DNA from: Desulfosarcina sp. | GTDB lineage: Bacteria > Desulfobacterota > Desulfobacteria > Desulfobacterales > Desulfosarcinaceae | Assembly (NCBI GenBank): GCA_050124445.1 | Contig: JASFFF010000001.1 | Coordinates: 1-63,572 of the forward strand | Direction of reading: 5' to 3' | Length of the DNA stretch: 63,572 bases | In this document: positions 1 through 63,572 of the stretch, piece by piece | Layout: every line of letters begins with the position of its first letter | How positions within the stretch are numbered: position 1 is the first letter of the stretch | Notes under the pieces: generated by a model | Seen by the model: the letters and a program-made list of their open reading frames with translations, nothing else | Told to the model about the DNA's origin: nothing | The model's database searches: none | Program-made: the position numbers and the translations under genes

Positions 1-529
1 GAAATCCGCCCGCATCGCCACCGATCGGGATCTGGCATCGGCACCGTTTCGACTGCTGGACACACCCGGCCATTCGCCCCATCATTATGCCATTGCCGCC
101 GGTGACTTTCTGTTTGCCGGCGAGGCAGGCGGCGTATGCCTGTCGTTGCCATCGGGAGCGCGCTATCTTCGTCCGGCCACACCGCCACGTTTTTTCATGC
201 AAACATCGTTGTCCAGCATCGATGGACTCATCGACGCCGGCGCCGAGACGATGTGCTACGGCCATCTGGGTATGCATGGCGATGGCAGGAACTTGCTTAA
301 GCGGCATCGCCAGCAATTGCATTTTTGGAAAGAGACTCTGTCTATGCAAGCAGTGGCGGGGAGGCAGACGTCGGACCTGGTTGCCAATCAATGGGTCGAT
401 ATGATGCTGGAAAAAGACACCAACCTGAAGGGTTTGAATCAATTCCCGCCCGAGGTCCAGGTGCGCGAACGCGGATTCTTATTGAACAGCATCAAAGGTT
501 TTATCGGCTATTTGGCGGGCGACCATTAA
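1..529 (+). CDS. MBL-fold metallo-hydrolase, 5' truncated by window edge
   Basis: Frame from nt 2 is open and reads ...LLDTPGHSPHHYA...LFAGEAGG...RPATPP...CYGH, typical metallo-beta-lactamase C-terminal motifs; stop at 527-529. Confidence 0.75.
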   Translation, partial: KSARIATDRDLASAPFRLLDTPGHSPHHYAIAAGDFLFAGEAGGVCLSLPSGARYLRPATPPRFFMQTSLSSIDGLIDAGAETMCYGHLGMHGDGRNLLKRHRQQLHFWKETLSMQAVAGRQTSDLVANQWVDMMLEKDTNLKGLNQFPPEVQVRERGFLLNSIKGFIGYLAGDH

Positions 530-561
530 TCCCAATGACATGCCAAGGCCAGACATCCGGG

Positions 562-1329
562 CTAGTTGAGGTCCTGGCTGATAATGCGAAGCCCTTCCAG
601 GGTAAGTGCAGACTCGACCTTTTCAATGCTGTAAGCCACATCGGCCATCAGCGATGCCAGCCCACCTGTGGCCAGCACCATTGGTACAGTCTCCATTTGG
701 GCCTTCATGCGCGCGACGATTCCATCTACCAAACCGGCATAGCCGAAAATGATACCGGATTTGATGCTGCCTGCCGTATCCTTGCCCACCACGTTTTCCG
801 GCCGCTCGAAGATTTCCACCCGCGGCAGCTTTGAGGCTTCCCTGAAAAGGGCCTCGGAGGCAATCATGATTCCCGGGCTGATGGCACCGCCCAGGTATTC
901 GCCCTTTTCCGACACCAGGTCGAAGGTCGTGGCCGTGCCGAAATCGATGATGATCAAACTTTGGCGATATTTATGATACGCGGCCACGGAGTTGACGATG
1001 CGGTCAGCACCCAACTCGGAGGGATTGTGAATTAAAATGGGCATTCGCGTAGACGAATGGGCATCCACCCACTGGGGGGCATGCCCCAAATATTTGCGGC
1101 AAAATGAATCCAGAATGGTGACCATGGGCGGGACGACACAGGAGATGATGGTTCGCTCGATGGCGGCGGCGTCAATATCCCCATTGGCAAACAAGCTGGT
1201 GACGATGACGTTGAACTCATCTTCGGTTGTTTTATGCTCCGTGCGGATCCGCCAATCCTTGAGCAGCGCCTTTTCTCGATAGATACCCATGACCGTGTTG
1301 GTGTTGCCCACATCGATGACAAGCAGCAT
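562..1329 (-). CDS. coaX: Type III pantothenate kinase
   Basis: IDVGNTNT, LGADR, DFGTATT, GGAISPG and ATGG motifs; 255 aa. Confidence 0.95.
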   Translation of the reverse strand: MLLVIDVGNTNTVMGIYREKALLKDWRIRTEHKTTEDEFNVIVTSLFANGDIDAAAIERTIISCVVPPMVTILDSFCRKYLGHAPQWVDAHSSTRMPILIHNPSELGADRIVNSVAAYHKYRQSLIIIDFGTATTFDLVSEKGEYLGGAISPGIMIASEALFREASKLPRVEIFERPENVVGKDTAGSIKSGIIFGYAGLVDGIVARMKAQMETVPMVLATGGLASLMADVAYSIEKVESALTLEGLRIISQDLN

Positions 1330-1343
1330 GATCGTTTCATCCC

Positions 1344-2276
1344 CTATCTTGGAATGGTTACGGAGAAGCGTTCAGGACTCACTTGGACCAGTTTGGTTTG
1401 AACCGGCAGGTTGATGGTCGCCGTGAGCCGATGGCTTCCCGCAGGCAGGCCCGTCAGGTCCACGGTAACAGCAAAGGCCGGGTCGGATTCGATGCCATTA
1501 ACGATGTTCTCCGGCCCGCTGACGGTCAAGGTAATGGTTTCAGGTCGGATTTGATGGCCCGCTGCGCTGCCCAAACCAGCTACGGGAACGTTTTCCAGGA
1601 CGCGTGTGATGATGCGTTCTTTTATATCCACTTGCGCAATCACAATGCGCAACGGTGGATCCACGGCAATCACTTCCGGCAAGCTCAGGGGGACCTCTTT
1701 TTTAAAGGGTTCGGCTGCTGCCTCCAGATCGATGGGTCGTGTTTTGACGGTGTCGATATCTGCGAGCATGGTCGCTCTGCCTCTCAGAGTAATCCGATTC
1801 GGCGTCAGCGATACGTCTACAACGGCAAACCCCGTTGCCGGATAACCAGCTAAAACGGCAATCACATCCACCGTCTTCACAGCTACCTGTTCCAGCTGGA
1901 TGGTCAGCGATGAGGTAAGCAGGCGCTTGAGGGTGATTTTTTTTGGCAGCGTGACATCCGACATCTCAATCGGGATGGTGTGGGTACCTTTACCCTTGCC
2001 GGTCAAGTCCAGACGGCAGGAGACAGCCAGGGGATCGATGGCATCCACGCTGGAAACGCTGCCGGCCACCACCACTTTGACCATTTGTCGCTGAGCGTCG
2101 ATCAGCAGCAAATTGTCGGCAAGGTTGCTGAAGGTTACGGGGACGGCAATTTCCATTTCCTGGTTTTCATTATTGGTCATCAGGACCAGGATGGCCACAC
2201 CCAAGAGCAGGGCGAATACCAGCCACCACATCCTGGCACCGGCGCGTTTTTTGTTTGAGGTCGAAGATGTCGTCAT
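1344..2276 (-). CDS. CdaR/YbbR-like membrane-anchored protein (about three YbbR repeats)
   Basis: ATG at 2276 just after the folP stop; N-terminal TM (WWLVFALLLGVAILVLM) then YbbR-type repeats (DLTG..GTH, P..ITL.G); the upstream part of the listed 465-aa ORF overlaps folP and is spurious. Confidence 0.8.
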   Translation of the reverse strand: MTTSSTSNKKRAGARMWWLVFALLLGVAILVLMTNNENQEMEIAVPVTFSNLADNLLLIDAQRQMVKVVVAGSVSSVDAIDPLAVSCRLDLTGKGKGTHTIPIEMSDVTLPKKITLKRLLTSSLTIQLEQVAVKTVDVIAVLAGYPATGFAVVDVSLTPNRITLRGRATMLADIDTVKTRPIDLEAAAEPFKKEVPLSLPEVIAVDPPLRIVIAQVDIKERIITRVLENVPVAGLGSAAGHQIRPETITLTVSGPENIVNGIESDPAFAVTVDLTGLPAGSHRLTATINLPVQTKLVQVSPERFSVTIPR

Positions 2277-2281
2277 AGGCG

Positions 2282-3160
2282 TCAGGCCGAATTGATGGCG
2301 TCGACGATGGTCAATGTGGCACGGGTGCGAGCCACGTCGTGAACCCGTACGATCTGGACGCCTTTCAGGGCAGCGGCGGCCACCGCTGCCTGGGTACCAC
2401 GGGCCACTTCCACCGAGAGGGGGTCCATGTCTTTTTTGGATGGGTTTTTGAGCAGCTGTCGAATGAACATTTTTCTTGAGGGGCCGATCAGCAGCGGGGC
2501 GTTCAGATGGTGAAACCGATCCATCTGCCGGATGATCTGAAGATTGTGCGCAATGGTTTTGCCAAAACCGATTCCCGGATCGAGAATGATGGCGGAGCGG
2601 TCCACGCCGGCGGCCGTTGCCCGATCCATGGCCTGGGATAAGAAATCGCCGATCTCGGTTATCAAATCGTCGTAAACCGGGTCGACCTGCATGGTCTTGG
2701 GCGAGCCCTTCATGTGCATGAGAATCAGGGGGACCCGACACGTTGCAGCCGTTGCAGCCATATGTGGATCCATACGCAATGCACTGACATCGTTAATAAT
2801 GGTCGCTCCGGCCGACACTGCCTGACGGGCTACCGAAGCCTTGGTTGTGTCGATGGACAGGGCAACCGTAACCGTGCTGCTCAGCGCTTCGATGACCGGC
2901 AGGACGCGATCCGATTCTTCCGCTGCACTCACCGGTTCAGAAAATGGGCGCGTGGACTCACCGCCGATGTCCAGTATGTCCGCTCCTTCTTCGACCAACC
3001 GCATGGCCTGATTCACGGCCCGTTCAGGTGAAAAGAAATGACCACCGTCCGAAAACGAGTCTGGGGTCACGTTGATGATGCCCATGATCAAAGTGCCTTG
3101 ATCCAGCCTTAGGGTCTTGGCACCACAGGCAATGGTGGTAGCCGGCATTGATGCGCTCAT
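2282..3160 (-). CDS. folP: Dihydropteroate synthase
   Basis: MGIINVTPDSFSDGG, DIGGESTRP, DPGIGFGK, SRK and RVHDV motifs; follows ftsH. Confidence 0.96.
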   Translation of the reverse strand: MSASMPATTIACGAKTLRLDQGTLIMGIINVTPDSFSDGGHFFSPERAVNQAMRLVEEGADILDIGGESTRPFSEPVSAAEESDRVLPVIEALSSTVTVALSIDTTKASVARQAVSAGATIINDVSALRMDPHMAATAATCRVPLILMHMKGSPKTMQVDPVYDDLITEIGDFLSQAMDRATAAGVDRSAIILDPGIGFGKTIAHNLQIIRQMDRFHHLNAPLLIGPSRKMFIRQLLKNPSKKDMDPLSVEVARGTQAAVAAAALKGVQIVRVHDVARTRATLTIVDAINSA

Positions 3161-3191
3161 GTGGTGTTGGATTTACTTGTCGGACGATCGC

Positions 3192-5144
3192 TTATTGTGG
3201 CTTCGCGTTTTCCCCGGTATCCGAATTGTTTGGCGTCTCATCGTGGGGCGGTTGAGGCTGGTCCGCCGCCGTCGTTTCGGCTGCATTCGGCATCGACTCG
3301 GTTTTGTCGTCCGCGTGGGCCTCCTTTTCACTGGGTTTTTCCGGCAGTTGAATGCCCGGCCGCACCTCGCGTATCATTGCGTCCAATTCTGCTCCCAAGA
3401 TGGTCTCTTTCTCCAAAAGCTGTTCAGCCAGCTTGTGCAGCACATCAAGATGGTCGGTTAACACGGACTTGGCCCGTTCATAGGCCCTTGTGACGAGAGC
3501 GTTGATTTCGGCGTCGATTTTTCTGGCCGTCTCTTCGGAATAGTCGCGATGCTGAGCAATTTCTCGTCCCAAGAACACCTGCTCTTCATTCTTGGCGAAA
3601 GAGAGCGGTCCTAGAGCTTCACTCATACCCCAGCTGCGAATCATCTGTTGGGCCAGTTCGGTGGCCTTTTTGATGTCGTTGGATGCACCGGTGCTGATGC
3701 GATCGAAAACAATTTCCTCGGCCACCCTGCCTCCGAAAGCGATGGCCAATTCTGCCTCGAGCTGATCTTTGTAGCGAAAGTCGCGTTCCTCAGGAAGAAA
3801 CCAGGTAACACCGGCAGCCCGACCTCGAGGGATGATAGTGATTTTGTTGACTGCATCGGTCCCGGGAATGAAACGGGCAACCAAGGCATGACCGCCTTCA
3901 TGGTAGGCAGTGGTCAAACGGTCCTCCTCTCTAATCACCTTGGATTTTCTCTCGAGACCCATGTAAACCTTGTCTTTGGAATCCTCGAAGTCAACCATGT
4001 CCAAACGCTCTTTGTCGCGCTTGGCCGCCAATAAAGCGGCTTCGTTGACAAGGTTCTCCAAATCGGCGCCGGAGAAACCGGGTGTTCCTTTGGCCAGCAC
4101 AACCGGATCCACGTCCGACGCGATGGGTGTGCGCTTCATGTGCACCCGAAGTATCTTTTCTCTGCCTTTGATGTCGGGCAGCGACACAACGACCTGACGA
4201 TCAAAGCGGCCCGGCCGCAGCAAGGCAGGGTCCAACACATCCGGACGGTTGGTGGCCGAGATGAGAATTACTCCCTCATTGGATTCAAACCCGTCCATTT
4301 CCACCAGCAATTGGTTTAAGGTCTGTTCGCGTTCATCGTGACCGCCGCCCAGGCCGGCACCGCGATGACGACCGACGGCATCGATTTCGTCAATAAAAAT
4401 GATACAGGGGGCATTCTTTTTGCCCTGCACGAAAAGATCCCTGACCCGCGACGCCCCCACGCCAACAAACATCTCGACAAAATCAGATCCGCTGATACTA
4501 AAAAAAGGCACGCCTGCTTCGCCGGCAATGGCTCGGGCGAGTAATGTCTTGCCGGTACCCGGGGGGCCCATAAGCAGAACGCCCTTGGGGATACGTCCTC
4601 CCAAACGGGTGAATTTTTTAGGATCTCGCAAAAAATCAACAATTTCACCCAACTCTTCCTTGGCCTCATCGATACCAGCCACATCTTCGAAGGTGACCTT
4701 TTCCTGCTGGTCTGAGAGCAGACGGGCCCGGCTTTTCCCGAAGGACATGGCTTTGCCGCCACCACTTTGCATCTGACGCATGAAAAAGATCCACACCCCG
4801 ATGAGGACGATCATGGGAAACCAGGAGACCAGTACCGACATGTACCACGGCGACTCCGCCGGGGGCTTGGCATGAATGGTGATGCCTTTGTCCTTAAGAC
4901 GTTGAATCAATGCGGGGTCATTGGGGGCATAGATCTTGAACTGGCTGCGGTTGAGGTCTGTCACCCGTATTTCCTGACCCTGAATGGAAACCTCGGCTAC
5001 CCGATCGGCTTCGACCATGGCCAGAAATTCCGAGTAGCTGATGTCATTTTGGGCAAGTTGCTGTTGATTGAACAGATTGTATAGCATGACCATCATCAAG
5101 GTGATGACTAGCCACAGGGCCAGGTTTTTGTAGAATGGATTCAA
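3192..5144 (-). CDS. ftsH: ATP-dependent zinc metalloprotease FtsH
   Basis: Two TMs, [18 protein letters not shown] (LLRPGRFDR), HEGGH zinc site; TTG start at 5144 behind a GGGAGG RBS. Confidence 0.97.
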
Positions 5145-5218
5145 AAGTGATTTCCTCCCCAAACGATTTCAATTTGTGTGAGCGGTTATCGGCTTTTATA
5201 TTAGGTTCATATTAACCA

Positions 5219-6691
5219 TCATCGTGTGTCAAGCAAGAAAAATTCAACGCCGAGAATCTGCGATGTCTCCGATGTCACCTTCACCCGATCATCGATGCGT
5301 TGGCCGATTAGCCAGACAATGCCCCTGGAGTCCGCCAGCACCGGTATGCGAGGCCGGTCCTGCCGGGGAATTTTCTGGTCGATGAAGAATTTCTTTAGCT
5401 TTTGGGAGCCGGGGCTGCCCAGGGGCGTGAATCGATCACCGCGCACCGCGGACCTGACGGTAAGGGGCGGCGTGATGCGCTCTAGGTCAAAATAGGCCCA
5501 GTTTCGGTCTGCCTTGGCCCATCGAGGCAAATCGCGGGCCCTGCACGGGGAGAAGCGAAGACCGAATCCCATGGATTCAACTGCAATTTCGGCAGGAAAC
5601 AGTTTGTCGACCCGAGCATATATCGTGGCATGAAGCTGAATGGATGCGTCGTCAATGCGTCGGCTTCTGCCACCGACAAGAAGGAGTATCAGTTGCTTGC
5701 CGCTTCGCACAACGCGGATGCCGCCGGGCAGGTGACACGCCTTCTCGCCACCATTGCCTGTCAGCAGTCGACATACCGCTTGGATGTGCTCATAGCCAAT
5801 GCGCTGCAATGTGCCCGTCAGATTGCGCAGGGCCATTCGAACCAAGCGCCGGGCCAAGGCCGGGTGGCTCTGGCGCAACCGGTCAAGCGACAGCGTGATT
5901 CGACCGTGCTCTCGATCCATGAGCATTTTTTCATATTGCTTTGCCACCACGCCCTCGAGCCAGGTCTCCTCCATGCGCATCACGCAGGCCAGTTGGTTCA
6001 GGTGTTCTTTGATGCGTGGGTTGTATGATGCGGCCAACATGGGCAGCAATTGTTTACGGATGCGGTTGCGCATGAAACGGGTGTCCTCATTGGATGCATC
6101 CGACACACAGGTGATACCTTCGCTTTGAACATAGGCCTCGATCTGGGATCGACTGACATTGATCAACGGGCGAATAATCCGTCTATCGCGAACCGGAGCG
6201 ATTCCCGCCAGCCCGCGTGGGCCGGTTCCCCGCGCCAGGGCCATTAGGATCTGTTCGGCGTTGTCATCCATATGGTGGCCCAAGGCCAGCTTTTGGTAAT
6301 CCTGGTCAGCCATGACTTTCTTGAAGAATGCGTAGCGCACCCGCCGGGCGGCCATCTCCACGGAGAGTCCCAGATGACGCTTCACTTTGAAGACATTGGC
6401 CCGGCCCATGTGGCAGGGACGGGCCAGGGTGGTGGCCGCCTGTTGAACCAGATCTGCATCCTTTTGTGCAGAGGCACCACGCAGACAATGGTTCAAGTGG
6501 GCCACGCCCACGTTGATTTTCAGTTTGGGCGCCATCCGGTCGAGCAGGTGGAGCAGGGCCATGGAATCCGGGCCGCCGGACACCCCAACCAGCACCCGGT
6601 CTCCCGGGACCAGCATGCTGTGGGCTGCCAACGTCTGCTCCACTGTCGCTTGAAGCGTTTTCGGATCAGATGGTGTTGAGAATGGTGGCAT
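5219..6691 (-). CDS. tilS: tRNA(Ile)-lysidine synthetase
   Basis: VSGGPDS PP-loop, HLNH, R..RY, GHH.DD..E, RN..R motifs and TilS C-terminal domain; upstream of ftsH. Confidence 0.95.
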   Translation of the reverse strand: MPPFSTPSDPKTLQATVEQTLAAHSMLVPGDRVLVGVSGGPDSMALLHLLDRMAPKLKINVGVAHLNHCLRGASAQKDADLVQQAATTLARPCHMGRANVFKVKRHLGLSVEMAARRVRYAFFKKVMADQDYQKLALGHHMDDNAEQILMALARGTGPRGLAGIAPVRDRRIIRPLINVSRSQIEAYVQSEGITCVSDASNEDTRFMRNRIRKQLLPMLAASYNPRIKEHLNQLACVMRMEETWLEGVVAKQYEKMLMDREHGRITLSLDRLRQSHPALARRLVRMALRNLTGTLQRIGYEHIQAVCRLLTGNGGEKACHLPGGIRVVRSGKQLILLLVGGRSRRIDDASIQLHATIYARVDKLFPAEIAVESMGFGLRFSPCRARDLPRWAKADRNWAYFDLERITPPLTVRSAVRGDRFTPLGSPGSQKLKKFFIDQKIPRQDRPRIPVLADSRGIVWLIGQRIDDRVKVTSETSQILGVEFFLLDTR

Positions 6692-7055
6692 GGATCAGTT
6701 CGGCATTTTTCCGATCCCAGTAGCCGACATAACCGCTTCGAATGGCCACTTCGGTCATGTCATAGCGAATGGTTCGAATTTTCACCGTCACCGGTGATCC
6801 ATCGCTCTGGTGCCCTTTGATGGTGGCTTGACTGTTTTCCTGGGTTTGTTCGTCGACGGTTATTTTAAGGTATGCCAGACTTTCCAGTGATGCACGTTTG
6901 GTGCGTTCAAAGTCGTTGGCATAGGAGCGGATCAACTCTCCCTTGACCCACGTATACACGCCGGCACCGGCACCGGCGCCGACGACGACGGCGGCGCACC
7001 CGGCTGCGAAAAGCAACGTCACCAGCAAGACGATCGTATTCACGGCTCGCACCAT
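6666..7055 (-). CDS. DUF3568-like lipoprotein
   Basis: GGAGG RBS and ATG at 7055; lipobox FAAGC followed by Gly/Ala-rich GAGAGAG and Y..GEL, as in DUF3568. Confidence 0.65.
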   Translation of the reverse strand: MVRAVNTIVLLVTLLFAAGCAAVVVGAGAGAGVYTWVKGELIRSYANDFERTKRASLESLAYLKITVDEQTQENSQATIKGHQSDGSPVTVKIRTIRYDMTEVAIRSGYVGYWDRKNAELIHATILNTI

Positions 7056-7208
7056 TATGATTCCTCCGACGGTGTTAATTGATCTGTTTAATTTGGCTGC
7101 GACCCTCGATCTATCGCATGCTGGCACGGTGACCGTCAAGCCGATGAATGGTAAAAGATGTTCACTTATCTCTTGAAATATGCGTTTGGATCATACTATA
7201 GGAGGCCC

Positions 7209-7457
7209 GGTTGTGCTAGGCGGGGAGCCAGCGGTGCCCTACACCCGAAATCCGCTTCATGCGGGGCTGAATTCCCCCTTTAGGATTTATGCCGAGAAAA
7301 TCAGGTCATTTTGACCGGCCGCCGCGCAACAGACGGTCTCGAACCTCGTCAGGTCCGGAAGGAAGCAGCGATAAGGGATGCGGTTTGTGTCGTGGATCGA
7401 TCCCGGTCACACCGTGGCGCTGATTTTTCGGATCGGTTCGACGGGGGGTGCACAACC
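7209..7457 (+). ncRNA. ffs: Signal recognition particle RNA, large (Alu-domain) bacterial form
   Basis: Domain IV signature TCAGGTCCGGAAGGAAGCAGC near 7349-7369; 5' GTGCTAGGCGGGGAGCCAGCGGTGCCCT matches the Bacillus-type Alu domain; ends GGTTGTGC / GCACAACC pair. Confidence 0.92.
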
Positions 7458-7751
7458 ACCCTGCCCGGCAGAAATAGGCCCAACCTGCAACTGCAATCGA
7501 TCCCACAGCCTCAGCCGGTGACCAGCCGCGCCGCTTGCCTCAGGTATGATTGCTATTGTTACCAACATCTTTCAATCGATCCGCTCCAGCCGCCCCCGCC
7601 TATGTGTTGGTTGGATGCCTGTCAAGGAACCCACCTATCAAATGATCCGGTCGAACCCAGCTTAGGCGGTAATTCGCGGTGCCTGTAATGACGCTTCAAC
7701 CTTTTAGATTTACATATAAAAATTAATATTCGAGGAAGGGTGTGCCAGTCC

Positions 7752-7779
7752 TTGACAAGCCTCTATCTGGTCTTATTTT
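7752..7779 (+). promoter_or_regulatory. Putative promoter of grpE-dnaK
   Basis: TTGACA (7752-7757), 16 nt spacer, TATTTT in an AT-rich stretch about 120 nt before grpE. Confidence 0.4.
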
Positions 7780-7900
7780 TTGTCAACTTTACGGACCCGT
7801 ACGGTTTCAATAGCTTAAATTTAAAACGATTTTGATCGATCGGGTGCCCGCCACACGTAAAGATGAGAAATTCCAGTGATACCAGGAGAGACAGGAGCTG

Positions 7901-8533
7901 ATGGCACAAAAGAAGAAAATTGTGATTGAGGAAGACAGCCAAAAAGATGGGCAAGAGCGTCCCTCTTCGGTTTCGCAGGCAGATGATGTACCTGAGGCGC
8001 CGGCTGAAGAAACCGACCCCCTGAAGGTGCTCGAGGACAAACTGGCCGCCGCACAGGCCGAGGCCAGTGACTATCACGACCGCATGCTCAGGATGGCTGC
8101 CGAACTGGACAACTACAAAAAGCGGGCCGCCCGTGATTTGGAAGATACCCGCAAATACGCCACCGAAAACCTGATCCGGCAACTGTTGACCGTGGTTGAC
8201 AATTTAGAGCGGGCCATTGCCTCGGCTACCGTGGACAATCAGAATGATCAGGGAGTGATTGACGGTGTTGCCCTGACACTTAACGAAATCAATAAGATTT
8301 TAGAGAAGCACCATGTCAGCGCTATTCAGGCACTGGGTGAACCCTTCGATCCAGCCTTCCACCAGGCCATGTGTCAGGAGGAGAGCACGGACCAACCCCC
8401 CAACACGGTGGTTCAGGAATTTCAAAAAGGATATTTAATGCATAACCGGCTGCTTCGTCCGGCCATGGTGGTGGTTTCAAAAACTGCCCAAAACGGACAG
8501 CCGGAAGAAAAATCGGTTGATACCAACGCATAG
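7901..8533 (+). CDS. grpE: Nucleotide exchange factor GrpE
   Basis: R..AE..NYKKR, VDNLERA, FDP.FHQA, KGY...[10 protein letters not shown]. Confidence 0.96.
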
Positions 8534-8577
8534 CCATTTATATCTCTAAGATCGTCGAAGGTAAGGAGGAACATCAC

Positions 8578-10509
8578 ATGGGCAAGATTATTGGAATTGA
8601 TCTCGGGACCACCAACTCCTGTGTAGCCATTATGGAAAGCGGCGACGCCACAGTGATTACCAACCCCGAAGGTGGGCGAACCACGCCGTCTATCGTGGCT
8701 GTCAGCGAAAGTGGTGAACGGATGGTGGGGCAGATCGCCAAACGGCAGGCCATAACCAACCCGGAAAACACCGTGTTTGCCGTCAAGCGGCTGATTGGCC
8801 GAAAATACGCCTCTCCCGAAGTACAAGCTGACATCAAGATCCTCCCCTACCAGATTAAAGAGGCGGAAAACGGTGATGTACGCATTGATCTGAGGGGCAA
8901 GCTGCACAGTCCGGCTGAGATCTCTTCGTTTATTCTGGCACATATCAAAAAATATGCTGAAGATTACCTGGGAGAATCGTTGACCGACGCGGTGATTACC
9001 GTACCGGCCTACTTTAACGACAGCCAGCGGCAGGCCACCAAGGATGCCGGTAAAATTGCCGGCCTGAATGTGCTGCGCATTATTAACGAACCCACGGCGG
9101 CTTCACTGGCGTATGGGCTCGACAAGCGCAGCGAGGAAAAGATTGCCGTCTTCGACCTGGGTGGCGGTACGTTCGACATTTCCATTTTGGAGATTGGCGA
9201 AGGGGTATTTGAAGTCAAGGCAACCAATGGCGATACCCACTTGGGTGGAGAGGACTTTGACCTGCGGCTGATCGATTTTTTGGCTGACGAATTCAAAAAG
9301 GATCAGGGCATTGACCTGAGAAACGACAAAATGGCCCTGCAGCGCCTCAAAGAGGCGGCAGAAAAAGCCAAAATGGAGCTTTCATCCTCCATGGAGACCG
9401 ATGTAAACCTGCCCTTTATCACCGCCGACGCCAGCGGTCCCAAGCATTTGAATGTGAGGATTACGCGAGCCAAATTGGAAGGCATGGTCGCCGATCTGCT
9501 GGATAAGCTGGAATCTCCGTGCCGGACAGCACTGAAAGATGCCGGCTTGTCGAGCGGAGAAATCAACGAGGTGATCCTTGTGGGTGGCATGACCCGTATG
9601 CCGGCTGTTCAACAACGCGTAAAACAGATATTCGACAAGGATCCGCACAAGGGCGTCAACCCCGACGAAGTGGTGGCCCTTGGTGCGGGTATCCAGGGCG
9701 GCGTCCTCAAGGGCGATGTCAAGGATGTTCTGCTATTGGACGTGACCCCGCTTTCGCTGGGTATCGAGACATTGGGTGGGGTCATGACCCGATTGATCGA
9801 TAAAAATACGACCATTCCAACGCGTAAGAGTCAGGTCTTCTCCACTGCAGCAGATAACCAGCCGGCAGTATCCATCCATGTACTTCAGGGTGAACGTGAA
9901 ATGGCTGCCAGCAACAAGACCCTGGGACGTTTTGAACTCGTGGGTATACCGCCAGCTCCCCGCGGCGTTCCGCAGATCGAAGTGACGTTCGACATCGACG
10001 CCAACGGCATCGTCAATGTTTCCGCCAAGGATATGGCTACAGGCAAGGAGCAGTCTATTCAAATTACCGCCTCCAGCGGCCTTTCCAAGGAAGAGATCGA
10101 CAAGTTGGTAAAAGATGCCGAATTGCATGCCGATGAGGACAAGAAGAAGAGGGAACTGGTCGAAGCCCGAAATCACGCTGACACCTTGATTTATACCACC
10201 GAAAAATCATTGAAAGATCTTGGAGACAAGGTGGATGCCGAAACTCGCGGCAATATCGAATCGGCCTCCGCAGATCTGAAAAAGGCCATGGAGGGCGATG
10301 ATGTTGCCGAGATTCAGCGCCTGAGCGAAGCGCTCACCCAGGCATCGCACAAGGTGGCCGAGGCCATGTACAAACAAGCTTCCGAGGCGGGTGCCGCCGG
10401 TGCCGGTGGACCGGACCCTGAGGCCGGTGCAGATGCAGGTGCCGCCAGTGCGGACGACGATGTGGTGGATGCTGATTTCGAAGAGGTGAAAGAAAAAGAT
10501 AAACAATAA
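8578..10509 (+). CDS. dnaK: Chaperone DnaK (Hsp70)
   Basis: [34 protein letters not shown]-terminal DADFEEV. Confidence 0.99.
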
Positions 10510-10555
10510 GCCGTCGGTTTGGGAAAACGGCTCACATCTAGCTTTCTAGATACGA

Positions 10556-10584
10556 GAACCCGCGTCCTAACGGATGCGGGTTTT
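10556..10584 (+). terminator. Rho-independent terminator after dnaK
   Basis: GAACCCGCGTCC-TAAC-GGATGCGGGTTTT hairpin. Confidence 0.7.
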
Positions 10585-10806
10585 CAATTGGTGACCGGTG
10601 TCCTGTCCACTGCAGACTGCTGTCAGAAATTATTTGTCGCCAGCGCTGGGTTTCTATAAACTGATACCCGACCCACCGAGATCCCAACTGAGCATGGCCC
10701 GCTTTTTCGAATGATCGATGGTGGCCATTGAACGTAATCGTTTCGCATTCGTTCCCTTTAAAAGGGGAAACGCTCAGTTCGGGTCATTGCAACAGCGAGG
10801 CGGTCA

Positions 10807-11195
10807 TGATCGTTTACGACGGGGAATACATGCTGGAACGCAAGGAGGATCCAGGCAAAAGCCCGACACATGCCTGTGCCTGGCGGGTGAAAATCATCAA
10901 TTTATCATCCGGCAAGGCCGTTTTTCCCCACATCCGGCCTTACGCGGTGCTTGCTTTTCGTAAAGAAGGGGGGATTTTCAAGACCAGCTGCGCTGAAAGC
11001 CTGGGAAAACGGATCTGCCGAGATTTTGACTTGAAGGTGGCGGATCTGTTGTGGATAGAAGCGTTTCCCGACCTTCCCAAAGCGCTCTACGTTGCCGTTT
11101 TTACGCCCAGATACAACGATTTTGATATGCACTACCACGTCAACTGGCGACCCATTTTGGAAAACGAGCGGGCCGCTGTGGAGCCCTGGTGCTGA
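10807..11195 (+). CDS. Hypothetical protein
   Basis: Protein-like ORF in an intergenic gap; ATG at 10807 after GAGG (longer TTG start at 10728 possible). Confidence 0.6.
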
Positions 11196-11444
11196 TCGCA
11201 CCAGAGATCAATCACCAGGTTATAAAATATGGGTTGAATGTTGCATCGGTTTTCACTAAAATGCGCCTCCAACAAAGAGGCTGTCGGCCGCTTGCCTTTT
11301 CTCGTCCATCGCCCCTTCGGGACCATCATTGCTGAAAAGTGTTTTGTTTATTGGCCAACGGCCAGGGACCTGCCGATGGGTATCACTTGGGTGCGTGCTT
11401 ACAGGTAAAGTGATCTATCAACCATCATAGGAAGGATGTTTCTC

Positions 11445-13025
11445 ATGAAGGTGTTGGTCAGTGACAATCTGGGTGAAGATGGAATCCGCATGTTTCAAGA
11501 TACGCCAGGTTTGGCGGTGGACGTAAAAACCGGCCTGGAACCAGAGGCGCTCAAGGCGATTATTGGCGAATATGACGCCCTGGTGATCCGCAGTTCCACC
11601 AAAGTAACCGCCGACCTCTTGCAGGCCGCATCGAGACTCAAGGTGGTGGGACGAGCTGGAATCGGACTGGACAATGTGGACATTCCCGAAGCCACCCGTC
11701 GCGGGGTGGTGGTGATGAATACACCCACCGGCAACGTGGTAACGACGGCCGAACACGCGATTGCCATGATGCTCGCCCTGACCCGCAACATTCCTAAGGG
11801 AACCGCTTCTTTGCGAGACGGTCGCTGGGAGAAGAAAAAACTGCAGGGGCGAGAAATTTTCAACAAGGTGCTTGGGGTCATCGGATATGGCAAAATTGGT
11901 GCTATTGTTGCCGATCGTGCCCGCGGGCTCAAGATGAATGTGATCATCCACGACCCCTTTGTGAATCCGGAACAGATCCAAAAGGCGGGGTTCGAAAGCG
12001 TGGATCTGGAGAACTTGTACAGGCGGGCCGATTACATCACCGTGCACGTGCCCAAATTGAAAAATACGGTCGGAATGATAAATCAGTCTGCTCTCGACCA
12101 GATGAAGCCGGGGGTGATGATTATCAATTGCGCCCGTGGTGGCATCGTCAATGAAGGCGCCCTCTTGGCGGCCATCGAGAGCGGCCAGGTGGCCGGGGCA
12201 GCCCTGGACGTATTCGAAACGGAGCCCCCGGGTTTGTCCCCGTTGATTGCCCACGAACGGGTGATATGTACCCCCCACCTGGGTGCGTCCACCCGCGAAG
12301 CCCAGACCAATGTAGCCGTAGCCATTGCCCAGCAGATCATCGATTTTCTCAGCGCCGGTACGGTGATCAATGCGGTCAACATGCCTTCCGTGACCGGTGA
12401 GGTCTTGAAAAAGATCGGCCCTTACCTCACCCTGGCCGATCGCATGGGATGTCTCCAGGCCCAGCTGGTGAAAGGCCCCATGAAAGAGGTGGTCGTAGAG
12501 TTCTGTGGCGACTTCAAAGACCTGGATCTCTCACCCGTATCCACAGCCGTACTCAAGGGCATGCTGACGCCGGTTGTCAAAGATGATGTGAATTTTGTAA
12601 ACGCCCATGTCATGGCGCAGCAGCGGGGCATCAAGGTAACGGAAACCAGTAGCGCCGAATCGGATTTCTACGTCAACCAGATCACCGTACGTGCGATCAG
12701 CACCGAGATGGAGTGCGTTGTTTCGGGGACGATCTTCGGAAAGAAAGATCCACGGATCGTCAAGATCGACAAGTTTCGCCTGGAGATGATACCCGATGGA
12801 CACATGGCCTTGATCCAAAACATCGACAAGCCCGGCTCCATCGGAGAGATTGGCACCACCTTGGGACGACACAACATCAATATCGGCAGAATGCAGGTGG
12901 GGCAGGAGGAAGAGGGGGACCGCAACATCGTATTTCTGACCACCGACACGCCCATCCCCGAGGCGGTCGTGGAGGAGATGCGCCAGCTTTCGCTGGTCAA
13001 GACGGTTACACCGCTTGAATTTTAA
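11445..13025 (+). CDS. serA: D-3-phosphoglycerate dehydrogenase (with ASB and ACT domains)
   Basis: GRAGIGLDNVD, GYGKIG, INCARGG, TPHLGAST, C-terminal ACT (DKPG.IG). Confidence 0.96.
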   Translation: MKVLVSDNLGEDGIRMFQDTPGLAVDVKTGLEPEALKAIIGEYDALVIRSSTKVTADLLQAASRLKVVGRAGIGLDNVDIPEATRRGVVVMNTPTGNVVTTAEHAIAMMLALTRNIPKGTASLRDGRWEKKKLQGREIFNKVLGVIGYGKIGAIVADRARGLKMNVIIHDPFVNPEQIQKAGFESVDLENLYRRADYITVHVPKLKNTVGMINQSALDQMKPGVMIINCARGGIVNEGALLAAIESGQVAGAALDVFETEPPGLSPLIAHERVICTPHLGASTREAQTNVAVAIAQQIIDFLSAGTVINAVNMPSVTGEVLKKIGPYLTLADRMGCLQAQLVKGPMKEVVVEFCGDFKDLDLSPVSTAVLKGMLTPVVKDDVNFVNAHVMAQQRGIKVTETSSAESDFYVNQITVRAISTEMECVVSGTIFGKKDPRIVKIDKFRLEMIPDGHMALIQNIDKPGSIGEIGTTLGRHNINIGRMQVGQEEEGDRNIVFLTTDTPIPEAVVEEMRQLSLVKTVTPLEF

Positions 13026-13135
13026 GCATACCGTCTGTGGCACGACAAGCGAACGCTTCAACGATCTTGCCGCCCGGAAAAGTTTTCCCACCCGCTGACA
13101 TAGCGGTAACAATCAATATTTTAGGAGCATGCGCC

Positions 13136-13438
13136 ATGACAGACGAAAAGCAAGACAACACCGGTAAAATGCGTCCGGACAGCCAATCGCCCCTGCCCGC
13201 CATCAATTTCGCCACCTTTATTTTTTCGCTCAATTCGTCGGCGCTGGTACAATTGGGCCTCATGGAGGATCCCATTAGCGGCGAAAAGACCAAAAATCTG
13301 CCGCTGGCCAAGCAGACCATCGACATCCTTTCCATGTTGGAAGAGAAGACAGCAGGCAATCTGGACACCGACGAGGCGGCGATGCTAAAAAACATCCTCT
13401 ACGATCTGCGGATCCATTACGTAAAGGAAACGGCATAA
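13136..13438 (+). CDS. DUF1844 family protein
   Basis: F.TFI.SL.SSALVQLG...AKQTIDIL.ML.EKT.GNL...E pattern; AGGAG RBS before ATG 13136. Confidence 0.85.
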   Translation: MTDEKQDNTGKMRPDSQSPLPAINFATFIFSLNSSALVQLGLMEDPISGEKTKNLPLAKQTIDILSMLEEKTAGNLDTDEAAMLKNILYDLRIHYVKETA

Positions 13439-13460
13439 CGCCACGCAGCCAGTATTCCCC

Positions 13461-14333
13461 ATGGAACCGTTGCACCTAAAAGCGCCAGCCAAAATCAATC
13501 TTTTCCTGCGTGTTACCGGTAGACGTCCCGACGGCTATCATGAGCTGCATTCCCTTCTGTGCCCCTTGGCCCTTTTCGACACCTTGACCCTGATACCTGG
13601 AGGCAGGGGCATCCGCGTCATCTGCGACCATCCCGACGTACCACGAGATGACGCCAACCTGGCTGCCCAATCGGCCCGTCTGTTCCTCAAGGCCGCTTTC
13701 AAGCACAGCACGCCACCTTTTTCAGGTCTGACCATTCAGATTAACAAACGAATTCCTGTGGGTGCCGGTCTCGGCGGCGGCAGCAGCGATGCCGCTGCCA
13801 TGCTGACCGCTTTGAACACCCAATGCGGCAACCCCCTTTCCACGCCAGCGCTCATGGCCTTGGGCCGGCACATCGGTGCCGACGTTCCTTTCTTTATCGG
13901 GGGCCGGCCGGCTGTGGCAACCGGCATTGGCGACAAGCTCGAGCCCTTTGCCCGCCTCACTCCGTGGACGGCTTTGGTGATCTATCCCGGTGAGGTGGTG
14001 TCCACCGCATGGGTCTACAAAAATCTGAATTTAAGATTGACAAAAGACGAAAAAAAACTTAGTAAATTCCACTTTGATGGCCGAATTTTCAAGGTTGATG
14101 ACCATCTGGTTAACGACCTGGAAACGGTAACTGTCAAGTCGTTTCCAGTCATCAAACAGATAAAGCGCTTGCTGCTGGCACATGGAGCGGTCGGAGCCAT
14201 GATGTCTGGCAGCGGCTCAGCCGTGTTTGGGTTGTATGAATCACCCAAGCGAGCCATCTCAGCATATACAGCCTTGTGTAACAATCAGCAGAGTCAAAAC
14301 TGGACGCTTTATGTGGCGGACCTTTTGATCTAA
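13461..14333 (+). CDS. ispE: 4-diphosphocytidyl-2-C-methyl-D-erythritol kinase
   Basis: [39 protein letters not shown]. Confidence 0.96.
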
Positions 14334-14382
14334 GGCCCGGTTGTTGCTTGAGTGTGTGCTCAAGGCACCGGCATATTTCTGC

Positions 14383-14457
14383 TGGGGCGTCGTCAAGTGG
14401 AAAGACACAGGATTTTGGTTCCTGCATTCGGAGGTTCGAATCCTCCCGCCCCAGCCA
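14383..14457 (+). tRNA. tRNA-Gln (TTG)
   Basis: TGGGGCG acceptor stem, CAGGA-TTTTGGT-TCCTG anticodon arm, GGTTCGAATCC T-loop, encoded CCA; usual position between ispE and prs. Confidence 0.97.
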
Positions 14458-14487
14458 ATCCAAGGAACAAGGAGCGGCATTTACAAA

Positions 14488-15438
14488 GTGACACCGAAAA
14501 AGCATAACTTCGCTATTTTTACAGGTAATTCCAACCCGAATTTGGCGTTAAAGATCGGTGAATACCTTGGGATGCCGCTTTGCGGTGCGGTCGTCAAGCG
14601 CTTTAGTGATGGCGAAATTCAGATCGAGATCGATGAGAACGTAAGAGCCAAAGATGTCTTCGTGATTCAATCCACCTGCGATCCGGTCAATGACAACCTG
14701 GTCGAACTGCTCCTCATGGTGGATGCGCTCAAACGGGCATCTGCCAGGCGAATTACCGCTGTCATTCCCTACTACGGTTATGCCCGGCAGGATAAAAAGG
14801 TGGCCCCCCGTGTGCCCATCAGCGCCAAATTGGTTGCCGACCTGCTGACGACTGCCGGGGCCACCCGCGTGATTACCATGGATCTGCACGCTGGCCAGAT
14901 CCAAGGTTTTTTCAATATCCCCGTGGATAACCTATACGCGGCACCCGTGCTTTTAGACTACATTAAATCCAATTTTAACGAAAACTTGGTGATCGTGTCC
15001 CCTGATGCCGGCGGGGTCGAGCGGGCGCGTGCCTTCGCCAAACGACTCAATGCGGGATTGGCCATTGTGGACAAGCGTCGTTCAGCCCCCAATAAAGCCC
15101 AGGCCATGGCGGTGATCGGTGATGTGAAGGACAAAACGGTGGTCATTCAGGACGATATGATCGATACCGCCGGGACCCTCACCGAGGCGGTGAACGCGAT
15201 CACGGAGCACGGCGCCCGGGAGGTCCACGCCTGCTGCGCGCACCCGGTACTTTCCGGCCCGGCCGTAGACCGCATCAACGCCTCGCCGATCAACAGTGTC
15301 GTGTGTACGGATACCATTCCGCTGAACGCCAATGCGGCGACCTGCAATAAAATCAAAGTGCTTTCCATCTCCGATCTGGTAGGGGAGGCCATCATCCGAA
15401 GCTACACCGGGGATTCGGTAACATCCTTGTTTGTGTAA
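14488..15438 (+). CDS. prs: Ribose-phosphate pyrophosphokinase
   Basis: [41 protein letters not shown]; GTG start after the tRNA. Confidence 0.96.
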
Positions 15439-15462
15439 TCTTCGTTAAGGAGGAACCAACCG

Positions 15463-16125
15463 TTGGAAACTGTGAACCTTAGAGCAACCCTGCGGGAGAC
15501 GGTGGGTAACGGACCGTCGCGAGTGTTGCGGCGGGAAGGTAAGATTCCGGCCATTTTATATGGTCCCAAAAAAGCGCCGGTCAAATTGACCGTCGATAAA
15601 CTCGACTTGGATCCCATTTTCAAGTCCGGTGCCGTATCACAGAAACTGTTGAAGCTGCGCGTCGACGGTCTGGATGGGACCAGCAATGTCATGATCAAGG
15701 AGATGCAGCGGCATCCTGTCTCACACAATCTGCTCCATCTTGACTTCTATGAAGTCACCATGGACCAGAAGATCAAAGTGATGGTTCCGGTGGCGGTCAC
15801 CGGCAAGAGCGCCGGGGTGGAGATAGGCGGTATGCTGCAGATCATCCGCCGTGAACTGGAAGTCTTTTGTCTGCCCGGCCGAATTCCCGAAAATATTACC
15901 ATTGACATTACCGACCTTGATATCGGTGATTCGTTTCACGTAGAAGACCTCACCCTGGAAGAAGATGTTGAAATTCCTGCAGAGGTCAACTTTACCATCT
16001 TGACCGTCCTCAGCCCGAAGGCTGAAGAAGAGGAAGTGGAAGCAGAAGAAGAGGAACTGGAGGGTGAAGAAGGAGTCGAGGCCGCTGAAGATACTGAAGC
16101 CGCCGAAGAACCGGCAGCTGAATAG
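15463..16125 (+). CDS. rplY: 50S ribosomal protein L25 / general stress protein Ctc
   Basis: R.LRREGKIPAILYG, QRHPV...LHLDF, acidic tail; between prs and pth. Confidence 0.95.
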   Translation: METVNLRATLRETVGNGPSRVLRREGKIPAILYGPKKAPVKLTVDKLDLDPIFKSGAVSQKLLKLRVDGLDGTSNVMIKEMQRHPVSHNLLHLDFYEVTMDQKIKVMVPVAVTGKSAGVEIGGMLQIIRRELEVFCLPGRIPENITIDITDLDIGDSFHVEDLTLEEDVEIPAEVNFTILTVLSPKAEEEEVEAEEEELEGEEGVEAAEDTEAAEEPAAE

Positions 16126-16155
16126 TCTTTCGTATAAGGGGCCGCCATCGCCGCA

Positions 16156-16749
16156 ATGGCAGATCGTCGCAAGCATTTGATTGTCGGACTCGGAAACCCG
16201 GGTCACGCCTATGCTTTTAACCGCCATAACATCGGATTTATGGCCGTTGACCGGCTGATCGATCAATTCAAGCTGACCGCCTGCCGCGGCAGGATCCATG
16301 CTCAGATCGCCCAGGGCCGTCTGGCCGGTGTTCCGGTGATGGCCGTCAAACCGCTGGCCTTTATGAACCGATCCGGGGTGCCGGTGGGCGATATCGTACA
16401 CATTTACGGGACGCAATGCGAGGATATGGTCGTCATCCACGATGACATTGACCTTGCTTATGAAAGATTGAAAATCAAAGAGAAAGGGGGGGATGGAGGA
16501 CACAATGGAGTAAGGTCCCTGATAGACGCCCTGGGGACCGACAATTTCGTGAGGGTGCGAATGGGCGTCGGACGGCCCGAGGCCGACATTGGGGTGGTGG
16601 AATACGTTCTGGGGGATTTTGACGCCGACCAGCGTCCAACCTTAGAATCCTTTCTATCACGGGCCATGGAAGCCGTCGAAGTAATCCTTTGTGAAGGCGC
16701 AAAGGAAGCCATGAATCGGTTTAACAAAAAAACCTTGATTTCACGCTAA
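16156..16749 (+). CDS. pth: Peptidyl-tRNA hydrolase
   Basis: LIVGLGNPG, RHNIGF, FMN.SG, HDDID, GGHNG. Confidence 0.96.
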   Translation: MADRRKHLIVGLGNPGHAYAFNRHNIGFMAVDRLIDQFKLTACRGRIHAQIAQGRLAGVPVMAVKPLAFMNRSGVPVGDIVHIYGTQCEDMVVIHDDIDLAYERLKIKEKGGDGGHNGVRSLIDALGTDNFVRVRMGVGRPEADIGVVEYVLGDFDADQRPTLESFLSRAMEAVEVILCEGAKEAMNRFNKKTLISR

Positions 16750-16768
16750 CCACTGAATGGAGGAAAGA

Positions 16769-18781
16769 ATGGAAGTTGTAATGAACAACATACCGCTCGT
16801 GTGTACGTTGGTCGGTGTAGCTGGTGTGCTCTTTTCGATTATCCTCGCTGGTATCGTCAAAGGCGCGCCTGCCGGCGATGAGAAAATGCAGGCCATCGCC
16901 GGTGCCATTCAGGAAGGCGCCATCGCCTATCTGAATCGCCAGCTCAAAAGTATGGGTATTGCCGGTGTCATTATTTTTGCCATAATTTTTGTCACCATGG
17001 GCGCCAAAACCGCTTTCGGATTTCTGCTGGGCGCTGTGGCCTCATTTCTGGCCGGTTATATCGGCATGCGCGTTTCCGTTCTGGCCAACGTGCGTACCGC
17101 CGAAGCGGCCAAAAACGGCATGGCTGCCGGCCTCTCCATGGCATTCAAGGGCGGTTCCGTTACCGGCATGATCGTGGCCGGGCTGGCCTTGACCTCCGTG
17201 GCCGGCTACTACACCGCCACCCATGACGTCATCGCCCTGGTCGCCCTCGGCTTCGGCGGCAGCCTGATTTCCATCTTCGCCCGTCTGGGCGGCGGCATCT
17301 TCACCAAGGGCGCCGACGTGGGCGCCGACCTGGTGGGTAAGGTTGAAGCCGGCATCCCCGAGGACGATCCCCGCAATCCGGCCACCATCGCCGACAATGT
17401 GGGCGACAACGTGGGCGACTGCGCCGGCATGGCCGCGGACCTGTTCGAGACCTATGCCGTCACCGCCGTGGCCGCCATGCTGATCGGCCACCTGCTGTTC
17501 CCCAAAGTTCCCATGGCCACCGAGTTTCCGCTCGTGCTTGGCGCAATCTCCATCATCGCCTCCATGATCGCCGTCTTCTTCGTCCGTCTGGGCAGCGGTG
17601 GCTACATCATGGGTGCCTTGTACAAAGGCATGTTCGGCTCCGCCATACTGGCGGCCATCGCCTTTTACTATGTCTGCGTCAAGTTCATGACCGGCCTGGG
17701 TGACATCACCGGCATGGACATCTTTTACTGTGCGCTGATCGGCCTGGTGCTGACCGTGGTCATCGTCATCATCACCGAATACTACACCGGCATCTTTGGT
17801 CCGGTGAAGAGCATTGCCGATGCTTCCACCACTGGCCACGGCACCAACATCATTGCCGGTCTGGCCGTCTCCATGCAGGCCACCGCGGCACCGGTGCTGG
17901 CCATCTGCTTCGCCATCATGCTGGCCTACCATTTCGCCGGGCTCTACGGCATCGCCATGGCCGCCATGTCCATGCTCTCCATGACCGGTATGGTTATCGC
18001 CATTGACGCCTACGGCCCCATCACCGACAACGCCGGCGGCATCGCCGAGATGGCCGAGATGGACGAGAGTGTTCGTGCCGTCACCGATCCGCTGGATGCG
18101 GTGGGCAACACCACCAAGGCTGTCACAAAAGGCTACGCCATTGGTTCCGCCGGCCTGGCTGCCCTGGTGCTCTTTGCCGCCTACGTGATGGAGTTCCAGA
18201 TCAAGGGCGGAGCCGAAGAAGCCATGGCTTTCGACCTGTCCGACGTGAACGTCATTATCGGACTGTTCATCGGCGGTCTGCTGCCCTATCTGTTTGCTTC
18301 CATCGCCATGAAGGCGGTCGGCAATGCCGGCGGCGCTGTGGTCGAGGAAGTGCGGCGTCAGTTCCGCGAAATCCCGGGCATCATGGAAGGCACCGCCAAG
18401 CCGGACTATGGTGCATGCGTGGACATCGTCACCAAGTTCGCCCTCAAGGAGATGCTGGTGCCCGCACTGCTGCCCGTGGTCGCGCCTTTGCTGGTGGGCT
18501 TCCTGCTGGGCAAAATCGCCCTGGGCGGCTTGCTCATCGGCTCCATCGTTACAGGTGTGTTCGTGGCCTTGTCCATGACCACCGGTGGCGCCGCCTGGGA
18601 CAATGCCAAGAAGTACATTGAAGACGGCCACCTGGGTGGCAAGGGCTCCGATGCCCATAAAGCCGCCGTTACCGGCGACACTGTTGGCGACCCCTACAAA
18701 GACACCGCCGGCCCGGCCGTTAACCCGATGATCAAAATCCTAAACGTTGTGGCCCTGTTGATGGTTCCGTTCCTGCTGTAG
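16769..18781 (+). CDS. hppA: Membrane-bound pyrophosphatase, K+-independent H+-pumping type
   Basis: [30 protein letters not shown]; GNTTKA (Lys, not Ala) marks the K+-independent clade. Confidence 0.93.
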
Positions 18782-18823
18782 CCACCAATGTGGTTTTGAT
18801 CCGCATGAATCGGCAGTTCCAAG

Positions 18824-18857
18824 AGGATTGGCGCCTGACGGCGCCAATCCTTTTTTT
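18824..18857 (+). terminator. Rho-independent terminator after hppA
   Basis: AGGATTGGCGCC-TGAC-GGCGCCAATCCT followed by a T run. Confidence 0.85.
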
Positions 18858-19047
18858 ATTGATTATTGGCGGTTGCAATGGTATATTGTGCTATTCCATA
18901 TGCTTATTATTTGCTTCCCCCAAGAGGCGACGGGGAACCCGCCCTTACGGAATTCACGAATCAAGCGGTCGCCTGTGAGGCCCGGGCGCTGACCTGGGAG
19001 CCCAAACCCGCTCGAGGTGGCTTTAACTCCTGATCACTGGTACCCAC

Positions 19048-19593
19048 ATGTCTGAAAAATCGGTGAACGACAACTCAAAAGGCACATCACCTCCCAAACG
19101 GTTCAAGATAGGTGATCTGGCCGTTTATCCGGCCCATGGTGTCGGACGCATCGAAGCCATCGAAACCAAGGTGGTCAACGGAGAAGAGCATGACTTTTAC
19201 ATTATGAAGATCATTGAAAACGCCATGGTGATCATGATTCCCACCTGGAATGTGGAATCGGTAGGGCTACGGGATGTCATCCAGAAAAAAGATATCCCTA
19301 AGATATACGACGTCATGCGTTCGCGCCAAGAGCAGCCCATGGACAACCAGACCTGGAATCGGCGCTACCGGGAGTATATGGAGAAGATTAAAACCGGCTC
19401 GTTATTCGAAGTGGCCGAGGTGTTCCGAGATCTGTCGTTGCTCAAATTGAACAAAGATCTCTCATTCGGTGAGCGCAAACTCTACGATACGGCTCAGAAC
19501 CTGCTGGTCAAAGAACTGTCTACCGCCAAGAACAAGAACGAAAAGGCCATTGTCAAAGAGATTGCCGCCTTGTTCAAATCCGACGATGCCTGA
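19048..19593 (+). CDS. carD: CarD/CdnL family RNA polymerase-binding factor
   Basis: FKIGDLAVYPAHGVG, WNRRYREY..KIKTG, LSFGERK. Confidence 0.93.
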   Translation: MSEKSVNDNSKGTSPPKRFKIGDLAVYPAHGVGRIEAIETKVVNGEEHDFYIMKIIENAMVIMIPTWNVESVGLRDVIQKKDIPKIYDVMRSRQEQPMDNQTWNRRYREYMEKIKTGSLFEVAEVFRDLSLLKLNKDLSFGERKLYDTAQNLLVKELSTAKNKNEKAIVKEIAALFKSDDA

Positions 19594-19604
19594 CCCAGCC
19601 TTCC

Positions 19605-20612
19605 ATGCCCAACCCGCAGCCGTCTTTTACTTTCCGCGTGAGCGCATGCCAAACCGGCCGGCGCCTCGACGCGCTGGTGGCCAGCGAAATTGATCATCTT
19701 TCGCGTTCATTTGCAGCAAAACTGATTCGGCAGGGGTGTATCCGGGTCGACGGTACAACCAGAAAGCCCGGTTATCTGACCAAAGCCGGCCAGTGGGTCC
19801 GAGGAGAGATCCATCTGCCGGAGGTCCCCAGCTTTCAACCCGAGGCCATTCCCCTTGACATCCTTTACGAAGACGAAGCCCTGCTGGTGGTCAACAAGGC
19901 ACCGGGTATGGTGGTCCATCCGGCGCCGGGACATAGCAGCGGTACGTTGACCAATGCCCTGATGCACCACTGCCCGGACCTGGCAGGCATATCCGGCAGT
20001 TTGCGACCGGGAATTGTCCACCGCCTGGACAAAGACACCTCAGGTGCTCTGGCGGTGGCCAAAAACAGCCGGGCCATGCATCACCTGGCGGACCAGTTCA
20101 AATCCCGCCGAGTCAGCAAACATTACCTGGCGCTGGTTTATGGCCTCCCGGCATCCAAGGCCGGCAGGATTGATCGGCCCATTGGCCGTCATCCGATGGA
20201 CCGCAAACGCATGTCCGTCAATACGAGAACGCCTCGTCCAGCCCTGACCCGTTGGCGGGTGTGTGAGCGCTTTGCCGGCGTATGTATGCTTGATTTGGAT
20301 ATCCGTACCGGTCGTACCCACCAGATTCGGGTGCACTGCCAATCTATGGGGCACCCGGTGATCGGCGACCCGGTTTACAGCAGTCGAGGCGCCCGCAACC
20401 GGCTGGCAGCCGTCTGCGGCCAAACGGCCTCAGCCACCCAAGGCGCAGATCGCCAGATGCTTCATGCCGCAAGGTTGGGGTTCACCCATCCTGAGAGCGG
20501 CGAGGCAGTGATCGTCCAGGCACCGATGTTCCCAGACATGACCGACCTGATTGACCGGTTTCGGCGGATTGCCGCAGGCGGCATCCGCGCATCGCAACGT
20601 CCTTCCATTTAG
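19605..20612 (+). CDS. rluD: RluA-family pseudouridine synthase with S4 domain (RluD-like)
   Basis: S4 RLD motif, VNKAPGMVVHP, VHRLDKDTSG, TGRTHQIRVH, LHA. Confidence 0.88.
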   Translation: MPNPQPSFTFRVSACQTGRRLDALVASEIDHLSRSFAAKLIRQGCIRVDGTTRKPGYLTKAGQWVRGEIHLPEVPSFQPEAIPLDILYEDEALLVVNKAPGMVVHPAPGHSSGTLTNALMHHCPDLAGISGSLRPGIVHRLDKDTSGALAVAKNSRAMHHLADQFKSRRVSKHYLALVYGLPASKAGRIDRPIGRHPMDRKRMSVNTRTPRPALTRWRVCERFAGVCMLDLDIRTGRTHQIRVHCQSMGHPVIGDPVYSSRGARNRLAAVCGQTASATQGADRQMLHAARLGFTHPESGEAVIVQAPMFPDMTDLIDRFRRIAAGGIRASQRPSI

Positions 20613-21520
20613 TTATTTCCCGTGAAGACTGCCGTTTGCGGATGGAACGCCTGCCAGGCAAACCAATAGGCAAAGATAGCTGTAACGGATTGGGATTGAT
20701 CATCCAACACGTCTACCACCTGACCGTCCTTCGATGTCACGATATGGATACGCTGCCCGCCAATGGTATCACCAATGCGGGTACCTCCAGACGCCAAGTG
20801 CGACAGCGGGTAGGCTTTGGCCATGCCGCCAATTTCTATGCCCAGAACCATCTCTTTGGCTGGCAGGTCGGTGCGCACATCTCCCACCGGAAACATGATT
20901 CCCATGGCCTTGTAGTAGCCTTGGTAGGGATCGACGGCATAGTTGCGGGTGTAGCCCGTATCCGTGGAAAGCACCTTGGTGGAGGGGTGGTCGGCTACCC
21001 AGCGTTTCCAACTGATCCGTTTGGCGGAAATTTTGTTTAACTTGCTGCCCACCATCGGTCCGGCAATGGCGGTTTCTTTCAACTGGGACCACAGGCTATC
21101 GGTCTGGTGATCATAGATCAACACGTTGCTTTTGTATAATCGTCCGGAAACGCCGAAGGTTAACGTCCGACCGTCGATATCTCTGGAGTAGACCACCCCA
21201 GTTTGGGTCAGCGGTCAGAAGGTCACTGCGAAGGGGGTGTCTCCGGCGGCGTCATTGACCACTTCATGCCAGTTGAGAATTTTAATCGGGTAGGCCTTGG
21301 GTTGTCCGGACACCACCACACCGATCACCAAGTCATGCGGGTTGAGGAAGTCAGCGCTGTCGGCATCCACGAATGTGGGTGTGAGCAGAGCCGGGATGCC
21401 ATCCTTGGGAGGCCCACCTGACAATATATCGGTCTTTGGAACGATGGCATTGTCCAACGTGAAACCGCCGATAAAAAGGGGCAGGGTCAATAGATAAGCC
21501 ATTAGCGGGATTCGTCTCAT
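20609..21520 (-). CDS. DUF3179 domain selenoprotein (Sec at about residue 102, U-P-L-T)
   Basis: ORFs 21215-21679 and 20609-21196 are in one frame, joined by a single TGA (21217-21215) in AVTF-U-PLTQTGVVY, where DUF3179 has the first Cys of T(Y/F)CPL; GGPPKDGIP, WHEVVND, FGVSGRLY, SLWSQ and YWFAW motifs; SECIS-like hairpin downstream. Confidence 0.85.
21183..21201 (-). promoter_or_regulatory. Bacterial SECIS-like hairpin
   Basis: mRNA CUGGGGU-GGUCU-ACUCCAG, 7-bp stem starting 13 nt after the UGA; loop resembles the E. coli fdhF SECIS loop. Confidence 0.7.
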
Positions 21521-21672
21521 GGCATAATTCTCCTTTCGTGTGCGAGATGCTGGTTTTTCAGTCGAACGGGCAACCCAAAGCTTACAAGTATCCTTAAAAT
21601 TGTCCGCTGGCGGCATTGACCGACGATGCCGGCGGGGCCACCGATCCCTGTCCGACAAAGGTCGATAAGGGT

Positions 21673-21714
21673 TTGACAACGAAGTGTATTCGATTTATTT
21701 GTATGTACATGCAA
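21673..21714 (+). promoter_or_regulatory. marR promoter with candidate MarR operator
   Basis: TTGACA at 21673 and near-perfect palindrome TTGTATGT-ACATGCAA (21699-21714) just before the marR ATG. Confidence 0.55.
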
Positions 21715-21727
21715 TTATATCATCGTC

Positions 21728-22186
21728 ATGGATAACAGCAGTCACATTTTTCACCGTTGCCTATATTTTACGGCCAACTCGCTGGCGCGCGTGATAACCC
21801 GTATGGCCGACGAGGAATTTCGATCCACCGGACTGTCACCCTCACATGCATTCTTAATGATGTTGGTCAACGATCGGCCCGGCATCGGTCAAAAGGAATT
21901 GTGTGAGCAGCTGCAATTGGCGCCGTCGACGGTTACCCGGTTTATCGATAGTCTGGTGCATCGGGGCTATGCGATCCGTCGATCCGAAGGCAAAACATCC
22001 AAGGTTCATGCAACGGCGGCGGGGGAACAGCTGCGTGAACCCATCGCGGATGCCTGGAAGCGTCTTCATCAGCGATACGCCAAGGTACTGGGACTGAAAT
22101 CCGGTGACCACTTGACGGCCATGATCGATGACGCCAGCCAGAAATTGGTGGCTGCATCTGATTCTATGGGTGAATCGACCACATGA
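21728..22186 (+). CDS. MarR family transcriptional regulator
   Basis: Winged HTH (GQKELCEQLQLAPSTVTRFIDSL..RG...R), N-terminal RCLYF; 152 aa. Confidence 0.9.
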   Translation: MDNSSHIFHRCLYFTANSLARVITRMADEEFRSTGLSPSHAFLMMLVNDRPGIGQKELCEQLQLAPSTVTRFIDSLVHRGYAIRRSEGKTSKVHATAAGEQLREPIADAWKRLHQRYAKVLGLKSGDHLTAMIDDASQKLVAASDSMGESTT

Positions 22187-22193
22187 CCAATCA

Positions 22194-22346
22194 ATTGAAC
22201 CGCAACAGCGAGCACATTCCCCGTCGCTTGTCGAAGCAAAGCGCAGATCCTGCTCATCGGGGCGGCGGGGTTAGCGAGTGAATACAAAATAGGCAGCATT
22301 CCTCACGGTCGACGATTCCTGGCAGCTTGCTGCAAGGTTCTTCAAT
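22194..22346. mobile_element. MITE/palindromic repeat-like element (153 bp)
   Basis: Bounded by inverted ATTGAA / TTCAAT; internal palindromes CCCCGTCGC...GCGGCGGGG and GCAGC-TT-GCTGC; no credible ORF. Confidence 0.55.
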
Positions 22347-22554
22347 CCATGCTGCAGAACCCTGCAGCGGAAGGGAGCAGACGAAATGGTAACCCAACCG
22401 TCGTTCTCGGTACAGATGTGCTCGATAAGATAAGATAGACCGGTTGGCGGCACCGGGACTGGCCCGGGGCCAGACCCTTCTGTCCTGACCTGAAAGGCGG
22501 TCGACCCAACCGATAGTTGTTTTACCATCAACTACCCAGAGGAGAATCAAGACC

Positions 22555-23118
22555 ATGCAGCCGATCGGACCTGTAAACGCTCTGTATCCCATGCCCACCA
22601 CACTGGTGGGTGTCACTGTCAACGCCAAGCCCAATTTTTTGGCCGTGGCGCATGTGGGCATTTTGAATCACGGCACACCCCAGTACCTGTCCATCGGTCT
22701 GGGCAAGGTGCACTATTCCAATGCCGGGATTCACGAAAACCGAACCTTTAGCATTTGCCTGCCGTCTGAAGATCTCATGGTTCAGACCGACTATTGCGGT
22801 ATCATGACCGGCAAAAAGACCGACAAAGCCGCGTTATTCGACCTTTTTTACGGCGAACTCGAAACGGCGCCCATGATCCGCCAATGTCCGGTCAACATGG
22901 AGCTCAAGCTTTATGATGTGGTCGATTTTCCGACCCACGATATCTTTATTGGTGAACTGGTACAGACATACGCCGATGACACTGTCATTGAGGACGGTAA
23001 AATTAATATTGCCCGGGTCAAGCCCTTGCTGTTCGATATGGCCAGTGTGCAGTACTGGCAACTGGGGCGTGCTGTGGGCAAGTGCTGGAATGTGGGCAAA
23101 ACCTTGAAACAGCAGTGA
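22555..23118 (+). CDS. Flavin reductase family protein (flavoredoxin-like)
   Basis: LYPMPTTLVG, KPNF, DYCG..TG, AP.I..CP..ME, H..FIGE; GAGGAG RBS. Confidence 0.88.
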   Translation: MQPIGPVNALYPMPTTLVGVTVNAKPNFLAVAHVGILNHGTPQYLSIGLGKVHYSNAGIHENRTFSICLPSEDLMVQTDYCGIMTGKKTDKAALFDLFYGELETAPMIRQCPVNMELKLYDVVDFPTHDIFIGELVQTYADDTVIEDGKINIARVKPLLFDMASVQYWQLGRAVGKCWNVGKTLKQQ

Positions 23119-23217
23119 CCCGGCATTGAGAGCATTGCATTAAGATGGGTCCGGAGCCAAGATGAAACGGTGCAGCCGAATTCGGCTGCACCGTTGCGGG
23201 TTGATCGGCAATGTCCG

Positions 23218-25326
23218 TCAGGCGGCGTTTTGATCGTCGGACGCAGCTTGAATAAGCACCGGTTTGTCCGGATTATAGCAGATGCGGCAGCAGAAGAGGC
23301 AGCGGCCGGCTTCGTATTTGGCATCGGCTTCACTGATTACCTTATCCACCTCGACCATGGAATCGATGCGTTCGGCCACTTCCAACTCGGGCATGGGTGT
23401 GCGCTTGGACGGAACCACGCCCGGCACCGATTTGAACAGGGATTCGGGAATGTGCCGATTGAGCAATGATTTCGGATGGCCCTGGATCTCTTCACCGGTC
23501 ATGTATTGGTGTATGGATCGGGCCGCCCGGCGCCCCGCACCGATGGCATCCACCACCAGGGCCGGACCCGTGGCCACATCACCGCCGGTAAACAGGTAAG
23601 GTAGGCTGCAACGCAGAATTTCCGGGTCATTGTCGAAGGTGTTCCAGCGGGTCATGCTGATGGCTTCTTTTTCGGGCTCATTGTCAAGGAAAGTGATGTC
23701 CGGCTGTTGGCTGATGGCCGAAATGACCATGTCGACATCCAGCACCGTCTCCGAACCTTCAATGGGTACCGGCCGGCGACGGCCGCTGGCGTCGGGTTCT
23801 CCCAGTTCCATCTGCAGGTATTCCAGCCCCTTGACGTTGCCCTGGCCGTCATCTAAAACCCGCGTCGGTGCGGCCAGAAACTGGAATTTGATGCCCTCAT
23901 GTTCGGAGGCCACAATTTCGACTTCGTTGGCCGGCATCTCCTTGCGTGTACGACGATAAACGATATAGACCTCTTCACATCCCAAGCGCAGCAGGGTCCG
24001 CACGCAGTCGATGGCCGAGTTGCCGCCGCCCACCACTGCTGCACGTTTACCAACCGGAATGCGCTTTTCCGGGTGGTTGGCCACGGTGGACAGAAAATTG
24101 ATGCCCTGCCAGACACCATGGAGGTCTTCGCCCTTGATGCCCAGGGTGTAGTCTTTCCAGGCACCGATCCCCATGAAAATTGCCTCATAGCCCTCTTCAT
24201 GCAGGGATTGAATCGTAAAATCCTCTCCCAGGTGTTGGTTGTAATGCACATCGATACCCAGATTTAAAATGCCCTCGATTTCCCAATCCAGCACCGCGTC
24301 AGGCAAGCGATATTCGGGTATGCCGTAGCGGGTAATGCCGCCCAGTTTGGACATGCCTTCGTAGATGGTGGGGTGATGGCCCAGACGTCTCAAGAAATAG
24401 GCGCAACTGACACCTGCCGGGCCGCCGCCGATAATGGCCACACGCCGGCCCGTATCCGGAGCACAAGCGATGGGGAAGCGTCGGCCGCTGTTCATTTCAT
24501 AGTCGGCCACGAAGCGTTTGAGCTGGTTGATGGATACCGGTTCGTCCTCGATGCCCCGGCGGCAGTAATCCTCGCAGGGATGCGGACACACCCGGCCGCA
24601 GGAGAGCAGCAGCGGGTTTCGCTCACGAATGGTGTTGACGGCACCTTCGTAGTCGCCTTCCTTGATCAGGCGGATATATTTGGGGATGTCGATCTCGGCC
24701 GGGCAGGTCTGCTGGCAAGGGGCCAGGGCCTGATCCTCCTGGTTGAACACCAGCAGCCGCTGGGACATGGTCTTGACCGAGAGCAACCCTTTGGGGCAGG
24801 CCGTCTCGCAGGCGCCGCAGCCCACGCACTTGAATTCGTCGATTACCGGGAAGCCCTCGGGGCCCATGTGGATGGCGTCGAACTGACAGGAATGGACGCA
24901 GTCACCCATCCCTAAGCAACCGATGCTGCACACCCGTTTGCCGCCATACAACGCAGTCATGGCGGAGCAGGTCATGGCCCCGTTGTAGATGAATTTATCG
25001 TCGGCGCGGTCGCCGCCAAGGCAGGGATTGAGGGATTTCAGCGGTTCGGCCGTTCCCGGGTCAACGCCCATGACGTTGGCAATATTGATCGCAGCCTCGG
25101 AATCGGCGGCCACGCAAATGTTGGGGCCGGCCTTGCCTTCGACGATGGCCACGGCCGCGGCCCCGCAGCCGGCAAAGCCGCATCCGCCGCAGTTGGCGCC
25201 GGCCATGAAGTATTCGACTTCGGCGATACGCGGGTCTTCATACACATAAAAGACTTTGGAGGCAACACTGAGGATGATGCCGCAGGTTGCGCCAATGCCC
25301 AGCATGACGAGAATAGCGATGGTCAC
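23218..25326 (-). CDS. rnfB: RnfB fused to a GltD/NfnB-like FAD/NADPH oxidoreductase
   Basis: N-terminal TM plus GANCGGCG FeS domain and ferredoxin motifs, then PC..TCP / CGRVCP..CE..C, GGGPAG, GGGNSA...YRR, GGD..TGP. Confidence 0.85.
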   Translation of the reverse strand: MTIAILVMLGIGATCGIILSVASKVFYVYEDPRIAEVEYFMAGANCGGCGFAGCGAAAVAIVEGKAGPNICVAADSEAAINIANVMGVDPGTAEPLKSLNPCLGGDRADDKFIYNGAMTCSAMTALYGGKRVCSIGCLGMGDCVHSCQFDAIHMGPEGFPVIDEFKCVGCGACETACPKGLLSVKTMSQRLLVFNQEDQALAPCQQTCPAEIDIPKYIRLIKEGDYEGAVNTIRERNPLLLSCGRVCPHPCEDYCRRGIEDEPVSINQLKRFVADYEMNSGRRFPIACAPDTGRRVAIIGGGPAGVSCAYFLRRLGHHPTIYEGMSKLGGITRYGIPEYRLPDAVLDWEIEGILNLGIDVHYNQHLGEDFTIQSLHEEGYEAIFMGIGAWKDYTLGIKGEDLHGVWQGINFLSTVANHPEKRIPVGKRAAVVGGGNSAIDCVRTLLRLGCEEVYIVYRRTRKEMPANEVEIVASEHEGIKFQFLAAPTRVLDDGQGNVKGLEYLQMELGEPDASGRRRPVPIEGSETVLDVDMVISAISQQPDITFLDNEPEKEAISMTRWNTFDNDPEILRCSLPYLFTGGDVATGPALVVDAIGAGRRAARSIHQYMTGEEIQGHPKSLLNRHIPESLFKSVPGVVPSKRTPMPELEVAERIDSMVEVDKVISEADAKYEAGRCLFCCRICYNPDKPVLIQAASDDQNAA

Positions 25327-25576
25327 GAAAACCTCCTTGAATCACGATCAATGATTGATTGTTTTCAACCGGGTACTGTGCACCCGGTAACAACCGCAAC
25401 CATTAGCGCACTAAGGTGCTTTTGCCGTTCCGGCCGTTGGCCGGAAATTTCAAGCCACCCGCCTTGCGGGTGGTCGTTTGACTCCCTTAATTGGGAGATA
25501 CCAAACCTTATAGGTGTTCCAAATCAACCGGTACTGTCTAATATGCCTGTGGTTCGCAGTCAATCCCAAGTCGCAT

Positions 25577-25611
25577 AAAAAACCGTTTGGAACCCAGGCG
25601 CTCCAAACGGT
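25577..25611 (-). terminator. Rho-independent terminator between rnfA and rnfB
   Basis: Minus strand ACCGTTTGGA-loop-TCCAAACGG followed by TTTTTT. Confidence 0.7.
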
Positions 25612-25662
25612 ATCGGTTAATCAGCGTTTTGTCTGCTCCCGTTAAGCACCCGAAGCTGCCGC

Positions 25663-26235
25663 CTACACCATGCCCCGGAAGGCATAGAAACTCAGCGAGA
25701 TGACACCGGCGGCGATCAGGGCGATGGATGTGTCCTGCAACGGACGGGGTACCCGGGCCAGCAGGATGCGCTCGCGCAGGCCGGCGAAAATGATCAGGGC
25801 CAGGCCGAAACCGGCGGCATAGCCGAAAGAGGTGACCAGCGCAGGCAGGAACTCGAGCTCCTTGTCGATATTGAGGACACAGGCGCCGAAGACAGCACAG
25901 TTGGTGGTAATCAGGGGGAGAAAGATTCCCAGACCGGCGTAAAGCCCGGGGATGCTTTTTTTAAGGAACATTTCCACGAACTGGACCAGGGAGGCGATCA
26001 CCAGGATAAAGGCGATCGTTCTCAGGTAAACCAGCTTGTACGGTTCGAGCAGGTATTCGAAGATGACCCAGGTAATCACGCCGGCCATGACCAGGACGAA
26101 GATGACGGCCATGGACATGCCCAACGCGGTTTCCATCTTCTTAGATGTGCCCAAAAAGGGGCAGTTTCCCAAAAACTGTGCCAGCAGGATGTTGTTGACG
26201 AAGATGGTGGCGACGATGATTTCAATATATTCCAT
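25663..26235 (-). CDS. rnfA: Rnf complex subunit A
   Basis: NN..L..FLG.CPF.G, LGIFLPLITTNCAV. Confidence 0.93.
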   Translation of the reverse strand: MEYIEIIVATIFVNNILLAQFLGNCPFLGTSKKMETALGMSMAVIFVLVMAGVITWVIFEYLLEPYKLVYLRTIAFILVIASLVQFVEMFLKKSIPGLYAGLGIFLPLITTNCAVFGACVLNIDKELEFLPALVTSFGYAAGFGLALIIFAGLRERILLARVPRPLQDTSIALIAAGVISLSFYAFRGMV

Positions 26236-26255
26236 GGTAGCTTAGCTCCTCGCTG

Positions 26256-26879
26256 CTATTTGCTGGGGATCAAGTTCATCGCGCAGAGCAACAAACCCAG
26301 GATTACAAAGGCACCCGGCGCCTGGACGGCAAAGCCCAATGGTTCGAACGAGGCGCCGAAGATGTTTGCAAAATCCCAGGTAATCAAACCGAACACATCG
26401 CCTTTCAGCGAACCGGTGCCAATCAGCTCGCGAACGGCGCCCAGCAGCCCCAGGGCCCAGGTGAAACCCAGCCCGATGCCCAGTCCGTCGGCAGTCGATT
26501 TGAATAAACCGTTTTTTGAGGCAAACGCCTCGGCCCGCCCAAGCACCACACAGTTGACCACGATCAGGGGAATGAAGACGCCCAGATCCAGAAAAAGACC
26601 GTAGGCGAAGGCCGCCATCATCTGTTCGACCACGATCACGAAGGTGGCAATGATGATAATGAAACAGGCGATGCGCACCTTGGCCGGGATCACCTTTCTG
26701 AGCAGGGAAACCAGAATGTTGGAACAGAGCAGGACGAAGGTGGTGGCCAGCCCCATGCCGATGCCGTTTTTCATGGAAGTGGTCACACCCAGCACCGGAC
26801 AGAGACCGAGAACCAGCCGAAACGGGGGTACCTCTTTCCAGAGGCCTTTGGTAAATTCGTAAGCAATCGATTTGGCCAT
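26256..26879 (-). CDS. rnfE: Rnf complex subunit E
   Basis: LGLCP.L.VT, IPLIVVNC..LGRAEAFA, APGAF. Confidence 0.93.
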   Translation of the reverse strand: MAKSIAYEFTKGLWKEVPPFRLVLGLCPVLGVTTSMKNGIGMGLATTFVLLCSNILVSLLRKVIPAKVRIACFIIIIATFVIVVEQMMAAFAYGLFLDLGVFIPLIVVNCVVLGRAEAFASKNGLFKSTADGLGIGLGFTWALGLLGAVRELIGTGSLKGDVFGLITWDFANIFGASFEPLGFAVQAPGAFVILGLLLCAMNLIPSK

Positions 26880-26893
26880 TGTGGTAGACTCCT

Positions 26894-27487
26894 TTACTTG
26901 CCCAAGCCTTTGATTTTTTCTTCCAGCTGCGGTTTCAGTTGGTTGTAGCTCGCCACGGCATTGTTGACGCCAACGCAGACGGCCCGCGAGGTGATTGTGG
27001 CGCCGCTCAGGGCGCTTATCTGGCCACCGTCGGTGGTGACGCCAAAGGATTCGGTGATGCTTTTATCCACAAATTGGGCCGCAAAACCGGGATCGCTCTT
27101 GGCGTTGGCACCCAGACCGGGGGTCTCCGTATGCGTGGTCACGGCGACACCGCGCAGCGTCTCCTCGACCATGTTGACCGCTACCACCATGCCGATCTTG
27201 CCACCGTACCCGTTGGCACTGGCCTCCATGACCACCGTGTTCGCCGTTCCGTCGAATACGCCTACGAAAACGTTACGTTCAACATCACCATCTTGGATCT
27301 TGAACCGATCCTCTACGGGATCGTTGTCGGCCGCTTCAAGAATTTGACGGATGGCAGGGCCTTTGACCAGGTTCATGACCTGGTTTTCGATCTTGGGCTC
27401 GGTAAAGTCCTTCAGCCAGGAAAGACTGCCTCCCGAAACGATGCTCAGCACGGTCAGGACGACTACCATTTTGATCATTTCACCCAT
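26894..27487 (-). CDS. rnfG: Rnf complex subunit G
   Basis: N-terminal TM, GYGG.I, ETPGLG, FMN-attachment SGATITS. Confidence 0.92.
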   Translation of the reverse strand: MGEMIKMVVVLTVLSIVSGGSLSWLKDFTEPKIENQVMNLVKGPAIRQILEAADNDPVEDRFKIQDGDVERNVFVGVFDGTANTVVMEASANGYGGKIGMVVAVNMVEETLRGVAVTTHTETPGLGANAKSDPGFAAQFVDKSITESFGVTTDGGQISALSGATITSRAVCVGVNNAVASYNQLKPQLEEKIKGLGK

Positions 27488-27488
27488 G

Positions 27489-28451
27489 TTACGCTACCTT
27501 TCCAATCGCCTTGGGTCTGATCTTGTCGACCAGCGGATTAATCAGGTTGATCAGGAGAATCGCGAAGATCACGCCATCCACGTAGGTGCCGATGTTGCGG
27601 ATCAATACGGTCATGATACCGCCCAGGGCGCCGTAGATCAGCATGGGAATGAAGTTGACGGGTGAGGACGAGGACTCGGTGGCCAGAAAGAAGGCCCCGA
27701 TCAGGGTATAGCCGGTGAGGAGGTGAAATACCGGTGGCGCATAGCTGGCCGGATCGGCCATATTGAACAGCATGGCGCTGATGAAAACACCGGCGATAAA
27801 AGCAATGCTGATCTCCCAACGGATGATTCCGCGCAGCATGAGATAGATGCCGCCGATGGTCAGGGCCAGTCCGCAGCCGCTGCCCAGGCCGCCCACCTGC
27901 TTGCCCATGAACAGGTCGAGGGAGCTGAGGTTTTCAACGGCCGCCGGGCCGAAGGCTTTCAGGGCGGCCAGTGGGTCGGTGGCCGACGGGAAATCGAGTG
28001 AAAAGTTGACCAGGCCCGCGTCGAAGTCCAGATGGTTGGTGTAGGAGACCAATAAAATGGCGATCGCCAGGGCCACCGGATTGAACGGATTGGCACCGAT
28101 GCCGCCGAAGATCTGCAGGCCGATGACGATGGCCAAAAACGTACCCACGATCACCAGCCACCAGGGGGCCGATGCGGGCAGCACCATGGCGGTCAGCAGT
28201 CCGATCAGGGCGGCATTGCCGTTGCCCACGGTAATGGGCCGTTTTCCGGCATAATTGAACAGCAGTTCCCAGATAATCGCCGATGAGATGGCCAGGCTGA
28301 TAACGCCCAACGCCGGCGCCCCGTAGTGGGCGATTCCCACCAAGGCCGCCGGCAGGGCGGCGATGATGGTGTGGTAACTGCGCTCGGGAATCCCGCTGCC
28401 GTCATGCCAGAAGGGTGCGTGGGAAACAATTAGCGTCTTCTTACTATTCAT
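27489..28451 (-). CDS. rnfD: Rnf complex subunit D
   Basis: Polytopic; IFGG.G.NPFNP, GAFFLAT...S.P, FAILL.N...PL.D. Confidence 0.9.
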   Translation of the reverse strand: MNSKKTLIVSHAPFWHDGSGIPERSYHTIIAALPAALVGIAHYGAPALGVISLAISSAIIWELLFNYAGKRPITVGNGNAALIGLLTAMVLPASAPWWLVIVGTFLAIVIGLQIFGGIGANPFNPVALAIAILLVSYTNHLDFDAGLVNFSLDFPSATDPLAALKAFGPAAVENLSSLDLFMGKQVGGLGSGCGLALTIGGIYLMLRGIIRWEISIAFIAGVFISAMLFNMADPASYAPPVFHLLTGYTLIGAFFLATESSSSPVNFIPMLIYGALGGIMTVLIRNIGTYVDGVIFAILLINLINPLVDKIRPKAIGKVA

Positions 28452-29724
28452 TCATCTCCTCCGCGAATGTGATCCGGCCAAGTTCATATTTTGCCAGTTT
28501 GATGTACTGAAAGATGGGTATGCGTGAAACACAGACGTAGCTGCACAGGCCGCACTCGATGCAAGAGTAGAGGTCGTAAAGGTCGGCACCTTCATTGTAC
28601 TGGCCTGCCTCCAGAAAGCGCACCAATAGATTCACCGGCACGTTGGCCGGACAGATACTAACGCAGTCGCCACAATTGACGCAGGGATAGTCGCTGTAGA
28701 GGGGAATGACGCTTTTGTCTTGGACCATGATGGCATCGGTATCCGGACCGATGGGCAGCCTCTCGCTGTAAATGGCCTGGCCGGTCATGGGGCCACCGAA
28801 GATGATTTTGTCCTGGTCGTTGACTTGGATACCGAATCGATCCAGCAAGCGACCCACCGGTGTTCCCAGCCGGGCCCGAGCCATGTGTTTGCCCCCTTGC
28901 TTGTCGATGACGGTGACCACCTTTTCCACCGGCAGCTCACCGGAAGTAAAGGCCTGGCCGATGGCGGCCACTGCCTCGGCGCGAATGAAATGGATGCCCA
29001 TGGCGGTCATGCCCTGCTCATCGGGCAGTCGCCCGGTCAGGTGATAAAGGACCATGAGCGGCTGGGCAAGTGGATATTGCGATGGTACGGCATGCAGGCG
29101 GGCATCTAAATGGCCAGAGTAGTTTTGCACGCTCTCTTCGGGAACCACGATCACGATGTCTTCGATGCCGGTGGCTTTTCTCAAAATGTCGATGCCTGCA
29201 TTGACTGCCGCAGCGCTGTTTTTGAACACATACAGGCTGGTATCGACGAGCAGGTCGGCGTTGCCGGCATAGATCACCAGGGTCTGTACGGGATTGCGTG
29301 CATCCATCAGCGGACCGAAATCGGGCTCACCGGGACAGGCAGCCAGAAATCGATCCAGGGTCTCCAGTGAAGGCGTATCCCTAACCGTTGAAAATTCAGG
29401 GTCCACCGTTTCGCTGCTTTCAACGTTCACGGTGACTGCCGTCCACGCCTGTCCGTAATCGGCCAGAAAGGGTTCAATGGCGCCGATGGTGCCGGTGACC
29501 GATGAGATGGCGCAGGCGCCGTCGCCGTTCCCCAGTGCCAACCGTTGGCCGGTAGCTACCGCTGTGCCGACTTTCAACGCGCTGCTGGTTCGTTTGAGTT
29601 CCTGCTTGATGTAGAGGGTGACCGCATCCGGTGTCGGGATGCTTACCGGATGAGCGCCGGCGCCGGTGGCCAATTCGTATTGGAAGGTGGGTTTGGACAG
29701 ACCGAAAAATGATCGTTTAAGCAT
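28444..29724 (-). CDS. rnfC: RnfC-like subunit (degenerate FMN/NADH domain, SLBB, two 4Fe-4S)
   Basis: SSVTGTI, GTPV, FGGPMTG, CVNCGDCVSICP, CIECGLCSYVC; first rnf gene of the cluster. Confidence 0.85.
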   Translation of the reverse strand: MLKRSFFGLSKPTFQYELATGAGAHPVSIPTPDAVTLYIKQELKRTSSALKVGTAVATGQRLALGNGDGACAISSVTGTIGAIEPFLADYGQAWTAVTVNVESSETVDPEFSTVRDTPSLETLDRFLAACPGEPDFGPLMDARNPVQTLVIYAGNADLLVDTSLYVFKNSAAAVNAGIDILRKATGIEDIVIVVPEESVQNYSGHLDARLHAVPSQYPLAQPLMVLYHLTGRLPDEQGMTAMGIHFIRAEAVAAIGQAFTSGELPVEKVVTVIDKQGGKHMARARLGTPVGRLLDRFGIQVNDQDKIIFGGPMTGQAIYSERLPIGPDTDAIMVQDKSVIPLYSDYPCVNCGDCVSICPANVPVNLLVRFLEAGQYNEGADLYDLYSCIECGLCSYVCVSRIPIFQYIKLAKYELGRITFAEEMNE

Positions 29725-29798
29725 GGCTCAACCTTTTATTGGTGCCGCGGTGAAAGATGATACCGTCGAGACAGATACATGGATGGGGGCTGCCTCGA

Positions 29799-30248
29799 TT
29801 AAAGGACGTGACAAGCAGAGCAGTTTTCCGAACCAGATTGCGGTCCTGCCTCGAAGGCCTCGTGGCATTCGATGCACTGCTGGTGGAATGCATCCGTCCG
29901 GCCCGGTACTTCCGACCCCTCGATTTCGTCCTCATCGTGGCAATCCAGGCAGCTTTCCGGAAGAGAACCGTCTTCCGCCGGATCTTGGTGGCACTCCCCG
30001 CAGGCAACCAAGGAGCTTTCGTCGTCGTCCCCCGGATGATGGTGGCAGTCGTAGCAGGATGCCCCATAACCGGATGGGTCACTGTGGGTGTAATGGTCAA
30101 ACAGGACTTTCCCGGCATTGGTGTGGTACATGATCCGGATTGGCTCTTCGGGCGCTTGGGTCGGAAAGGCGGCATAGCAGACGATGCCGACAAGTAACAG
30201 GTGGATTGCCAAACCGTAAGCAAACAACAGCTGTTTCTTCGACGTCAT
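29799..30248 (-). CDS. Membrane-anchored or exported pentaheme class III cytochrome c (DhcA position)
   Basis: N-terminal hydrophobic segment, VLFDH..H, five CxxCH (CYDCH, CGECH, CLDCH, CIECH, CSACH); directly upstream of rnfC. Confidence 0.88.
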   Translation of the reverse strand: MTSKKQLLFAYGLAIHLLLVGIVCYAAFPTQAPEEPIRIMYHTNAGKVLFDHYTHSDPSGYGASCYDCHHHPGDDDESSLVACGECHQDPAEDGSLPESCLDCHDEDEIEGSEVPGRTDAFHQQCIECHEAFEAGPQSGSENCSACHVL

Positions 30249-30631
30249 GTGGTCTCGATCCTTTTGGCGTAGGGTTGTAGAACAATGTGGGCAAAAAAAA
30301 TCAAACCATCGACTATCATAATGCTCAAAAGCTTTCAAGGCTTTATTTGGAAGCTGTTCAAATACTTGAAAATAATTTGAATTAATAAATTATTGGGCCG
30401 CAAAAAGAGGCCATAAAAGCGACCTGAGAAAGCCCGGCTGATTGCGGTTCCGGCGCGCTGCCCAAACGGGTGTGAACACTGCTGAAACAGTCCAGAATCG
30501 GGGGCAATCAGTTGGCATCACGCAGCCGGCGCCCGACTGAATGGACGGGTTCAACAGGCAGACGGTATTGTTGCGGTGGTAGGAGAAGACACTCAATTTG
30601 CGGCGGTCGTTGCCTGCGTGCATCTGCGGGA

Positions 30632-32191
30632 TCAACGGCTGGCGGGAACCCCTACCGACGGAAAACGGGTGGTGTCCGTGTGAGGTAAGAACTTGGCCGC
30701 GGAAAAGCGGTTCATAAAATCCTGGTTCACATTCAACTCCATATAGGTGATGCTGTCGCGAATGCGATCGATACGATCGATGCATGCGGGCGCTTGCAGG
30801 ACCCGCGTGGCGCCGCCAAGGGAGCTGTTGCCCAGGCTATGGTAACGCGCCAGTGGCAGGTCCGGAATCATACCGATGGCGATGGCCGATGCAGGGTCGA
30901 TGTACGCGCCGAAGGTTCCGGCCACAAAAAAGGTATCCAGATCCCTTTGCTGCATACCCACACTGCCGGTGATGGTTTCCAGAATGGTGTACATGGCGGC
31001 TTTGGAGCGGATCAGGCTGTCCAGGTCGGCTTGGGTGATACACAGGTCACGGCCGGTCGCCGAGCAATCGGCCGGTACGATGGTCAAATGTGCCAGGTCG
31101 TTTTTTACCCGCAATCGGTGGCCGCAGCGGTGGGGCAGCAGTTTGCCCCGGATATCAATCATGCCTGCGCGAAACAAGGCAGCGGCCAGGTCGATGACGC
31201 CGGATCCGCAAATCCCACGCGGCGGTTGGTTGTCGATGGTGCGGATTTCAAAATCGAGGGTGTCCGCATGGATGGCAATGCGGTCGATGACGCCCGGCCC
31301 GGCGGTCGTCCCCATGCGGGTGACGCCGCTTTCCAGCGCCGGGCCTGCCGCACCGGCGCAGGCCATCATCCAATGGCGGTTTCCCAGCACCACCTCTGCG
31401 TTGGTACCCACGTCCACCAGGATGGCCGTTTCATCCCGTTGATCCAGGTCGCAATACAGGATCCCCGCAATCAGGTCTCCGCCAAAGTAGCTGCCTATAT
31501 TGGGAAAGACCAGTGCCCGTGCATGTGGGTGAGCGCATAGGCCCAATTCCCTGGCCTTGATCACGCCGGGCCGGTTTACCGCGGGGATGTAGGGCTCTCG
31601 AATCATCCAGCGTGGATTGAGACCCAACAGCAGGTGGGTCATGGCTGTGTTGCCGGCGATGCTTAACAGGTGGATGTTGTCTGTCTGCACAGCACATCGA
31701 TGGCACAGCGCTGGCAACTGCTCGTTGATGCCATCGACGATAAGGCGATTGAGCTGCTCCAGTCCGCCGGGTGTCTCCACATGATGGATGCGGGTCAGCA
31801 CATCGGGTCCCACGGCCATCTGGGGGTTGTCGAACACCACTTCACCCCGATGCTCGCCGGTGACCAGGTCGATGATGCGCAGCACCACCCGGGTGGTACC
31901 CAGATCCACGGCCAGGCCGCAGCGGGTTTCGGTTGCGGCAGCAGCCGTTAAATGGACCAGGATTCCGGACCCATCGGCATCTTTAAACAGGACGGCGTCG
32001 ACGCGATAGTTCCATTTACGCAACTGGGCGGGCAATTGTTTCAACAGGACCGGATCCATGCGAATGACGCTGGTGTCCAGCGTTTCTTTCAGCGCTGCCG
32101 CCAGTCGGTCCGCGTCGGCGGTATTGTCCGCCAGAGAAGGCGGGGTGAGGGTAACCGTCCTCACCCAACTGTCAAGGGGTGCTGGTGCCAT
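30632..32191 (-). CDS. ASKHA-domain reductive activator of corrinoid proteins (RACo/DUF4445-like)
   Basis: AVDLGTT, G.DV.TRI, AGNT.M.HLL, DVGTNAE, AAGPALE, GICGSG, AGTFG, LPHTD. Confidence 0.85.
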   Translation of the reverse strand: MAPAPLDSWVRTVTLTPPSLADNTADADRLAAALKETLDTSVIRMDPVLLKQLPAQLRKWNYRVDAVLFKDADGSGILVHLTAAAATETRCGLAVDLGTTRVVLRIIDLVTGEHRGEVVFDNPQMAVGPDVLTRIHHVETPGGLEQLNRLIVDGINEQLPALCHRCAVQTDNIHLLSIAGNTAMTHLLLGLNPRWMIREPYIPAVNRPGVIKARELGLCAHPHARALVFPNIGSYFGGDLIAGILYCDLDQRDETAILVDVGTNAEVVLGNRHWMMACAGAAGPALESGVTRMGTTAGPGVIDRIAIHADTLDFEIRTIDNQPPRGICGSGVIDLAAALFRAGMIDIRGKLLPHRCGHRLRVKNDLAHLTIVPADCSATGRDLCITQADLDSLIRSKAAMYTILETITGSVGMQQRDLDTFFVAGTFGAYIDPASAIAIGMIPDLPLARYHSLGNSSLGGATRVLQAPACIDRIDRIRDSITYMELNVNQDFMNRFSAAKFLPHTDTTRFPSVGVPASR

Positions 32192-32242
32192 GATGTTTCC
32201 TGTGCGTATCGAAAGCGGTCATGGGCGTGTGGCTACGGATTC

Positions 32243-32998
32243 TCAGGCGGTGGCCAGCCGCTGCTTTGCCGCCGCAACCAACCGGGGCATGATGCTGCCG
32301 GCACCACCCATGAGGGGCAGGTTGCTGATGCGCGAGGTCAGCGGTGTCGGTTCGGGGTTGATCTCAATAATTGTGGCGCCACTGTCTTTGGCGATGAATG
32401 GCATGCTGGCTGCCGGCTGGACCGTGGCCGAGGTGCCGATGACGATCATGACCTCGCAGGTGATTGCTGCTTGCTGGGAGCGGGCCAGGGCCTCATGGGG
32501 AATCATCTCGCCGAAAAAGACGCAGTCGGGCCTCAGGATACCGCCGCATCCACAGCAAGGGGGCATCCGGGACAGGTCCACCTCGGATGTGCGGATTCGC
32601 TGGCTGCAATTGAGGCAGCGCTGCCAGGCGAAATTACCGTGGAATTCGATCACATCGCTGCTGCCCGCCATCTGATGCAGGCCATCGACATTTTGTGTGA
32701 TCACGGTTTGCAGCACGCCCAACCGCTCCAGATCCACCAAACCGGTGTGGCCGGGATTGGGCCGGGCTGTGTCCAGGACGTTTTTCATGTCTTTGATCAA
32801 CCGATTCCAGACGGTTTCCGGATCGTTCAGGAAGGCGTCGATATGGGCCACTTCCATAGGGTCGAATTTTTCCCACAGGCCGCCTTTGCCCCGAAAAGGC
32901 GGGATACCACTCTCCACGGAGATACCGGCACCGGTCAGTGCCACTACGCGTTTGGCGCTGGCAAGGACGTCGGCGGCACGATCAATGAGGTCGGGCAT
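32243..32998 (-). CDS. cobB: NAD-dependent protein deacylase (sirtuin)
   Basis: TGAGISVESGIP.FRG, TQNVDGLH, HG, CxxC..CxxC, FGE, GTS..V.PA. Confidence 0.92.
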   Translation of the reverse strand: MPDLIDRAADVLASAKRVVALTGAGISVESGIPPFRGKGGLWEKFDPMEVAHIDAFLNDPETVWNRLIKDMKNVLDTARPNPGHTGLVDLERLGVLQTVITQNVDGLHQMAGSSDVIEFHGNFAWQRCLNCSQRIRTSEVDLSRMPPCCGCGGILRPDCVFFGEMIPHEALARSQQAAITCEVMIVIGTSATVQPAASMPFIAKDSGATIIEINPEPTPLTSRISNLPLMGGAGSIMPRLVAAAKQRLATA

Positions 32999-33070
32999 AT
33001 TGATAGCTTGGTTTTACGGCTAACGGTGACATCGGATATTCATGGGACCATCAATCTTGACCGGTTGAAC

Positions 33071-33910
33071 CTACAGTTCAAACGACATGTCGCGGCCCAC
33101 GGCGAAACATTCCAGGGATTCACCCTTTTCAGAGATGATCTGCTGGCAATTCGCGACGATCTCATCCATCTGATCATCGGTGCGTTCCTGATTCAAATGA
33201 AACAACCCCAGTCGTTTGACGCCGGCTTGAAATGCCAAGGCAAGGGCGTCGGTGTAACTAGAGTGCCCCCATTCGGTAAGCTTGGAGTACTCGGCGTCGG
33301 TGTACTCACCATCGTGGATCAGCAGGTCCGCACCGGTGCAGAAGGCCACATAATCATCAAAGGGAAGTCCGCCGGGATGAACAAACCCCAGTTCATTGTC
33401 GGTGATGAAGATGAACGATTTCCCGTTCTCGATGAACTTGTAGCCTTTGCCGGTATTGGGGTGGCTGATGGGAATAGGGACCACGGTGGCAGATCCGATC
33501 TGAAACTCAGCCGGATGCCCTTCTTCCCATACAATTTTGGCTTTTAGGTCCGAGTAGCGGACCGGAAAATTGGGTGGCGCCATCACCTTGGAGAACATGC
33601 TTTGCATGAACTTTTTATGAAAGGGTGCCCGATGCATATGAATTTCGGTGCGGCTGAGAAACAGCGGTTTAAAGAAAGGGAATCCCATCAGGTGATCCCA
33701 ATGGCCATGGGTGAGAAGAAAGTTGTAGTGGTAACGGCCTTGGTCGATGAGATGGTTGCCCAAACGCCGGATGCCGGTGCCTGCATCGACGATGATGATA
33801 TCATCGCTGGCGGTGTGGATGTCCATGCAGGTCGTGTCGCCGCCGTACTTGATGTATTCTTTTCCGGAGACAGGTATAGATCCTCTGGAGCCCCAGCAGG
33901 TGATGACCAT
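33071..33910 (-). CDS. MBL-fold metallo-hydrolase (RNase Z / phosphodiesterase-like)
   Basis: WGSRGSIP, YGG.T.C, DAGTG, THGHWDH, TDNE, WGHS, LFH. Confidence 0.85.
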   Translation of the reverse strand: MVITCWGSRGSIPVSGKEYIKYGGDTTCMDIHTASDDIIIVDAGTGIRRLGNHLIDQGRYHYNFLLTHGHWDHLMGFPFFKPLFLSRTEIHMHRAPFHKKFMQSMFSKVMAPPNFPVRYSDLKAKIVWEEGHPAEFQIGSATVVPIPISHPNTGKGYKFIENGKSFIFITDNELGFVHPGGLPFDDYVAFCTGADLLIHDGEYTDAEYSKLTEWGHSSYTDALALAFQAGVKRLGLFHLNQERTDDQMDEIVANCQQIISEKGESLECFAVGRDMSFEL

Positions 33911-33936
33911 GGTCTGTCCTTTTTATCTCCGCATCG

Positions 33937-34770
33937 TCAATAGGTTGCACCATAGAAGGTGTGCCAGATACCGTCTTGATTCCACCGGTGGATGATGTCC
34001 ACTGGAAGATCGGCCAGCGTCGACTCGATATGTGCGGCTTCACGGCGCATCAATCCGGACAGAATGAAACGCTTTTTGCTTAGAAAACCCTTTGCGCGGA
34101 CCAGGTTTTTCATCACATCGTAATGAATGTTGGATACCACAAGGTCGCTCGTAAAGTCCATAAATATTTCAGCATCCCCTTGAACGACGAGGATCCTGTG
34201 CGCATGGTTATTGAGCTTTACATTGCGGTATGCCGTTCGGGCTGCCAGCAGGTTGAGATCCGTGGCCAGAACGGTTGGGCAGCCCAGCCGGGCTGCCGCC
34301 AGTGCCAGCAGGCCGGTGCCGGTGCCCAAATCCAGGGTCGTCTCTATGCGCTGGTCTTCAAATGCCATCTGTAGGGCGTTAAGGCAGTCACGCGTGGTGG
34401 GATGGGTGCCGGTGCCGAAAACAACCCCGGGATCGAGAATGATGGTGTTGCCGGTTCTGTGCGCCGCCACATCGATCCATGGGGGACAGATGGTGAAGCG
34501 ACCGATCCGGCAGGGGGTGATCTGACCGCCCTGCCACTGCTCGTAAGTCATGTGGTAATGATCTATCAGTTCCACATCGAGCAGGCCGCCGACCGTTTCT
34601 TCTACCAATGTCGTGCTCGGACGGGTGAAGAAAAGGAAGGAGAAGTCACCCTCTTCCCAACTGCCGATATAGTGATCCGGCTTGAATTGGCGGTCCGGCC
34701 GGAAGCGTCCGTTCAGGTAGTAGATGTACAGGTCCTGATAGGGATTGGCTGCATCGGGAGCGGGGATCAT
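33937..34770 (-). CDS. PrmA-like SAM-dependent methyltransferase
   Basis: LDPG..FGTG.HPTT, LDLGTGTG, NI and LSG motifs; N-terminus differs from canonical PrmA. Confidence 0.7.
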   Translation of the reverse strand: MIPAPDAANPYQDLYIYYLNGRFRPDRQFKPDHYIGSWEEGDFSFLFFTRPSTTLVEETVGGLLDVELIDHYHMTYEQWQGGQITPCRIGRFTICPPWIDVAAHRTGNTIILDPGVVFGTGTHPTTRDCLNALQMAFEDQRIETTLDLGTGTGLLALAAARLGCPTVLATDLNLLAARTAYRNVKLNNHAHRILVVQGDAEIFMDFTSDLVVSNIHYDVMKNLVRAKGFLSKKRFILSGLMRREAAHIESTLADLPVDIIHRWNQDGIWHTFYGATY

Positions 34771-34783
34771 CGTCGGGGATCGC

Positions 34784-35458
34784 CTATTTGTCCGGCAGTT
34801 GGTCCAGGTGCCACTCCATGGGGTCGATCAGTTTGTATCCTGCGCCGGTCAGTTTTTTCTTCACTTTGGCAACGTTGTTGGTGAGCAGGTAGGGAAAAAC
34901 AGCCCGCTTGCCTGTATCCCATGTCCGGGCGACCAGGACGCTGCCGAATGAGATGTTCTCTTCGGTAATCGCATCCACGATCTTTTTCAGCTGGCCGACC
35001 TTCTCCTCAACTTCGACGCCCACGAGGGTACCAGGCTGGCCGATGCCAAGCACGTTGGTGAATGCCCGCAGCAGATCCCGAACCGAAAGAATGCCTTTGA
35101 GCGCTCCCTTGTCGTCCACAACGGGAAAAGCGCCCACTTTTTCCTTCTGGATCATCAGCAGGGCATCCTGGATGGTGTACATGGGAGAAATGGTTTTGGG
35201 ATCGCGGGTCATGATTGCTTCGACTTTAAGTTGCGCGAGCTTCTCCCGTTCGACAGCACTCCCTTCTGACTTGATCAGGCTGTAGGGCATGGCACTGCGG
35301 ATATCCCGGTCGGTCACAATGCCGATCAGGTGGTTGTCGGCGTCCACGACGGGCAAGTGACGGATGCCGTTGGCCGCCATCTTTTCCTGAGCCTTAAAAA
35401 CAGATGCATCTTTGTCGATGGTGATGACTTCTGAAACCATGGATCGGCTGACAAACAT
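34784..35458 (-). CDS. AcuB-like CBS-pair plus ACT protein
   Basis: Two CBS domains (IRHLPVVD...GIVTDRD; FPVVD...GILSVRD) and a C-terminal ACT-like part; GGAGG RBS before ATG 35458. Confidence 0.85.
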   Translation of the reverse strand: MFVSRSMVSEVITIDKDASVFKAQEKMAANGIRHLPVVDADNHLIGIVTDRDIRSAMPYSLIKSEGSAVEREKLAQLKVEAIMTRDPKTISPMYTIQDALLMIQKEKVGAFPVVDDKGALKGILSVRDLLRAFTNVLGIGQPGTLVGVEVEEKVGQLKKIVDAITEENISFGSVLVARTWDTGKRAVFPYLLTNNVAKVKKKLTGAGYKLIDPMEWHLDQLPDK

Positions 35459-35673
35459 ATCGATATCCTCCAAATGATCAGTGATGAGTGTTGATCCAAA
35501 CGGGTATCTTGCGGTCCATGTCCGCGCTTGCGGGCGGTTGACATCTGCGATTGCGCCATGGCGTGATGTCCGCTGCGATCCCAATACTTCGCGGGCGTTG
35601 ATTTAAGAGAAATCCACCAAGGCCAAATAGACGTTGAGCCAGGGAATTGCATACATACCCGAAAAACCCGCTT

Positions 35674-36624
35674 TCATCCTTCGAGCAGGACCTTGACGTG
35701 GTTGGCGGCCAGCTCTCCCAGCCGTTCCAAACAATAGCCGCCTTCCAGCACGGATATCACCCTGCCGGCAGCATATTGGTTGCCCAGTTTCATGATCGTT
35801 TCCATGATCCAGGTATAGCCTTCGGTGGATAGATTCACGTCCGACATGTCGTCGTCGCTGTGACCGTCGAAACCGGTTGAGACGATGATGACTTCCGGTT
35901 TGAATCGCTCGAAGGCCGGTAGTAGGTCGCTTTGGATCAGCTTATGGTAAACGTCGTCCCCCTGACCGGGCAATATCGGCGAATTCAAGGTAAATCCCTG
36001 GCCGTCTCCGGCACCGGCTTCAAATTCGCGTCCGGTTCCCGGAAAGGCGAAGGACGGATGTTGGTGAATGGAGTAGTAAAATACCGTGGCGTCTTTTTCG
36101 AATATGTGCTGCGTACCATTGCCATGATGCACATCGAAGTCGATGATGGCCACCCGCTCGATGCCGTGGGCCATCTGCAGGTAACGGGCGGCGATGGCGA
36201 CATTGTTAAAGTAGCAAAAGCCCATGGCCTGGTCCACTTCGGCGTGGTGGCCGGGTGGGCGGACCGCACAAAAGGCGTTGTCCAATTCTCCCTCGATGAC
36301 CCGCCGTGCGACTTCCAGAATCCCTCCCACGGCTAAGTAGGCCGTTTCGTATGTATCGACGCACATTTGATTGTCGGGATAATCGAAGGTGCGGTTGCCG
36401 GACAGGCACACTTCCTCGAAACGACGGATATAGTGGGGATCATGAACGGTTTCGACCCACTTGCGGTCGGCGCGGACCGCGGGAAGGAGGGTTACCTGAT
36501 CCAGCAGGCCGGCCGCTTTGATACCGTTGTAGATAGCGGTAAGGCGTTCGGCCATCTCTGGATGATAGGGTCCTGTGTCGTGCAGCAGATACCTGTTGTC
36601 ATGCAAATAGCCGGTTCGTTTCAT
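35674..36624 (-). CDS. Zn-dependent histone deacetylase family protein (AcuC-like)
   Basis: HPE...R, RPPGHHA, GFC.FNN, DFDVHHGNGT, GFD.H..D, LEGGY. Confidence 0.92.
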   Translation of the reverse strand: MKRTGYLHDNRYLLHDTGPYHPEMAERLTAIYNGIKAAGLLDQVTLLPAVRADRKWVETVHDPHYIRRFEEVCLSGNRTFDYPDNQMCVDTYETAYLAVGGILEVARRVIEGELDNAFCAVRPPGHHAEVDQAMGFCYFNNVAIAARYLQMAHGIERVAIIDFDVHHGNGTQHIFEKDATVFYYSIHQHPSFAFPGTGREFEAGAGDGQGFTLNSPILPGQGDDVYHKLIQSDLLPAFERFKPEVIIVSTGFDGHSDDDMSDVNLSTEGYTWIMETIMKLGNQYAAGRVISVLEGGYCLERLGELAANHVKVLLEG

Positions 36625-36727
36625 AGACGTCCTTTTTCGTCCAGACTGGTTTAAAAAGGGCTGTAAGCGGTTACCGTTGTCCCAACGACGGTTTGCGGTT
36701 GCCGGTCTCCCAGCTTCCCATCCGTTG

Positions 36728-37477
36728 TTAGGGGATGATCCGATCGAAGATGGCAAAGGCTGCCTTCAGGGCCGGATTGCTCTCATCGATTTCGATGGTC
36801 GGCATGCCTTCCATATCGAATTCATACACCTGTTCATCATCCGGGATGGTGCCTGCCAATTCCAGGCCGTCCTTGTCGATCATCGCTTTGACTGCGTCGG
36901 ACGGATCGCGTTTGGCCTGGTTGATGATGATGTAGCATTTACCGGCGACGATATTGAGGTCCTTGGCCAGCTGGTTGATGCGGAGTCCTGCCTGTAGCCC
37001 CCGACGCGAGGTGTCGGTCACAATAAGCAGTACATCCACGTTCTTGGTGGTCAGCCGACTGAGGTGCTCCATGCCGGCTTCGTTGTCCATGATCACGTAG
37101 GGGTAGTTGCCGGAGAGCTTCTCCAGGAAGCCGGCCAGCAGTGTATTGGCGGCACAATAGCAGCCGGCGCCTTCTGGCTGACCCATGACCACCAGGTCAA
37201 ATCCCTGCTGCTCCATAATGGCCTGCTCAAGCTTCATGGACATAAAAACGTCTTTGGTCATGCCACTGGGAACAACCCCTTTTTTCATCTCCTCTCGGGC
37301 GTTGCCCAACGTTTCGGTGACCGCCAATCCCAGGACCTCGTTCAGGTTGGCGTTGGCATCGGCATCGACGGCCAGCACCGGGGACTTACCCTGATTGACC
37401 AGGTATTTGATCAGCATGCCGGAGACGGTGGTTTTTCCGGTTCCCCCTTTTCCGGCCATGGCAATGGATACGGGCAT
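36728..37477 (-). CDS. cooC: CO dehydrogenase/ACS nickel-insertion ATPase (CooC/AcsF family)
   Basis: GKGGTGKTT, DAD.N.NL, GCYC nickel motif, DNEAGMEHLSR. Confidence 0.9.
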   Translation of the reverse strand: MPVSIAMAGKGGTGKTTVSGMLIKYLVNQGKSPVLAVDADANANLNEVLGLAVTETLGNAREEMKKGVVPSGMTKDVFMSMKLEQAIMEQQGFDLVVMGQPEGAGCYCAANTLLAGFLEKLSGNYPYVIMDNEAGMEHLSRLTTKNVDVLLIVTDTSRRGLQAGLRINQLAKDLNIVAGKCYIIINQAKRDPSDAVKAMIDKDGLELAGTIPDDEQVYEFDMEGMPTIEIDESNPALKAAFAIFDRIIP

Positions 37478-37799
37478 GATTCGGTACTCCTTTGGTGCGC
37501 TATCGTTAGTATGGAGGCGGACGCTTGCCGCCGAATATTCCTCAAATCATTAAGCCTTTTGGCAAAAACAGTCAAGCAGATTGTCCTTTAAGGACCGTCC
37601 GATACCAATGGCCCGGCAGATGCTGGGTCGGGCATGCCGTCTGATGCCGGTGGCTGCTTTCGCTTTGAGGGGGTGATGGCCTGGATTTGGTGTAAAGCAA
37701 ACACCTTGCTAAGCCAAAGGCCTTATGGTAAATTACCGGCGTAACGATCCCCGACACGCAATTTGATCCCATTGCCATCATTTGATTAAGGAGATACCG

Positions 37800-38117
37800 A
37801 TGTTTGATCTGGTCAGAAAGAGTATGCTTGCCGGCGTGGGCCTGGCACTCAAAGCCTGGGATGAGGTGGAAGAGCTGGCCAAGGAGGTGGCCGAGCAGAG
37901 CAAGATGACGGAGAAAGAGGGCCGCAAGTTTATCGACGAGATTCAGATCCGCTATGAAGACGCCCAGAAAAAGCTGGAAGAGCGTGTTGAAAAAAGTGTC
38001 AAGGAACTGCTCAAAAAAGCCGACGTGGTAACCCAGGACGAACTCAAGGGCCTCAAAAAAGAGATCCGAGACCTGAAGCGGCTGATCAGTTCCCAGGGCG
38101 GCGAGGGATCCGAATGA
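37800..38117 (+). CDS. Phasin-like (PhaF/PhaI family) coiled-coil protein
   Basis: K..LAG.GLA....E...L........M.E.EG..F pattern, C-terminal T..EL..L...I..L; AAGGAG RBS. Confidence 0.75.
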   Translation: MFDLVRKSMLAGVGLALKAWDEVEELAKEVAEQSKMTEKEGRKFIDEIQIRYEDAQKKLEERVEKSVKELLKKADVVTQDELKGLKKEIRDLKRLISSQGGEGSE

Positions 38118-38127
38118 CGCGGCAGGC

Positions 38128-39825
38128 ATGATTAGCATTCGCAAAATCGGTGTGGTCGGCCGCACCTATCGCCATCTGAACCGATATCGACAGATCCTTG
38201 CGGTGCTGTTTAAATATGGTTTCGATGATATTGTCGAACTGTTAAAAATCGATCAATATATCGAGATCGGTCTGCAGGTAATCTCACGCAAGCGCGGCGA
38301 CCGGGTGGAACGGCTTTCCAGGGCGAGGCGGGTGCGTCTGGCCATTGAAGAGTTGGGCCCCACCTACATCAAGATGGGTCAGATCTTATCTACCCGACCC
38401 GACCTTGTGCCCGTGGATTTCATCCGCGAATTGGCGCGGCTACAGGATAAGGTCCCCGCCTTTCCCTTTTCCGAGGTCACCCGCATCATCCGCGAAGAAA
38501 CCGGCCGGCCGGCCGATGCCCGCTTCGAGCACCTGGATCCCGAGCCGTTGGCCTCGGCTTCCATCGGCCAGGTTCACCGGGCCCGGCTCAAGGACGGGGA
38601 GGCGGTGGCCGTAAAAGTCCAGCGGCCCGGAATCCGCAAAGTCGTTGAGGTGGACCTGGAAATTATGCTCCACCTGGCTACCCTGGCTGAACGGCACATC
38701 GAAGAGCTGGCCCATCACCGGCCGGTGAAGATCGTGGAGGAATTTGCTCGCTCCATCGAAAAGGAGATGGACTATACCTTGGAAGCCACCAGCATGGAAC
38801 GCGTGGCCCGGTCTTTTCTGCTGGACGAGACGGTTTATATCCCCAAGGTTTACCGAGAGGCCACGACCGAACGTGTGCTGACCACCGAATTCGTGGACGG
38901 CATCAAGGTCTCCCTGCTGGATCGATTGGACGAAAACGGTTACGACCGCCAACTGATCACCCGACGCGGCGCCGATATACTGCTGACCCAAATTTTCGAA
39001 CACGGCTTCTTCCATGCCGATCCCCATCCCGGCAATCTTTTCGTCCTGCCCAACAACATGATCTGCCTGCTGGATTTCGGTATGATGGGCACCGTAGACC
39101 GCAATACCCGCGAGGCATTTGTGGAACTGGTGGATGCCGTGGTGCGCCGTGATGAACCGCGCACCACCCAGGTGATGCTCAAGCTGACCCTCTGGGAAGA
39201 AGAGCCCGACCTGCGCCGACTGGGTAAAGATGTTGCCGATTTTATGGGTGAACATCTCTATAAGCCGCTCAGAGATATTCAGATCGGCAAACTGCTGCAT
39301 CACCTGCTGGAACTGGCCTCTCTACACGGGCTGCGCATCCCGCCCGAGCTTTTTTTAATGATGAAGTCGCTCAGCGCCGTCGAAGGGGTCGGTCTGATGC
39401 TGGATCCCGATTTTGACATGATCGCCCACGCCGAGCCCTTTATCCGCCAGGTCAAGCTCTCGCGGTTCTCCCCCGAACGCCTGGGGAGCGACGCGGTTAG
39501 TATTTTCGCCCAGTACATGGACTTCGTTCAGGAGTTTCCCAAGGACCTGCTGGAGATCACCCGTACCATCCGCCAAAAGAAGTTCACCTTCATGCTGGAT
39601 CTGAAAAACATGGAGAGCATGCTCGCCACCCACGATCAGATCAGCAACCGCATCTCTTTTTCGATCATCATCGCCGCCCTGATCATCGGCTCGGCCCTGA
39701 TCGTCATTTCCAAAACCCCGCCGCTATTCTATGGCATCTCTCTGATCGGCATCATCGGTTTCCTGGCCGCCGCCCTCATGGGGGTCTGGCTACTGGTGGC
39801 GATTATCAAGAAAGGCCGGCTGTAA
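38128..39825 (+). CDS. ABC1/AarF/UbiB family atypical kinase
   Basis: LGPTYIKMGQ, ASASIGQVH, VAVKVQRP, HADPHPGN, LDFG; two C-terminal TMs. Confidence 0.92.
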   Translation: MISIRKIGVVGRTYRHLNRYRQILAVLFKYGFDDIVELLKIDQYIEIGLQVISRKRGDRVERLSRARRVRLAIEELGPTYIKMGQILSTRPDLVPVDFIRELARLQDKVPAFPFSEVTRIIREETGRPADARFEHLDPEPLASASIGQVHRARLKDGEAVAVKVQRPGIRKVVEVDLEIMLHLATLAERHIEELAHHRPVKIVEEFARSIEKEMDYTLEATSMERVARSFLLDETVYIPKVYREATTERVLTTEFVDGIKVSLLDRLDENGYDRQLITRRGADILLTQIFEHGFFHADPHPGNLFVLPNNMICLLDFGMMGTVDRNTREAFVELVDAVVRRDEPRTTQVMLKLTLWEEEPDLRRLGKDVADFMGEHLYKPLRDIQIGKLLHHLLELASLHGLRIPPELFLMMKSLSAVEGVGLMLDPDFDMIAHAEPFIRQVKLSRFSPERLGSDAVSIFAQYMDFVQEFPKDLLEITRTIRQKKFTFMLDLKNMESMLATHDQISNRISFSIIIAALIIGSALIVISKTPPLFYGISLIGIIGFLAAALMGVWLLVAIIKKGRL

Positions 39826-39930
39826 CCCACGGCAAACGGTTGGATCATCGACCACTTTGTTTTGTGCTTCTCATGGTTGCGGCTATGGTCGATTCTGCGA
39901 TCGGAGGGGGTTTGATAAAAAAAATTCCGC

Positions 39931-39985
39931 TTGACAACCATAACGCACTGCATCATATTGTCGTTTATAACGCACTGCGTTATAA
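39931..39985 (+). promoter_or_regulatory. Sigma70 promoter overlapped by two candidate PhaR-type operators
   Basis: TTGACA-17nt-CATATT; ATAACGCACTGC occurs twice; second copy lies in the perfect palindrome TTATAACGCA-C-TGCGTTATAA (39965-39985). Confidence 0.65.
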
Positions 39986-40058
39986 CGGGCAGGGGCCCGA
40001 CAGGCTGATAAAAAAAACAGCCCACCATCTAACGGACAGAAAAACAAGGAGATTGATC

Positions 40059-40724
40059 ATGGCACAGGCAAAGACCCGAAAAGGCAGCCAGAAAAAAAGA
40101 ACGGCCAAGAACCGCTTTTATGTGGTCAACACCGTCCAGCGCACCGGCCGCCGGCTGAGCGACAAACTGGAAGATGTCAGCGACACCTATATTTCCGGAC
40201 CGATCAGAAACGGCAGGGCGAGGGTAACCGATTTGAGACAGGCGCCGCGCAAAACACTGTTTGGGTGGTTGGATGAGGGCAAGGAGATGATCACGGATCT
40301 GAACCAGGAGACCCGGTCGACGATGGACAAGATGGTCAAAGACGGCAAGGCGTTTTTGACCAACGTCGGCAAATCCCCGCGCAAGACCCTCGATGGCGTG
40401 CTGGATGACGGCAGGGCTTGGGTCGACGATCTGCGGGAAGACGCCTGCAGCCGCATGGCGGAATTAAAGACGGACACGCGTTCCATGCTTGCAGGAATCG
40501 GCAAGGATGCTCAGCTGGTGGTGGATGAGGTCGTTAGCGGTGGCCGGAAGGCGTTGGACAAGGTCCCCGGCAAGCGGACAGTCGAAAAGGCGGTACGCAT
40601 TCGGATCCGTAAGCTTCCTGCCCAGTTGAACATGCCCAGCAAGAAAGATATCGATGGTCTGTCGCGTCGGGTCAGCGCACTCAACAAAAAGGTCGATGCG
40701 CTCCATCGGACCGTGGCTGCCTGA
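40059..40724 (+). CDS. Amphipathic-helix granule-associated (phasin/apolipoprotein-like) protein
   Basis: AGGAG RBS and ATG 40059; repeated PRKTL.G.LD.G units; C-terminal LNMPSKKDIDGLSRRVSALNKKV phasin-type tail. Confidence 0.65.
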   Translation: MAQAKTRKGSQKKRTAKNRFYVVNTVQRTGRRLSDKLEDVSDTYISGPIRNGRARVTDLRQAPRKTLFGWLDEGKEMITDLNQETRSTMDKMVKDGKAFLTNVGKSPRKTLDGVLDDGRAWVDDLREDACSRMAELKTDTRSMLAGIGKDAQLVVDEVVSGGRKALDKVPGKRTVEKAVRIRIRKLPAQLNMPSKKDIDGLSRRVSALNKKVDALHRTVAA

Positions 40725-40776
40725 AACGGGTCTTGAATGAAATTCGAATCTTTGCAAACACAATGAGGAGCAGATT

Positions 40777-41205
40777 ATGCGCATAATCAAAACCTACGCC
40801 AACGGCCGATTCTACGACACCCTCAACAAAAGGTACATGGGCAAGGAGCAACTGGCGTCCTTGCTTGAGAAAAAAGAAGCCATTAAAATCATCATGCACA
40901 AAACCGACAGCGATGTGACCCAATCGGTGGCCAAGCAGCTGGCCCCGTTGATGCGCACCGAATCCGGGGCGCGGTTCAACATCGACAACCTGAGGCAATG
41001 GGTGTCTGATCAGGTCGATCGGCGAATTGAAAAGGCCGTCGCATTGGTTAATCTTCCTACGCGAGACCAGATACGCCGTCTGACCATTGATATCGAAACA
41101 CTCACCAAGCAGGTGGATGGACTGCAAGATCGCCTGGTTAAAGTGAAAACGCCTGTGGAAACACCCCCGGCCGATGCGGCAATGGCAGTCGGCCCACAGA
41201 CCTAA
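40777..41205 (+). CDS. PhaR-like regulator (PHB-accumulation N-terminal DNA-binding domain plus phasin-type tail)
   Basis: MRIIKTYANGRFYDT..K.Y matches the PhaR IKKY.NRRLYDT motif; DVT; LPTRDQI..L...I..L tail. Confidence 0.75.
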   Translation: MRIIKTYANGRFYDTLNKRYMGKEQLASLLEKKEAIKIIMHKTDSDVTQSVAKQLAPLMRTESGARFNIDNLRQWVSDQVDRRIEKAVALVNLPTRDQIRRLTIDIETLTKQVDGLQDRLVKVKTPVETPPADAAMAVGPQT

Positions 41206-41514
41206 CGACCTTCTAAAGGCCATTGCTTTTTTCGTCCTGTCCGATATGGTGAACGCCATTCACCAGCAGCGATGGTGAAAGCGAAGCGGCGGCGCTGCGC
41301 TGGCTTCCAGGACCGTGGCGCCGCAACTCGCCCGGGATGACCGCAGCGGCGAGGGTTAGACCGCGCGACCATACGGCGTTGCATTTACGACCATGCACAT
41401 CGGGCCGGCCTCCGTCGGCAGGCCCGGTTCCCGCCTTGGTATACCTACTGCTGCCGGGCGAGGCGCAGATGGACAAACGGATTCTATAACCTTGCGGCAT
41501 TACCTTTCCCACCG

Positions 41515-41739
41515 GTGCATATGGATGTTTTGACAGACAACCGTCCAGCCAGGTATCATGTCAACCAGCAATGTATCGGTTGCTGCATCTGTTCCGCGAT
41601 AGCTCCCCGAAATTTTCGGACCGACCATGAGCGCGGGTTGGATTATGTTTGCAAGCAGCCGGACAGTCCGGAAGAGGAACAATTGTGTGCCGAGGCCATG
41701 GATATCTGTCCGGTCAACGCCATCGACCGGCATGCGTAA
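41515..41739 (+). CDS. Single-cluster ferredoxin
   Basis: CIGCCIC...AP.NF......V.KQP...EE...C..A...CPVNAI. Confidence 0.8.
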   Translation: MHMDVLTDNRPARYHVNQQCIGCCICSAIAPRNFRTDHERGLDYVCKQPDSPEEEQLCAEAMDICPVNAIDRHA

Positions 41740-41776
41740 AGACGCGTGGGCTCGATAAAGCGCATCGAAGCCCGAT

Positions 41777-43864
41777 ATGGCACGTCAGGAGGAAACTGTG
41801 AAACAGGTGGTCAGCATCAGTTTGGGATCAAGCCAAAAGGACTATTCGTTCAACACCGAATTTCTGGGGCAGGAATTTACCATCAACCGCTTGGGCACCG
41901 ATGGCGATCTGGAAAAGGCCGCCGAACTGCTGCTGCGCATGGATAAAGAGGCGGATGCCATCGGGCTTGGTCAGATCAAGTATCCTTATGGGATCGGCCC
42001 ACGCTACCTGAACAAATACAAACATCATAAAATTAAAGATCTGGGCGGTCAGCTGCAAACACCGGTCACCATCGGCAGTGCGCTGCGGGATGTCTCCTTC
42101 GAGTGGGCCCTGCGCTATATCGAATACAAATTCGGCAACTACTTCAGCAATGTCCGGGTGTTGTTTTTTTCAGGCATGTACAATTACCGGATTGCCAAGG
42201 TGATGTCCGAGTTTACGGATAACTTGACCTTTGCCGACCCGATCCTGGAAAATGGCATCCCCAAGTTTATCAATTCCCTGGACGACCTAACGGCCTATGC
42301 CCATTCGGCCCATGAGGTCTTGCAATGGGTTCCCAGCCAGCGGTTGACCGACTCGGTCATGCCGATCAAGGCGTGGAACGACTATATTCTTCGCAAAGCC
42401 ATGCAAAAAGCCTCGATCATCGTCGTTCCCAATTACGGATTCGACGGATATCTGGAAAACGCCACCCTCGAGGAATTGGGCGGCAAGACCATTATTTCCT
42501 CCACTGTGGACGATGATCGGGTAGCCTTTTTGAAAGAACGCGGGGTGGATGTCATCATCGACACGACCCCCAAAATCCTCCAGCGTGTGGTGGCACCCAA
42601 TGCGTTGGAGGCCCTGATCCTTGCCGCGCTGGAACGCAAAAGCGATCAGGTCGATGCGGATGATCTGCTGGAACTGATCAGTGCCCAGAAAATGGATCCA
42701 CGGGTGGTCTATCCGTCGGGCAGCGCCAAACGTGTCAACCGGTTTGCCTTTGTGATCCATCCGCTCTCCAAAGAGTTTCTCAAGAAGGACAAGGCCGTAA
42801 AAATGCTGGCCGACTTCACGCCACCCGCATTTCTGGATGCGGTCGAAAAGGTGATTGCCTACGCGCCCCCATGGGTCTATTCCCGCGTCACCGGCATCAA
42901 GTCGCCGACAGGCGTGGAAGCCGAGGGATGGCTGCTGACGGTTGGCGGCACGCCCAAGCAGATGCTGGCCCATGACCCGGAATTCACCTACTCGCGGTTG
43001 CTCCAGGCCGCGCGCATGGCCAAGCGCATGGGTGCACAGATCATGGGGCTGGGCGCATTCACCAAGGTGGTTGGCGATGCAGGGGTTACCGTAGCCAAGA
43101 AAGCCAATATCCCCATTACCACCGGCAACAGCTACAGTGCCTCCGGCGCGCTCTGGGCCGCCGCCGATGCGGTTCGCCGCATGGGGCTGATCAAAATTGA
43201 AAAAGGCCGGCGTATCCAGGCCAAAACCATGGTCTTGGGGGCGACCGGGGCGATTGGATCGGTGTGCTGCCGGTTGTTGGCCAAGGCCTTTGGCGAAGTC
43301 TATCTGGTTGGCCGCAACACCGCCAAACTGCTGGCGATGAAAGAATCGATCCACAAGGAGGACCCGGATGTCAAGCTGACCGTGACCACCCGCCCTAACA
43401 AATATCTGGCCGATATGGATGTGATCGTCACGGCCACCTCGGGTGCGGGCAAGAAGATTCTGGATATCACCAAGGTCAAGCCGGGCTGCGTGATCACGGA
43501 TGTGGCCCGTCCCTTGGACCTCTCCCCGGAGGATGTGGCCAAGCGGCCGGACGTGTTGGTGATCGAATCGGGGGAAATTGAACTGCCCGGCAACCCGGAG
43601 ATGGGAAATATCGGCCTGCCCGACAAAGTGGCCTATGCTTGCCTGGCCGAAACCATCGTTTTGGCATTAGAGGGGCGCTTTGAGATCTTTACCATCGGCC
43701 GGGACATCGAATGGGAAAAGGTGAAAGAGATCTATAAACTCGGCCTCAGGCACGGCATGAAACTGGCCGCGATTTCCGGCGTCAACGGTGTGTTTTCGGA
43801 TGATGATATCGCACGGGTCACAAAACTTGCCCTGGAAGCCAAAAGTCAACGACCACCCGTTTAG
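41777..43864 (+). CDS. Two-domain acyl-ACP/CoA reductase-like protein (C-terminal AAR/COG5322 domain), catalytic Cys present
   Basis: FAFVIHP, GIKSPTG.EAEGW, GLGAFT, TTGNS, GATGAIG, DVARP.D, YACLAE (Cys622). Confidence 0.75.
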   Translation: MARQEETVKQVVSISLGSSQKDYSFNTEFLGQEFTINRLGTDGDLEKAAELLLRMDKEADAIGLGQIKYPYGIGPRYLNKYKHHKIKDLGGQLQTPVTIGSALRDVSFEWALRYIEYKFGNYFSNVRVLFFSGMYNYRIAKVMSEFTDNLTFADPILENGIPKFINSLDDLTAYAHSAHEVLQWVPSQRLTDSVMPIKAWNDYILRKAMQKASIIVVPNYGFDGYLENATLEELGGKTIISSTVDDDRVAFLKERGVDVIIDTTPKILQRVVAPNALEALILAALERKSDQVDADDLLELISAQKMDPRVVYPSGSAKRVNRFAFVIHPLSKEFLKKDKAVKMLADFTPPAFLDAVEKVIAYAPPWVYSRVTGIKSPTGVEAEGWLLTVGGTPKQMLAHDPEFTYSRLLQAARMAKRMGAQIMGLGAFTKVVGDAGVTVAKKANIPITTGNSYSASGALWAAADAVRRMGLIKIEKGRRIQAKTMVLGATGAIGSVCCRLLAKAFGEVYLVGRNTAKLLAMKESIHKEDPDVKLTVTTRPNKYLADMDVIVTATSGAGKKILDITKVKPGCVITDVARPLDLSPEDVAKRPDVLVIESGEIELPGNPEMGNIGLPDKVAYACLAETIVLALEGRFEIFTIGRDIEWEKVKEIYKLGLRHGMKLAAISGVNGVFSDDDIARVTKLALEAKSQRPPV

Positions 43865-43870
43865 CGGATG

Positions 43871-43907
43871 GCTTGTCATTCCGGCCAACGGCCGGAATGG
43901 CCCAAGC
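43871..43907. repeat. Intergenic stem-loop between the two reductase paralogs
   Basis: CATTCCGGCC-AAC-GGCCGGAATG stem extended by GCTTG / CAAGC. Confidence 0.55.
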
Positions 43908-43994
43908 ATGTCAGTGCCTAAATGGTTGCGGTTGTGACCGTGTGCAACGCACCCGGTTTGAAGACAACAATCAACAAATGGTTAGTTAGCGGAG

Positions 43995-46058
43995 GTGCTT
44001 GTGAAACAGATCATCCAAATCAGTTTGGGTCCCAGCTTGGACGACATCGAATTCGAAACGGAATTTTTAAAACAACCGTTTCACATCCGGCGTCTGGGAA
44101 CCGATGGGGATGTGGAGCAAGCCTCCGACTTGCTGCTTAAGTGGAACAAGCGGGCTGATGCCATCGCCTTGGGCGGTATTCGTTCAGCCCAAACCATGCA
44201 CCCAAAGCATGCTTCGAAAAAGGATCTGGTCCGGCTGTTGGAACTTGGATCCAAACTGGAGACCCCCGTGACATCCGGCAACATGCTTCGCCTGGTGGGC
44301 CACGAATGGTCACTGCGTCATATCCAATTCAAGCTGGGCAACAACTATTTCAACAATGCCCGGGTATTTTTTTTCTCAGGGCGATCGAGTCGCACCATCG
44401 CCAAGGTCATGGCGGAGTACAGCCAAAACCTGATATTTGCCGATGCCCTGCTGGAAAATGGGGTTCCCAAGTTGGTCGACGGGCTGAAGGATTTCAAGCT
44501 TTACAACGGCCGTCTGCGGGACGTGTTGGCATGGGTTCCCGGGAAAAGCATGTTCACGGACAGCGAACCGGTGCGCAGGATGATCAACCATCTACTGCGA
44601 CAGGCGGTGCATGATGCGCATATCCTGGTGGTTCCCCACCACCAATTTTTTAAATTTCTGGACCCTTTTAGCATCGACGATCTCAAATCCAAAACAGTGA
44701 TCACTTCTACGGTGTATGACGACCGGATCGATTACCTGAAAGACAAGGGGGTCGACGTGATCATCGACACGACGCCCAAGCTGTTGGACAGTGTTGCCGG
44801 CGTGAGCGTGTTGGAAGCGATGCTGCGGGTTGCCTTCGATATCCCCAAGGGCGAAGCAAGCGACGACGAATTGCTCGAGATCATTAGCAATATGCAAATG
44901 GAGCCCCGCATCATTTATCCTGCTGGAAAACCCAAACGGGTCAACCGCTTCGCCTATGTGATCCATCCGCCGAGCCAGGACTATCTGAAAAAGCTCAAGC
45001 CCGTCGAGGTGTTGTCGGACCTTGCACCGGGCATGATGAATACGGTCGAAAAGGTCATGGCCTACGCCCCGCCCTTCGTCTACTCCACGGTTCGGGGAAT
45101 CCGTTCGAAAACCGGTGTGGAGGCCGAAGGATGGCTGATCGCCCTCGGGGTCACGCCGGAGCAGATGCAGGCCCACGGACCCGAATTCACCACCAAACGA
45201 ATCCTGGAAGCTGCCGAGATTGCCAAAAAGAAGGGTGCCCAGATAATGGGCATCGGCCTGCTGCCCAAAGCGATGAAGGACACCAGCCTGGACGTAGCCA
45301 AGCACGCCGTGCTCCCCATCACCACGGGTAATAGTTATTTTGCTTCCTCAGCCTTGTGGGCCGGTGCCGAGGCCGTTCGCAAGATGGGCATGACCCGGCT
45401 CAAACACGGGAAGGTGCTGCGGGCCAAAGCCATGGTTGTCGGTGCCACCGGGGCGGTGGGGGTGATTTGTTCGCACCTATTGGCCAGGGCCTTCGAAGAA
45501 ATCTACTTGGTCGGCCGAAATATCGCCAAGCTGCTGGCCCTGCAGGAGTCCGTTCAAAAAGAAGTTCCCTCGGTCAAGCTGCGCGTCTCCACGCGGGCAG
45601 ACAAGAATCTAAGCCAGATGGATATGATCGTGGCCACCAGTTCCGGTGCCCGTGCTGTCCTGGATATTATGCAGATCAAACCCGGCGGTGTGATTGTCGA
45701 TATCAATCTGCCGAGTATTTTTACCAAGGAGACGGTTGCCAAACGCCCCGATGTGATGATCATTCGTGGCGGAGAGATTCGTTTGCCCGGCGATCATGTG
45801 GAGATGAAAGATATCGGCCTTCCACCCGGCGTCGTCTATGCCGGACTCGCCGAAACGATCACCCTGGCCCTGGAGGGTCGTTTCGAGGTGTTCACCGTCG
45901 GCGCTGCACCCCAATGGGACAAGGTCCGGGAAATTTATCGTTTGGGCTTAAAGCATGGCATGCAGTTGGCAGCCATCTCCGGTGTTGATGGGATCTATTC
46001 CGACGAAGAGATTACCAGAGCCAAGGCATTGGCAATCAAGGAACGCAATCGAGCATGA
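43995..46058 (+). CDS. Paralogous two-domain AAR-like protein, catalytic Cys replaced by Gly
   Basis: Colinear with 41777-43864 (ISLG.S, DVIIDTTPK, KRVNRFA, TTGNS, GATGAVG) but YAGLAE (Gly617); GTG start after GGAGG. Confidence 0.75.
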   Translation: MLVKQIIQISLGPSLDDIEFETEFLKQPFHIRRLGTDGDVEQASDLLLKWNKRADAIALGGIRSAQTMHPKHASKKDLVRLLELGSKLETPVTSGNMLRLVGHEWSLRHIQFKLGNNYFNNARVFFFSGRSSRTIAKVMAEYSQNLIFADALLENGVPKLVDGLKDFKLYNGRLRDVLAWVPGKSMFTDSEPVRRMINHLLRQAVHDAHILVVPHHQFFKFLDPFSIDDLKSKTVITSTVYDDRIDYLKDKGVDVIIDTTPKLLDSVAGVSVLEAMLRVAFDIPKGEASDDELLEIISNMQMEPRIIYPAGKPKRVNRFAYVIHPPSQDYLKKLKPVEVLSDLAPGMMNTVEKVMAYAPPFVYSTVRGIRSKTGVEAEGWLIALGVTPEQMQAHGPEFTTKRILEAAEIAKKKGAQIMGIGLLPKAMKDTSLDVAKHAVLPITTGNSYFASSALWAGAEAVRKMGMTRLKHGKVLRAKAMVVGATGAVGVICSHLLARAFEEIYLVGRNIAKLLALQESVQKEVPSVKLRVSTRADKNLSQMDMIVATSSGARAVLDIMQIKPGGVIVDINLPSIFTKETVAKRPDVMIIRGGEIRLPGDHVEMKDIGLPPGVVYAGLAETITLALEGRFEVFTVGAAPQWDKVREIYRLGLKHGMQLAAISGVDGIYSDEEITRAKALAIKERNRA

Positions 46059-47773
46059 TCTTCAGGCAGTGGCGGAAACTGAGCAATCACATGGCGCGTT
46101 TTTTTGTCAATGACGGCCCGGCCCGGTTGATAAACGGCTGTTACAACGCTTACAGCATGTTATATCGCGGTCAGCTCAGCTTGGGGCTGCCCGTTTCAAA
46201 GACGCTGATCGTCAGCCAGGCGGAAATCAAAGACAGGGCGATTCGCAAGCTCGCCTTGGCCCTTTACCATATTATTCTCAATGCAACCCGCCGTCAGATG
46301 GTAAGGGCGGACATTCAGCGGGTCATCTCCGAAGAACTCTCCAGCGGGCGACTTCGATTGACAGAAAGTGCCATTTTTCTGACCGAAGCGCAATTGACCG
46401 GCCTGATGCTCGAGCAATTAAAGATCCCTGAAAAGCATATGCCTCAGATTCTGGATATTGCTCGTCGGCGCCGTATCCTAAGCGAGTGGTTGCGTACCGA
46501 TCCGGGGCCGATCTATTTTGAAAGCGAGATCGAAGAAAAAGAACAAAACGGGCGCGGCGATTACGAAACGGTTTACTACCGCAATTACACGGACGAGGGC
46601 AAAGAGATCGGATTTCGCCGCATGGTTAGCATGGAAGGGGTCACCGCGGGCGACAACCGTGCGGCGGTAATATTGATTCCCGGTTTCGCCAACAACAGCA
46701 ACTGTTTCAACATCAGCAACCGCTACTCACTGGCCAAAGACATAGCCGATAAGAATCAATGGGTTTACCTGTTTGATCCCCGGGGGGTGGGGGTTAATCA
46801 GGGACGCTTCGATCCGCTGTACACCGTGGACACCATGATCGATTACGACCTTGCCACCTTGGTGCGCTTCATCCATAAACGCAGCTGCGGCAAGCCATCC
46901 ATTCTGATCGGGCACAGCATGGGCGGACTGGTCGCTGAAAACATGGTGCTCAACTGGGCGCTTGCCCGCCGGATGCCCGAGATCGACGAACTCGATCCGC
47001 AGCAGAAAGAACTGCTGGGCCAGGTGCTGCCGTCGGCCCATACGGCGGGCGAATACCTAAAGATGGTGCGCGGGATTGTCTCATTGGGTGCGCCTAAGGT
47101 TTTTCGTAAACAATCCCACGTTTTTTTTCCGACGTCGCTATGGTTGAATCACCTCTCGAGAACCTTTCGCTTTCGGCAGGTTCCGGTTAAAGAAATTTCC
47201 AAGGTTCTCACCGAGCTTCCTGTGCTCAAACAGGTCACGCGTTTGATTGTCAATCACAATGTGGGGGACTTAAACTTTCTGGTCTCACCGGAAAATCACA
47301 AGGATGATAAGTATTTCGTAGAGCGCTACTTGAAAACCGCCACCGAATCGATACCGTTGGGCCTCGGTTTTCAGTGTCTGAAAGCCATCTACAATGGCCA
47401 GGGCTTCAAGCGCATGGACGGCAGCCGACTGAACTATTCAGACTGCTTGCCCTGGTTCCCGGAGACCATCCCCGTTTTTCATTTCTGGGGCACGCGTGAC
47501 AGACTGGTGCCTTTAGAGAATTTGCGTTACCGCAAGCATTATCCTCACAAGAACAAAAAGATCTACCACCTCGAATCGCCCGATGATCTACGAAAAATTA
47601 ACCTAACCGCAGAGCGCAGCCAGCTCATCGATTTTGTGATAGAGGGAGCCAATCATCTTGACCTGCTTTACGGCAAACTTGCCGATCAATTGGTCAGGCC
47701 TTTAATCGTGCAGATTATTGAGAAGGTATGGGGTGATTGGGCTTACGATACCCTCCCCGATGGGTCGGAATAG
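46055..47773 (+). CDS. Alpha/beta hydrolase (Ser nucleophile) with N-terminal extension
   Basis: LIPGFA, FDPRG.G, GHSMGG (Ser288), WG..D.LV, NHLDLL; ATGA overlap with the upstream gene. Confidence 0.75.
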   Translation: MIFRQWRKLSNHMARFFVNDGPARLINGCYNAYSMLYRGQLSLGLPVSKTLIVSQAEIKDRAIRKLALALYHIILNATRRQMVRADIQRVISEELSSGRLRLTESAIFLTEAQLTGLMLEQLKIPEKHMPQILDIARRRRILSEWLRTDPGPIYFESEIEEKEQNGRGDYETVYYRNYTDEGKEIGFRRMVSMEGVTAGDNRAAVILIPGFANNSNCFNISNRYSLAKDIADKNQWVYLFDPRGVGVNQGRFDPLYTVDTMIDYDLATLVRFIHKRSCGKPSILIGHSMGGLVAENMVLNWALARRMPEIDELDPQQKELLGQVLPSAHTAGEYLKMVRGIVSLGAPKVFRKQSHVFFPTSLWLNHLSRTFRFRQVPVKEISKVLTELPVLKQVTRLIVNHNVGDLNFLVSPENHKDDKYFVERYLKTATESIPLGLGFQCLKAIYNGQGFKRMDGSRLNYSDCLPWFPETIPVFHFWGTRDRLVPLENLRYRKHYPHKNKKIYHLESPDDLRKINLTAERSQLIDFVIEGANHLDLLYGKLADQLVRPLIVQIIEKVWGDWAYDTLPDGSE

Positions 47774-47904
47774 ATACCCTTCATAATAGAGGCTGTCTCG
47801 AAAATAGGAGTCGGAATAAAACCGACAAATGCCATGACGTGCTTAGTAATTCGCTAATTGCGTGAGGTCAACGGTTTCACCGCCATCCTGGCCCATGATA
47901 AATG

Positions 47905-47940
47905 TTTGACAAACCGCGCCCGCCACGTGTAGTTAAAATA
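47905..47940 (+). promoter_or_regulatory. Putative promoter of the phn-like operon
   Basis: TTGACA followed by AT-rich TAGTTAAAAT upstream of phnD. Confidence 0.4.
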
Positions 47941-48032
47941 TAGCTATTTCCAATAGACTCGCCAAATGACTTCCGTTTGGACCCCGCCGTTTTGGGGTCA
48001 ATAGCAGAAACCATTACATCATGGAGGAGAGG

Positions 48033-49073
48033 ATGATGACGCAATTGATTAGACGCAGCGGTTTGATAGTGGCAGCGGCGGCCATTGCGGTCGCTTTTCT
48101 TTTTGTCCTAACAGCGGGGTCGCCGGCGATGGCCGCCTGCAAGAACCGGGGAACCCTGGACAGCCGCTACTGCGACGACGATGGCGACCTGGTGGCTGAT
48201 ACGCCATCCGACGCCAGCCAGTGGCTCGATCCGGATGTGCTGATCTTTTCCTACACCCCGGTCGAGGACCCATCCGTTTATGAGAACGTGTTTACCGAGT
48301 TCATGGCCTACCTGTCAGAGAAAACGGGCAAACAGGTGCGCTGGTACGGTGCCGAGTCGTACGCGGCCCAGGTCGAGGCCATGCGCTCCGGGCGTCTTCA
48401 CGTGGCTGGCATCTCCACCGGCCCCACCTGTTTTGGCGTCAACCTGGCCGGATATGTGCCATTCGCGATTATGAGCGGACCCAAGGGCTACGGATACAAG
48501 TTGCAGCTGATCACCCACAAGGATTCGGACATCCAAAAGGTTGCCGATTTGAAAGGCAGGAATATTGCCCACGTGACCCCGTCATCGAATTCGGGCAACC
48601 AGGCTCCCCGAGCGTTGTTTGGCAAAATGGGCGTGACCCCCGACGCAGACTATAAGGTGAATTACTCCGGAAAACATGACAATTCAATTCTCGGTGTGGC
48701 CAATAAAGATTATGACGCCGCACCGGTGGCCTCCAGCGTGTTGGACCGCATGGCGGATAAAGGCGTTGTCAACCGCGATGATTTGCGCATCATCTGGGAG
48801 TCCAATCCCTTTCCCACGACATCGTACGGGTTCGTGCATAACCTGCACCCGGATCTGGCGCGTAAAATCATGTATGCCTTTTACAGCTTCGACTGGTCGG
48901 GAACTGCCCTGGAGAAGGAGTTCAAGGCCAACGGCTTCAACCAATTCATTCCCATCACCTACCAGGATCATTGGAACGACATTTTGACCATCCAGAAATT
49001 CAACGGCATTGTCTACAGCCAGGAAGCCCTGAAAGGGTTGAAGGTAAAGAAAAAGAAGAAGAAAAAGAAATAA
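48033..49073 (+). CDS. phnD: PhnD-family phosphate/phosphonate/phosphoester substrate-binding protein
   Basis: Signal peptide ending AMA, DGDLVAD, Y.AQ.EAMR.G.LH, SSNSG, SG.HD.S; GGAGGAG RBS. Confidence 0.85.
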   Translation: MMTQLIRRSGLIVAAAAIAVAFLFVLTAGSPAMAACKNRGTLDSRYCDDDGDLVADTPSDASQWLDPDVLIFSYTPVEDPSVYENVFTEFMAYLSEKTGKQVRWYGAESYAAQVEAMRSGRLHVAGISTGPTCFGVNLAGYVPFAIMSGPKGYGYKLQLITHKDSDIQKVADLKGRNIAHVTPSSNSGNQAPRALFGKMGVTPDADYKVNYSGKHDNSILGVANKDYDAAPVASSVLDRMADKGVVNRDDLRIIWESNPFPTTSYGFVHNLHPDLARKIMYAFYSFDWSGTALEKEFKANGFNQFIPITYQDHWNDILTIQKFNGIVYSQEALKGLKVKKKKKKKK

Positions 49074-49102
49074 ATCCAGCTGATCCCATTCAAATCAATC
49101 CA

Positions 49103-49132
49103 GCAGCCTGTTGCCCGACGGCAGCAGGCTGC
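49103..49132 (+). other. Stem-loop between phnD and phnC (probable mRNA stabiliser/attenuator)
   Basis: GCAGCCTGTTGCC-CGAC-GGCAGCAGGCTGC with no U tract. Confidence 0.55.
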
Positions 49133-49146
49133 CGCCATTGGACCCC

Positions 49147-49989
49147 ATGCTGCAAATCATCGATCTGTCAAAAAGGTATCCCACGGGCACCCAGGCACTC
49201 AGCGGTATCCGTTTTCGCGTCGATCAACCCCAGGTCATCGCCATCATTGGTCCTTCCGGGGCAGGGAAGAGTACCCTGATTCGCTGTGTTAATCGTTTGG
49301 TGCAACCTTCTGAGGGGCAAATACGGCTGCACGATATCGATATCACGCGCCTGGGGCGCCGTGACTTGCGCAGAGCCAGGCGGCGCATGGGGATGATCTT
49401 TCAGGAGTACAACCTGGTGGAGCGCCTGACGGTGATGGAAAACGTCCTTTCCGGTCGATTGGGTTACGTCTCCTTCTGGCGGGCCTATCGACGCAAGTTC
49501 CCCCCGGCGGATGTGTCCGCCGCCTTTGAGCTGCTGGAACGGGTGGGTCTCAAGGGTTACCACAACACGCGGGCAGACGCCCTGTCCGGTGGTCAGCGAC
49601 AACGCGTCGGCATCGCCCGGGCACTGATGCAGGCCCCCGACCTGTTGCTGGTGGATGAACCCACGGCGAGTTTGGATCCCAAAACCTCACGGCAGATCAT
49701 GCGCCTGTTGACCGAATTGGTCAAGGAGCGGGGGACGCCGGCACTGGTTAATATTCATGACGTCGCCCTGGCCCAGGCCTTTGCGGATAGAATCATTGGA
49801 TTGCGCAGCGGCCAGATCGTCTTCGACGGTGTGTCCGATCAGGTGACCGAAGCGGTGCTGACCGAGATATACGGTGAAGAGGACTGGAGCACCACCATCA
49901 GGAAAATAGATGAGGATAGAGAAAACAGCCATTGTGCGAAATTGAAAAGGGAAGCCAACCATAAACTTCGCCAGACGGCCAACGGATAA
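49147..49989 (+). CDS. phnC: Phosphonate-type ABC transporter ATP-binding protein
   Basis: [45 protein letters not shown]. Confidence 0.9.
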
Positions 49990-50001
49990 GGCCGGTCCGC
50001 C

Positions 50002-50811
50002 ATGACCACCTGCCCAGCCAATGAAAACCAGCACCAATGGCAACCGATTCGGCTGATCCAACACCCGGGATTGCGCTACAGCCTGGTCATCCTGACGATT
50101 GCTTATGTCTTTTGGTCGACCGGTATGCTGGAAATCAACTGGACACGATTCAGCAACGGCGTGCCCAGGGCGGTAAACATGTTCAGCCGTATGTTCCCGC
50201 CGGATTTCAGCCGCTGGCAATTGCTGCTTAAGGGGTTGATGGAGAGCGTACAGATGGCGCTGGCGGCAAGCTTTTTCGGCATGCTGCTGGCTGTTCCGCT
50301 GGGTATATGCGCTGCCGGCAATCTGGTTCCGCGGGCCATCTATGCAATCGCCCGGGGGATCATCATCCTCTCACGAACCTTCCATGAGATCATCATTGCC
50401 ATCTTCTTCGTCAAAATTTTCGGTTTCGGTCCTCTGGCCGGTGTCCTGACCCTGATTGTTGCCAGCATGAGCTTTATTTCCAAGATGATTGCCGAAGACA
50501 TCGAAAATATGGCACCCGGCCAATTGGAGGCCATTCGCGCTACCGGCGCCTCTTTTCCGCAGCTGTTGATATACTGCGTTTCGCCCAATACGCTGCCCCG
50601 CTATCTCGGTGTTTCCATTTATCGTCTGGATGCCAATGTGCGCCATTCAACCGTGGTCGGGATCGTTGGGGCAGGGGGCATCGGTCAGGTTCTGGCGGCT
50701 TCTTTCAGTCGTTATGATTACGACTTCAGCCTGGCCATTCTGATGATCATTGTCTCCATCGTGTTCCTGGGTGAATTGGTTTCCTCGTGGGTGCGGAACT
50801 ATTTGCGATGA
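50002..50811 (+). CDS. phnE: Phosphonate-type ABC permease
   Basis: MFPPD, GFGPLAG, EAIRATGA, N.R.STVVG.VGAGGIG. Confidence 0.9.
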   Translation: MTTCPANENQHQWQPIRLIQHPGLRYSLVILTIAYVFWSTGMLEINWTRFSNGVPRAVNMFSRMFPPDFSRWQLLLKGLMESVQMALAASFFGMLLAVPLGICAAGNLVPRAIYAIARGIIILSRTFHEIIIAIFFVKIFGFGPLAGVLTLIVASMSFISKMIAEDIENMAPGQLEAIRATGASFPQLLIYCVSPNTLPRYLGVSIYRLDANVRHSTVVGIVGAGGIGQVLAASFSRYDYDFSLAILMIIVSIVFLGELVSSWVRNYLR

Positions 50812-51620
50812 CGGTGAGCGAACACGCAAAACGGTATCCTGACGTGTGGCGGCGTTTTTCACCGCGGCAGACCCTGCTGCGCTATATGGTCTACTTGGGT
50901 ACGGTGGCCGTGGTCACGTGGGCGGTCAGTTTTCTTAACCTGCCCTGGTTTTATTTTTTAGATGCCCATATACAGGCGCTGGATCTGTTTACGCGCATGT
51001 GGCCGCCGGATATCTCTTTTTGGTCGTCATTGGTTAAACCGCTTTTGGAGACGATCCATATCGCCACGTTAGGGACCATCATCACCTTTGTCATCGCCTT
51101 TCCGGTAGCTTTTTTGGCCGCGCGCAACACCACCTTCAATCCGTTCACCTGGTTTATCGGCCGGCTGATCCTGGTCACCTCACGTTCGGTCAACACCGTT
51201 GTATGGGGTCTGCTTTTCGTGGCCGTTTTCGGGCCGGGTGCCTTGGCAGGGGTCTGGGCCATCGCCTTTCGATCGATCGGCTTCATGGGCAAACTGGTGG
51301 CCGAGGCAATTGAAGAAATCGACGAAGGGGTGGTGGAAGCCATCGAGGCCACCGGCGCTTCCCGGATACAAGTCCTTTGGTATGGTATCCTTCCCCAGGT
51401 GCTTCCGGTGATTTACGGAACCGCGGTGTATCGCTGGGACATTAACATCCGCGAATCGACGGTACTGGGGTTTGTGGGCGCCGGCGGTATCGGCATTTTG
51501 CTCTACTCCTCCATCAACCAATTTCTGTGGCAGGAAGTCTCTTTAATGCTGCTGGCCGTGTTCGGCATCGTCCTGGTGAGCGAATTCGTGTCCGCGGCGG
51601 TGCGACAGCGCATCAGCTAG
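50808..51620 (+). CDS. phnE: Second phosphonate-type ABC permease
   Basis: MWPPD, EAIEATGA, RWDINIRESTVLGFVGAGGIG; ATGA overlap. Confidence 0.9.
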   Translation: MTVSEHAKRYPDVWRRFSPRQTLLRYMVYLGTVAVVTWAVSFLNLPWFYFLDAHIQALDLFTRMWPPDISFWSSLVKPLLETIHIATLGTIITFVIAFPVAFLAARNTTFNPFTWFIGRLILVTSRSVNTVVWGLLFVAVFGPGALAGVWAIAFRSIGFMGKLVAEAIEEIDEGVVEAIEATGASRIQVLWYGILPQVLPVIYGTAVYRWDINIRESTVLGFVGAGGIGILLYSSINQFLWQEVSLMLLAVFGIVLVSEFVSAAVRQRIS

Positions 51621-51632
51621 CAAAGGTGTCTC

Positions 51633-52973
51633 ATGGACAACAAGATGCCCTGCAGTGCGAAGGCCCTGGTGGCCGATCCGATGGCCCATCGCCACCATTG
51701 CACCTGCGGGGGGCCGCATCCGACGCTGGAAACCCAGATTTATGTGGGTAAAGATGCCGCCGTCGTGTTGGCCGGGGATCTCGGGCGCGCGTCAGGCAGA
51801 GGCTCTGTGCTTGTGCTGGACGACACCAACACCCACGCCGCGGCCGGCAGGGCGGTTGTGACTCAACTCAAGGCCCACCAGATTGCCCATTTGCAGCTCA
51901 CGCTGCCCGGCAACACCAACGCCACCGATGCGGTGGCCGACGAGGTCTATCGCATCGGCCGAGACCACGATTTCATCCTTGCCGTGGGCGCCGGGACGAT
52001 CAACGATTTGGCCAAGTTTGCCGCGGCCAGACAGGGCCGGCCCTACTGGGTATTCCCCACAGCGCCCTCCATGAACGGCTACACCTCATCCATCGCCGCC
52101 ATCAAGGTGGACGGTGTCAAGCGGACGTTGCCGGCACCGCCGCCTCGGTTTGTCTACGTAGATCCAGAAGTGATCGCCTCGGCACCGCTGGACCTGCTGC
52201 AGTCGGGCTATTGCGACGTCTTGGCCAAATCGGTGTCGGACATCGACTGGCAGATCGAGTCGCTATTGTTCAGCGGATCCTACTGCCGCTTGCCCAGTGC
52301 CATGGTGGCCGAGGCCGAGAGCGCCTTTCTCGACAGCCCGGAAAAGCTAGCCGACGCCCATACGGACATTGCCATGGCCCTGCTCAAGGGTCTGTTGATC
52401 TCCGGGTGTGCCATGAGTGTGGCCGGTTCGAGCGCACCGGCATCCGGCGGCGAGCACCTCTTCTCGCATTTTTTGGACATGCGTGAAAGCATCACCGGCA
52501 GGCAGCCCGAGCTGCATGGCCTGCAGGTGGCTGCCGGCATCGTCGTCTCGGCGGCCTGTTACCGGCGCTTGGCCAGATTGCCGGCATCCGCCTTGGAACC
52601 TCGGGCCGAACAGCGTTACCAGGCCGAGGCCAAGCGGATCCCGACCATTTGGAAATCATTGTCCGGGGAGGTGGGACGCCGCTTTTCCCGCAAACGAAAT
52701 GATTTGCTCGCGCTTGATGGCCGCCTGCCCGAAACATGGCCATCGATCCAATCCCTTTGCCAACAAGTGCCCTCTCCGCACTATTTTGCCAACCAAATAC
52801 GGCGCACCGGCTTCAAACTCGCCATCCATGCCCTAAACCTGGATGGCGCTGAATTCCTGCTGGCTGCCACTGCCGCCCGGGCCATTCGCGAACGAATTAC
52901 CGTTTTGGATATCGCCGGTCAGGCAGGGGTGCTTGACGCCGCGGCGCGTGACGCGCTCGGTTGCCTGCGCTGA
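51633..52973 (+). CDS. sn-glycerol-1-phosphate dehydrogenase family (AraM/EgsA-like)
   Basis: VGAGTINDLAK, PTAPSMNGYTS, G..D.LAK, PASGGEH..SH, LHG.QV (metal ligands D, H, H present). Confidence 0.8.
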   Translation: MDNKMPCSAKALVADPMAHRHHCTCGGPHPTLETQIYVGKDAAVVLAGDLGRASGRGSVLVLDDTNTHAAAGRAVVTQLKAHQIAHLQLTLPGNTNATDAVADEVYRIGRDHDFILAVGAGTINDLAKFAAARQGRPYWVFPTAPSMNGYTSSIAAIKVDGVKRTLPAPPPRFVYVDPEVIASAPLDLLQSGYCDVLAKSVSDIDWQIESLLFSGSYCRLPSAMVAEAESAFLDSPEKLADAHTDIAMALLKGLLISGCAMSVAGSSAPASGGEHLFSHFLDMRESITGRQPELHGLQVAAGIVVSAACYRRLARLPASALEPRAEQRYQAEAKRIPTIWKSLSGEVGRRFSRKRNDLLALDGRLPETWPSIQSLCQQVPSPHYFANQIRRTGFKLAIHALNLDGAEFLLAATAARAIRERITVLDIAGQAGVLDAAARDALGCLR

Positions 52974-52991
52974 GCGGGTCATCAATAGCAC

Positions 52992-54014
52992 CTAAGGCGC
53001 CTCATTCTCCATGGCCCGGGTATAGTCGCCGCTGCGGGCCATGCCGTTGCACTGCGCTCGGTGGAAAAAGGCGCGCTGCGCTGCTTTCACATTGTCCGTG
53101 CTGCCTCGCCAGGCCTTGAGTGCATCCTCTTGAAGGGCTCTGCCGTAAGAAAAGCTCAACTCCCAGGGCTGGTCACCCATGGCGTTGATGGCGTTGAGGT
53201 TCTCCGTGGCCTGAACCGAGCTCTGTCCGCCTGACAAGAACACGATGCCGGGCACGGCAGCCGGAACCACCTGGCGAAAACAGCCCAGGGTGGCCTCGGC
53301 AACCTCTTCGGGGCCGGCCTGGACTGGATAGTCCTTGCCCGATACGACCATGTTGGGTTTTAGCAAGGTGCCCTCCAGATAAACGCAGTGCTCGAAAAGC
53401 GCATCATATACGCGCTTGAGGGTCTCGGCGGTCACGTCCCGGCAGCGCCGGATGTCATGGTCGCCATCCATCAACACTTCAGGTTCCACGATAGGCACCA
53501 GGCCGGCCTCCTGACACAAGGCGGCATAACGCGCCAGGGCATGCGCATTGGCATCCAGACCGAAGCGCGTGGGGTATCCATGGCCGATGGGAATCACCGC
53601 CCGCCATTTGGCGAATGTGGCTCCCATCGCCTTGTACTCGGCCAGGCGGTCGCGCAGGCCATCAAGGCCTTCGGTAATCTTTTCACCCTCGAAGCCGGCC
53701 AGATTCTTGGCCCCCTTATCCACCTTGATGCCGGTGAGAATGCCATTATCGGTTAGATACTGAGGAAAGCGGACGTCCGCAGCGGTGGACTGGCGCATGG
53801 TTTCATCGAAAAGAATCACGCCGCTGATGAACGCGTTAACCTCAGGCGTGGTGAAGAGCAGTTCGCGGTAGGCGCGGCGCTTTTCTTCAGTGGAGGCGAC
53901 CTGAATCGACGCAAATCGATTTTTAATGGTCGGTGTGCTCTCATCGGCCGCCAGAATGCCCTTGCCTGAGGCAACGATCGTGTGTGCAATGCTTTCAAGT
54001 TCTCGTACGTTCAT
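52992..54014 (-). CDS. Fructose-bisphosphate aldolase class I
   Basis: GKGILAADES, GIKVDKG, AKWR, VPIVEPE, GTLLKPNM Schiff-base Lys, FLSGGQ, SYGRALQ. Confidence 0.95.
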   Translation of the reverse strand: MNVRELESIAHTIVASGKGILAADESTPTIKNRFASIQVASTEEKRRAYRELLFTTPEVNAFISGVILFDETMRQSTAADVRFPQYLTDNGILTGIKVDKGAKNLAGFEGEKITEGLDGLRDRLAEYKAMGATFAKWRAVIPIGHGYPTRFGLDANAHALARYAALCQEAGLVPIVEPEVLMDGDHDIRRCRDVTAETLKRVYDALFEHCVYLEGTLLKPNMVVSGKDYPVQAGPEEVAEATLGCFRQVVPAAVPGIVFLSGGQSSVQATENLNAINAMGDQPWELSFSYGRALQEDALKAWRGSTDNVKAAQRAFFHRAQCNGMARSGDYTRAMENEAP

Positions 54015-54410
54015 GGAGACCTCCTAAACGGTTGCGGGTTGTCTTCATGGGCTTGACACATCCGGAAAGGGTGGGTTTATCAGCCATTGGGAGATGCCTT
54101 CCAACTTTCATCTCCGATTCATGCCTTGGGGTGATTGAACATGTGTCAGCCGGATGCAATTTTGAATGATCACCTGTTGGTGAATAATTATAAAACTAAT
54201 GACATTATTTTCCAGCGTCAATAATGGGTGCCGGTTGATTGGCAAACGCAAAGGTGCCCACCGATTATGATGACGCAACGGTTTTGCTGACGACCGGCAG
54301 GCCGCGTTTCATGCAACCGACAACTTGTTGATTGCCAAGGTGTGCGGTTTTGCAGCGGGAATATACCATGTGTGGGCAGCACGGCCGGCGTGGTGCTTTG
54401 ATGGGTGACG

Positions 54411-54788
54411 CTATTGTCGGATCTGTCGATAATAGCTGCGGGCAAACCACAACACAATGATCGCTGCGGCGACAATCGGAATAAACGCCTGCTTGTAGCT
54501 TTGGGGATCGATGCTGAAAAGGACGGACATGATTCCTGCTTCAAGAGGCAGGATCATTTGATGGAAAAAGATTCGCAGCACAACCAGCATCAACACCGAG
54601 ATAATGGCCAGGTAAAGATGGATGTTGATCGACAGATGGTCACTATCTTTGGCCGGAACGTTGATTAAGGCGATTTCTATCCTTTTAAGGTCCTCCCCAT
54701 CTGTGCTGATCACCTCTCCGCACAGGCAGGTATGCTTGCCTTTGGGCACCCATTTTAATTCTTTATGGCAATTGGGGCAACTTAGCAT
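54411..54788 (-). CDS. Small membrane protein with N-terminal Zn-ribbon-like motif
   Basis: CPNC...CLCG followed by two hydrophobic segments. Confidence 0.55.
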   Translation of the reverse strand: MLSCPNCHKELKWVPKGKHTCLCGEVISTDGEDLKRIEIALINVPAKDSDHLSINIHLYLAIISVLMLVVLRIFFHQMILPLEAGIMSVLFSIDPQSYKQAFIPIVAAAIIVLWFARSYYRQIRQ

Positions 54789-55210
54789 GTTTGGACCTTA
54801 ATAAAGCCGTTGGCTGTTCGTTTTAGCATCCATTCGCCGTGAGAATCACGCGTATATCAATCCAACGCAGCAAGATTTGTGCTAATAAGCATTGTCAGTA
54901 TCGGTTTATTCTTTTAACAGATTATAATCACAAAGAATAAATTAAAAATGAACTTCAGTTTATTTATCCCGTCGCGCGCTTCCAAAGGTGAGATGAACAA
55001 TATTTGCCTATCCCATGTCTATTTTTTTGTACCAACCGGTCTCAAGCGAGCCGAAACCGTGGATGCGGTTTAATGATTTCCCCGGCGGTGGAAGAATTCG
55101 ATCGATTCTTTGACAATTGCACAGTTTTTGCATAAGGTATCAATGATTTATATGTATGCACCAAAATCGGCGACAGGTGCTGTGCAATTCCGGCCCTGGC
55201 TTGGACATAG

Positions 55211-57748
55211 ATGTTGCCCATGCTAAAAAAGATACTCACGTCTCCTTTAATCCAGATCCTTGTGCTGACCGCCATGATTTTGACCGGCATGCTCTCGATA
55301 TGGGACCCGTGGCGGTCAATCGAAAATACGCATTTTGATTATTGGGCGAATCGGTTTTCCAACCCAGATGGCCAACCCATTGCCATCGTGGCCATCGATG
55401 AACGCAGCCTTCGTCAATTCGGCGATTGGCCCTGGCCCCGCCATCGCATTGGCGAGCTGGTACGGCTTTTGTCGGACAATGGCGCTGCAGCCGTAGGTAT
55501 CTGTCTGCTTTTCAACCAGCCGGACCCTAACCCCGGGATGAATGCGATCAGGGATCTGAGGGCCCAGCTGGAGGCTCCCCAGTGGAAAGGGCACCAGCCG
55601 ACGACCAGAAGATTGGATGGCATGCTGCGTGAGAAAGAGGCCGGTCTGGATCAGGACGCCGGTTTGATTGCCGCCATCCGCCGCGGTCGCAACGTGGTTC
55701 TGCCACTTTATATTTTTTTGGATAAACAGGTGGAAGATGACATCGATCCGTCGGGAATGGTCATCCTCAATTCTTTAAATCCAACGGTGCTGCCCATCGG
55801 TGCCACCGGCACGCACTGGAAACTGGCAAGGGCCGTGGGGGCTGCATCTCAAGGCCTTATGGCCGGGCATGGCATGCTTGGGCCGTTTGAGGAACTGGCC
55901 GGTAAGGCCGGAGCCATGGGGCACATCAACCTGAATGAAGATTCCGACGGTCGGGTCCGGCAAATACCCCTGCTCATGGAAGCCAAGGGACGGCTGATAC
56001 CGGCGTTTGCCTTGGCCCTTGCCCTTAAACACCATGGCCTCCGCTTGAGGGATATCTCCATAAACCTGGACTATTCAGGGCGGCCCCATCTGCTGGTCGA
56101 TACCCTTGACCTGGCCCTCGACCCTGCCTATCGCATGTTGTTGAACTATGACCGGAAGTGGACGCGCCAACGTCTTTTTTCGTGTGCTGAACTGTTCAAC
56201 GCGGAGATCGATCCGATGGTGTTTAGGGATAAAATCGTCCTGATCGGGTTAACCGCCGAACCGTTTGCCAGGACTTACCGGGTGGGATCGAACCACCGGG
56301 CAGCGGATGTCGCCATCATGGCCAATGCCCTGTCCGGGCTGCTGGCCGACCGACCCTTGTCGCGACCGTTCTGGGCTCGGATACTGGAAATTGGGGCGGT
56401 GCTTTATTTTGCAACATTTTTGGCCCTGGTGATTCCTCGTGTAACCATGCGGGTGGCGGCGACGATCCTGATTATTTTTCTGGTGACCTGGTACGCTGTC
56501 ACCGTCGGCCTGCTGCTGGGTTACGGGTACAAACTCGACGTAATGGCGCCGTTCGTCCTGACTGCAATCGGATTCCTCATGCTCCAATTCACTCTGGCCG
56601 CGCAGCGGCTGCGGGCTGATAAGCTGGATGCCTGCAGAACCCTGGGACTTACGTACCAGGGGCAAGGGCTGCTCGACATGGCCTGCGATCAATTCATGCA
56701 ATGCCCGGTACAGCAACGCCCGGTCAAACATCTGTTGTACAACCTGGCCCTGGACTTCGAGCGCAAGCGGATGTTCAACAAGGCCCTGGACATCTACCGC
56801 CACATCCGTAAGGCGGGCGCCTACAAAGATGTTGACAAGCGCATCCAGCACTTTTCGGATCTGGACAGCACCATTGCCGGTGGAGGAAGCCAAGACCAAT
56901 CCCTGCTGATGGTGGGCAATGGCGCCAAACCGACCTTCGGTCGTTACGAGATCATCAAAGAGATCGGACGCGGCGGCATGGGAACGGTTTATCTGGGACG
57001 CGACCCAAAGATCAATCGCGAGGTGGCCATTAAAACCCTCGAGTATGCCGCGGTCGAACCAGCGGAACTGCCCGAGGTCAAATCCCGGTTTTTCCGCGAA
57101 GCCGAGGCTGCCGGCAATTTATCCCACCCCAACATCGTTTCCATTTACGACGTCGGCGAGGAACATGACATGGCATACATTGCCATGGAGCTGCTCAAAG
57201 GCGACAACCTCACCTGGGTTTGTGTCAAGGGACATTTGCTGCCAATTCCCCGGATACTGGCTGTGATTGCCGATGTGACGGCCGCCCTGGACTATGCCCA
57301 TAAACAGGGGGTGATTCACCGCGATATCAAGCCGGCCAACATCATGATGCTTGAAGACGGGCGGGTCAAGGTGACCGACTTCAGCATTGCTCACGTCGTG
57401 GATGCATCCCAAACACGCACCGGCGTGGTTCTGGGAACGCCGAATTACATGTCCCCTGAACAGGTGTCCGGCGAGGGTCTGGATGGCCGATCCGATCTGT
57501 TTTCGATGGGCATCGTTCTCTACGAAATGCTCTCCGGCATCAAACCCTTCAAAGGCGAGTCAATGAGTGCTATATTGTATGCGATTACGCACATTGCGCC
57601 CAAGCCGCTGGCAAAGGTGGCCGACGGCATCCCGGCCTGCGTGAGGAGACTGGTCAACAAGCTACTGGCCAAGCAGAAGGCAAAGCGTTTTACATCTGCC
57701 GCCAGTGCCGCTGGTGCCATTGCCGATTGTCTGAATCGAATAGAATAG
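55211..57748 (+). CDS. CHASE2-domain transmembrane Ser/Thr protein kinase with TPR-like linker
   Basis: IDE.SL...G.WPWPR, D.DG.VR, KIVLIG (CHASE2); three TMs; GRGGMGTVY, VAIK, HRDIKPAN, DFS, GTPNYMSPE. Confidence 0.9.
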   Translation: MLPMLKKILTSPLIQILVLTAMILTGMLSIWDPWRSIENTHFDYWANRFSNPDGQPIAIVAIDERSLRQFGDWPWPRHRIGELVRLLSDNGAAAVGICLLFNQPDPNPGMNAIRDLRAQLEAPQWKGHQPTTRRLDGMLREKEAGLDQDAGLIAAIRRGRNVVLPLYIFLDKQVEDDIDPSGMVILNSLNPTVLPIGATGTHWKLARAVGAASQGLMAGHGMLGPFEELAGKAGAMGHINLNEDSDGRVRQIPLLMEAKGRLIPAFALALALKHHGLRLRDISINLDYSGRPHLLVDTLDLALDPAYRMLLNYDRKWTRQRLFSCAELFNAEIDPMVFRDKIVLIGLTAEPFARTYRVGSNHRAADVAIMANALSGLLADRPLSRPFWARILEIGAVLYFATFLALVIPRVTMRVAATILIIFLVTWYAVTVGLLLGYGYKLDVMAPFVLTAIGFLMLQFTLAAQRLRADKLDACRTLGLTYQGQGLLDMACDQFMQCPVQQRPVKHLLYNLALDFERKRMFNKALDIYRHIRKAGAYKDVDKRIQHFSDLDSTIAGGGSQDQSLLMVGNGAKPTFGRYEIIKEIGRGGMGTVYLGRDPKINREVAIKTLEYAAVEPAELPEVKSRFFREAEAAGNLSHPNIVSIYDVGEEHDMAYIAMELLKGDNLTWVCVKGHLLPIPRILAVIADVTAALDYAHKQGVIHRDIKPANIMMLEDGRVKVTDFSIAHVVDASQTRTGVVLGTPNYMSPEQVSGEGLDGRSDLFSMGIVLYEMLSGIKPFKGESMSAILYAITHIAPKPLAKVADGIPACVRRLVNKLLAKQKAKRFTSAASAAGAIADCLNRIE

Positions 57749-57767
57749 CGCAACAGGAGAATAGAAT

Positions 57768-58148
57768 ATGGCACTGCTCGTTCTGGTCCACGAAGGGTTG
57801 ACCATCAAGCGAATCCCCCTCGACAAAGCCGAGCTGCGCATCGGTCGCAGAATCGATGCCGACATTTTTATCGATGACATGTTGGCCAGTCAAAAGCATG
57901 CCAAAGTGGTCTGCATTGAAAACAAGGACGCGCCGGGCGGAATGGACTATGTTATCGAAGATCTGGAAAGCACCAACCACACTTACGTCAATGGCGAGCC
58001 GGTCGACCGCAAGCAGCTGGTGCATAGTGATGTGATCCGTATAGGTAAGCATACCTTCAAATTCATCGATGAAGCCGCCGGTCCGGGGGATAAAACCGCC
58101 AAGCTCCAAAAAAGCTGGATTCCCGGGGTCTATTACACCAGGGATTGA
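57768..58148 (+). CDS. FHA domain protein
   Basis: IGR, S..HA, DL.STN.T.VNG, D.I.IG. Confidence 0.9.
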   Translation: MALLVLVHEGLTIKRIPLDKAELRIGRRIDADIFIDDMLASQKHAKVVCIENKDAPGGMDYVIEDLESTNHTYVNGEPVDRKQLVHSDVIRIGKHTFKFIDEAAGPGDKTAKLQKSWIPGVYYTRD

Positions 58149-58342
58149 TCGCATCGGTTTAACAACTGGTTTGTGGTAGAGAAACCCCCTTATATAGTTC
58201 GAAATACAATTAAAATTCTAAAGTTTAGAACTATCCGGCCATTGCGTCCATTCGTTTGACGGCATTGACTGCACTCCGGCAACCGTTAGTTTACGGGTTG
58301 CAAACGCGCTGTGAACCCATTTTAATAAAAGGAGCTGCCGGT

Positions 58343-58678
58343 ATGGACAAACGATTGGATATGATTCTTACAGGCATTATTGATGACTATAGTGATGAGT
58401 TGTCTGAAGACTCCATCTATTTTGTGGATGTAAATATCGGTAAACGCGCTGCCGGTCTGGGATATGATGATTTAGGCAGCCAATACCGCAATACCGAAGC
58501 GGTGGTTTTCGTCAAGGGACCTAAAAAAGGCATGAAGGTTATGATTGATGGAAGAACATTCATCAACTACTCATCGCTCGGACCCGGTGTGGCTGTTCCT
58601 TCACACGTGGCCGCACGCACTGGGCTTAAACATCGGCCCTTCACGGCTGCAGAAAGCCTGGTGCGTATTTTCAACTGA
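58343..58678 (+). CDS. Hypothetical protein
   Basis: AAGGAG RBS and ATG 58343; protein-like ORF ending 13 nt before mtnA. Confidence 0.6.
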   Translation: MDKRLDMILTGIIDDYSDELSEDSIYFVDVNIGKRAAGLGYDDLGSQYRNTEAVVFVKGPKKGMKVMIDGRTFINYSSLGPGVAVPSHVAARTGLKHRPFTAAESLVRIFN

Positions 58679-58691
58679 ACAAGGATGCATC

Positions 58692-59792
<1,101 letters not shown>

Positions 59793-59894
59793 ATCGATCC
59801 GGTTCCGCCTACCCGCTGGCCTGGCTGCTTCTGCTGACTGCGGGTTTGGTGAATACGCTTGACAACCAGGCGACAACCATTCATAAAACCGCCC

Positions 59895-60371
59895 ATGCTT
59901 ACCGATCTTGAAAAAAAGGTCATCGCATCGATTCAGGGGGACATTCCCATCGTGTCTCGTCCGTATGCGGTATTGGCCGACGAGATTGGCATCTCTGAAA
60001 AGACCTTGATCGATACCCTCAAGAAACTGACTGATCGGGGGGTCATCCGCCGTTTCGGTGCCACATTGCGTCATCAGAAGTCCGGATTCCAGGCCAACGC
60101 CATGACCGCCTGGCAGGTGGATGAAGATCGCATTGAAGCAGTCGGTCAGATTATGGCCTCCTTTCGCGCCGTTTCCCATTGCTATCGTCGCGACCCAGCC
60201 GAAGGCTGGCCATACAATCTGTATACGATGATCCACGGCAAGGATGAAGAGGACTGCCGTGACACGGCCCGCCAAATGTCCCGAAAAGCCGGGGTCAAAA
60301 CCTACAAGCTGTTGTTCAGTCGTCGGGAGTTGAAGAAGATATCGATGACTTATTTCCCAGACGCCACTTAA
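59895..60371 (+). CDS. Siroheme decarboxylase subunit (AhbB/NirDL-like, Lrp/AsnC fold)
   Basis: QGDIP...RPY, IRRFGA.L.H, VSHCY.R, WPYNLYTMIH, ELKK.SM. Confidence 0.82.
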   Translation: MLTDLEKKVIASIQGDIPIVSRPYAVLADEIGISEKTLIDTLKKLTDRGVIRRFGATLRHQKSGFQANAMTAWQVDEDRIEAVGQIMASFRAVSHCYRRDPAEGWPYNLYTMIHGKDEEDCRDTARQMSRKAGVKTYKLLFSRRELKKISMTYFPDAT

Positions 60372-60402
60372 TGCCAGTTTGGGATTGTCATCATTGAAAA
60401 CG

Positions 60403-61767
60403 ATGAAACCTTCTGATTCCCCCCACATCCTGCTGGTCAATCCCTGGATTCATGACTTTGCTGCCTATGATTTCTGGGCCAAACCGTTGGGCCTGCTGAC
60501 CCTCGGCGGGATCCTGCGTGCCCACGGTGTCCGGGTTTCTTACCTGGACTGTTTGGACCGGTTTCACCCCCGTGCCCGCAAACGGCCCGCATCCGCAAAG
60601 CGCTGTGGGCGCGGACCCTACCTCAAGGCCGAAATCGCCAAACCGGCGGGCCTTTCGGACATCCCCCGCAAATACTGTCGGTACGGCATCCCGCCTGAAT
60701 GGTTTGCTGAAGACCTGAAGGCGTTGGACCCACCCGACTTGGTGCTGGTCACTTCCTTGATGACCTATTGGTACCCCGGAGTCCAGGAAACCATCGATTG
60801 GGTCAAATCGATTCATGCGCATGTTCCCATCGTTTTGGGCGGTGTCTATGCCACGCTCTGTTACGATCATGCGCAACACACGTGCGGGGCGGATCGCATC
60901 GTCGTCGGTCCTGGGGAGCACACCATATTGGCTATGATTGCCGAGTTGACCGGATGGTCACCCAGGCAGTGTTTCGACCCCCAGGATCTGGATTCCTTTC
61001 CTTGGCCGGCATTGGACCTTGAACACCAAGTGGCACACGCACCCCTGCTCACCTCGCGCGGATGCCCTTATCGCTGCGCCTATTGTGCCGCTCACCGGCT
61101 TCAGCCCAGCATGATGCGACGCAGTCCCCAATCCGTGGCGGATGAAATGGTCTTCTGGCACAACAACTTCGCCGTGCGGGACTTCGCCTTTTACGATGAT
61201 GCGCTGCTGGTCGACGCCGACCATCACGCCGTTCCGCTTTTTGAGCGGATTATCGCCGCGGGTATCGACGTTCGGCTGCACACCCCCAATGCACTGCACA
61301 TTCGTGAAATTACCCGTCCCCTGGCAGACTTGATGCTCCGGGCCGGTTTCCACACCATTCGATTGGGTCTGGAAACCACGGTTTTCGGGGACCGGCAGAT
61401 GATGGATCGCAAAGTGACCGAAGCTGAGTTCAGGCATACGGCGGCGGTATTGAAATCGGCCGGGTTTGACGCCGATCAGGTCGGCGCATACTTGCTGGCC
61501 GGCCTTCCCGGTCAGGATGTCGCCGGGGTCGAAGCTTCCATTGCCGTGGTCAAGCGGGCGGGTGTCACCCCGATCATCGCCCATTACACGCCCATCCCGG
61601 GAACGCCCATGTGGCCGGAAGCCGTGGCAGCCTCACGTTACGATCTGGAAGCGGACCCCATCTATACCAACAACGCCATCCTCCCTTGTCAGAGCAAGTC
61701 CTTTTCTTGGCAAGAGCTGTCTCGGCTCAAGAATATGGCCCGAATCGATGCACGCCGCAGCATCTGA
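60403..61767 (+). CDS. B12-binding radical SAM protein
   Basis: PLGLL, LGG.YAT, SRGCPYRCAYC, FYDD, LGLE. Confidence 0.85.
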   Translation: MKPSDSPHILLVNPWIHDFAAYDFWAKPLGLLTLGGILRAHGVRVSYLDCLDRFHPRARKRPASAKRCGRGPYLKAEIAKPAGLSDIPRKYCRYGIPPEWFAEDLKALDPPDLVLVTSLMTYWYPGVQETIDWVKSIHAHVPIVLGGVYATLCYDHAQHTCGADRIVVGPGEHTILAMIAELTGWSPRQCFDPQDLDSFPWPALDLEHQVAHAPLLTSRGCPYRCAYCAAHRLQPSMMRRSPQSVADEMVFWHNNFAVRDFAFYDDALLVDADHHAVPLFERIIAAGIDVRLHTPNALHIREITRPLADLMLRAGFHTIRLGLETTVFGDRQMMDRKVTEAEFRHTAAVLKSAGFDADQVGAYLLAGLPGQDVAGVEASIAVVKRAGVTPIIAHYTPIPGTPMWPEAVAASRYDLEADPIYTNNAILPCQSKSFSWQELSRLKNMARIDARRSI

Positions 61768-62003
61768 TGGGTCGATACCGACTTTGCGGCCGCTGGTTAC
61801 AGCCACAAAGTCGGTATCTGAGGCGACGACCGCGGCCACGGTGCCCGGTTACAGAGTGATAGCCTTTGTCTATCATTTTGCCCTTTTTTTACGCCGCTTG
61901 CCGGTATGATACCAGGTAGCTATGTTGGTAATGTAACGGTTTTGCCTATAGCATCTACAAAATCATATGGTAGCACCAACTCAAAAAAGTAAGGAATAAC
62001 AAA

Positions 62004-62501
62004 ATGAATAAACTACGTTTTACAACGCTTCTGGTATTTTTTCTGGCAATACCCACACTGGCAATCGCTGGGAGTCACGCTTCTTCCGAAGGCAAAAAGG
62101 ATATAATCGATACCGCCCAGTCGGCAGGATCCTTCAGTACATTGGTAACTGCGATACAAGCAGCGGGTTTAACCGATACGCTCAAGGGCAAGGGGCCTTT
62201 TACGGTTTTTGCTCCCACCGACGAGGCCTTTGCCAAACTGCCGGATGGAACAGTTGAAGACTTGCTCAAACCGGAAAATAAATCCAAACTGCAGGCGATA
62301 CTTACCTATCATGTGGTTCCCGGCAAGGTTATGGCCAAAGATGCCGTCAAGCTCACCTCCGCCAAAACTGTCAATGGAGAGAACTTTAAGATCAGCACAT
62401 CCGACGGTAGTGTGATGGTCGATGATGCCAATGTGGTCAAAACCGACATCATGGCTAGCAACGGAGTCATTCATGTAATCGACAGTGTCATCATGCCCTA
62501 A
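62004..62501 (+). CDS. Secreted fasciclin (FAS1) domain protein
   Basis: Signal peptide, [28 protein letters not shown]. Confidence 0.93.
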
Positions 62502-62537
62502 TTCGTGTTTTTATACCCATCGCCAAATTGGCTTACG

Positions 62538-62573
62538 AAGGCAGGATCGTGCTTACTGATCCTGCCTTTTTTT
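62538..62573 (+). terminator. Rho-independent terminator after fasciclin gene
   Basis: AAGGCAGGATC-9nt-GATCCTGCCTT followed by a T run. Confidence 0.8.
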
Positions 62574-62597
62574 GTTAAACGCCACCATCGAAATGGG

Positions 62598-63572
62598 TCA
62601 TCTGAAGTGTTGGCGGAAGCAACTGATCATTTCATCCCAGCGGGTATCTTGGCCAAAACGAGATTGGGCATACATGGCCTGGTGGGCCTGATACACGTTT
62701 TCTGGCACCAGTGGACTGGAAAGGTAAACCGACATGCCGGTAGCCACGCCATCTGATGTACGGCGTTCGTAAACGAGGACCTGATCAACCAACTGTGCCA
62801 TTATCGAGTCGCAGATCGTTATCAGATCCGGCTGTCGGAGGTGGCCTTTCAACTGCCGAACAAAGTGCAGCAAGTCATAATATTCCAGGTTTAAAAAGCT
62901 GGCAAATTGGGGCGTGGCGGTCAGTGCCCTGCGCATGGCTTCCACGACCTGCGGATTGCCTGAATGGGCGATCATCAACCCTGCCATTTTATCCAGTTGC
63001 TGAACCAGCAGCGGAAGCGCACGGCAATCCACCATGGCCATATCTGCCCGATACCGACATGCTTGAGCGGTTTTGTGAGCAGCAGGCAACATTACATCGC
63101 GCCCATAGTTATCCACATGCGTATCGACCCCTTTTTGACCCAACAGCTTCACATCTGCCGCCGGATTCTGCTTTAAGGCGGCAACGATCTCTTCAAAATG
63201 CAATCCACGGATCTGATAGCTGCCCGGCGGTTGATTTAATAGGCGGATCTCATCTTGGCTGGCGACCAGATAGTGGGTTACATCCGACAATGCATAGCCG
63301 ATTTCCACCATGTTCGTCAGACAAGAAAACAGCACCATCAAATCAAAACGACGACCATTCAGGCCGTATTTAAGGGCTTCGTGAAATTGCTCCAGACACA
63401 TTTTCGCATTGTCGGTCGCGTCACGGGAAATTGATACGGTTTTTGCGGGCGGCGGCCCAGTCAGCCTGCGGGTGTCGATGACCCCCTGGCTGTGGGCGAA
63501 TGTATAGAAAAGATACCGGGTGGCCGGATAGCGCGTGAGGGTCTGGCGGATAAACCGTGCCAATGTGTCAGG
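62598..63572 (-). CDS. Clostripain-like (peptidase C11) protein, 5' truncated by window edge
   Basis: F.......YPA..Y....AHSQG (His), FDL..LFSCL..MVE..Y (Cys), ASQ.E, DL..F, G.S.Y, W..M pattern. Confidence 0.65.
   Translation of the reverse strand, partial: PDTLARFIRQTLTRYPATRYLFYTFAHSQGVIDTRRLTGPPPAKTVSISRDATDNAKMCLEQFHEALKYGLNGRRFDLMVLFSCLTNMVEIGYALSDVTHYLVASQDEIRLLNQPPGSYQIRGLHFEEIVAALKQNPAADVKLLGQKGVDTHVDNYGRDVMLPAAHKTAQACRYRADMAMVDCRALPLLVQQLDKMAGLMIAHSGNPQVVEAMRRALTATPQFASFLNLEYYDLLHFVRQLKGHLRQPDLITICDSIMAQLVDQVLVYERRTSDGVATGMSVYLSSPLVPENVYQAHQAMYAQSRFGQDTRWDEMISCFRQHFR

What the first reader, a model, noticed from the sequence alone, without database searches (positions are those of the whole stretch)
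37800..47773. Candidate lipid-inclusion system without a PHA synthase: phasins, ABC1 kinase, PhaR, ferredoxin, two acyl reductases and a Ser hydrolase
Seen: eight co-oriented genes encode two phasin-like proteins, an ABC1 kinase, a PhaR-like regulator, a ferredoxin, two roughly 690-aa proteins with an acyl-ACP reductase (AAR)-like domain, and an alpha/beta hydrolase. No phaC, phaA, phaB or WS/DGAT (HHxxxDG) gene lies in the window. Known: phasins and PhaR coat and sense PHA granules, AAR turns acyl thioesters into fatty aldehydes, and ABC1 kinases associate with lipid droplets such as plastoglobules. Inference: granule machinery is coupled here to fatty aldehyde/alcohol production, giving a non-PHA store (wax ester) or feeding alkyl-ether lipids, which are reported in some sulfate reducers. 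I do not know of a described pathway with this gene set.
Basis: partly seen in the sequence, partly recalled or inferred. Interest (0 to 1): 0.85.

Follow-up and report, generated by a model that had tools for sequence, protein, structure and literature searches.

The report
Wax-storage gene cluster in sulfate reducers
These eight genes belong to a conserved cluster of sulfate-reducing bacteria whose wax-ester synthase gene was likely dropped from this contig by an assembly shortcut; the full cluster is predicted to make and store waxes with an undescribed kind of fatty-acyl reductase and would use its own bioplastic-granule-style coat proteins and repressors.

Summary
The eight genes are real, but the premise 'no WS/DGAT, no PHA synthase' fails. 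The genome holds class III phaC and phaE on other contigs, and a WS/DGAT. The window very likely jumps across an 804-bp repeat (the second phasin gene, 39921-40724), skipping about 7.2 kb: WS/DGAT, an Fe-alcohol dehydrogenase-SCP2 fusion, a patatin, an unknown gene and a second PhaR-like gene. Own contigs C469+C549 tile that gap, long-contig relatives show the intact order, and public contigs branch at both repeat ends.

Corrected, it is a conserved wax-ester cluster. The AAR-like reductase and WS/DGAT co-occur in 39 of 251 genomes (3 and 2 alone). No phaC lies in 80 loci, and 10 of 42 carriers gave no PhaC match. Only reductase 1 keeps the catalytic Cys (78/78); reductase 2 has Gly (48/48). 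The cluster's two PhaR-like proteins group apart from phaC-linked PhaR, and a palindromic box sits before the phasin, not at phaEC.

No known fatty-acyl reductase type was found in five genomes tested. Nothing is shown biochemically. The scan noted this reductase system before on other DNA; the misjoin and the operator circuit did not appear in the notes I retrieved. New variant; interest 0.66.

The parts
37800..38117 (+). Phasin-like protein A (105 aa), paired with the ABC1 gene; accessory member
   Evidence: PF05597 25.6 bits, under cut-off; same position before ABC1 in both long-contig relatives checked (91-94% identity)
38128..39825 (+). ABC1/UbiB-type atypical kinase (565 aa); accessory member
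   Evidence: PF03109 284 bits; TIGR01982 466.7, under 487.55; an ABC1 gene lies in 14 of 35 full-flank loci, at three different positions
39921..40724 (+). 804-bp two-copy repeat (promoter + phasin B gene); the window enters by copy 1 and leaves by copy 2, skipping about 7.2 kb
   Evidence: Run X3: one 805-nt contig from 39921 to 40724 with two entries and two exits, depth 11 against 4-7 beside it; copies 99.5-99.7% identical in L024 and L031; entry sequences match copy 1 and copy 2 of relatives
39931..39959 (+). Sigma70-like promoter (TTGACA-17-CATATT) of phasin B
   Evidence: Pattern scan, 10 of 12 matches; consensus match only
39940..39956 (.). Palindromic box 1 (ATAACGCA-C-TGCATCAT), overlapping the promoter spacer and -10; candidate PhaR-type operator
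   Evidence: GC-N3-GC core as in the PhaR box of PMC10888616
39967..39983 (.). Palindromic box 2 (ATAACGCA-C-TGCGTTAT), 27 bp after box 1; candidate operator
40059..40724 (+). Phasin-like protein B (221 aa, pI 10.3); predicted coat protein; the duplicated gene
   Evidence: PF05597 30.4 bits; in 27 of 35 full-flank loci; C469 begins with its last 241 bp
40724..40725 (.). Branch point: the other exit leads to WS/DGAT, Fe-ADH-SCP2 (C469/C549), then patatin, a 222-aa unknown gene and PhaR-like 2 on the opposite strand
   Evidence: Loose ends at 40724 in X2, X3, X7 equal C469's sequence; C469 and C549 overlap exactly by 127 nt and the Fe-ADH frame is open across the overlap
40777..41205 (+). PhaR-like protein 1 (PHB_acc_N domain + phasin-like tail), cluster-specific group
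   Evidence: PF07879 44.9 bits; TIGR01848 37.1, under 109.45; own branch in tree, 100/98
41521..41739 (+). Single-cluster ferredoxin (CxxCxxC...CP); role not resolved
   Evidence: PF13370 58 bits; in 65 of 80 loci, all 65 with the full Cys pattern
41777..43864 (+). AAR1: N-module (likely degenerate AAR-fold copy) + intact AAR-fold reductase; catalytic Cys622 at 43640-43642
   Evidence: Cys622 aligns to Cys294 of cyanobacterial AAR; 78 of 78 orthologs keep it; model pLDDT 89.6, Z 31.4, rmsd 3.5 over 326 residues to 6jzq
43844..43974 (.). Dispersed ~130-bp repeat inserted between the two reductase genes; not part of the system
   Evidence: 71 blastn hits on 62 contigs, 47 of them 100 bp or longer; gap is 11 bp in L012
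43995..46058 (+). AAR2: paralog (53% identical) with Gly617 in place of the catalytic Cys, Rossmann glycine motif kept; likely non-catalytic partner or Cys-independent reductase
   Evidence: Gly in 48 of 48 orthologs; in 27 of 35 full-flank loci
46055..47773 (+). Alpha/beta Ser hydrolase (572 aa); predicted lipase/wax esterase, not a PhaC (Ser, not Cys, nucleophile)
   Evidence: PF12146 50.9 bits; GHS[ML]GG in 40 of 40 orthologs

Best explanation
The genes are most of a conserved neutral-lipid cluster whose WS/DGAT-bearing middle was likely skipped by the assembler, and the whole cluster is predicted to make, coat and recycle wax-ester bodies independently of the cell's PHA system. Predicted flow: AAR1 takes a long-chain acyl group from acyl-CoA or acyl-ACP onto Cys622 and releases a fatty aldehyde with NAD(P)H; the Fe-alcohol dehydrogenase with its SCP2 lipid-binding domain reduces it to a fatty alcohol; WS/DGAT joins the alcohol to a second acyl-CoA; phasin-like proteins coat the wax body; the Ser hydrolase and the patatin mobilise it. 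The two cluster-specific PhaR-like proteins would repress phasin B and neighbouring genes through the palindromic boxes and be titrated off the DNA as wax bodies form, as PhaR does on PHB. AAR2 (Cys to Gly) is likely a non-catalytic partner of AAR1 or a Cys-independent reductase; ABC1 kinase and phasin A are accessory. Shown: gene content, order, motifs, fold, co-occurrence, operator-like boxes. Inferred: every activity, the product, the direction of flux, protein localisation and DNA binding.
For: Intact 14-gene order in long-contig relatives L012 and L031; own contigs C469+C549 tile the missing part; branching contigs with about double depth over the repeat in X2 and X3. WS/DGAT with HHxxxDG (HHCITDG in C469; PF03007 + PF06974) in 31 of 35 full-flank loci, Fe-ADH in 27 of 35; Fe-ADH carries SCP2 (30.4 bits, cut-off 21.3). 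Order-wide sample of 251 genomes: AAR1 and WS/DGAT both in 39, AAR1 alone 3, WS/DGAT alone 2, neither 207. Separate gammaproteobacterial order: 16 of 16 AAR1 carriers have WS/DGAT, against 72 of 185 others. No FcrA and no FarA/AcrB-level match in 5 of 5 carriers tested. No PhaC-like gene in 80 of 80 loci; 10 of 42 carriers gave no TIGR01836 match at 1e-15, and G199, G139, G123 also gave no PhaE or PhaC_N match yet carry phasins and PhaR-like genes. Three separate PhaR groups. Box: 83 hits in 80 loci against 4-9 in 3 shuffles, 56 just upstream of phasin B; not near phaC in G000, G063, G095, G133. AAR + alcohol dehydrogenase + wax synthase gave wax-ester lipid bodies when co-expressed in a cyanobacterium (PMC3594298, abstract).
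Against: No experiment on any member. AAR1 is only 23-26% identical to AAR and far below the family cut-off (68.8 vs 449.7 bits); the same fold with the same Cys serves an uncharacterised, putatively amidating domain (9e4s, Z 29.7). WS/DGAT enzymes can make triacylglycerol instead. 28 of 42 carriers do have class III PhaC (67%, against 74 of 209 others, 35%), so the phasins could also coat PHB. 4 of 35 full-flank loci have no WS/DGAT nearby, and the 12 gammaproteobacterial loci seen (about 1.5 kb each side) show no ferredoxin or cluster. Acr1-type SDR reductases were not searched. In run X1 one contig runs through the repeat into PhaR1 with no branch listed at 40724, and short-read contigs cannot phase 804 bp, so a real deletion in part of the population is not excluded. 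Genomes are kin, so the tables overstate independence.
Confidence: 0.72

Rival explanations
1. Same cluster, but the store is mainly triacylglycerol or another neutral ester, and the reductase/dehydrogenase pair mainly runs backwards, oxidising fatty alcohols released by the hydrolases (wax or alkane-derived alcohol catabolism).
For: WS/DGAT is bifunctional and both redox steps are reversible in principle (general knowledge); two lipases and, in 13 loci, an AMP-binding acyl-CoA ligase sit in or by the cluster.
Against: No phosphatidate phosphatase or acyltransferase family recurs in 5 or more loci; tight AAR1-WS/DGAT co-occurrence and lack of other fatty-acyl reductases in 5 of 5 genomes fit alcohol supply.
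Confidence: 0.13
2. The phasins and PhaR-like proteins serve ordinary PHB made by the unlinked phaEC; the reductase and WS/DGAT genes merely sit beside them.
For: Own genome has phaC and phaE; 28 of 42 carriers have class III PhaC.
Against: phaC has its own PhaR group nearby in 18 of the 19 rows of that group (positions; tree; the own-genome row C223 is on another contig than phaC); G199, G139, G123 keep phasins and PhaR-like genes without any PhaC or PhaE match; phasin/PhaR genes occur with WS/DGAT in 28 of 28 full-flank loci that have them; the box is absent near phaC in 4 genomes.
Confidence: 0.06
3. The fatty alcohols feed alkyl-ether membrane lipids.
For: Sulfate reducers make alkyl ethers; some fatty-acyl reductases serve ether lipids (PMC11948995 section 20). 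G199, G139 and G123 have unlinked 564-601-aa FAD-oxidases of unknown type.
Against: In Desulfatibacillum alkenivorans ethers are made by glycerol ester reductase from esters (PMC11150832 passages); no ether-synthase-like family recurs in the loci; own genome gave only a 481-aa PF02913 match; WS/DGAT and phasins point to storage.
Confidence: 0.04
4. AAR1/AAR2 use the AAR fold for other chemistry (acyl transfer, amidation or a PigE-like step) and are not the alcohol source.
For: Best sequence match is the PigE N-terminal domain (182 bits; 4ppm); carmabin TAD shares fold and Cys.
Against: No aminotransferase domain, NRPS or PKS family recurs in the loci; constant partner is an alcohol dehydrogenase with a lipid-binding domain.
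Confidence: 0.05

Closest known systems
Bacterial wax-ester pathway (WS/DGAT with FarA, AcrB, FcrA or Acr1 + aldehyde reductase; Acinetobacter, Marinobacter, Natronomonas)
   Same: WS/DGAT with intact HHxxxDG; predicted acyl-thioester to alcohol to wax route
   Different: Reductase is an AAR-fold two-module protein, none of the three profiled types found in 5 genomes; strict anaerobe; one cluster with Fe-ADH-SCP2, ferredoxin, lipases, phasins and PhaR-like genes. PMC11948995 finds FarA in 1%, AcrB in 31%, FcrA in 26% of WS/DGAT bacteria, so at least about 40% lack all three.
Cyanobacterial acyl-ACP reductase AAR (TIGR04058; PDB 6jzq/6jzu/6jzz)
   Same: Fold (Z 31.4), TTGN motif, Rossmann glycine motif, Cys622 = Cys294
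   Different: Extra 315-aa N-module; 23-26% identity; under family cut-off; neighbours are alcohol dehydrogenase and wax synthase, not a deformylating oxygenase; comes with a Cys-less paralog
PhaR-phasin circuit of PHA granules (Paracoccus, Bradyrhizobium, Cupriavidus)
   Same: PHB_acc_N domain, phasin-like genes, tandem GC-N3-GC boxes about 75-110 bp before the phasin gene (phaP1 boxes at -101 and -72 in PMC10888616)
   Different: Two cluster-specific PhaR-like groups with phasin-like tails, apart from the phaC-linked PhaR; no phaC in the locus; kept in genomes with no PhaC match
PigE N-terminal domain (prodigiosin; NF053554, 4ppm) and carmabin terminal amidation domain (9e4s)
   Same: AAR-type fold with the conserved Cys
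   Different: No fused aminotransferase, no NRPS/PKS context
Plant CER1/CER3 pair
   Same: Two homologous proteins of which one carries the AAR-like catalytic Cys (PMC13326499 passages)
   Different: Analogy only: membrane hydroxylase domain and alkane product are absent here; an AAR1-AAR2 complex was not tested

Membership tests
WS/DGAT wax-ester pathway | WS/DGAT with both domains and HHxxxDG | tested here: met
   C469 gene: PF03007 135 and PF06974 152 bits, HHCITDG; outside the window, behind the second phasin copy
WS/DGAT wax-ester pathway | A known fatty acyl reductase (FarA, AcrB, FcrA) | tested here: not met
   5 genomes: no PF00368 match; PF07993 only partial matches up to 63.7 bits in frames of 327-476 aa, the one 692-aa frame being a 340-aa epimerase-like gene
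WS/DGAT wax-ester pathway | Acr1-type SDR reductase | not tested
   SDR family too broad for a profile test
WS/DGAT wax-ester pathway | Wax esters accumulate in inclusions | not testable with these tools
   Needs lipidomics and microscopy
Cyanobacterial AAR (TIGR04058) | Score over curated cut-off | tested here: not met
   68.8 and 54.5 bits vs 449.7
Cyanobacterial AAR (TIGR04058) | AAR fold and catalytic Cys (AAR1) | tested here: met
Cyanobacterial AAR (TIGR04058) | Catalytic Cys (AAR2) | tested here: not met
   Gly in the window and in 48 of 48 orthologs
Cyanobacterial AAR (TIGR04058) | Partner aldehyde-deformylating oxygenase gene | tested here: inconclusive
   No such family recurs among neighbours; no genome-wide family search was run
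PHA granule system | PHA synthase in the locus | tested here: not met
   0 of 80 loci; unlinked phaC/phaE in own genome
PHA granule system | PhaR DNA-binding domain and phasin domain | tested here: met
   PF07879 44.9 bits; PF05597 30.4 bits for phasin B (phasin A 25.6, under cut-off)
PHA granule system | Canonical PhaR (TIGR01848; phaC-linked group) | tested here: not met
   37.1 vs 109.45 bits; separate branch (only 70 columns, support rough)
PHA granule system | Binding to granules and to operator DNA | not testable with these tools
   Boxes are conserved but binding is inferred
PigE / terminal amidation domain | Fused aminotransferase or NRPS module | tested here: not met
   NF053554 match covers only profile positions 1-358 of 837; no NRPS family among recurring neighbours
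UbiB (TIGR01982) | Score over curated cut-off | tested here: not met
   466.7 vs 487.55; ABC1 superfamily membership met

The most novel reading that the evidence does not exclude
Sulfate reducers of this order run a self-contained wax-ester storage organelle system: a fourth type of bacterial fatty-acyl reductase (an internally duplicated AAR fold working with a Cys-less partner subunit and a ferredoxin) feeds WS/DGAT, and a PhaR-phasin feedback circuit, so far known from PHA granules, has been duplicated and re-dedicated to wax bodies, so that wax synthesis can act as a carbon and electron sink in anoxic sediments (a bacterial counterpart of Euglena wax-ester fermentation; Euglena recalled, not from a call).
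Probability: 0.4. Interest if true: 0.82.

Novelty: new variant of a known kind. Interest (0 to 1): 0.66.

Why it matters
If true it supplies a missing fatty-alcohol route for part of the roughly 40% or more of WS/DGAT-bearing bacteria that lack all three profiled reductases (figures from PMC11948995). It would put wax-ester storage in abundant strict anaerobes, for which PMC10351704 (2023) states that wax or triacylglycerol accumulation had not been reported. It would also show that PhaR and phasin-like genes do not by themselves mark PHA metabolism. All steps are testable with ordinary heterologous expression and lipid analysis. It also warns that near-identical phasin duplicates can delete the key gene from short-read assemblies.

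Tried and rejected
Single-sequence fold of AAR1: pLDDT 35, unusable; redone with a 116-row alignment. AAR1-ferredoxin complex prediction: no answer, score 0.00, neither for nor against. An AAR1-AAR2 complex was not run (1382 residues, over the limit). N-module identity: no Pfam or PDB sequence match; it exists as stand-alone ~300-aa proteins (Atlas names 'putative quinate 5-dehydrogenase'; structure rows tagged PF30885, a family not in the local Pfam); profile alignment to the C-module is weak (P 0.029, probability 1.7%, 204 columns in register; 10 shuffled controls P 0.11 or worse, 50 columns or fewer), so 'degenerate AAR copy' stays likely, not shown; fold searches were filled by the C-module. 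PF02913 search for an ether synthase was too broad to decide. RNA run X7 has contigs over phasin B (depth 533), PhaR1 and WS/DGAT, but contig depth cannot rank genes, the repeat is two-copy and no silent control was laid, so it is not used as evidence of expression. C366 (593-aa PhaC-like, 73.8 bits) and C313 are weak PhaC-like matches not tied to this cluster. Terminator scan no better than chance (16 vs 12.4). Literature searches for wax esters in these taxa or for this gene set found no description; the library lacks most subscription journals. A word search of earlier scan notes for the operator circuit and a look-up on this genome returned nothing. Rejected: horizontal 'PHA-free' uniqueness of the window; ABC1 and phasin A as core members (14 of 35 loci; absent beside the cluster in G199 and G063).

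Full report
OBSERVATION. The eight ORFs exist at the stated place and strand. Families: phasin-like A (PF05597 25.6 bits, under cut-off), ABC1 kinase, phasin-like B (30.4, over), PhaR-like (PF07879 44.9), ferredoxin, two proteins whose C-terminal halves match PigE-N (182 and 136 bits) and AAR (69 and 55 bits) far under the cut-offs, and a Ser hydrolase. No phaC, phaA, phaB or WS/DGAT family was hit among 48 window proteins scanned. So the window-level description holds.

THE GENOME CHANGES THE PICTURE. The genome (3.9 Mb, 560 contigs, 86% complete) has class III PhaC on C400, PhaE on C273, a high-scoring PhaR on C223 and one WS/DGAT on C469. C469 starts with 241 bp that are 99.6% identical to the end of phasin B and diverges right at its stop codon, then encodes WS/DGAT (HHCITDG) and the start of an Fe-ADH. 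C469 overlaps C549 by exactly 127 nt, the commonest overlap length in this assembly, with the Fe-ADH frame open across it. C549 carries the rest of Fe-ADH, a patatin, a 222-aa gene with no Pfam hit and a second PhaR-like gene. C400 and C469 have unremarkable tetranucleotide distances (ranks 96 and 65 of 249).

THE WINDOW IS VERY LIKELY A COLLAPSED REPEAT. Of 153 related loci the best 80 were kept; the closest (91-94%) include records titled Desulfosarcina sp. In L012 and L031 the order is CooC | phasin A, ABC1, phasin B, WS/DGAT, Fe-ADH, <patatin, <unknown, <PhaR2, phasin B, PhaR1, ferredoxin, AAR1, AAR2, hydrolase. The two phasin B copies with their promoters are 99.7% (L031), 99.5% (L024) and 77% (L012) identical and 7.1-7.7 kb apart; C469 and C549 map onto the part between them. 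In run X3 one 805-nt contig covers exactly 39921-40724 at depth 11, beside 4-7; in X2 the repeat is at 13-17, beside 6-7.5; a second entry is seen at 39921 (X1, X2, X3) and a second exit, equal to C469, at 40724 (X2, X3, X7). The WS/DGAT stretch lies at about flank depth in X2 and X3 (about 4-6.5 on the longer contigs). The window's entry resembles copy 1 of L012, the other entry resembles copy 2 of five relatives. Against: X1 shows one contig through the repeat into PhaR1; these runs may include the source sample; contig depth is not copy number; about 230 bp between C549 and the second entry are not in the assembly. A recombinational deletion in some cells is possible, but the segment is present in the population.

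CONSERVATION. In 35 of 80 loci with at least 9 kb upstream and 4 kb downstream: WS/DGAT 31, ferredoxin 28, PhaR2 28, Fe-ADH 27, phasin B 27, AAR2 27, hydrolase 26, unknown gene 24, PhaR1 21, patatin 20, ABC1 14; phasin/PhaR genes occur with WS/DGAT in 28 of 28; no PhaC-like gene in any of the 80. Order and orientation are reshuffled between lineages while content is kept. An acyl-CoA ligase recurs in 13 loci. Across 251 genomes of the order, AAR1 was found in 42 and WS/DGAT in 41, both in 39, neither in 207. Class III PhaC over cut-off was in 102 of 251: by my tally of the tables 28 of the 42 carriers, 4 more with weaker matches, 10 with none. All 42 have a PhaR-type domain. In a gammaproteobacterial order, 16 of 201 genomes have AAR1 and all 16 have WS/DGAT, against 72 of 185 others; there the gene mostly stands alone, in one locus beside a gene that begins like an extended-SDR reductase (L124; label from my reading). 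Kin are not independent, so no P value is given.

THE REDUCTASES. AAR1 Cys622 aligns with Cys294 of Synechococcus AAR (counted from the alignment; 6jzz is the C294S mutant; Cys294 forms the acyl-enzyme according to bioRxiv 2024.10.28.620694, passages). With orthologs assigned by best BLAST hit, Cys is in 78 of 78 AAR1-type and Gly in 48 of 48 AAR2-type proteins over 600 aa; both keep GA[TS]GxxG and TTGN, while AAR2 also loses LGAFTK and DVARP. The model (pLDDT 89.6, pTM 0.86) matches AAR over residues 322-680 (Z 31.4, rmsd 3.5, 326 aligned) and the carmabin terminal amidation domain (Z 29.7); the next fold is at Z 13. The N-module repeats the strand-helix order of the C-module and aligns weakly in register. 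Earlier scan notes had called it a degenerate copy; my test is compatible but weak. Many lineages lack AAR2 and have Fe-ADH, ferredoxin and AAR1 side by side (L068-L083), so the core is AAR1 + Fe-ADH-SCP2. FcrA and FarA/AcrB were not found in G000, G199, G063, G139, G123.

A DEDICATED PhaR CIRCUIT. A 70-column tree of 55 PhaR N-domains (19 from regions chosen by high score, 18 of them within about 6 kb of phaC; every second cluster protein) gives three groups: phaC-linked (100/98), cluster PhaR1 (100/98), cluster PhaR2 (85/85); support is rough. A palindrome ATRAYGCA-N-TGCRTYAT occurs twice before phasin B, overlapping a sigma70-like promoter, and once before the unknown-patatin pair. Across 80 loci a window-derived pattern gave 83 hits in 43 loci against 4, 6 and 9 in shuffles; 56 lie just upstream of phasin B. 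Genome-wide (one mismatch) there are 3-7 sites in five genomes, mostly in the cluster, also before a displaced phasin B (G095) and a displaced PhaR2 (G063), none near phaC; 2 of 20 phaC-linked PhaR regions had a two-mismatch hit. The core GC-N3-GC and tandem spacing resemble the tested phaP1 boxes of Bradyrhizobium (PMC10888616, passages).

MECHANISM (inferred). Acyl-CoA/ACP to aldehyde (AAR1, Cys thioester, NAD(P)H), to alcohol (Fe-ADH-SCP2), to wax ester (WS/DGAT); phasins coat; hydrolase and patatin mobilise; PhaR1/2 couple body size to phasin expression. The three-enzyme chemistry has worked in an engineered cyanobacterium (PMC3594298, abstract and outline only). The ferredoxin's role is open. 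Confidence 0.72; rivals are listed separately.

KNOWN AND NEW. Wax storage, AAR chemistry and PhaR-phasin control are each known; their union, the two-module reductase and the Cys/Gly pair were not found in nine literature searches (listings and abstract starts only, except the papers named). PMC11948995 (passages and section 20) profiles three reductase types and leaves many WS/DGAT bacteria without one; its supplements, not read, may list Desulfobacterota. PMC10351704 (passages) says wax/TAG accumulation was unreported in Deltaproteobacteria and could not resolve their synteny. PMC11150832 (passages) assigns ether lipids of D. alkenivorans to glycerol ester reductase. PMC13326499 (passages) gives the CER1/CER3 analogy. 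The scan had noted the reductase system on other genomes; these are unchecked AI notes and not counted as support. My reading was written down before that look-up.

VERDICT. New variant of a known kind; interest 0.66; bold reading probability 0.4, interest 0.82.

Noticed in passing
window 43844-43974: A ~130-bp dispersed repeat with a 11-12-bp perfect hairpin (fold z -2.6) sits between AAR1 and AAR2; 71 hits on 62 contigs, another copy at about 25352-25483. REP/MITE-like, label from my reading.
   Followed up: partly
L031 911-1707 and 8179-8975; L024 325-1134 and 8023-8832; L012 1051-1855 and 8149-8963: The two phasin B copies are 99.5-99.7% identical within L031 and L024 but 77% in L012, which suggests ongoing gene conversion or repeated duplication.
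   Followed up: partly
L005 708-1376 (C549): A conserved 222-aa gene with no Pfam hit lies behind its own operator-like box and before the patatin, in 24 of 35 full-flank loci; function open.
   Followed up: partly
L005 2-526 (C549): PhaR2 ends in a phasin domain plus AAPRKK repeats, a basic tail like that of Pseudomonas PhaF (comparison recalled).
   Followed up: no
G226:C31:18499-19437; P0126-P0270: The N-module of AAR1 exists as a large stand-alone ~300-aa family (741 clusters at E 0.001 incl. fragments and fusions), common in Chloroflexota by Atlas labels, auto-named quinate 5-dehydrogenase.
   Followed up: partly
L002 772-2553 (C366): A 593-aa PhaC-like protein with AYCMGG (TIGR01836 73.8 bits, under cut-off) between a MaoC-like gene and an acyl-CoA dehydrogenase; possible second polyester synthase.
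   Followed up: no
genome G000: The tool files this genome in family f1, whose 7 sampled members lack the cluster, while the 92%-identical AAR1 genes are in family f50: lateral gain or a labelling matter; not resolved.
   Followed up: no
L020, L032, L033, L043 (downstream of the hydrolase): In one sub-lineage a second Fe-ADH, an aldehyde:ferredoxin oxidoreductase (7 loci) and a stand-alone SCP2 gene (5 loci) follow the cluster; could link the ferredoxin to aldehyde metabolism.
   Followed up: no
window 32243-37477: Reverse-strand run of Sir2 deacylase, metallo-beta-lactamase-fold protein, PrmA-like methyltransferase, CBS protein, histone-deacetylase-family protein and CooC-like ATPase, divergent from the cluster.
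   Followed up: no
window 23218-32191: Rnf-type complex genes with a flavoprotein and a RACo-type ATPase; ordinary for this group.
   Followed up: no
window 55211-58148: CHASE2-Ser/Thr kinase followed by an FHA-domain gene.
   Followed up: no

What the first reader, a model, noticed from the sequence alone, without database searches (positions are those of the whole stretch)
41777..46058. Tandem acyl-ACP-reductase-like paralogs: one active, one pseudo-enzyme
Seen: copy 1 has VAYACLAE (TGC at 43640, Cys622), matching the ACFAE motif that carries the catalytic Cys of cyanobacterial AAR. Copy 2 has VVYAGLAE (GGA at 45843, Gly617) and changes GLGAFTKVVGD to GIGLLPKAMKD, yet keeps TTGNS, the GATGAVG dinucleotide loop and an intact full-length frame. 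Inference: a retained non-catalytic partner acting as heterodimer subunit, NAD(P)H sensor or scaffold on the granule.
Basis: partly seen in the sequence, partly recalled or inferred. Interest (0 to 1): 0.75.

Follow-up and report, generated by a model that had tools for sequence, protein, structure and literature searches.

The report
Conserved catalytically dead fatty-acyl reductase twin
A sulfate-reducer-type bacterium carries two neighbouring genes for relatives of the cyanobacterial fatty acyl-ACP reductase; only the first keeps the catalytic cysteine, yet the second is kept intact and under selection across many genomes that also encode wax-ester synthase, so it is likely a non-catalytic, ligand-binding regulator of an undescribed route to storage waxes.

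Summary
Observation confirmed: TGC (Cys) at 43640 and GGA (Gly) at 45843 align to AAR Cys294; the proteins are 53% identical. It is no error: RNA contigs carry the Gly codon, and the Cys-then-Gly pair recurs in 16 of 201 genomes of the order and 9 of 65 of the family. Gly copies form one clade that mirrors the Cys-copy tree (r 0.93), with dN/dS 0.08-0.15. They lose the catalytic-cleft motifs but keep the nucleotide-binding ones. Each protein is two AAR-fold modules, so the pair has four modules and one catalytic Cys. The family tracks wax-ester synthase (31 genomes both, 163 neither, of 201), so the 'granule' is more likely a wax-ester body than PHA. Best reading: copy 1 reduces acyl-CoA to aldehyde; copy 2 binds acyl-CoA or NADPH without thioester chemistry and regulates. 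No activity or binding was shown. An unlinked Ser-type Cys-less clade also exists. I found no paper on the family. This scan noted the same pair before on another genome (e1-5014513).

The parts
41777..43864 (+). Copy 1: two-module AAR-fold protein with catalytic Cys (ATG 41777, 695 aa; alternative start GTG 41798, 688 aa)
   Evidence: aligned start codon in 27 pairs
41798..42721 (+). Copy 1 N-module: degenerate AAR-fold module, no Cys at the equivalent place
   Evidence: model pLDDT 91; best of 48,161 chains is AAR 6jzq, Z 13.8, rmsd 4.6, 249 aligned; N- vs C-half profile match probability 63%, E 7e-5
42722..43864 (+). Copy 1 C-module: AAR/PigE/TAD-like reductase module (TTGNS, GATGAIG, GRN, DVARP, YACLAE)
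43640..43642 (+). TGC, Cys622, equivalent of AAR Cys294
   Evidence: Cys in 27 of 27 tandem first copies
43995..46058 (+). Copy 2: two-module AAR-fold protein without the catalytic Cys (likely start GTG 44001, 685 aa)
45843..45845 (+). GGA, Gly617, in place of the catalytic Cys
   Evidence: Gly in 27 of 27 second copies, all four Gly codons used; RNA contigs
41515..41739 (+). Small single-cluster ferredoxin directly upstream of copy 1
   Evidence: Fer4_13 E 1.6e-15; cluster found in loci of 30 genomes
46055..47773 (+). Alpha/beta hydrolase overlapping the stop of copy 2 by 4 bases; Ser288, Asp482, His534 conserved (Ser nucleophile, not PhaC-type Cys)
   Evidence: (25 homologs)
40777..41205 (+). 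PhaR-N plus phasin-like protein
   Evidence: PF07879 E 1.3e-11; below the TIGR01848 cut-off
39840..40724 (+). Phasin-domain protein (true start probably later than 39840)
   Evidence: PF05597 E 6.7e-7; homology begins near 40116
38128..39825 (+). ABC1/UbiB atypical kinase
   Evidence: PF03109 E 7.9e-85
37782..38117 (+). Small phasin-like protein
   Evidence: PF05597 E 1.6e-5, under the cut-off

Best explanation
Two adjacent genes encode double AAR-fold proteins of which only the first keeps the catalytic cysteine; copy 1 likely reduces fatty acyl-CoA to aldehyde for wax-ester storage, and copy 2 likely acts as a non-catalytic protein that binds intact acyl-CoA or NADPH and tunes that pathway. 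Shown: anatomy, fold, residue loss, conservation, co-inheritance, co-occurrence with wax-ester synthase. Inferred steps: (1) copy 1 takes the acyl chain on Cys622 and NADPH releases the aldehyde, as in AAR; (2) the iron alcohol dehydrogenase-SCP2 fusion makes the alcohol and WS/DGAT the ester; (3) copy 2 keeps the shared ADP/phosphate cleft but cannot cleave the thioester, so it would hold acyl-CoA or NADPH in competition, as the engineered AAR C294S does, and report the acyl-CoA/NADPH balance to copy 1 or to the hydrolase encoded right behind it.
For: Cys-then-Gly pair in 16 of 201 order genomes (15 adjacent on one contig, 1 split at contig ends) and 9 of 65 family genomes, none of which has only one two-module copy. 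Gly clade of 31 rows, support 1.0, with motif columns removed; 100/99 in IQ-TREE. Trees of 27 pairs agree: patristic r 0.93, 18 of 24 splits shared, Gly copy 2.1 times faster. dN/dS 0.077-0.151 for Gly and 0.040-0.116 for Cys copies in 9 disjoint pairs. Of positions invariant in 123 Cys proteins, those lost in 107 Gly/Ala proteins include the cleft motifs (425-438, 552-554, 576-582, 597-598, 622), while T448-T449-G450-N451, G488/G491/G494, R513-N514, D575 and P579 stay invariant in both. AAR C294S holds whole stearoyl-CoA in the site that NADPH uses (PMC7089970, passages). Family vs WS/DGAT in 201 genomes: 31 both, 5 family only, 2 WS only, 163 neither. Relatives' loci hold WS/DGAT, Fe-ADH-SCP2, patatin and phasins; the own genome has these on C469/C549. 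Both genes are covered by contigs of 4 RNA runs.
Against: No activity or ligand binding was measured for either protein. Substrate and product rest on context. Many genomes have Cys copies and WS/DGAT with no Gly or Ser copy found (for example G009, G024, G032, G036, G042, G043, G048, G076), so copy 2 is not required. One genome (G202, draft) gave only a Gly copy. AAR Tyr247, needed for stearoyl-CoA binding there, is Arg578 in copy 1 and variable (Leu/Arg/Met) in Gly copies, so acyl-chain binding by copy 2 may be lost. The genome also has a class III PHA synthase. Genomes are related, so the co-occurrence counts overstate independence.
Confidence: 0.5

Rival explanations
1. Copy 2 is a structural or activating subunit: it replaces one protomer of an ancestral homo-oligomer and forms a fixed heteromer with copy 1.
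For: Fixed order Cys then Gly, spacer -4 to 233 bases in 26 same-contig pairs, with 4-base overlaps in 3; mirrored trees; gained or lost as a unit in the family; the related TAD is a dimer through its N-terminal subdomain (bioRxiv 10.1101/2024.10.28.620694, passages).
Against: Cys copies occur without a Cys-less paralog in many WS/DGAT genomes; in G201 the Gly copy is on another contig than its Cys copy and keeps the hydrolase behind it; cyanobacterial AAR does not dimerise through that subdomain.
Confidence: 0.17
2. Copy 2 is an active NAD(P)H oxidoreductase that needs no Cys, for example the aldehyde-to-alcohol step fed by copy 1.
For: Dinucleotide loop, TTGN, RN, D575 and P579 are invariant; the C-module is under stronger selection than the N-module (dN/dS about 0.04-0.15 against 0.04-0.26); the fold's further neighbours are amino-acid and shikimate dehydrogenases.
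Against: The cleft motifs become variable rather than fixed to new residues; apart from Gly617 almost no position is both fixed in Gly copies and absent from Cys copies; an Fe-ADH-SCP2 is already in the cluster.
Confidence: 0.15
3. Copy 2 belongs to the mobilisation arm: it partners the lipid hydrolase behind it and gates wax-ester breakdown.
For: Of 16 order genomes with a Gly copy, the next gene is the alpha/beta hydrolase in 12 and a patatin in 3; both unpaired Gly copies are followed by the hydrolase (L100) or an acyltransferase-family gene with a 4-base overlap (L101); the hydrolase is found in 14 of 18 genomes with a Gly or Ser-clade copy and 2 of the other 18 family-positive genomes.
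Against: The downstream gene comes from three unrelated families, which fits operon context better than one interface; G080 has none; the hydrolase occurs in 5 genomes without the family; shared descent explains much of the pattern.
Confidence: 0.12
4. The locus serves PHA granules rather than wax-ester bodies.
For: Phasin- and PhaR-like neighbours; a class III PhaC over its cut-off on contig C400.
Against: No PhaC among the 8 locus proteins scanned; the hydrolase has a Ser nucleophile; tight co-occurrence and linkage with WS/DGAT and Fe-ADH-SCP2.
Confidence: 0.05
5. Copy 2 is a decaying duplicate or a sequencing error.
For: dN/dS is higher than for copy 1 in 9 of 9 pairs.
Against: All upper bounds are at most 0.20; 27 of 27 frames are whole, 678-695 aa, and use all four Gly codons; RNA contigs carry the codon.
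Confidence: 0.01

Closest known systems
Cyanobacterial acyl-ACP reductase AAR (TIGR04058; PDB 6jzq, 6jzu, 6jzy, 6jzz)
   Same: Fold of the C-module (Z 32.0) and, more weakly, of the N-module (Z 13.8); dinucleotide loop; Cys294 equivalent in copy 1. Copy 2 resembles a natural version of the engineered C294S trap.
   Different: Two modules per chain (about 690 against 341 aa); scores 68.8 and 54.5 against a cut-off of 449.7; Tyr247 not kept; neighbours are ferredoxin, Fe-ADH and WS/DGAT; a conserved Cys-less paralog.
PigE / TamH thioester-reductase domains (NF053554; PDB 4ppm sequence)
   Same: Best sequence match of the C-module (E 1.6e-53 and 1.7e-39); conserved Cys (PigE Cys296, TamH Cys887; PMC8341465 and PMC9594044, passages).
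   Different: No aminotransferase domain; scores 182 and 136 against a cut-off of 850; storage-lipid, not pigment, context.
Terminal amidation domain TAD of NRPS CarI (PDB 9e4s, 9e4x)
   Same: Fold (Z 30.8); Thr-Thr-Gly motif beside the Cys.
   Different: Free-standing genes; GRN in place of the NAD-selective Asp (inferred NADP(H) preference); copy 2 lacks the invariant Cys.
Bacterial fatty acyl-CoA reductases of wax-ester synthesis: FarA, AcrB, Acr1, FcrA (PMC11948995, passages)
   Same: Predicted place in the pathway: supply of fatty alcohol to WS/DGAT.
   Different: Different family: neither copy matched NAD_binding_4, Sterile or HMG-CoA reductase models. The passages read do not list an AAR-fold family.

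Membership tests
AAR (TIGR04058) | Score above the curated cut-off 449.7 | tested here: not met
   68.8 and 54.5 bits
AAR (TIGR04058) | AAR three-subdomain fold | tested here: met
   Copy 2 model 318-675 on 6jzq: Z 32.0, rmsd 3.2, 325 aligned; copy 1 C-module by sequence only
AAR (TIGR04058) | Catalytic Cys294, copy 1 | tested here: met
   Cys622
AAR (TIGR04058) | Catalytic Cys294, copy 2 | tested here: not met
   Gly617
AAR (TIGR04058) | GATGxxG dinucleotide loop | tested here: met
   GATGAIG and GATGAVG; glycines invariant in both clades
AAR (TIGR04058) | Tyr247 in the acyl tunnel | tested here: not met
   Arg578 in copy 1; Leu/Arg/Met in Gly copies
AAR (TIGR04058) | Partner aldehyde-deformylating oxygenase | tested here: inconclusive
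   None among the locus proteins scanned; the genome was not searched for it
AAR (TIGR04058) | NADPH-dependent reduction of acyl-ACP/CoA to aldehyde | not testable with these tools
   Needs an assay
PigE (NF053554) | Reductase fused to a PLP aminotransferase, score above 850 | tested here: not met
   Match covers profile 1-358 of 837; 182 and 136 bits
TAD | At the end of an NRPS module, invariant Cys, NAD-selective Asp | tested here: not met
   Free-standing; GRN at that loop; Cys only in copy 1
Wax-ester synthesis cluster | WS/DGAT with HHxxxDG in the genome or locus | tested here: met
   TIGR02946 over cut-off on C469, HHxxxDG motif; adjacent in relatives; not in this window's locus
Wax-ester synthesis cluster | Wax esters are made | not testable with these tools
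   Needs lipid analysis
PHA synthesis locus | PhaC in the locus | tested here: not met
   No PhaC match among locus proteins; a class III PhaC lies on C400
Pseudo-enzyme | Catalytic residue lost, frame and fold kept under purifying selection | tested here: met
Pseudo-enzyme | No catalytic activity in vitro | not testable with these tools
   Needs an assay

The most novel reading that the evidence does not exclude
An undescribed anaerobic route to wax esters runs through a double-AAR-fold acyl-CoA reductase that has more than once spawned a dedicated Cys-less twin (a linked Gly clade, an unlinked Ser clade, further Glu/Thr/Ala lineages); the twin is a natural acyl-CoA/NADPH trap that sits on the reductase or the lipase and switches the lipid body between filling and emptying.
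Probability: 0.25. Interest if true: 0.8.

Novelty: new variant of a known kind. Interest (0 to 1): 0.6.

Why it matters
The family would add an AAR-fold route to the known fatty acyl-CoA reductases of bacterial wax-ester synthesis, in sediment sulfate reducers where it accompanies nearly every wax-ester synthase found (31 of 33 genomes). The Cys-less twin is a well-conserved candidate pseudo-enzyme of storage-lipid metabolism; my paper searches found none described for this fold. Both claims can be tested with two purified proteins. A new aldehyde-forming reductase would also interest oleochemical engineering.

Tried and rejected
Complex prediction of copy 1 (residues 90-688) with the C-module of copy 2 (312-686) gave 'no answer', score 0.00 in both runs. 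It is evidence neither way, and the two full chains did not fit the size limit. Origin of the Gly clade is unresolved: it joins the Ser clade in whole-protein and C-module trees (99/96, SH-aLRT 95, 99/90), but the Ser clade joins same-genome Cys copies in the N-module tree (98/96). AU tests reject neither Gly+tandem-Cys (p 0.256, 0.15, 0.116), Gly+Ser in the N-module (0.404) nor Ser+Cys in the C-module (0.188). Searches of the own genome (86% complete) for other fatty acyl reductases: HMG-CoA reductase family none; Sterile none, but the control rang nowhere; NAD_binding_4 three partial matches in 318-352 aa frames. This does not show absence. A sigma-70-like site at 41530-41559 overlaps the ferredoxin frame and was not used. 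RNA contig depth cannot rank genes or show one transcript, and DNA in RNA libraries is not excluded. The Atlas named the N-module only 'putative quinate 5-dehydrogenase' without Pfam. Nine paper searches gave no paper on this two-module family or a Cys-less paralog; most subscription journals are outside that library.
Full report
Observation. The window has two long frames on the + strand, 41777-43864 (695 aa) and 43995-46058 (687 aa), 53% identical over their whole length. TGC at 43640 gives Cys622 in VAYACLAE and GGA at 45843 gives Gly617 in VVYAGLAE. Cys622 aligns to Cys294 of Synechococcus AAR, and Gly617 to Ser294 of the C294S chain 6jzz. In AAR this Cys carries the acyl thioester (PMC7089970, passages). 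Copy 2 most likely starts at GTG 44001 (685 aa in the database). Contigs of 4 of 4 RNA runs laid (3 samples) cover the Gly codon without a coding change, and contigs of 4 runs cover parts of both genes; these are wetland metatranscriptomes, in which DNA is not excluded.

Anatomy. Residues ~318-675 match AAR, PigE and TAD by sequence, far below the family cut-offs. The model of copy 2 (pLDDT 84.5) superposes on AAR 6jzq with Z 32.0, rmsd 3.2 over 325 residues (Foldseek agrees). The first ~310 residues had no Pfam match. Folded alone (copy 1, pLDDT 91), their best match among 48,161 chains is again AAR (Z 13.8, rmsd 4.6, 249 aligned), then TAD (12.6), then unrelated folds at 9.4 or less. A profile comparison of the two halves gives probability 63%, E 7e-5. 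Each protein is therefore most likely a degenerate AAR-fold module fused to a recognisable one, and the pair has four modules and one catalytic Cys. I had noted the internal duplication as an idea before seeing earlier scan notes that say the same.

Recurrence. Of 119 database hits to copy 2, 110 have Gly, 2 Ala and 7 Cys, the last all with copy-1 motifs. In 201 genomes of the order, 36 match the family. I read loci of 34 of the 35 others plus the window: 16 genomes have a Gly copy, 15 directly behind a Cys copy and 1 split across contig ends. In the window's own family, 9 of 65 genomes have the Cys-then-Gly pair, 2 have only a remote single-module protein and 54 have no match. Among the best 80 of 573 loci from a scan of all species genomes, 19 have a Gly copy, 17 in tandem (several are the same genomes as above). 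Of the 2 exceptions, G201 has a Cys copy on another contig and G202 gave none. Source labels of the close relatives are Desulfobacterales, Desulfobacteraceae, Desulfosarcina and Desulfamplus.

Evolution. With the motif columns removed, 31 Gly rows form one clade (FastTree 1.0, 219 rows; IQ-TREE 100/99 on 55 chosen rows). For 27 pairs the Gly and Cys trees agree (r 0.93, 18 of 24 splits, 15 of 16 and 16 of 18 well-supported splits), the Gly copy changing 2.1 times faster. dN/dS (Nei-Gojobori) in 9 disjoint pairs is 0.077-0.151 for Gly and 0.040-0.116 for Cys copies, higher for Gly in 9 of 9, with upper bounds at most 0.20 (18 pairs). All 27 Gly frames are whole and all four Gly codons occur. 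So selection is relaxed but strong. Whether the Gly gene arose by duplication of its neighbour, and whether it shares an origin with the Ser clade, is unresolved.

What was lost and kept. Comparing 123 Cys and 107 Gly/Ala proteins, 64 positions invariant in the former vary in the latter. They include the AFTxVVG stretch (427-433), T552/T554, 576-582, E597/S598, C622 and 642-645. 123 positions stay invariant in both, among them TTGN, the loop glycines, R513-N514, D575 and P579. By the AAR alignment the lost motifs include the Tyr247 stretch, the NADPH-binding region Fr-III and the Cys itself. Almost no new residue is fixed in their place, which fits loss of chemistry better than new chemistry. 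In AAR, CoA and NADPH share one cleft and the C294S mutant holds whole stearoyl-CoA there; this is the model for copy 2. That the GRN loop prefers 2'/3'-phosphorylated nucleotides is an inference from Rossmann-fold knowledge and from the TAD paper's account of the opposite, Asp-bearing case.

Context. In the window the pair lies behind phasin-like, ABC1-kinase, PhaR-like and ferredoxin genes and before an alpha/beta hydrolase with a conserved Ser-Asp-His set. In relatives the same locus holds WS/DGAT, Fe-ADH-SCP2 and patatin. The own genome has these on two overlapping contigs. In the 201 genomes, 31 have both the family and WS/DGAT, 5 the family only, 2 WS/DGAT only and 163 neither; kin are not independent. 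Of 16 Gly genomes 15 have WS/DGAT. No classical fatty acyl reductase was found in the 86% complete genome (weak negatives). A class III PHA synthase exists on another contig, so PHA is possible in this organism, but the locus follows wax-ester genes.

Mechanism. Most likely copy 1 makes fatty aldehyde through a Cys thioester, Fe-ADH-SCP2 the alcohol and WS/DGAT the wax ester. Copy 2 cannot form that thioester and most likely binds acyl-CoA or NADPH as a regulator of copy 1 or of the hydrolase (0.5 in all). Rivals: fixed subunit (0.17), Cys-free dehydrogenase (0.15), dedicated lipase partner (0.12), PHA role (0.05), decay (0.01). Copy 2 is an accessory, since many genomes have Cys copies and WS/DGAT without it. 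None of these steps was measured.

Comparison and novelty. The proteins work like AAR but are not members of TIGR04058, PigE or TAD by the tests listed. The wax-ester reductases named in PMC11948995 (passages) are FarA, AcrB, Acr1 and FcrA, none of this family. Nine searches found no paper on it; the library lacks most subscription journals. I saw passages only of PMC7089970, PMC8341465, PMC9594044, PMC11948995 and bioRxiv 10.1101/2024.10.28.620694, and no supplements; the tunnel-residue lists in the AAR paper's figures and supplements could sharpen the mapping. Earlier notes of this scan describe the same pair on another genome and the same family elsewhere; they are not independent support. 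Verdict: a real, conserved pseudo-enzyme candidate within an uncharacterised reductase family; new variant of a known kind; interest 0.6.

Noticed in passing
L064, L065, L103, L104, L106, L114, L123, L137, L144: A second Cys-less clade with Ser (YASLAE type) and an acidic cofactor loop. It is unlinked, and 9 of 9 such genomes carry one or more Cys copies elsewhere.
   Followed up: partly
L048, L050: Cys/Cys tandems in which one copy has GRN and the other DVR/DIR after the second Rossmann strand, possibly NADPH- and NADH-specific twins.
   Followed up: no
P0239, P0241, P0245, P0256, P0270, P0328, P0335, P0367: Among 67 long representatives at 50% identity, 55 have the Cys, 10 have Gly, Glu, Thr, Ala or Ser, and 2 do not align there; Cys loss recurs in the wider family.
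   Followed up: partly
L071 (G146): A one-contig genome whose only copy has Ser and several broken motifs, and in which no WS/DGAT was found; perhaps decay or change of role after loss of the pathway.
   Followed up: no
window 41798 and 44001: At the aligned start, both copies have GTG or TTG in 27 of 27 pairs, never ATG; some Cys copies may start further upstream.
   Followed up: partly
window 41515-41739: A ferredoxin precedes the Cys copy in loci of 30 genomes, although AAR chemistry needs no ferredoxin; role unexplained.
   Followed up: no
own genome C469 and C549: The two contigs overlap by 127 bases and together hold phasin, WS/DGAT, Fe-ADH-SCP2, patatin, a ~210 aa protein without Pfam match and a PhaR-like gene.
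   Followed up: partly
window 46055-46650: The hydrolase has a conserved N-terminal region of about 190 aa with no Pfam match.
   Followed up: no
window 39840-41205: RNA contigs over the phasin genes have far greater depth than those over neighbours in 4 of 4 runs; contigs cannot rank expression.
   Followed up: no
L108-L162: Single Cys copies in records labelled Beta- and Gammaproteobacteria, often divergent from an Fe-ADH, three beside WS/DGAT.
   Followed up: partly
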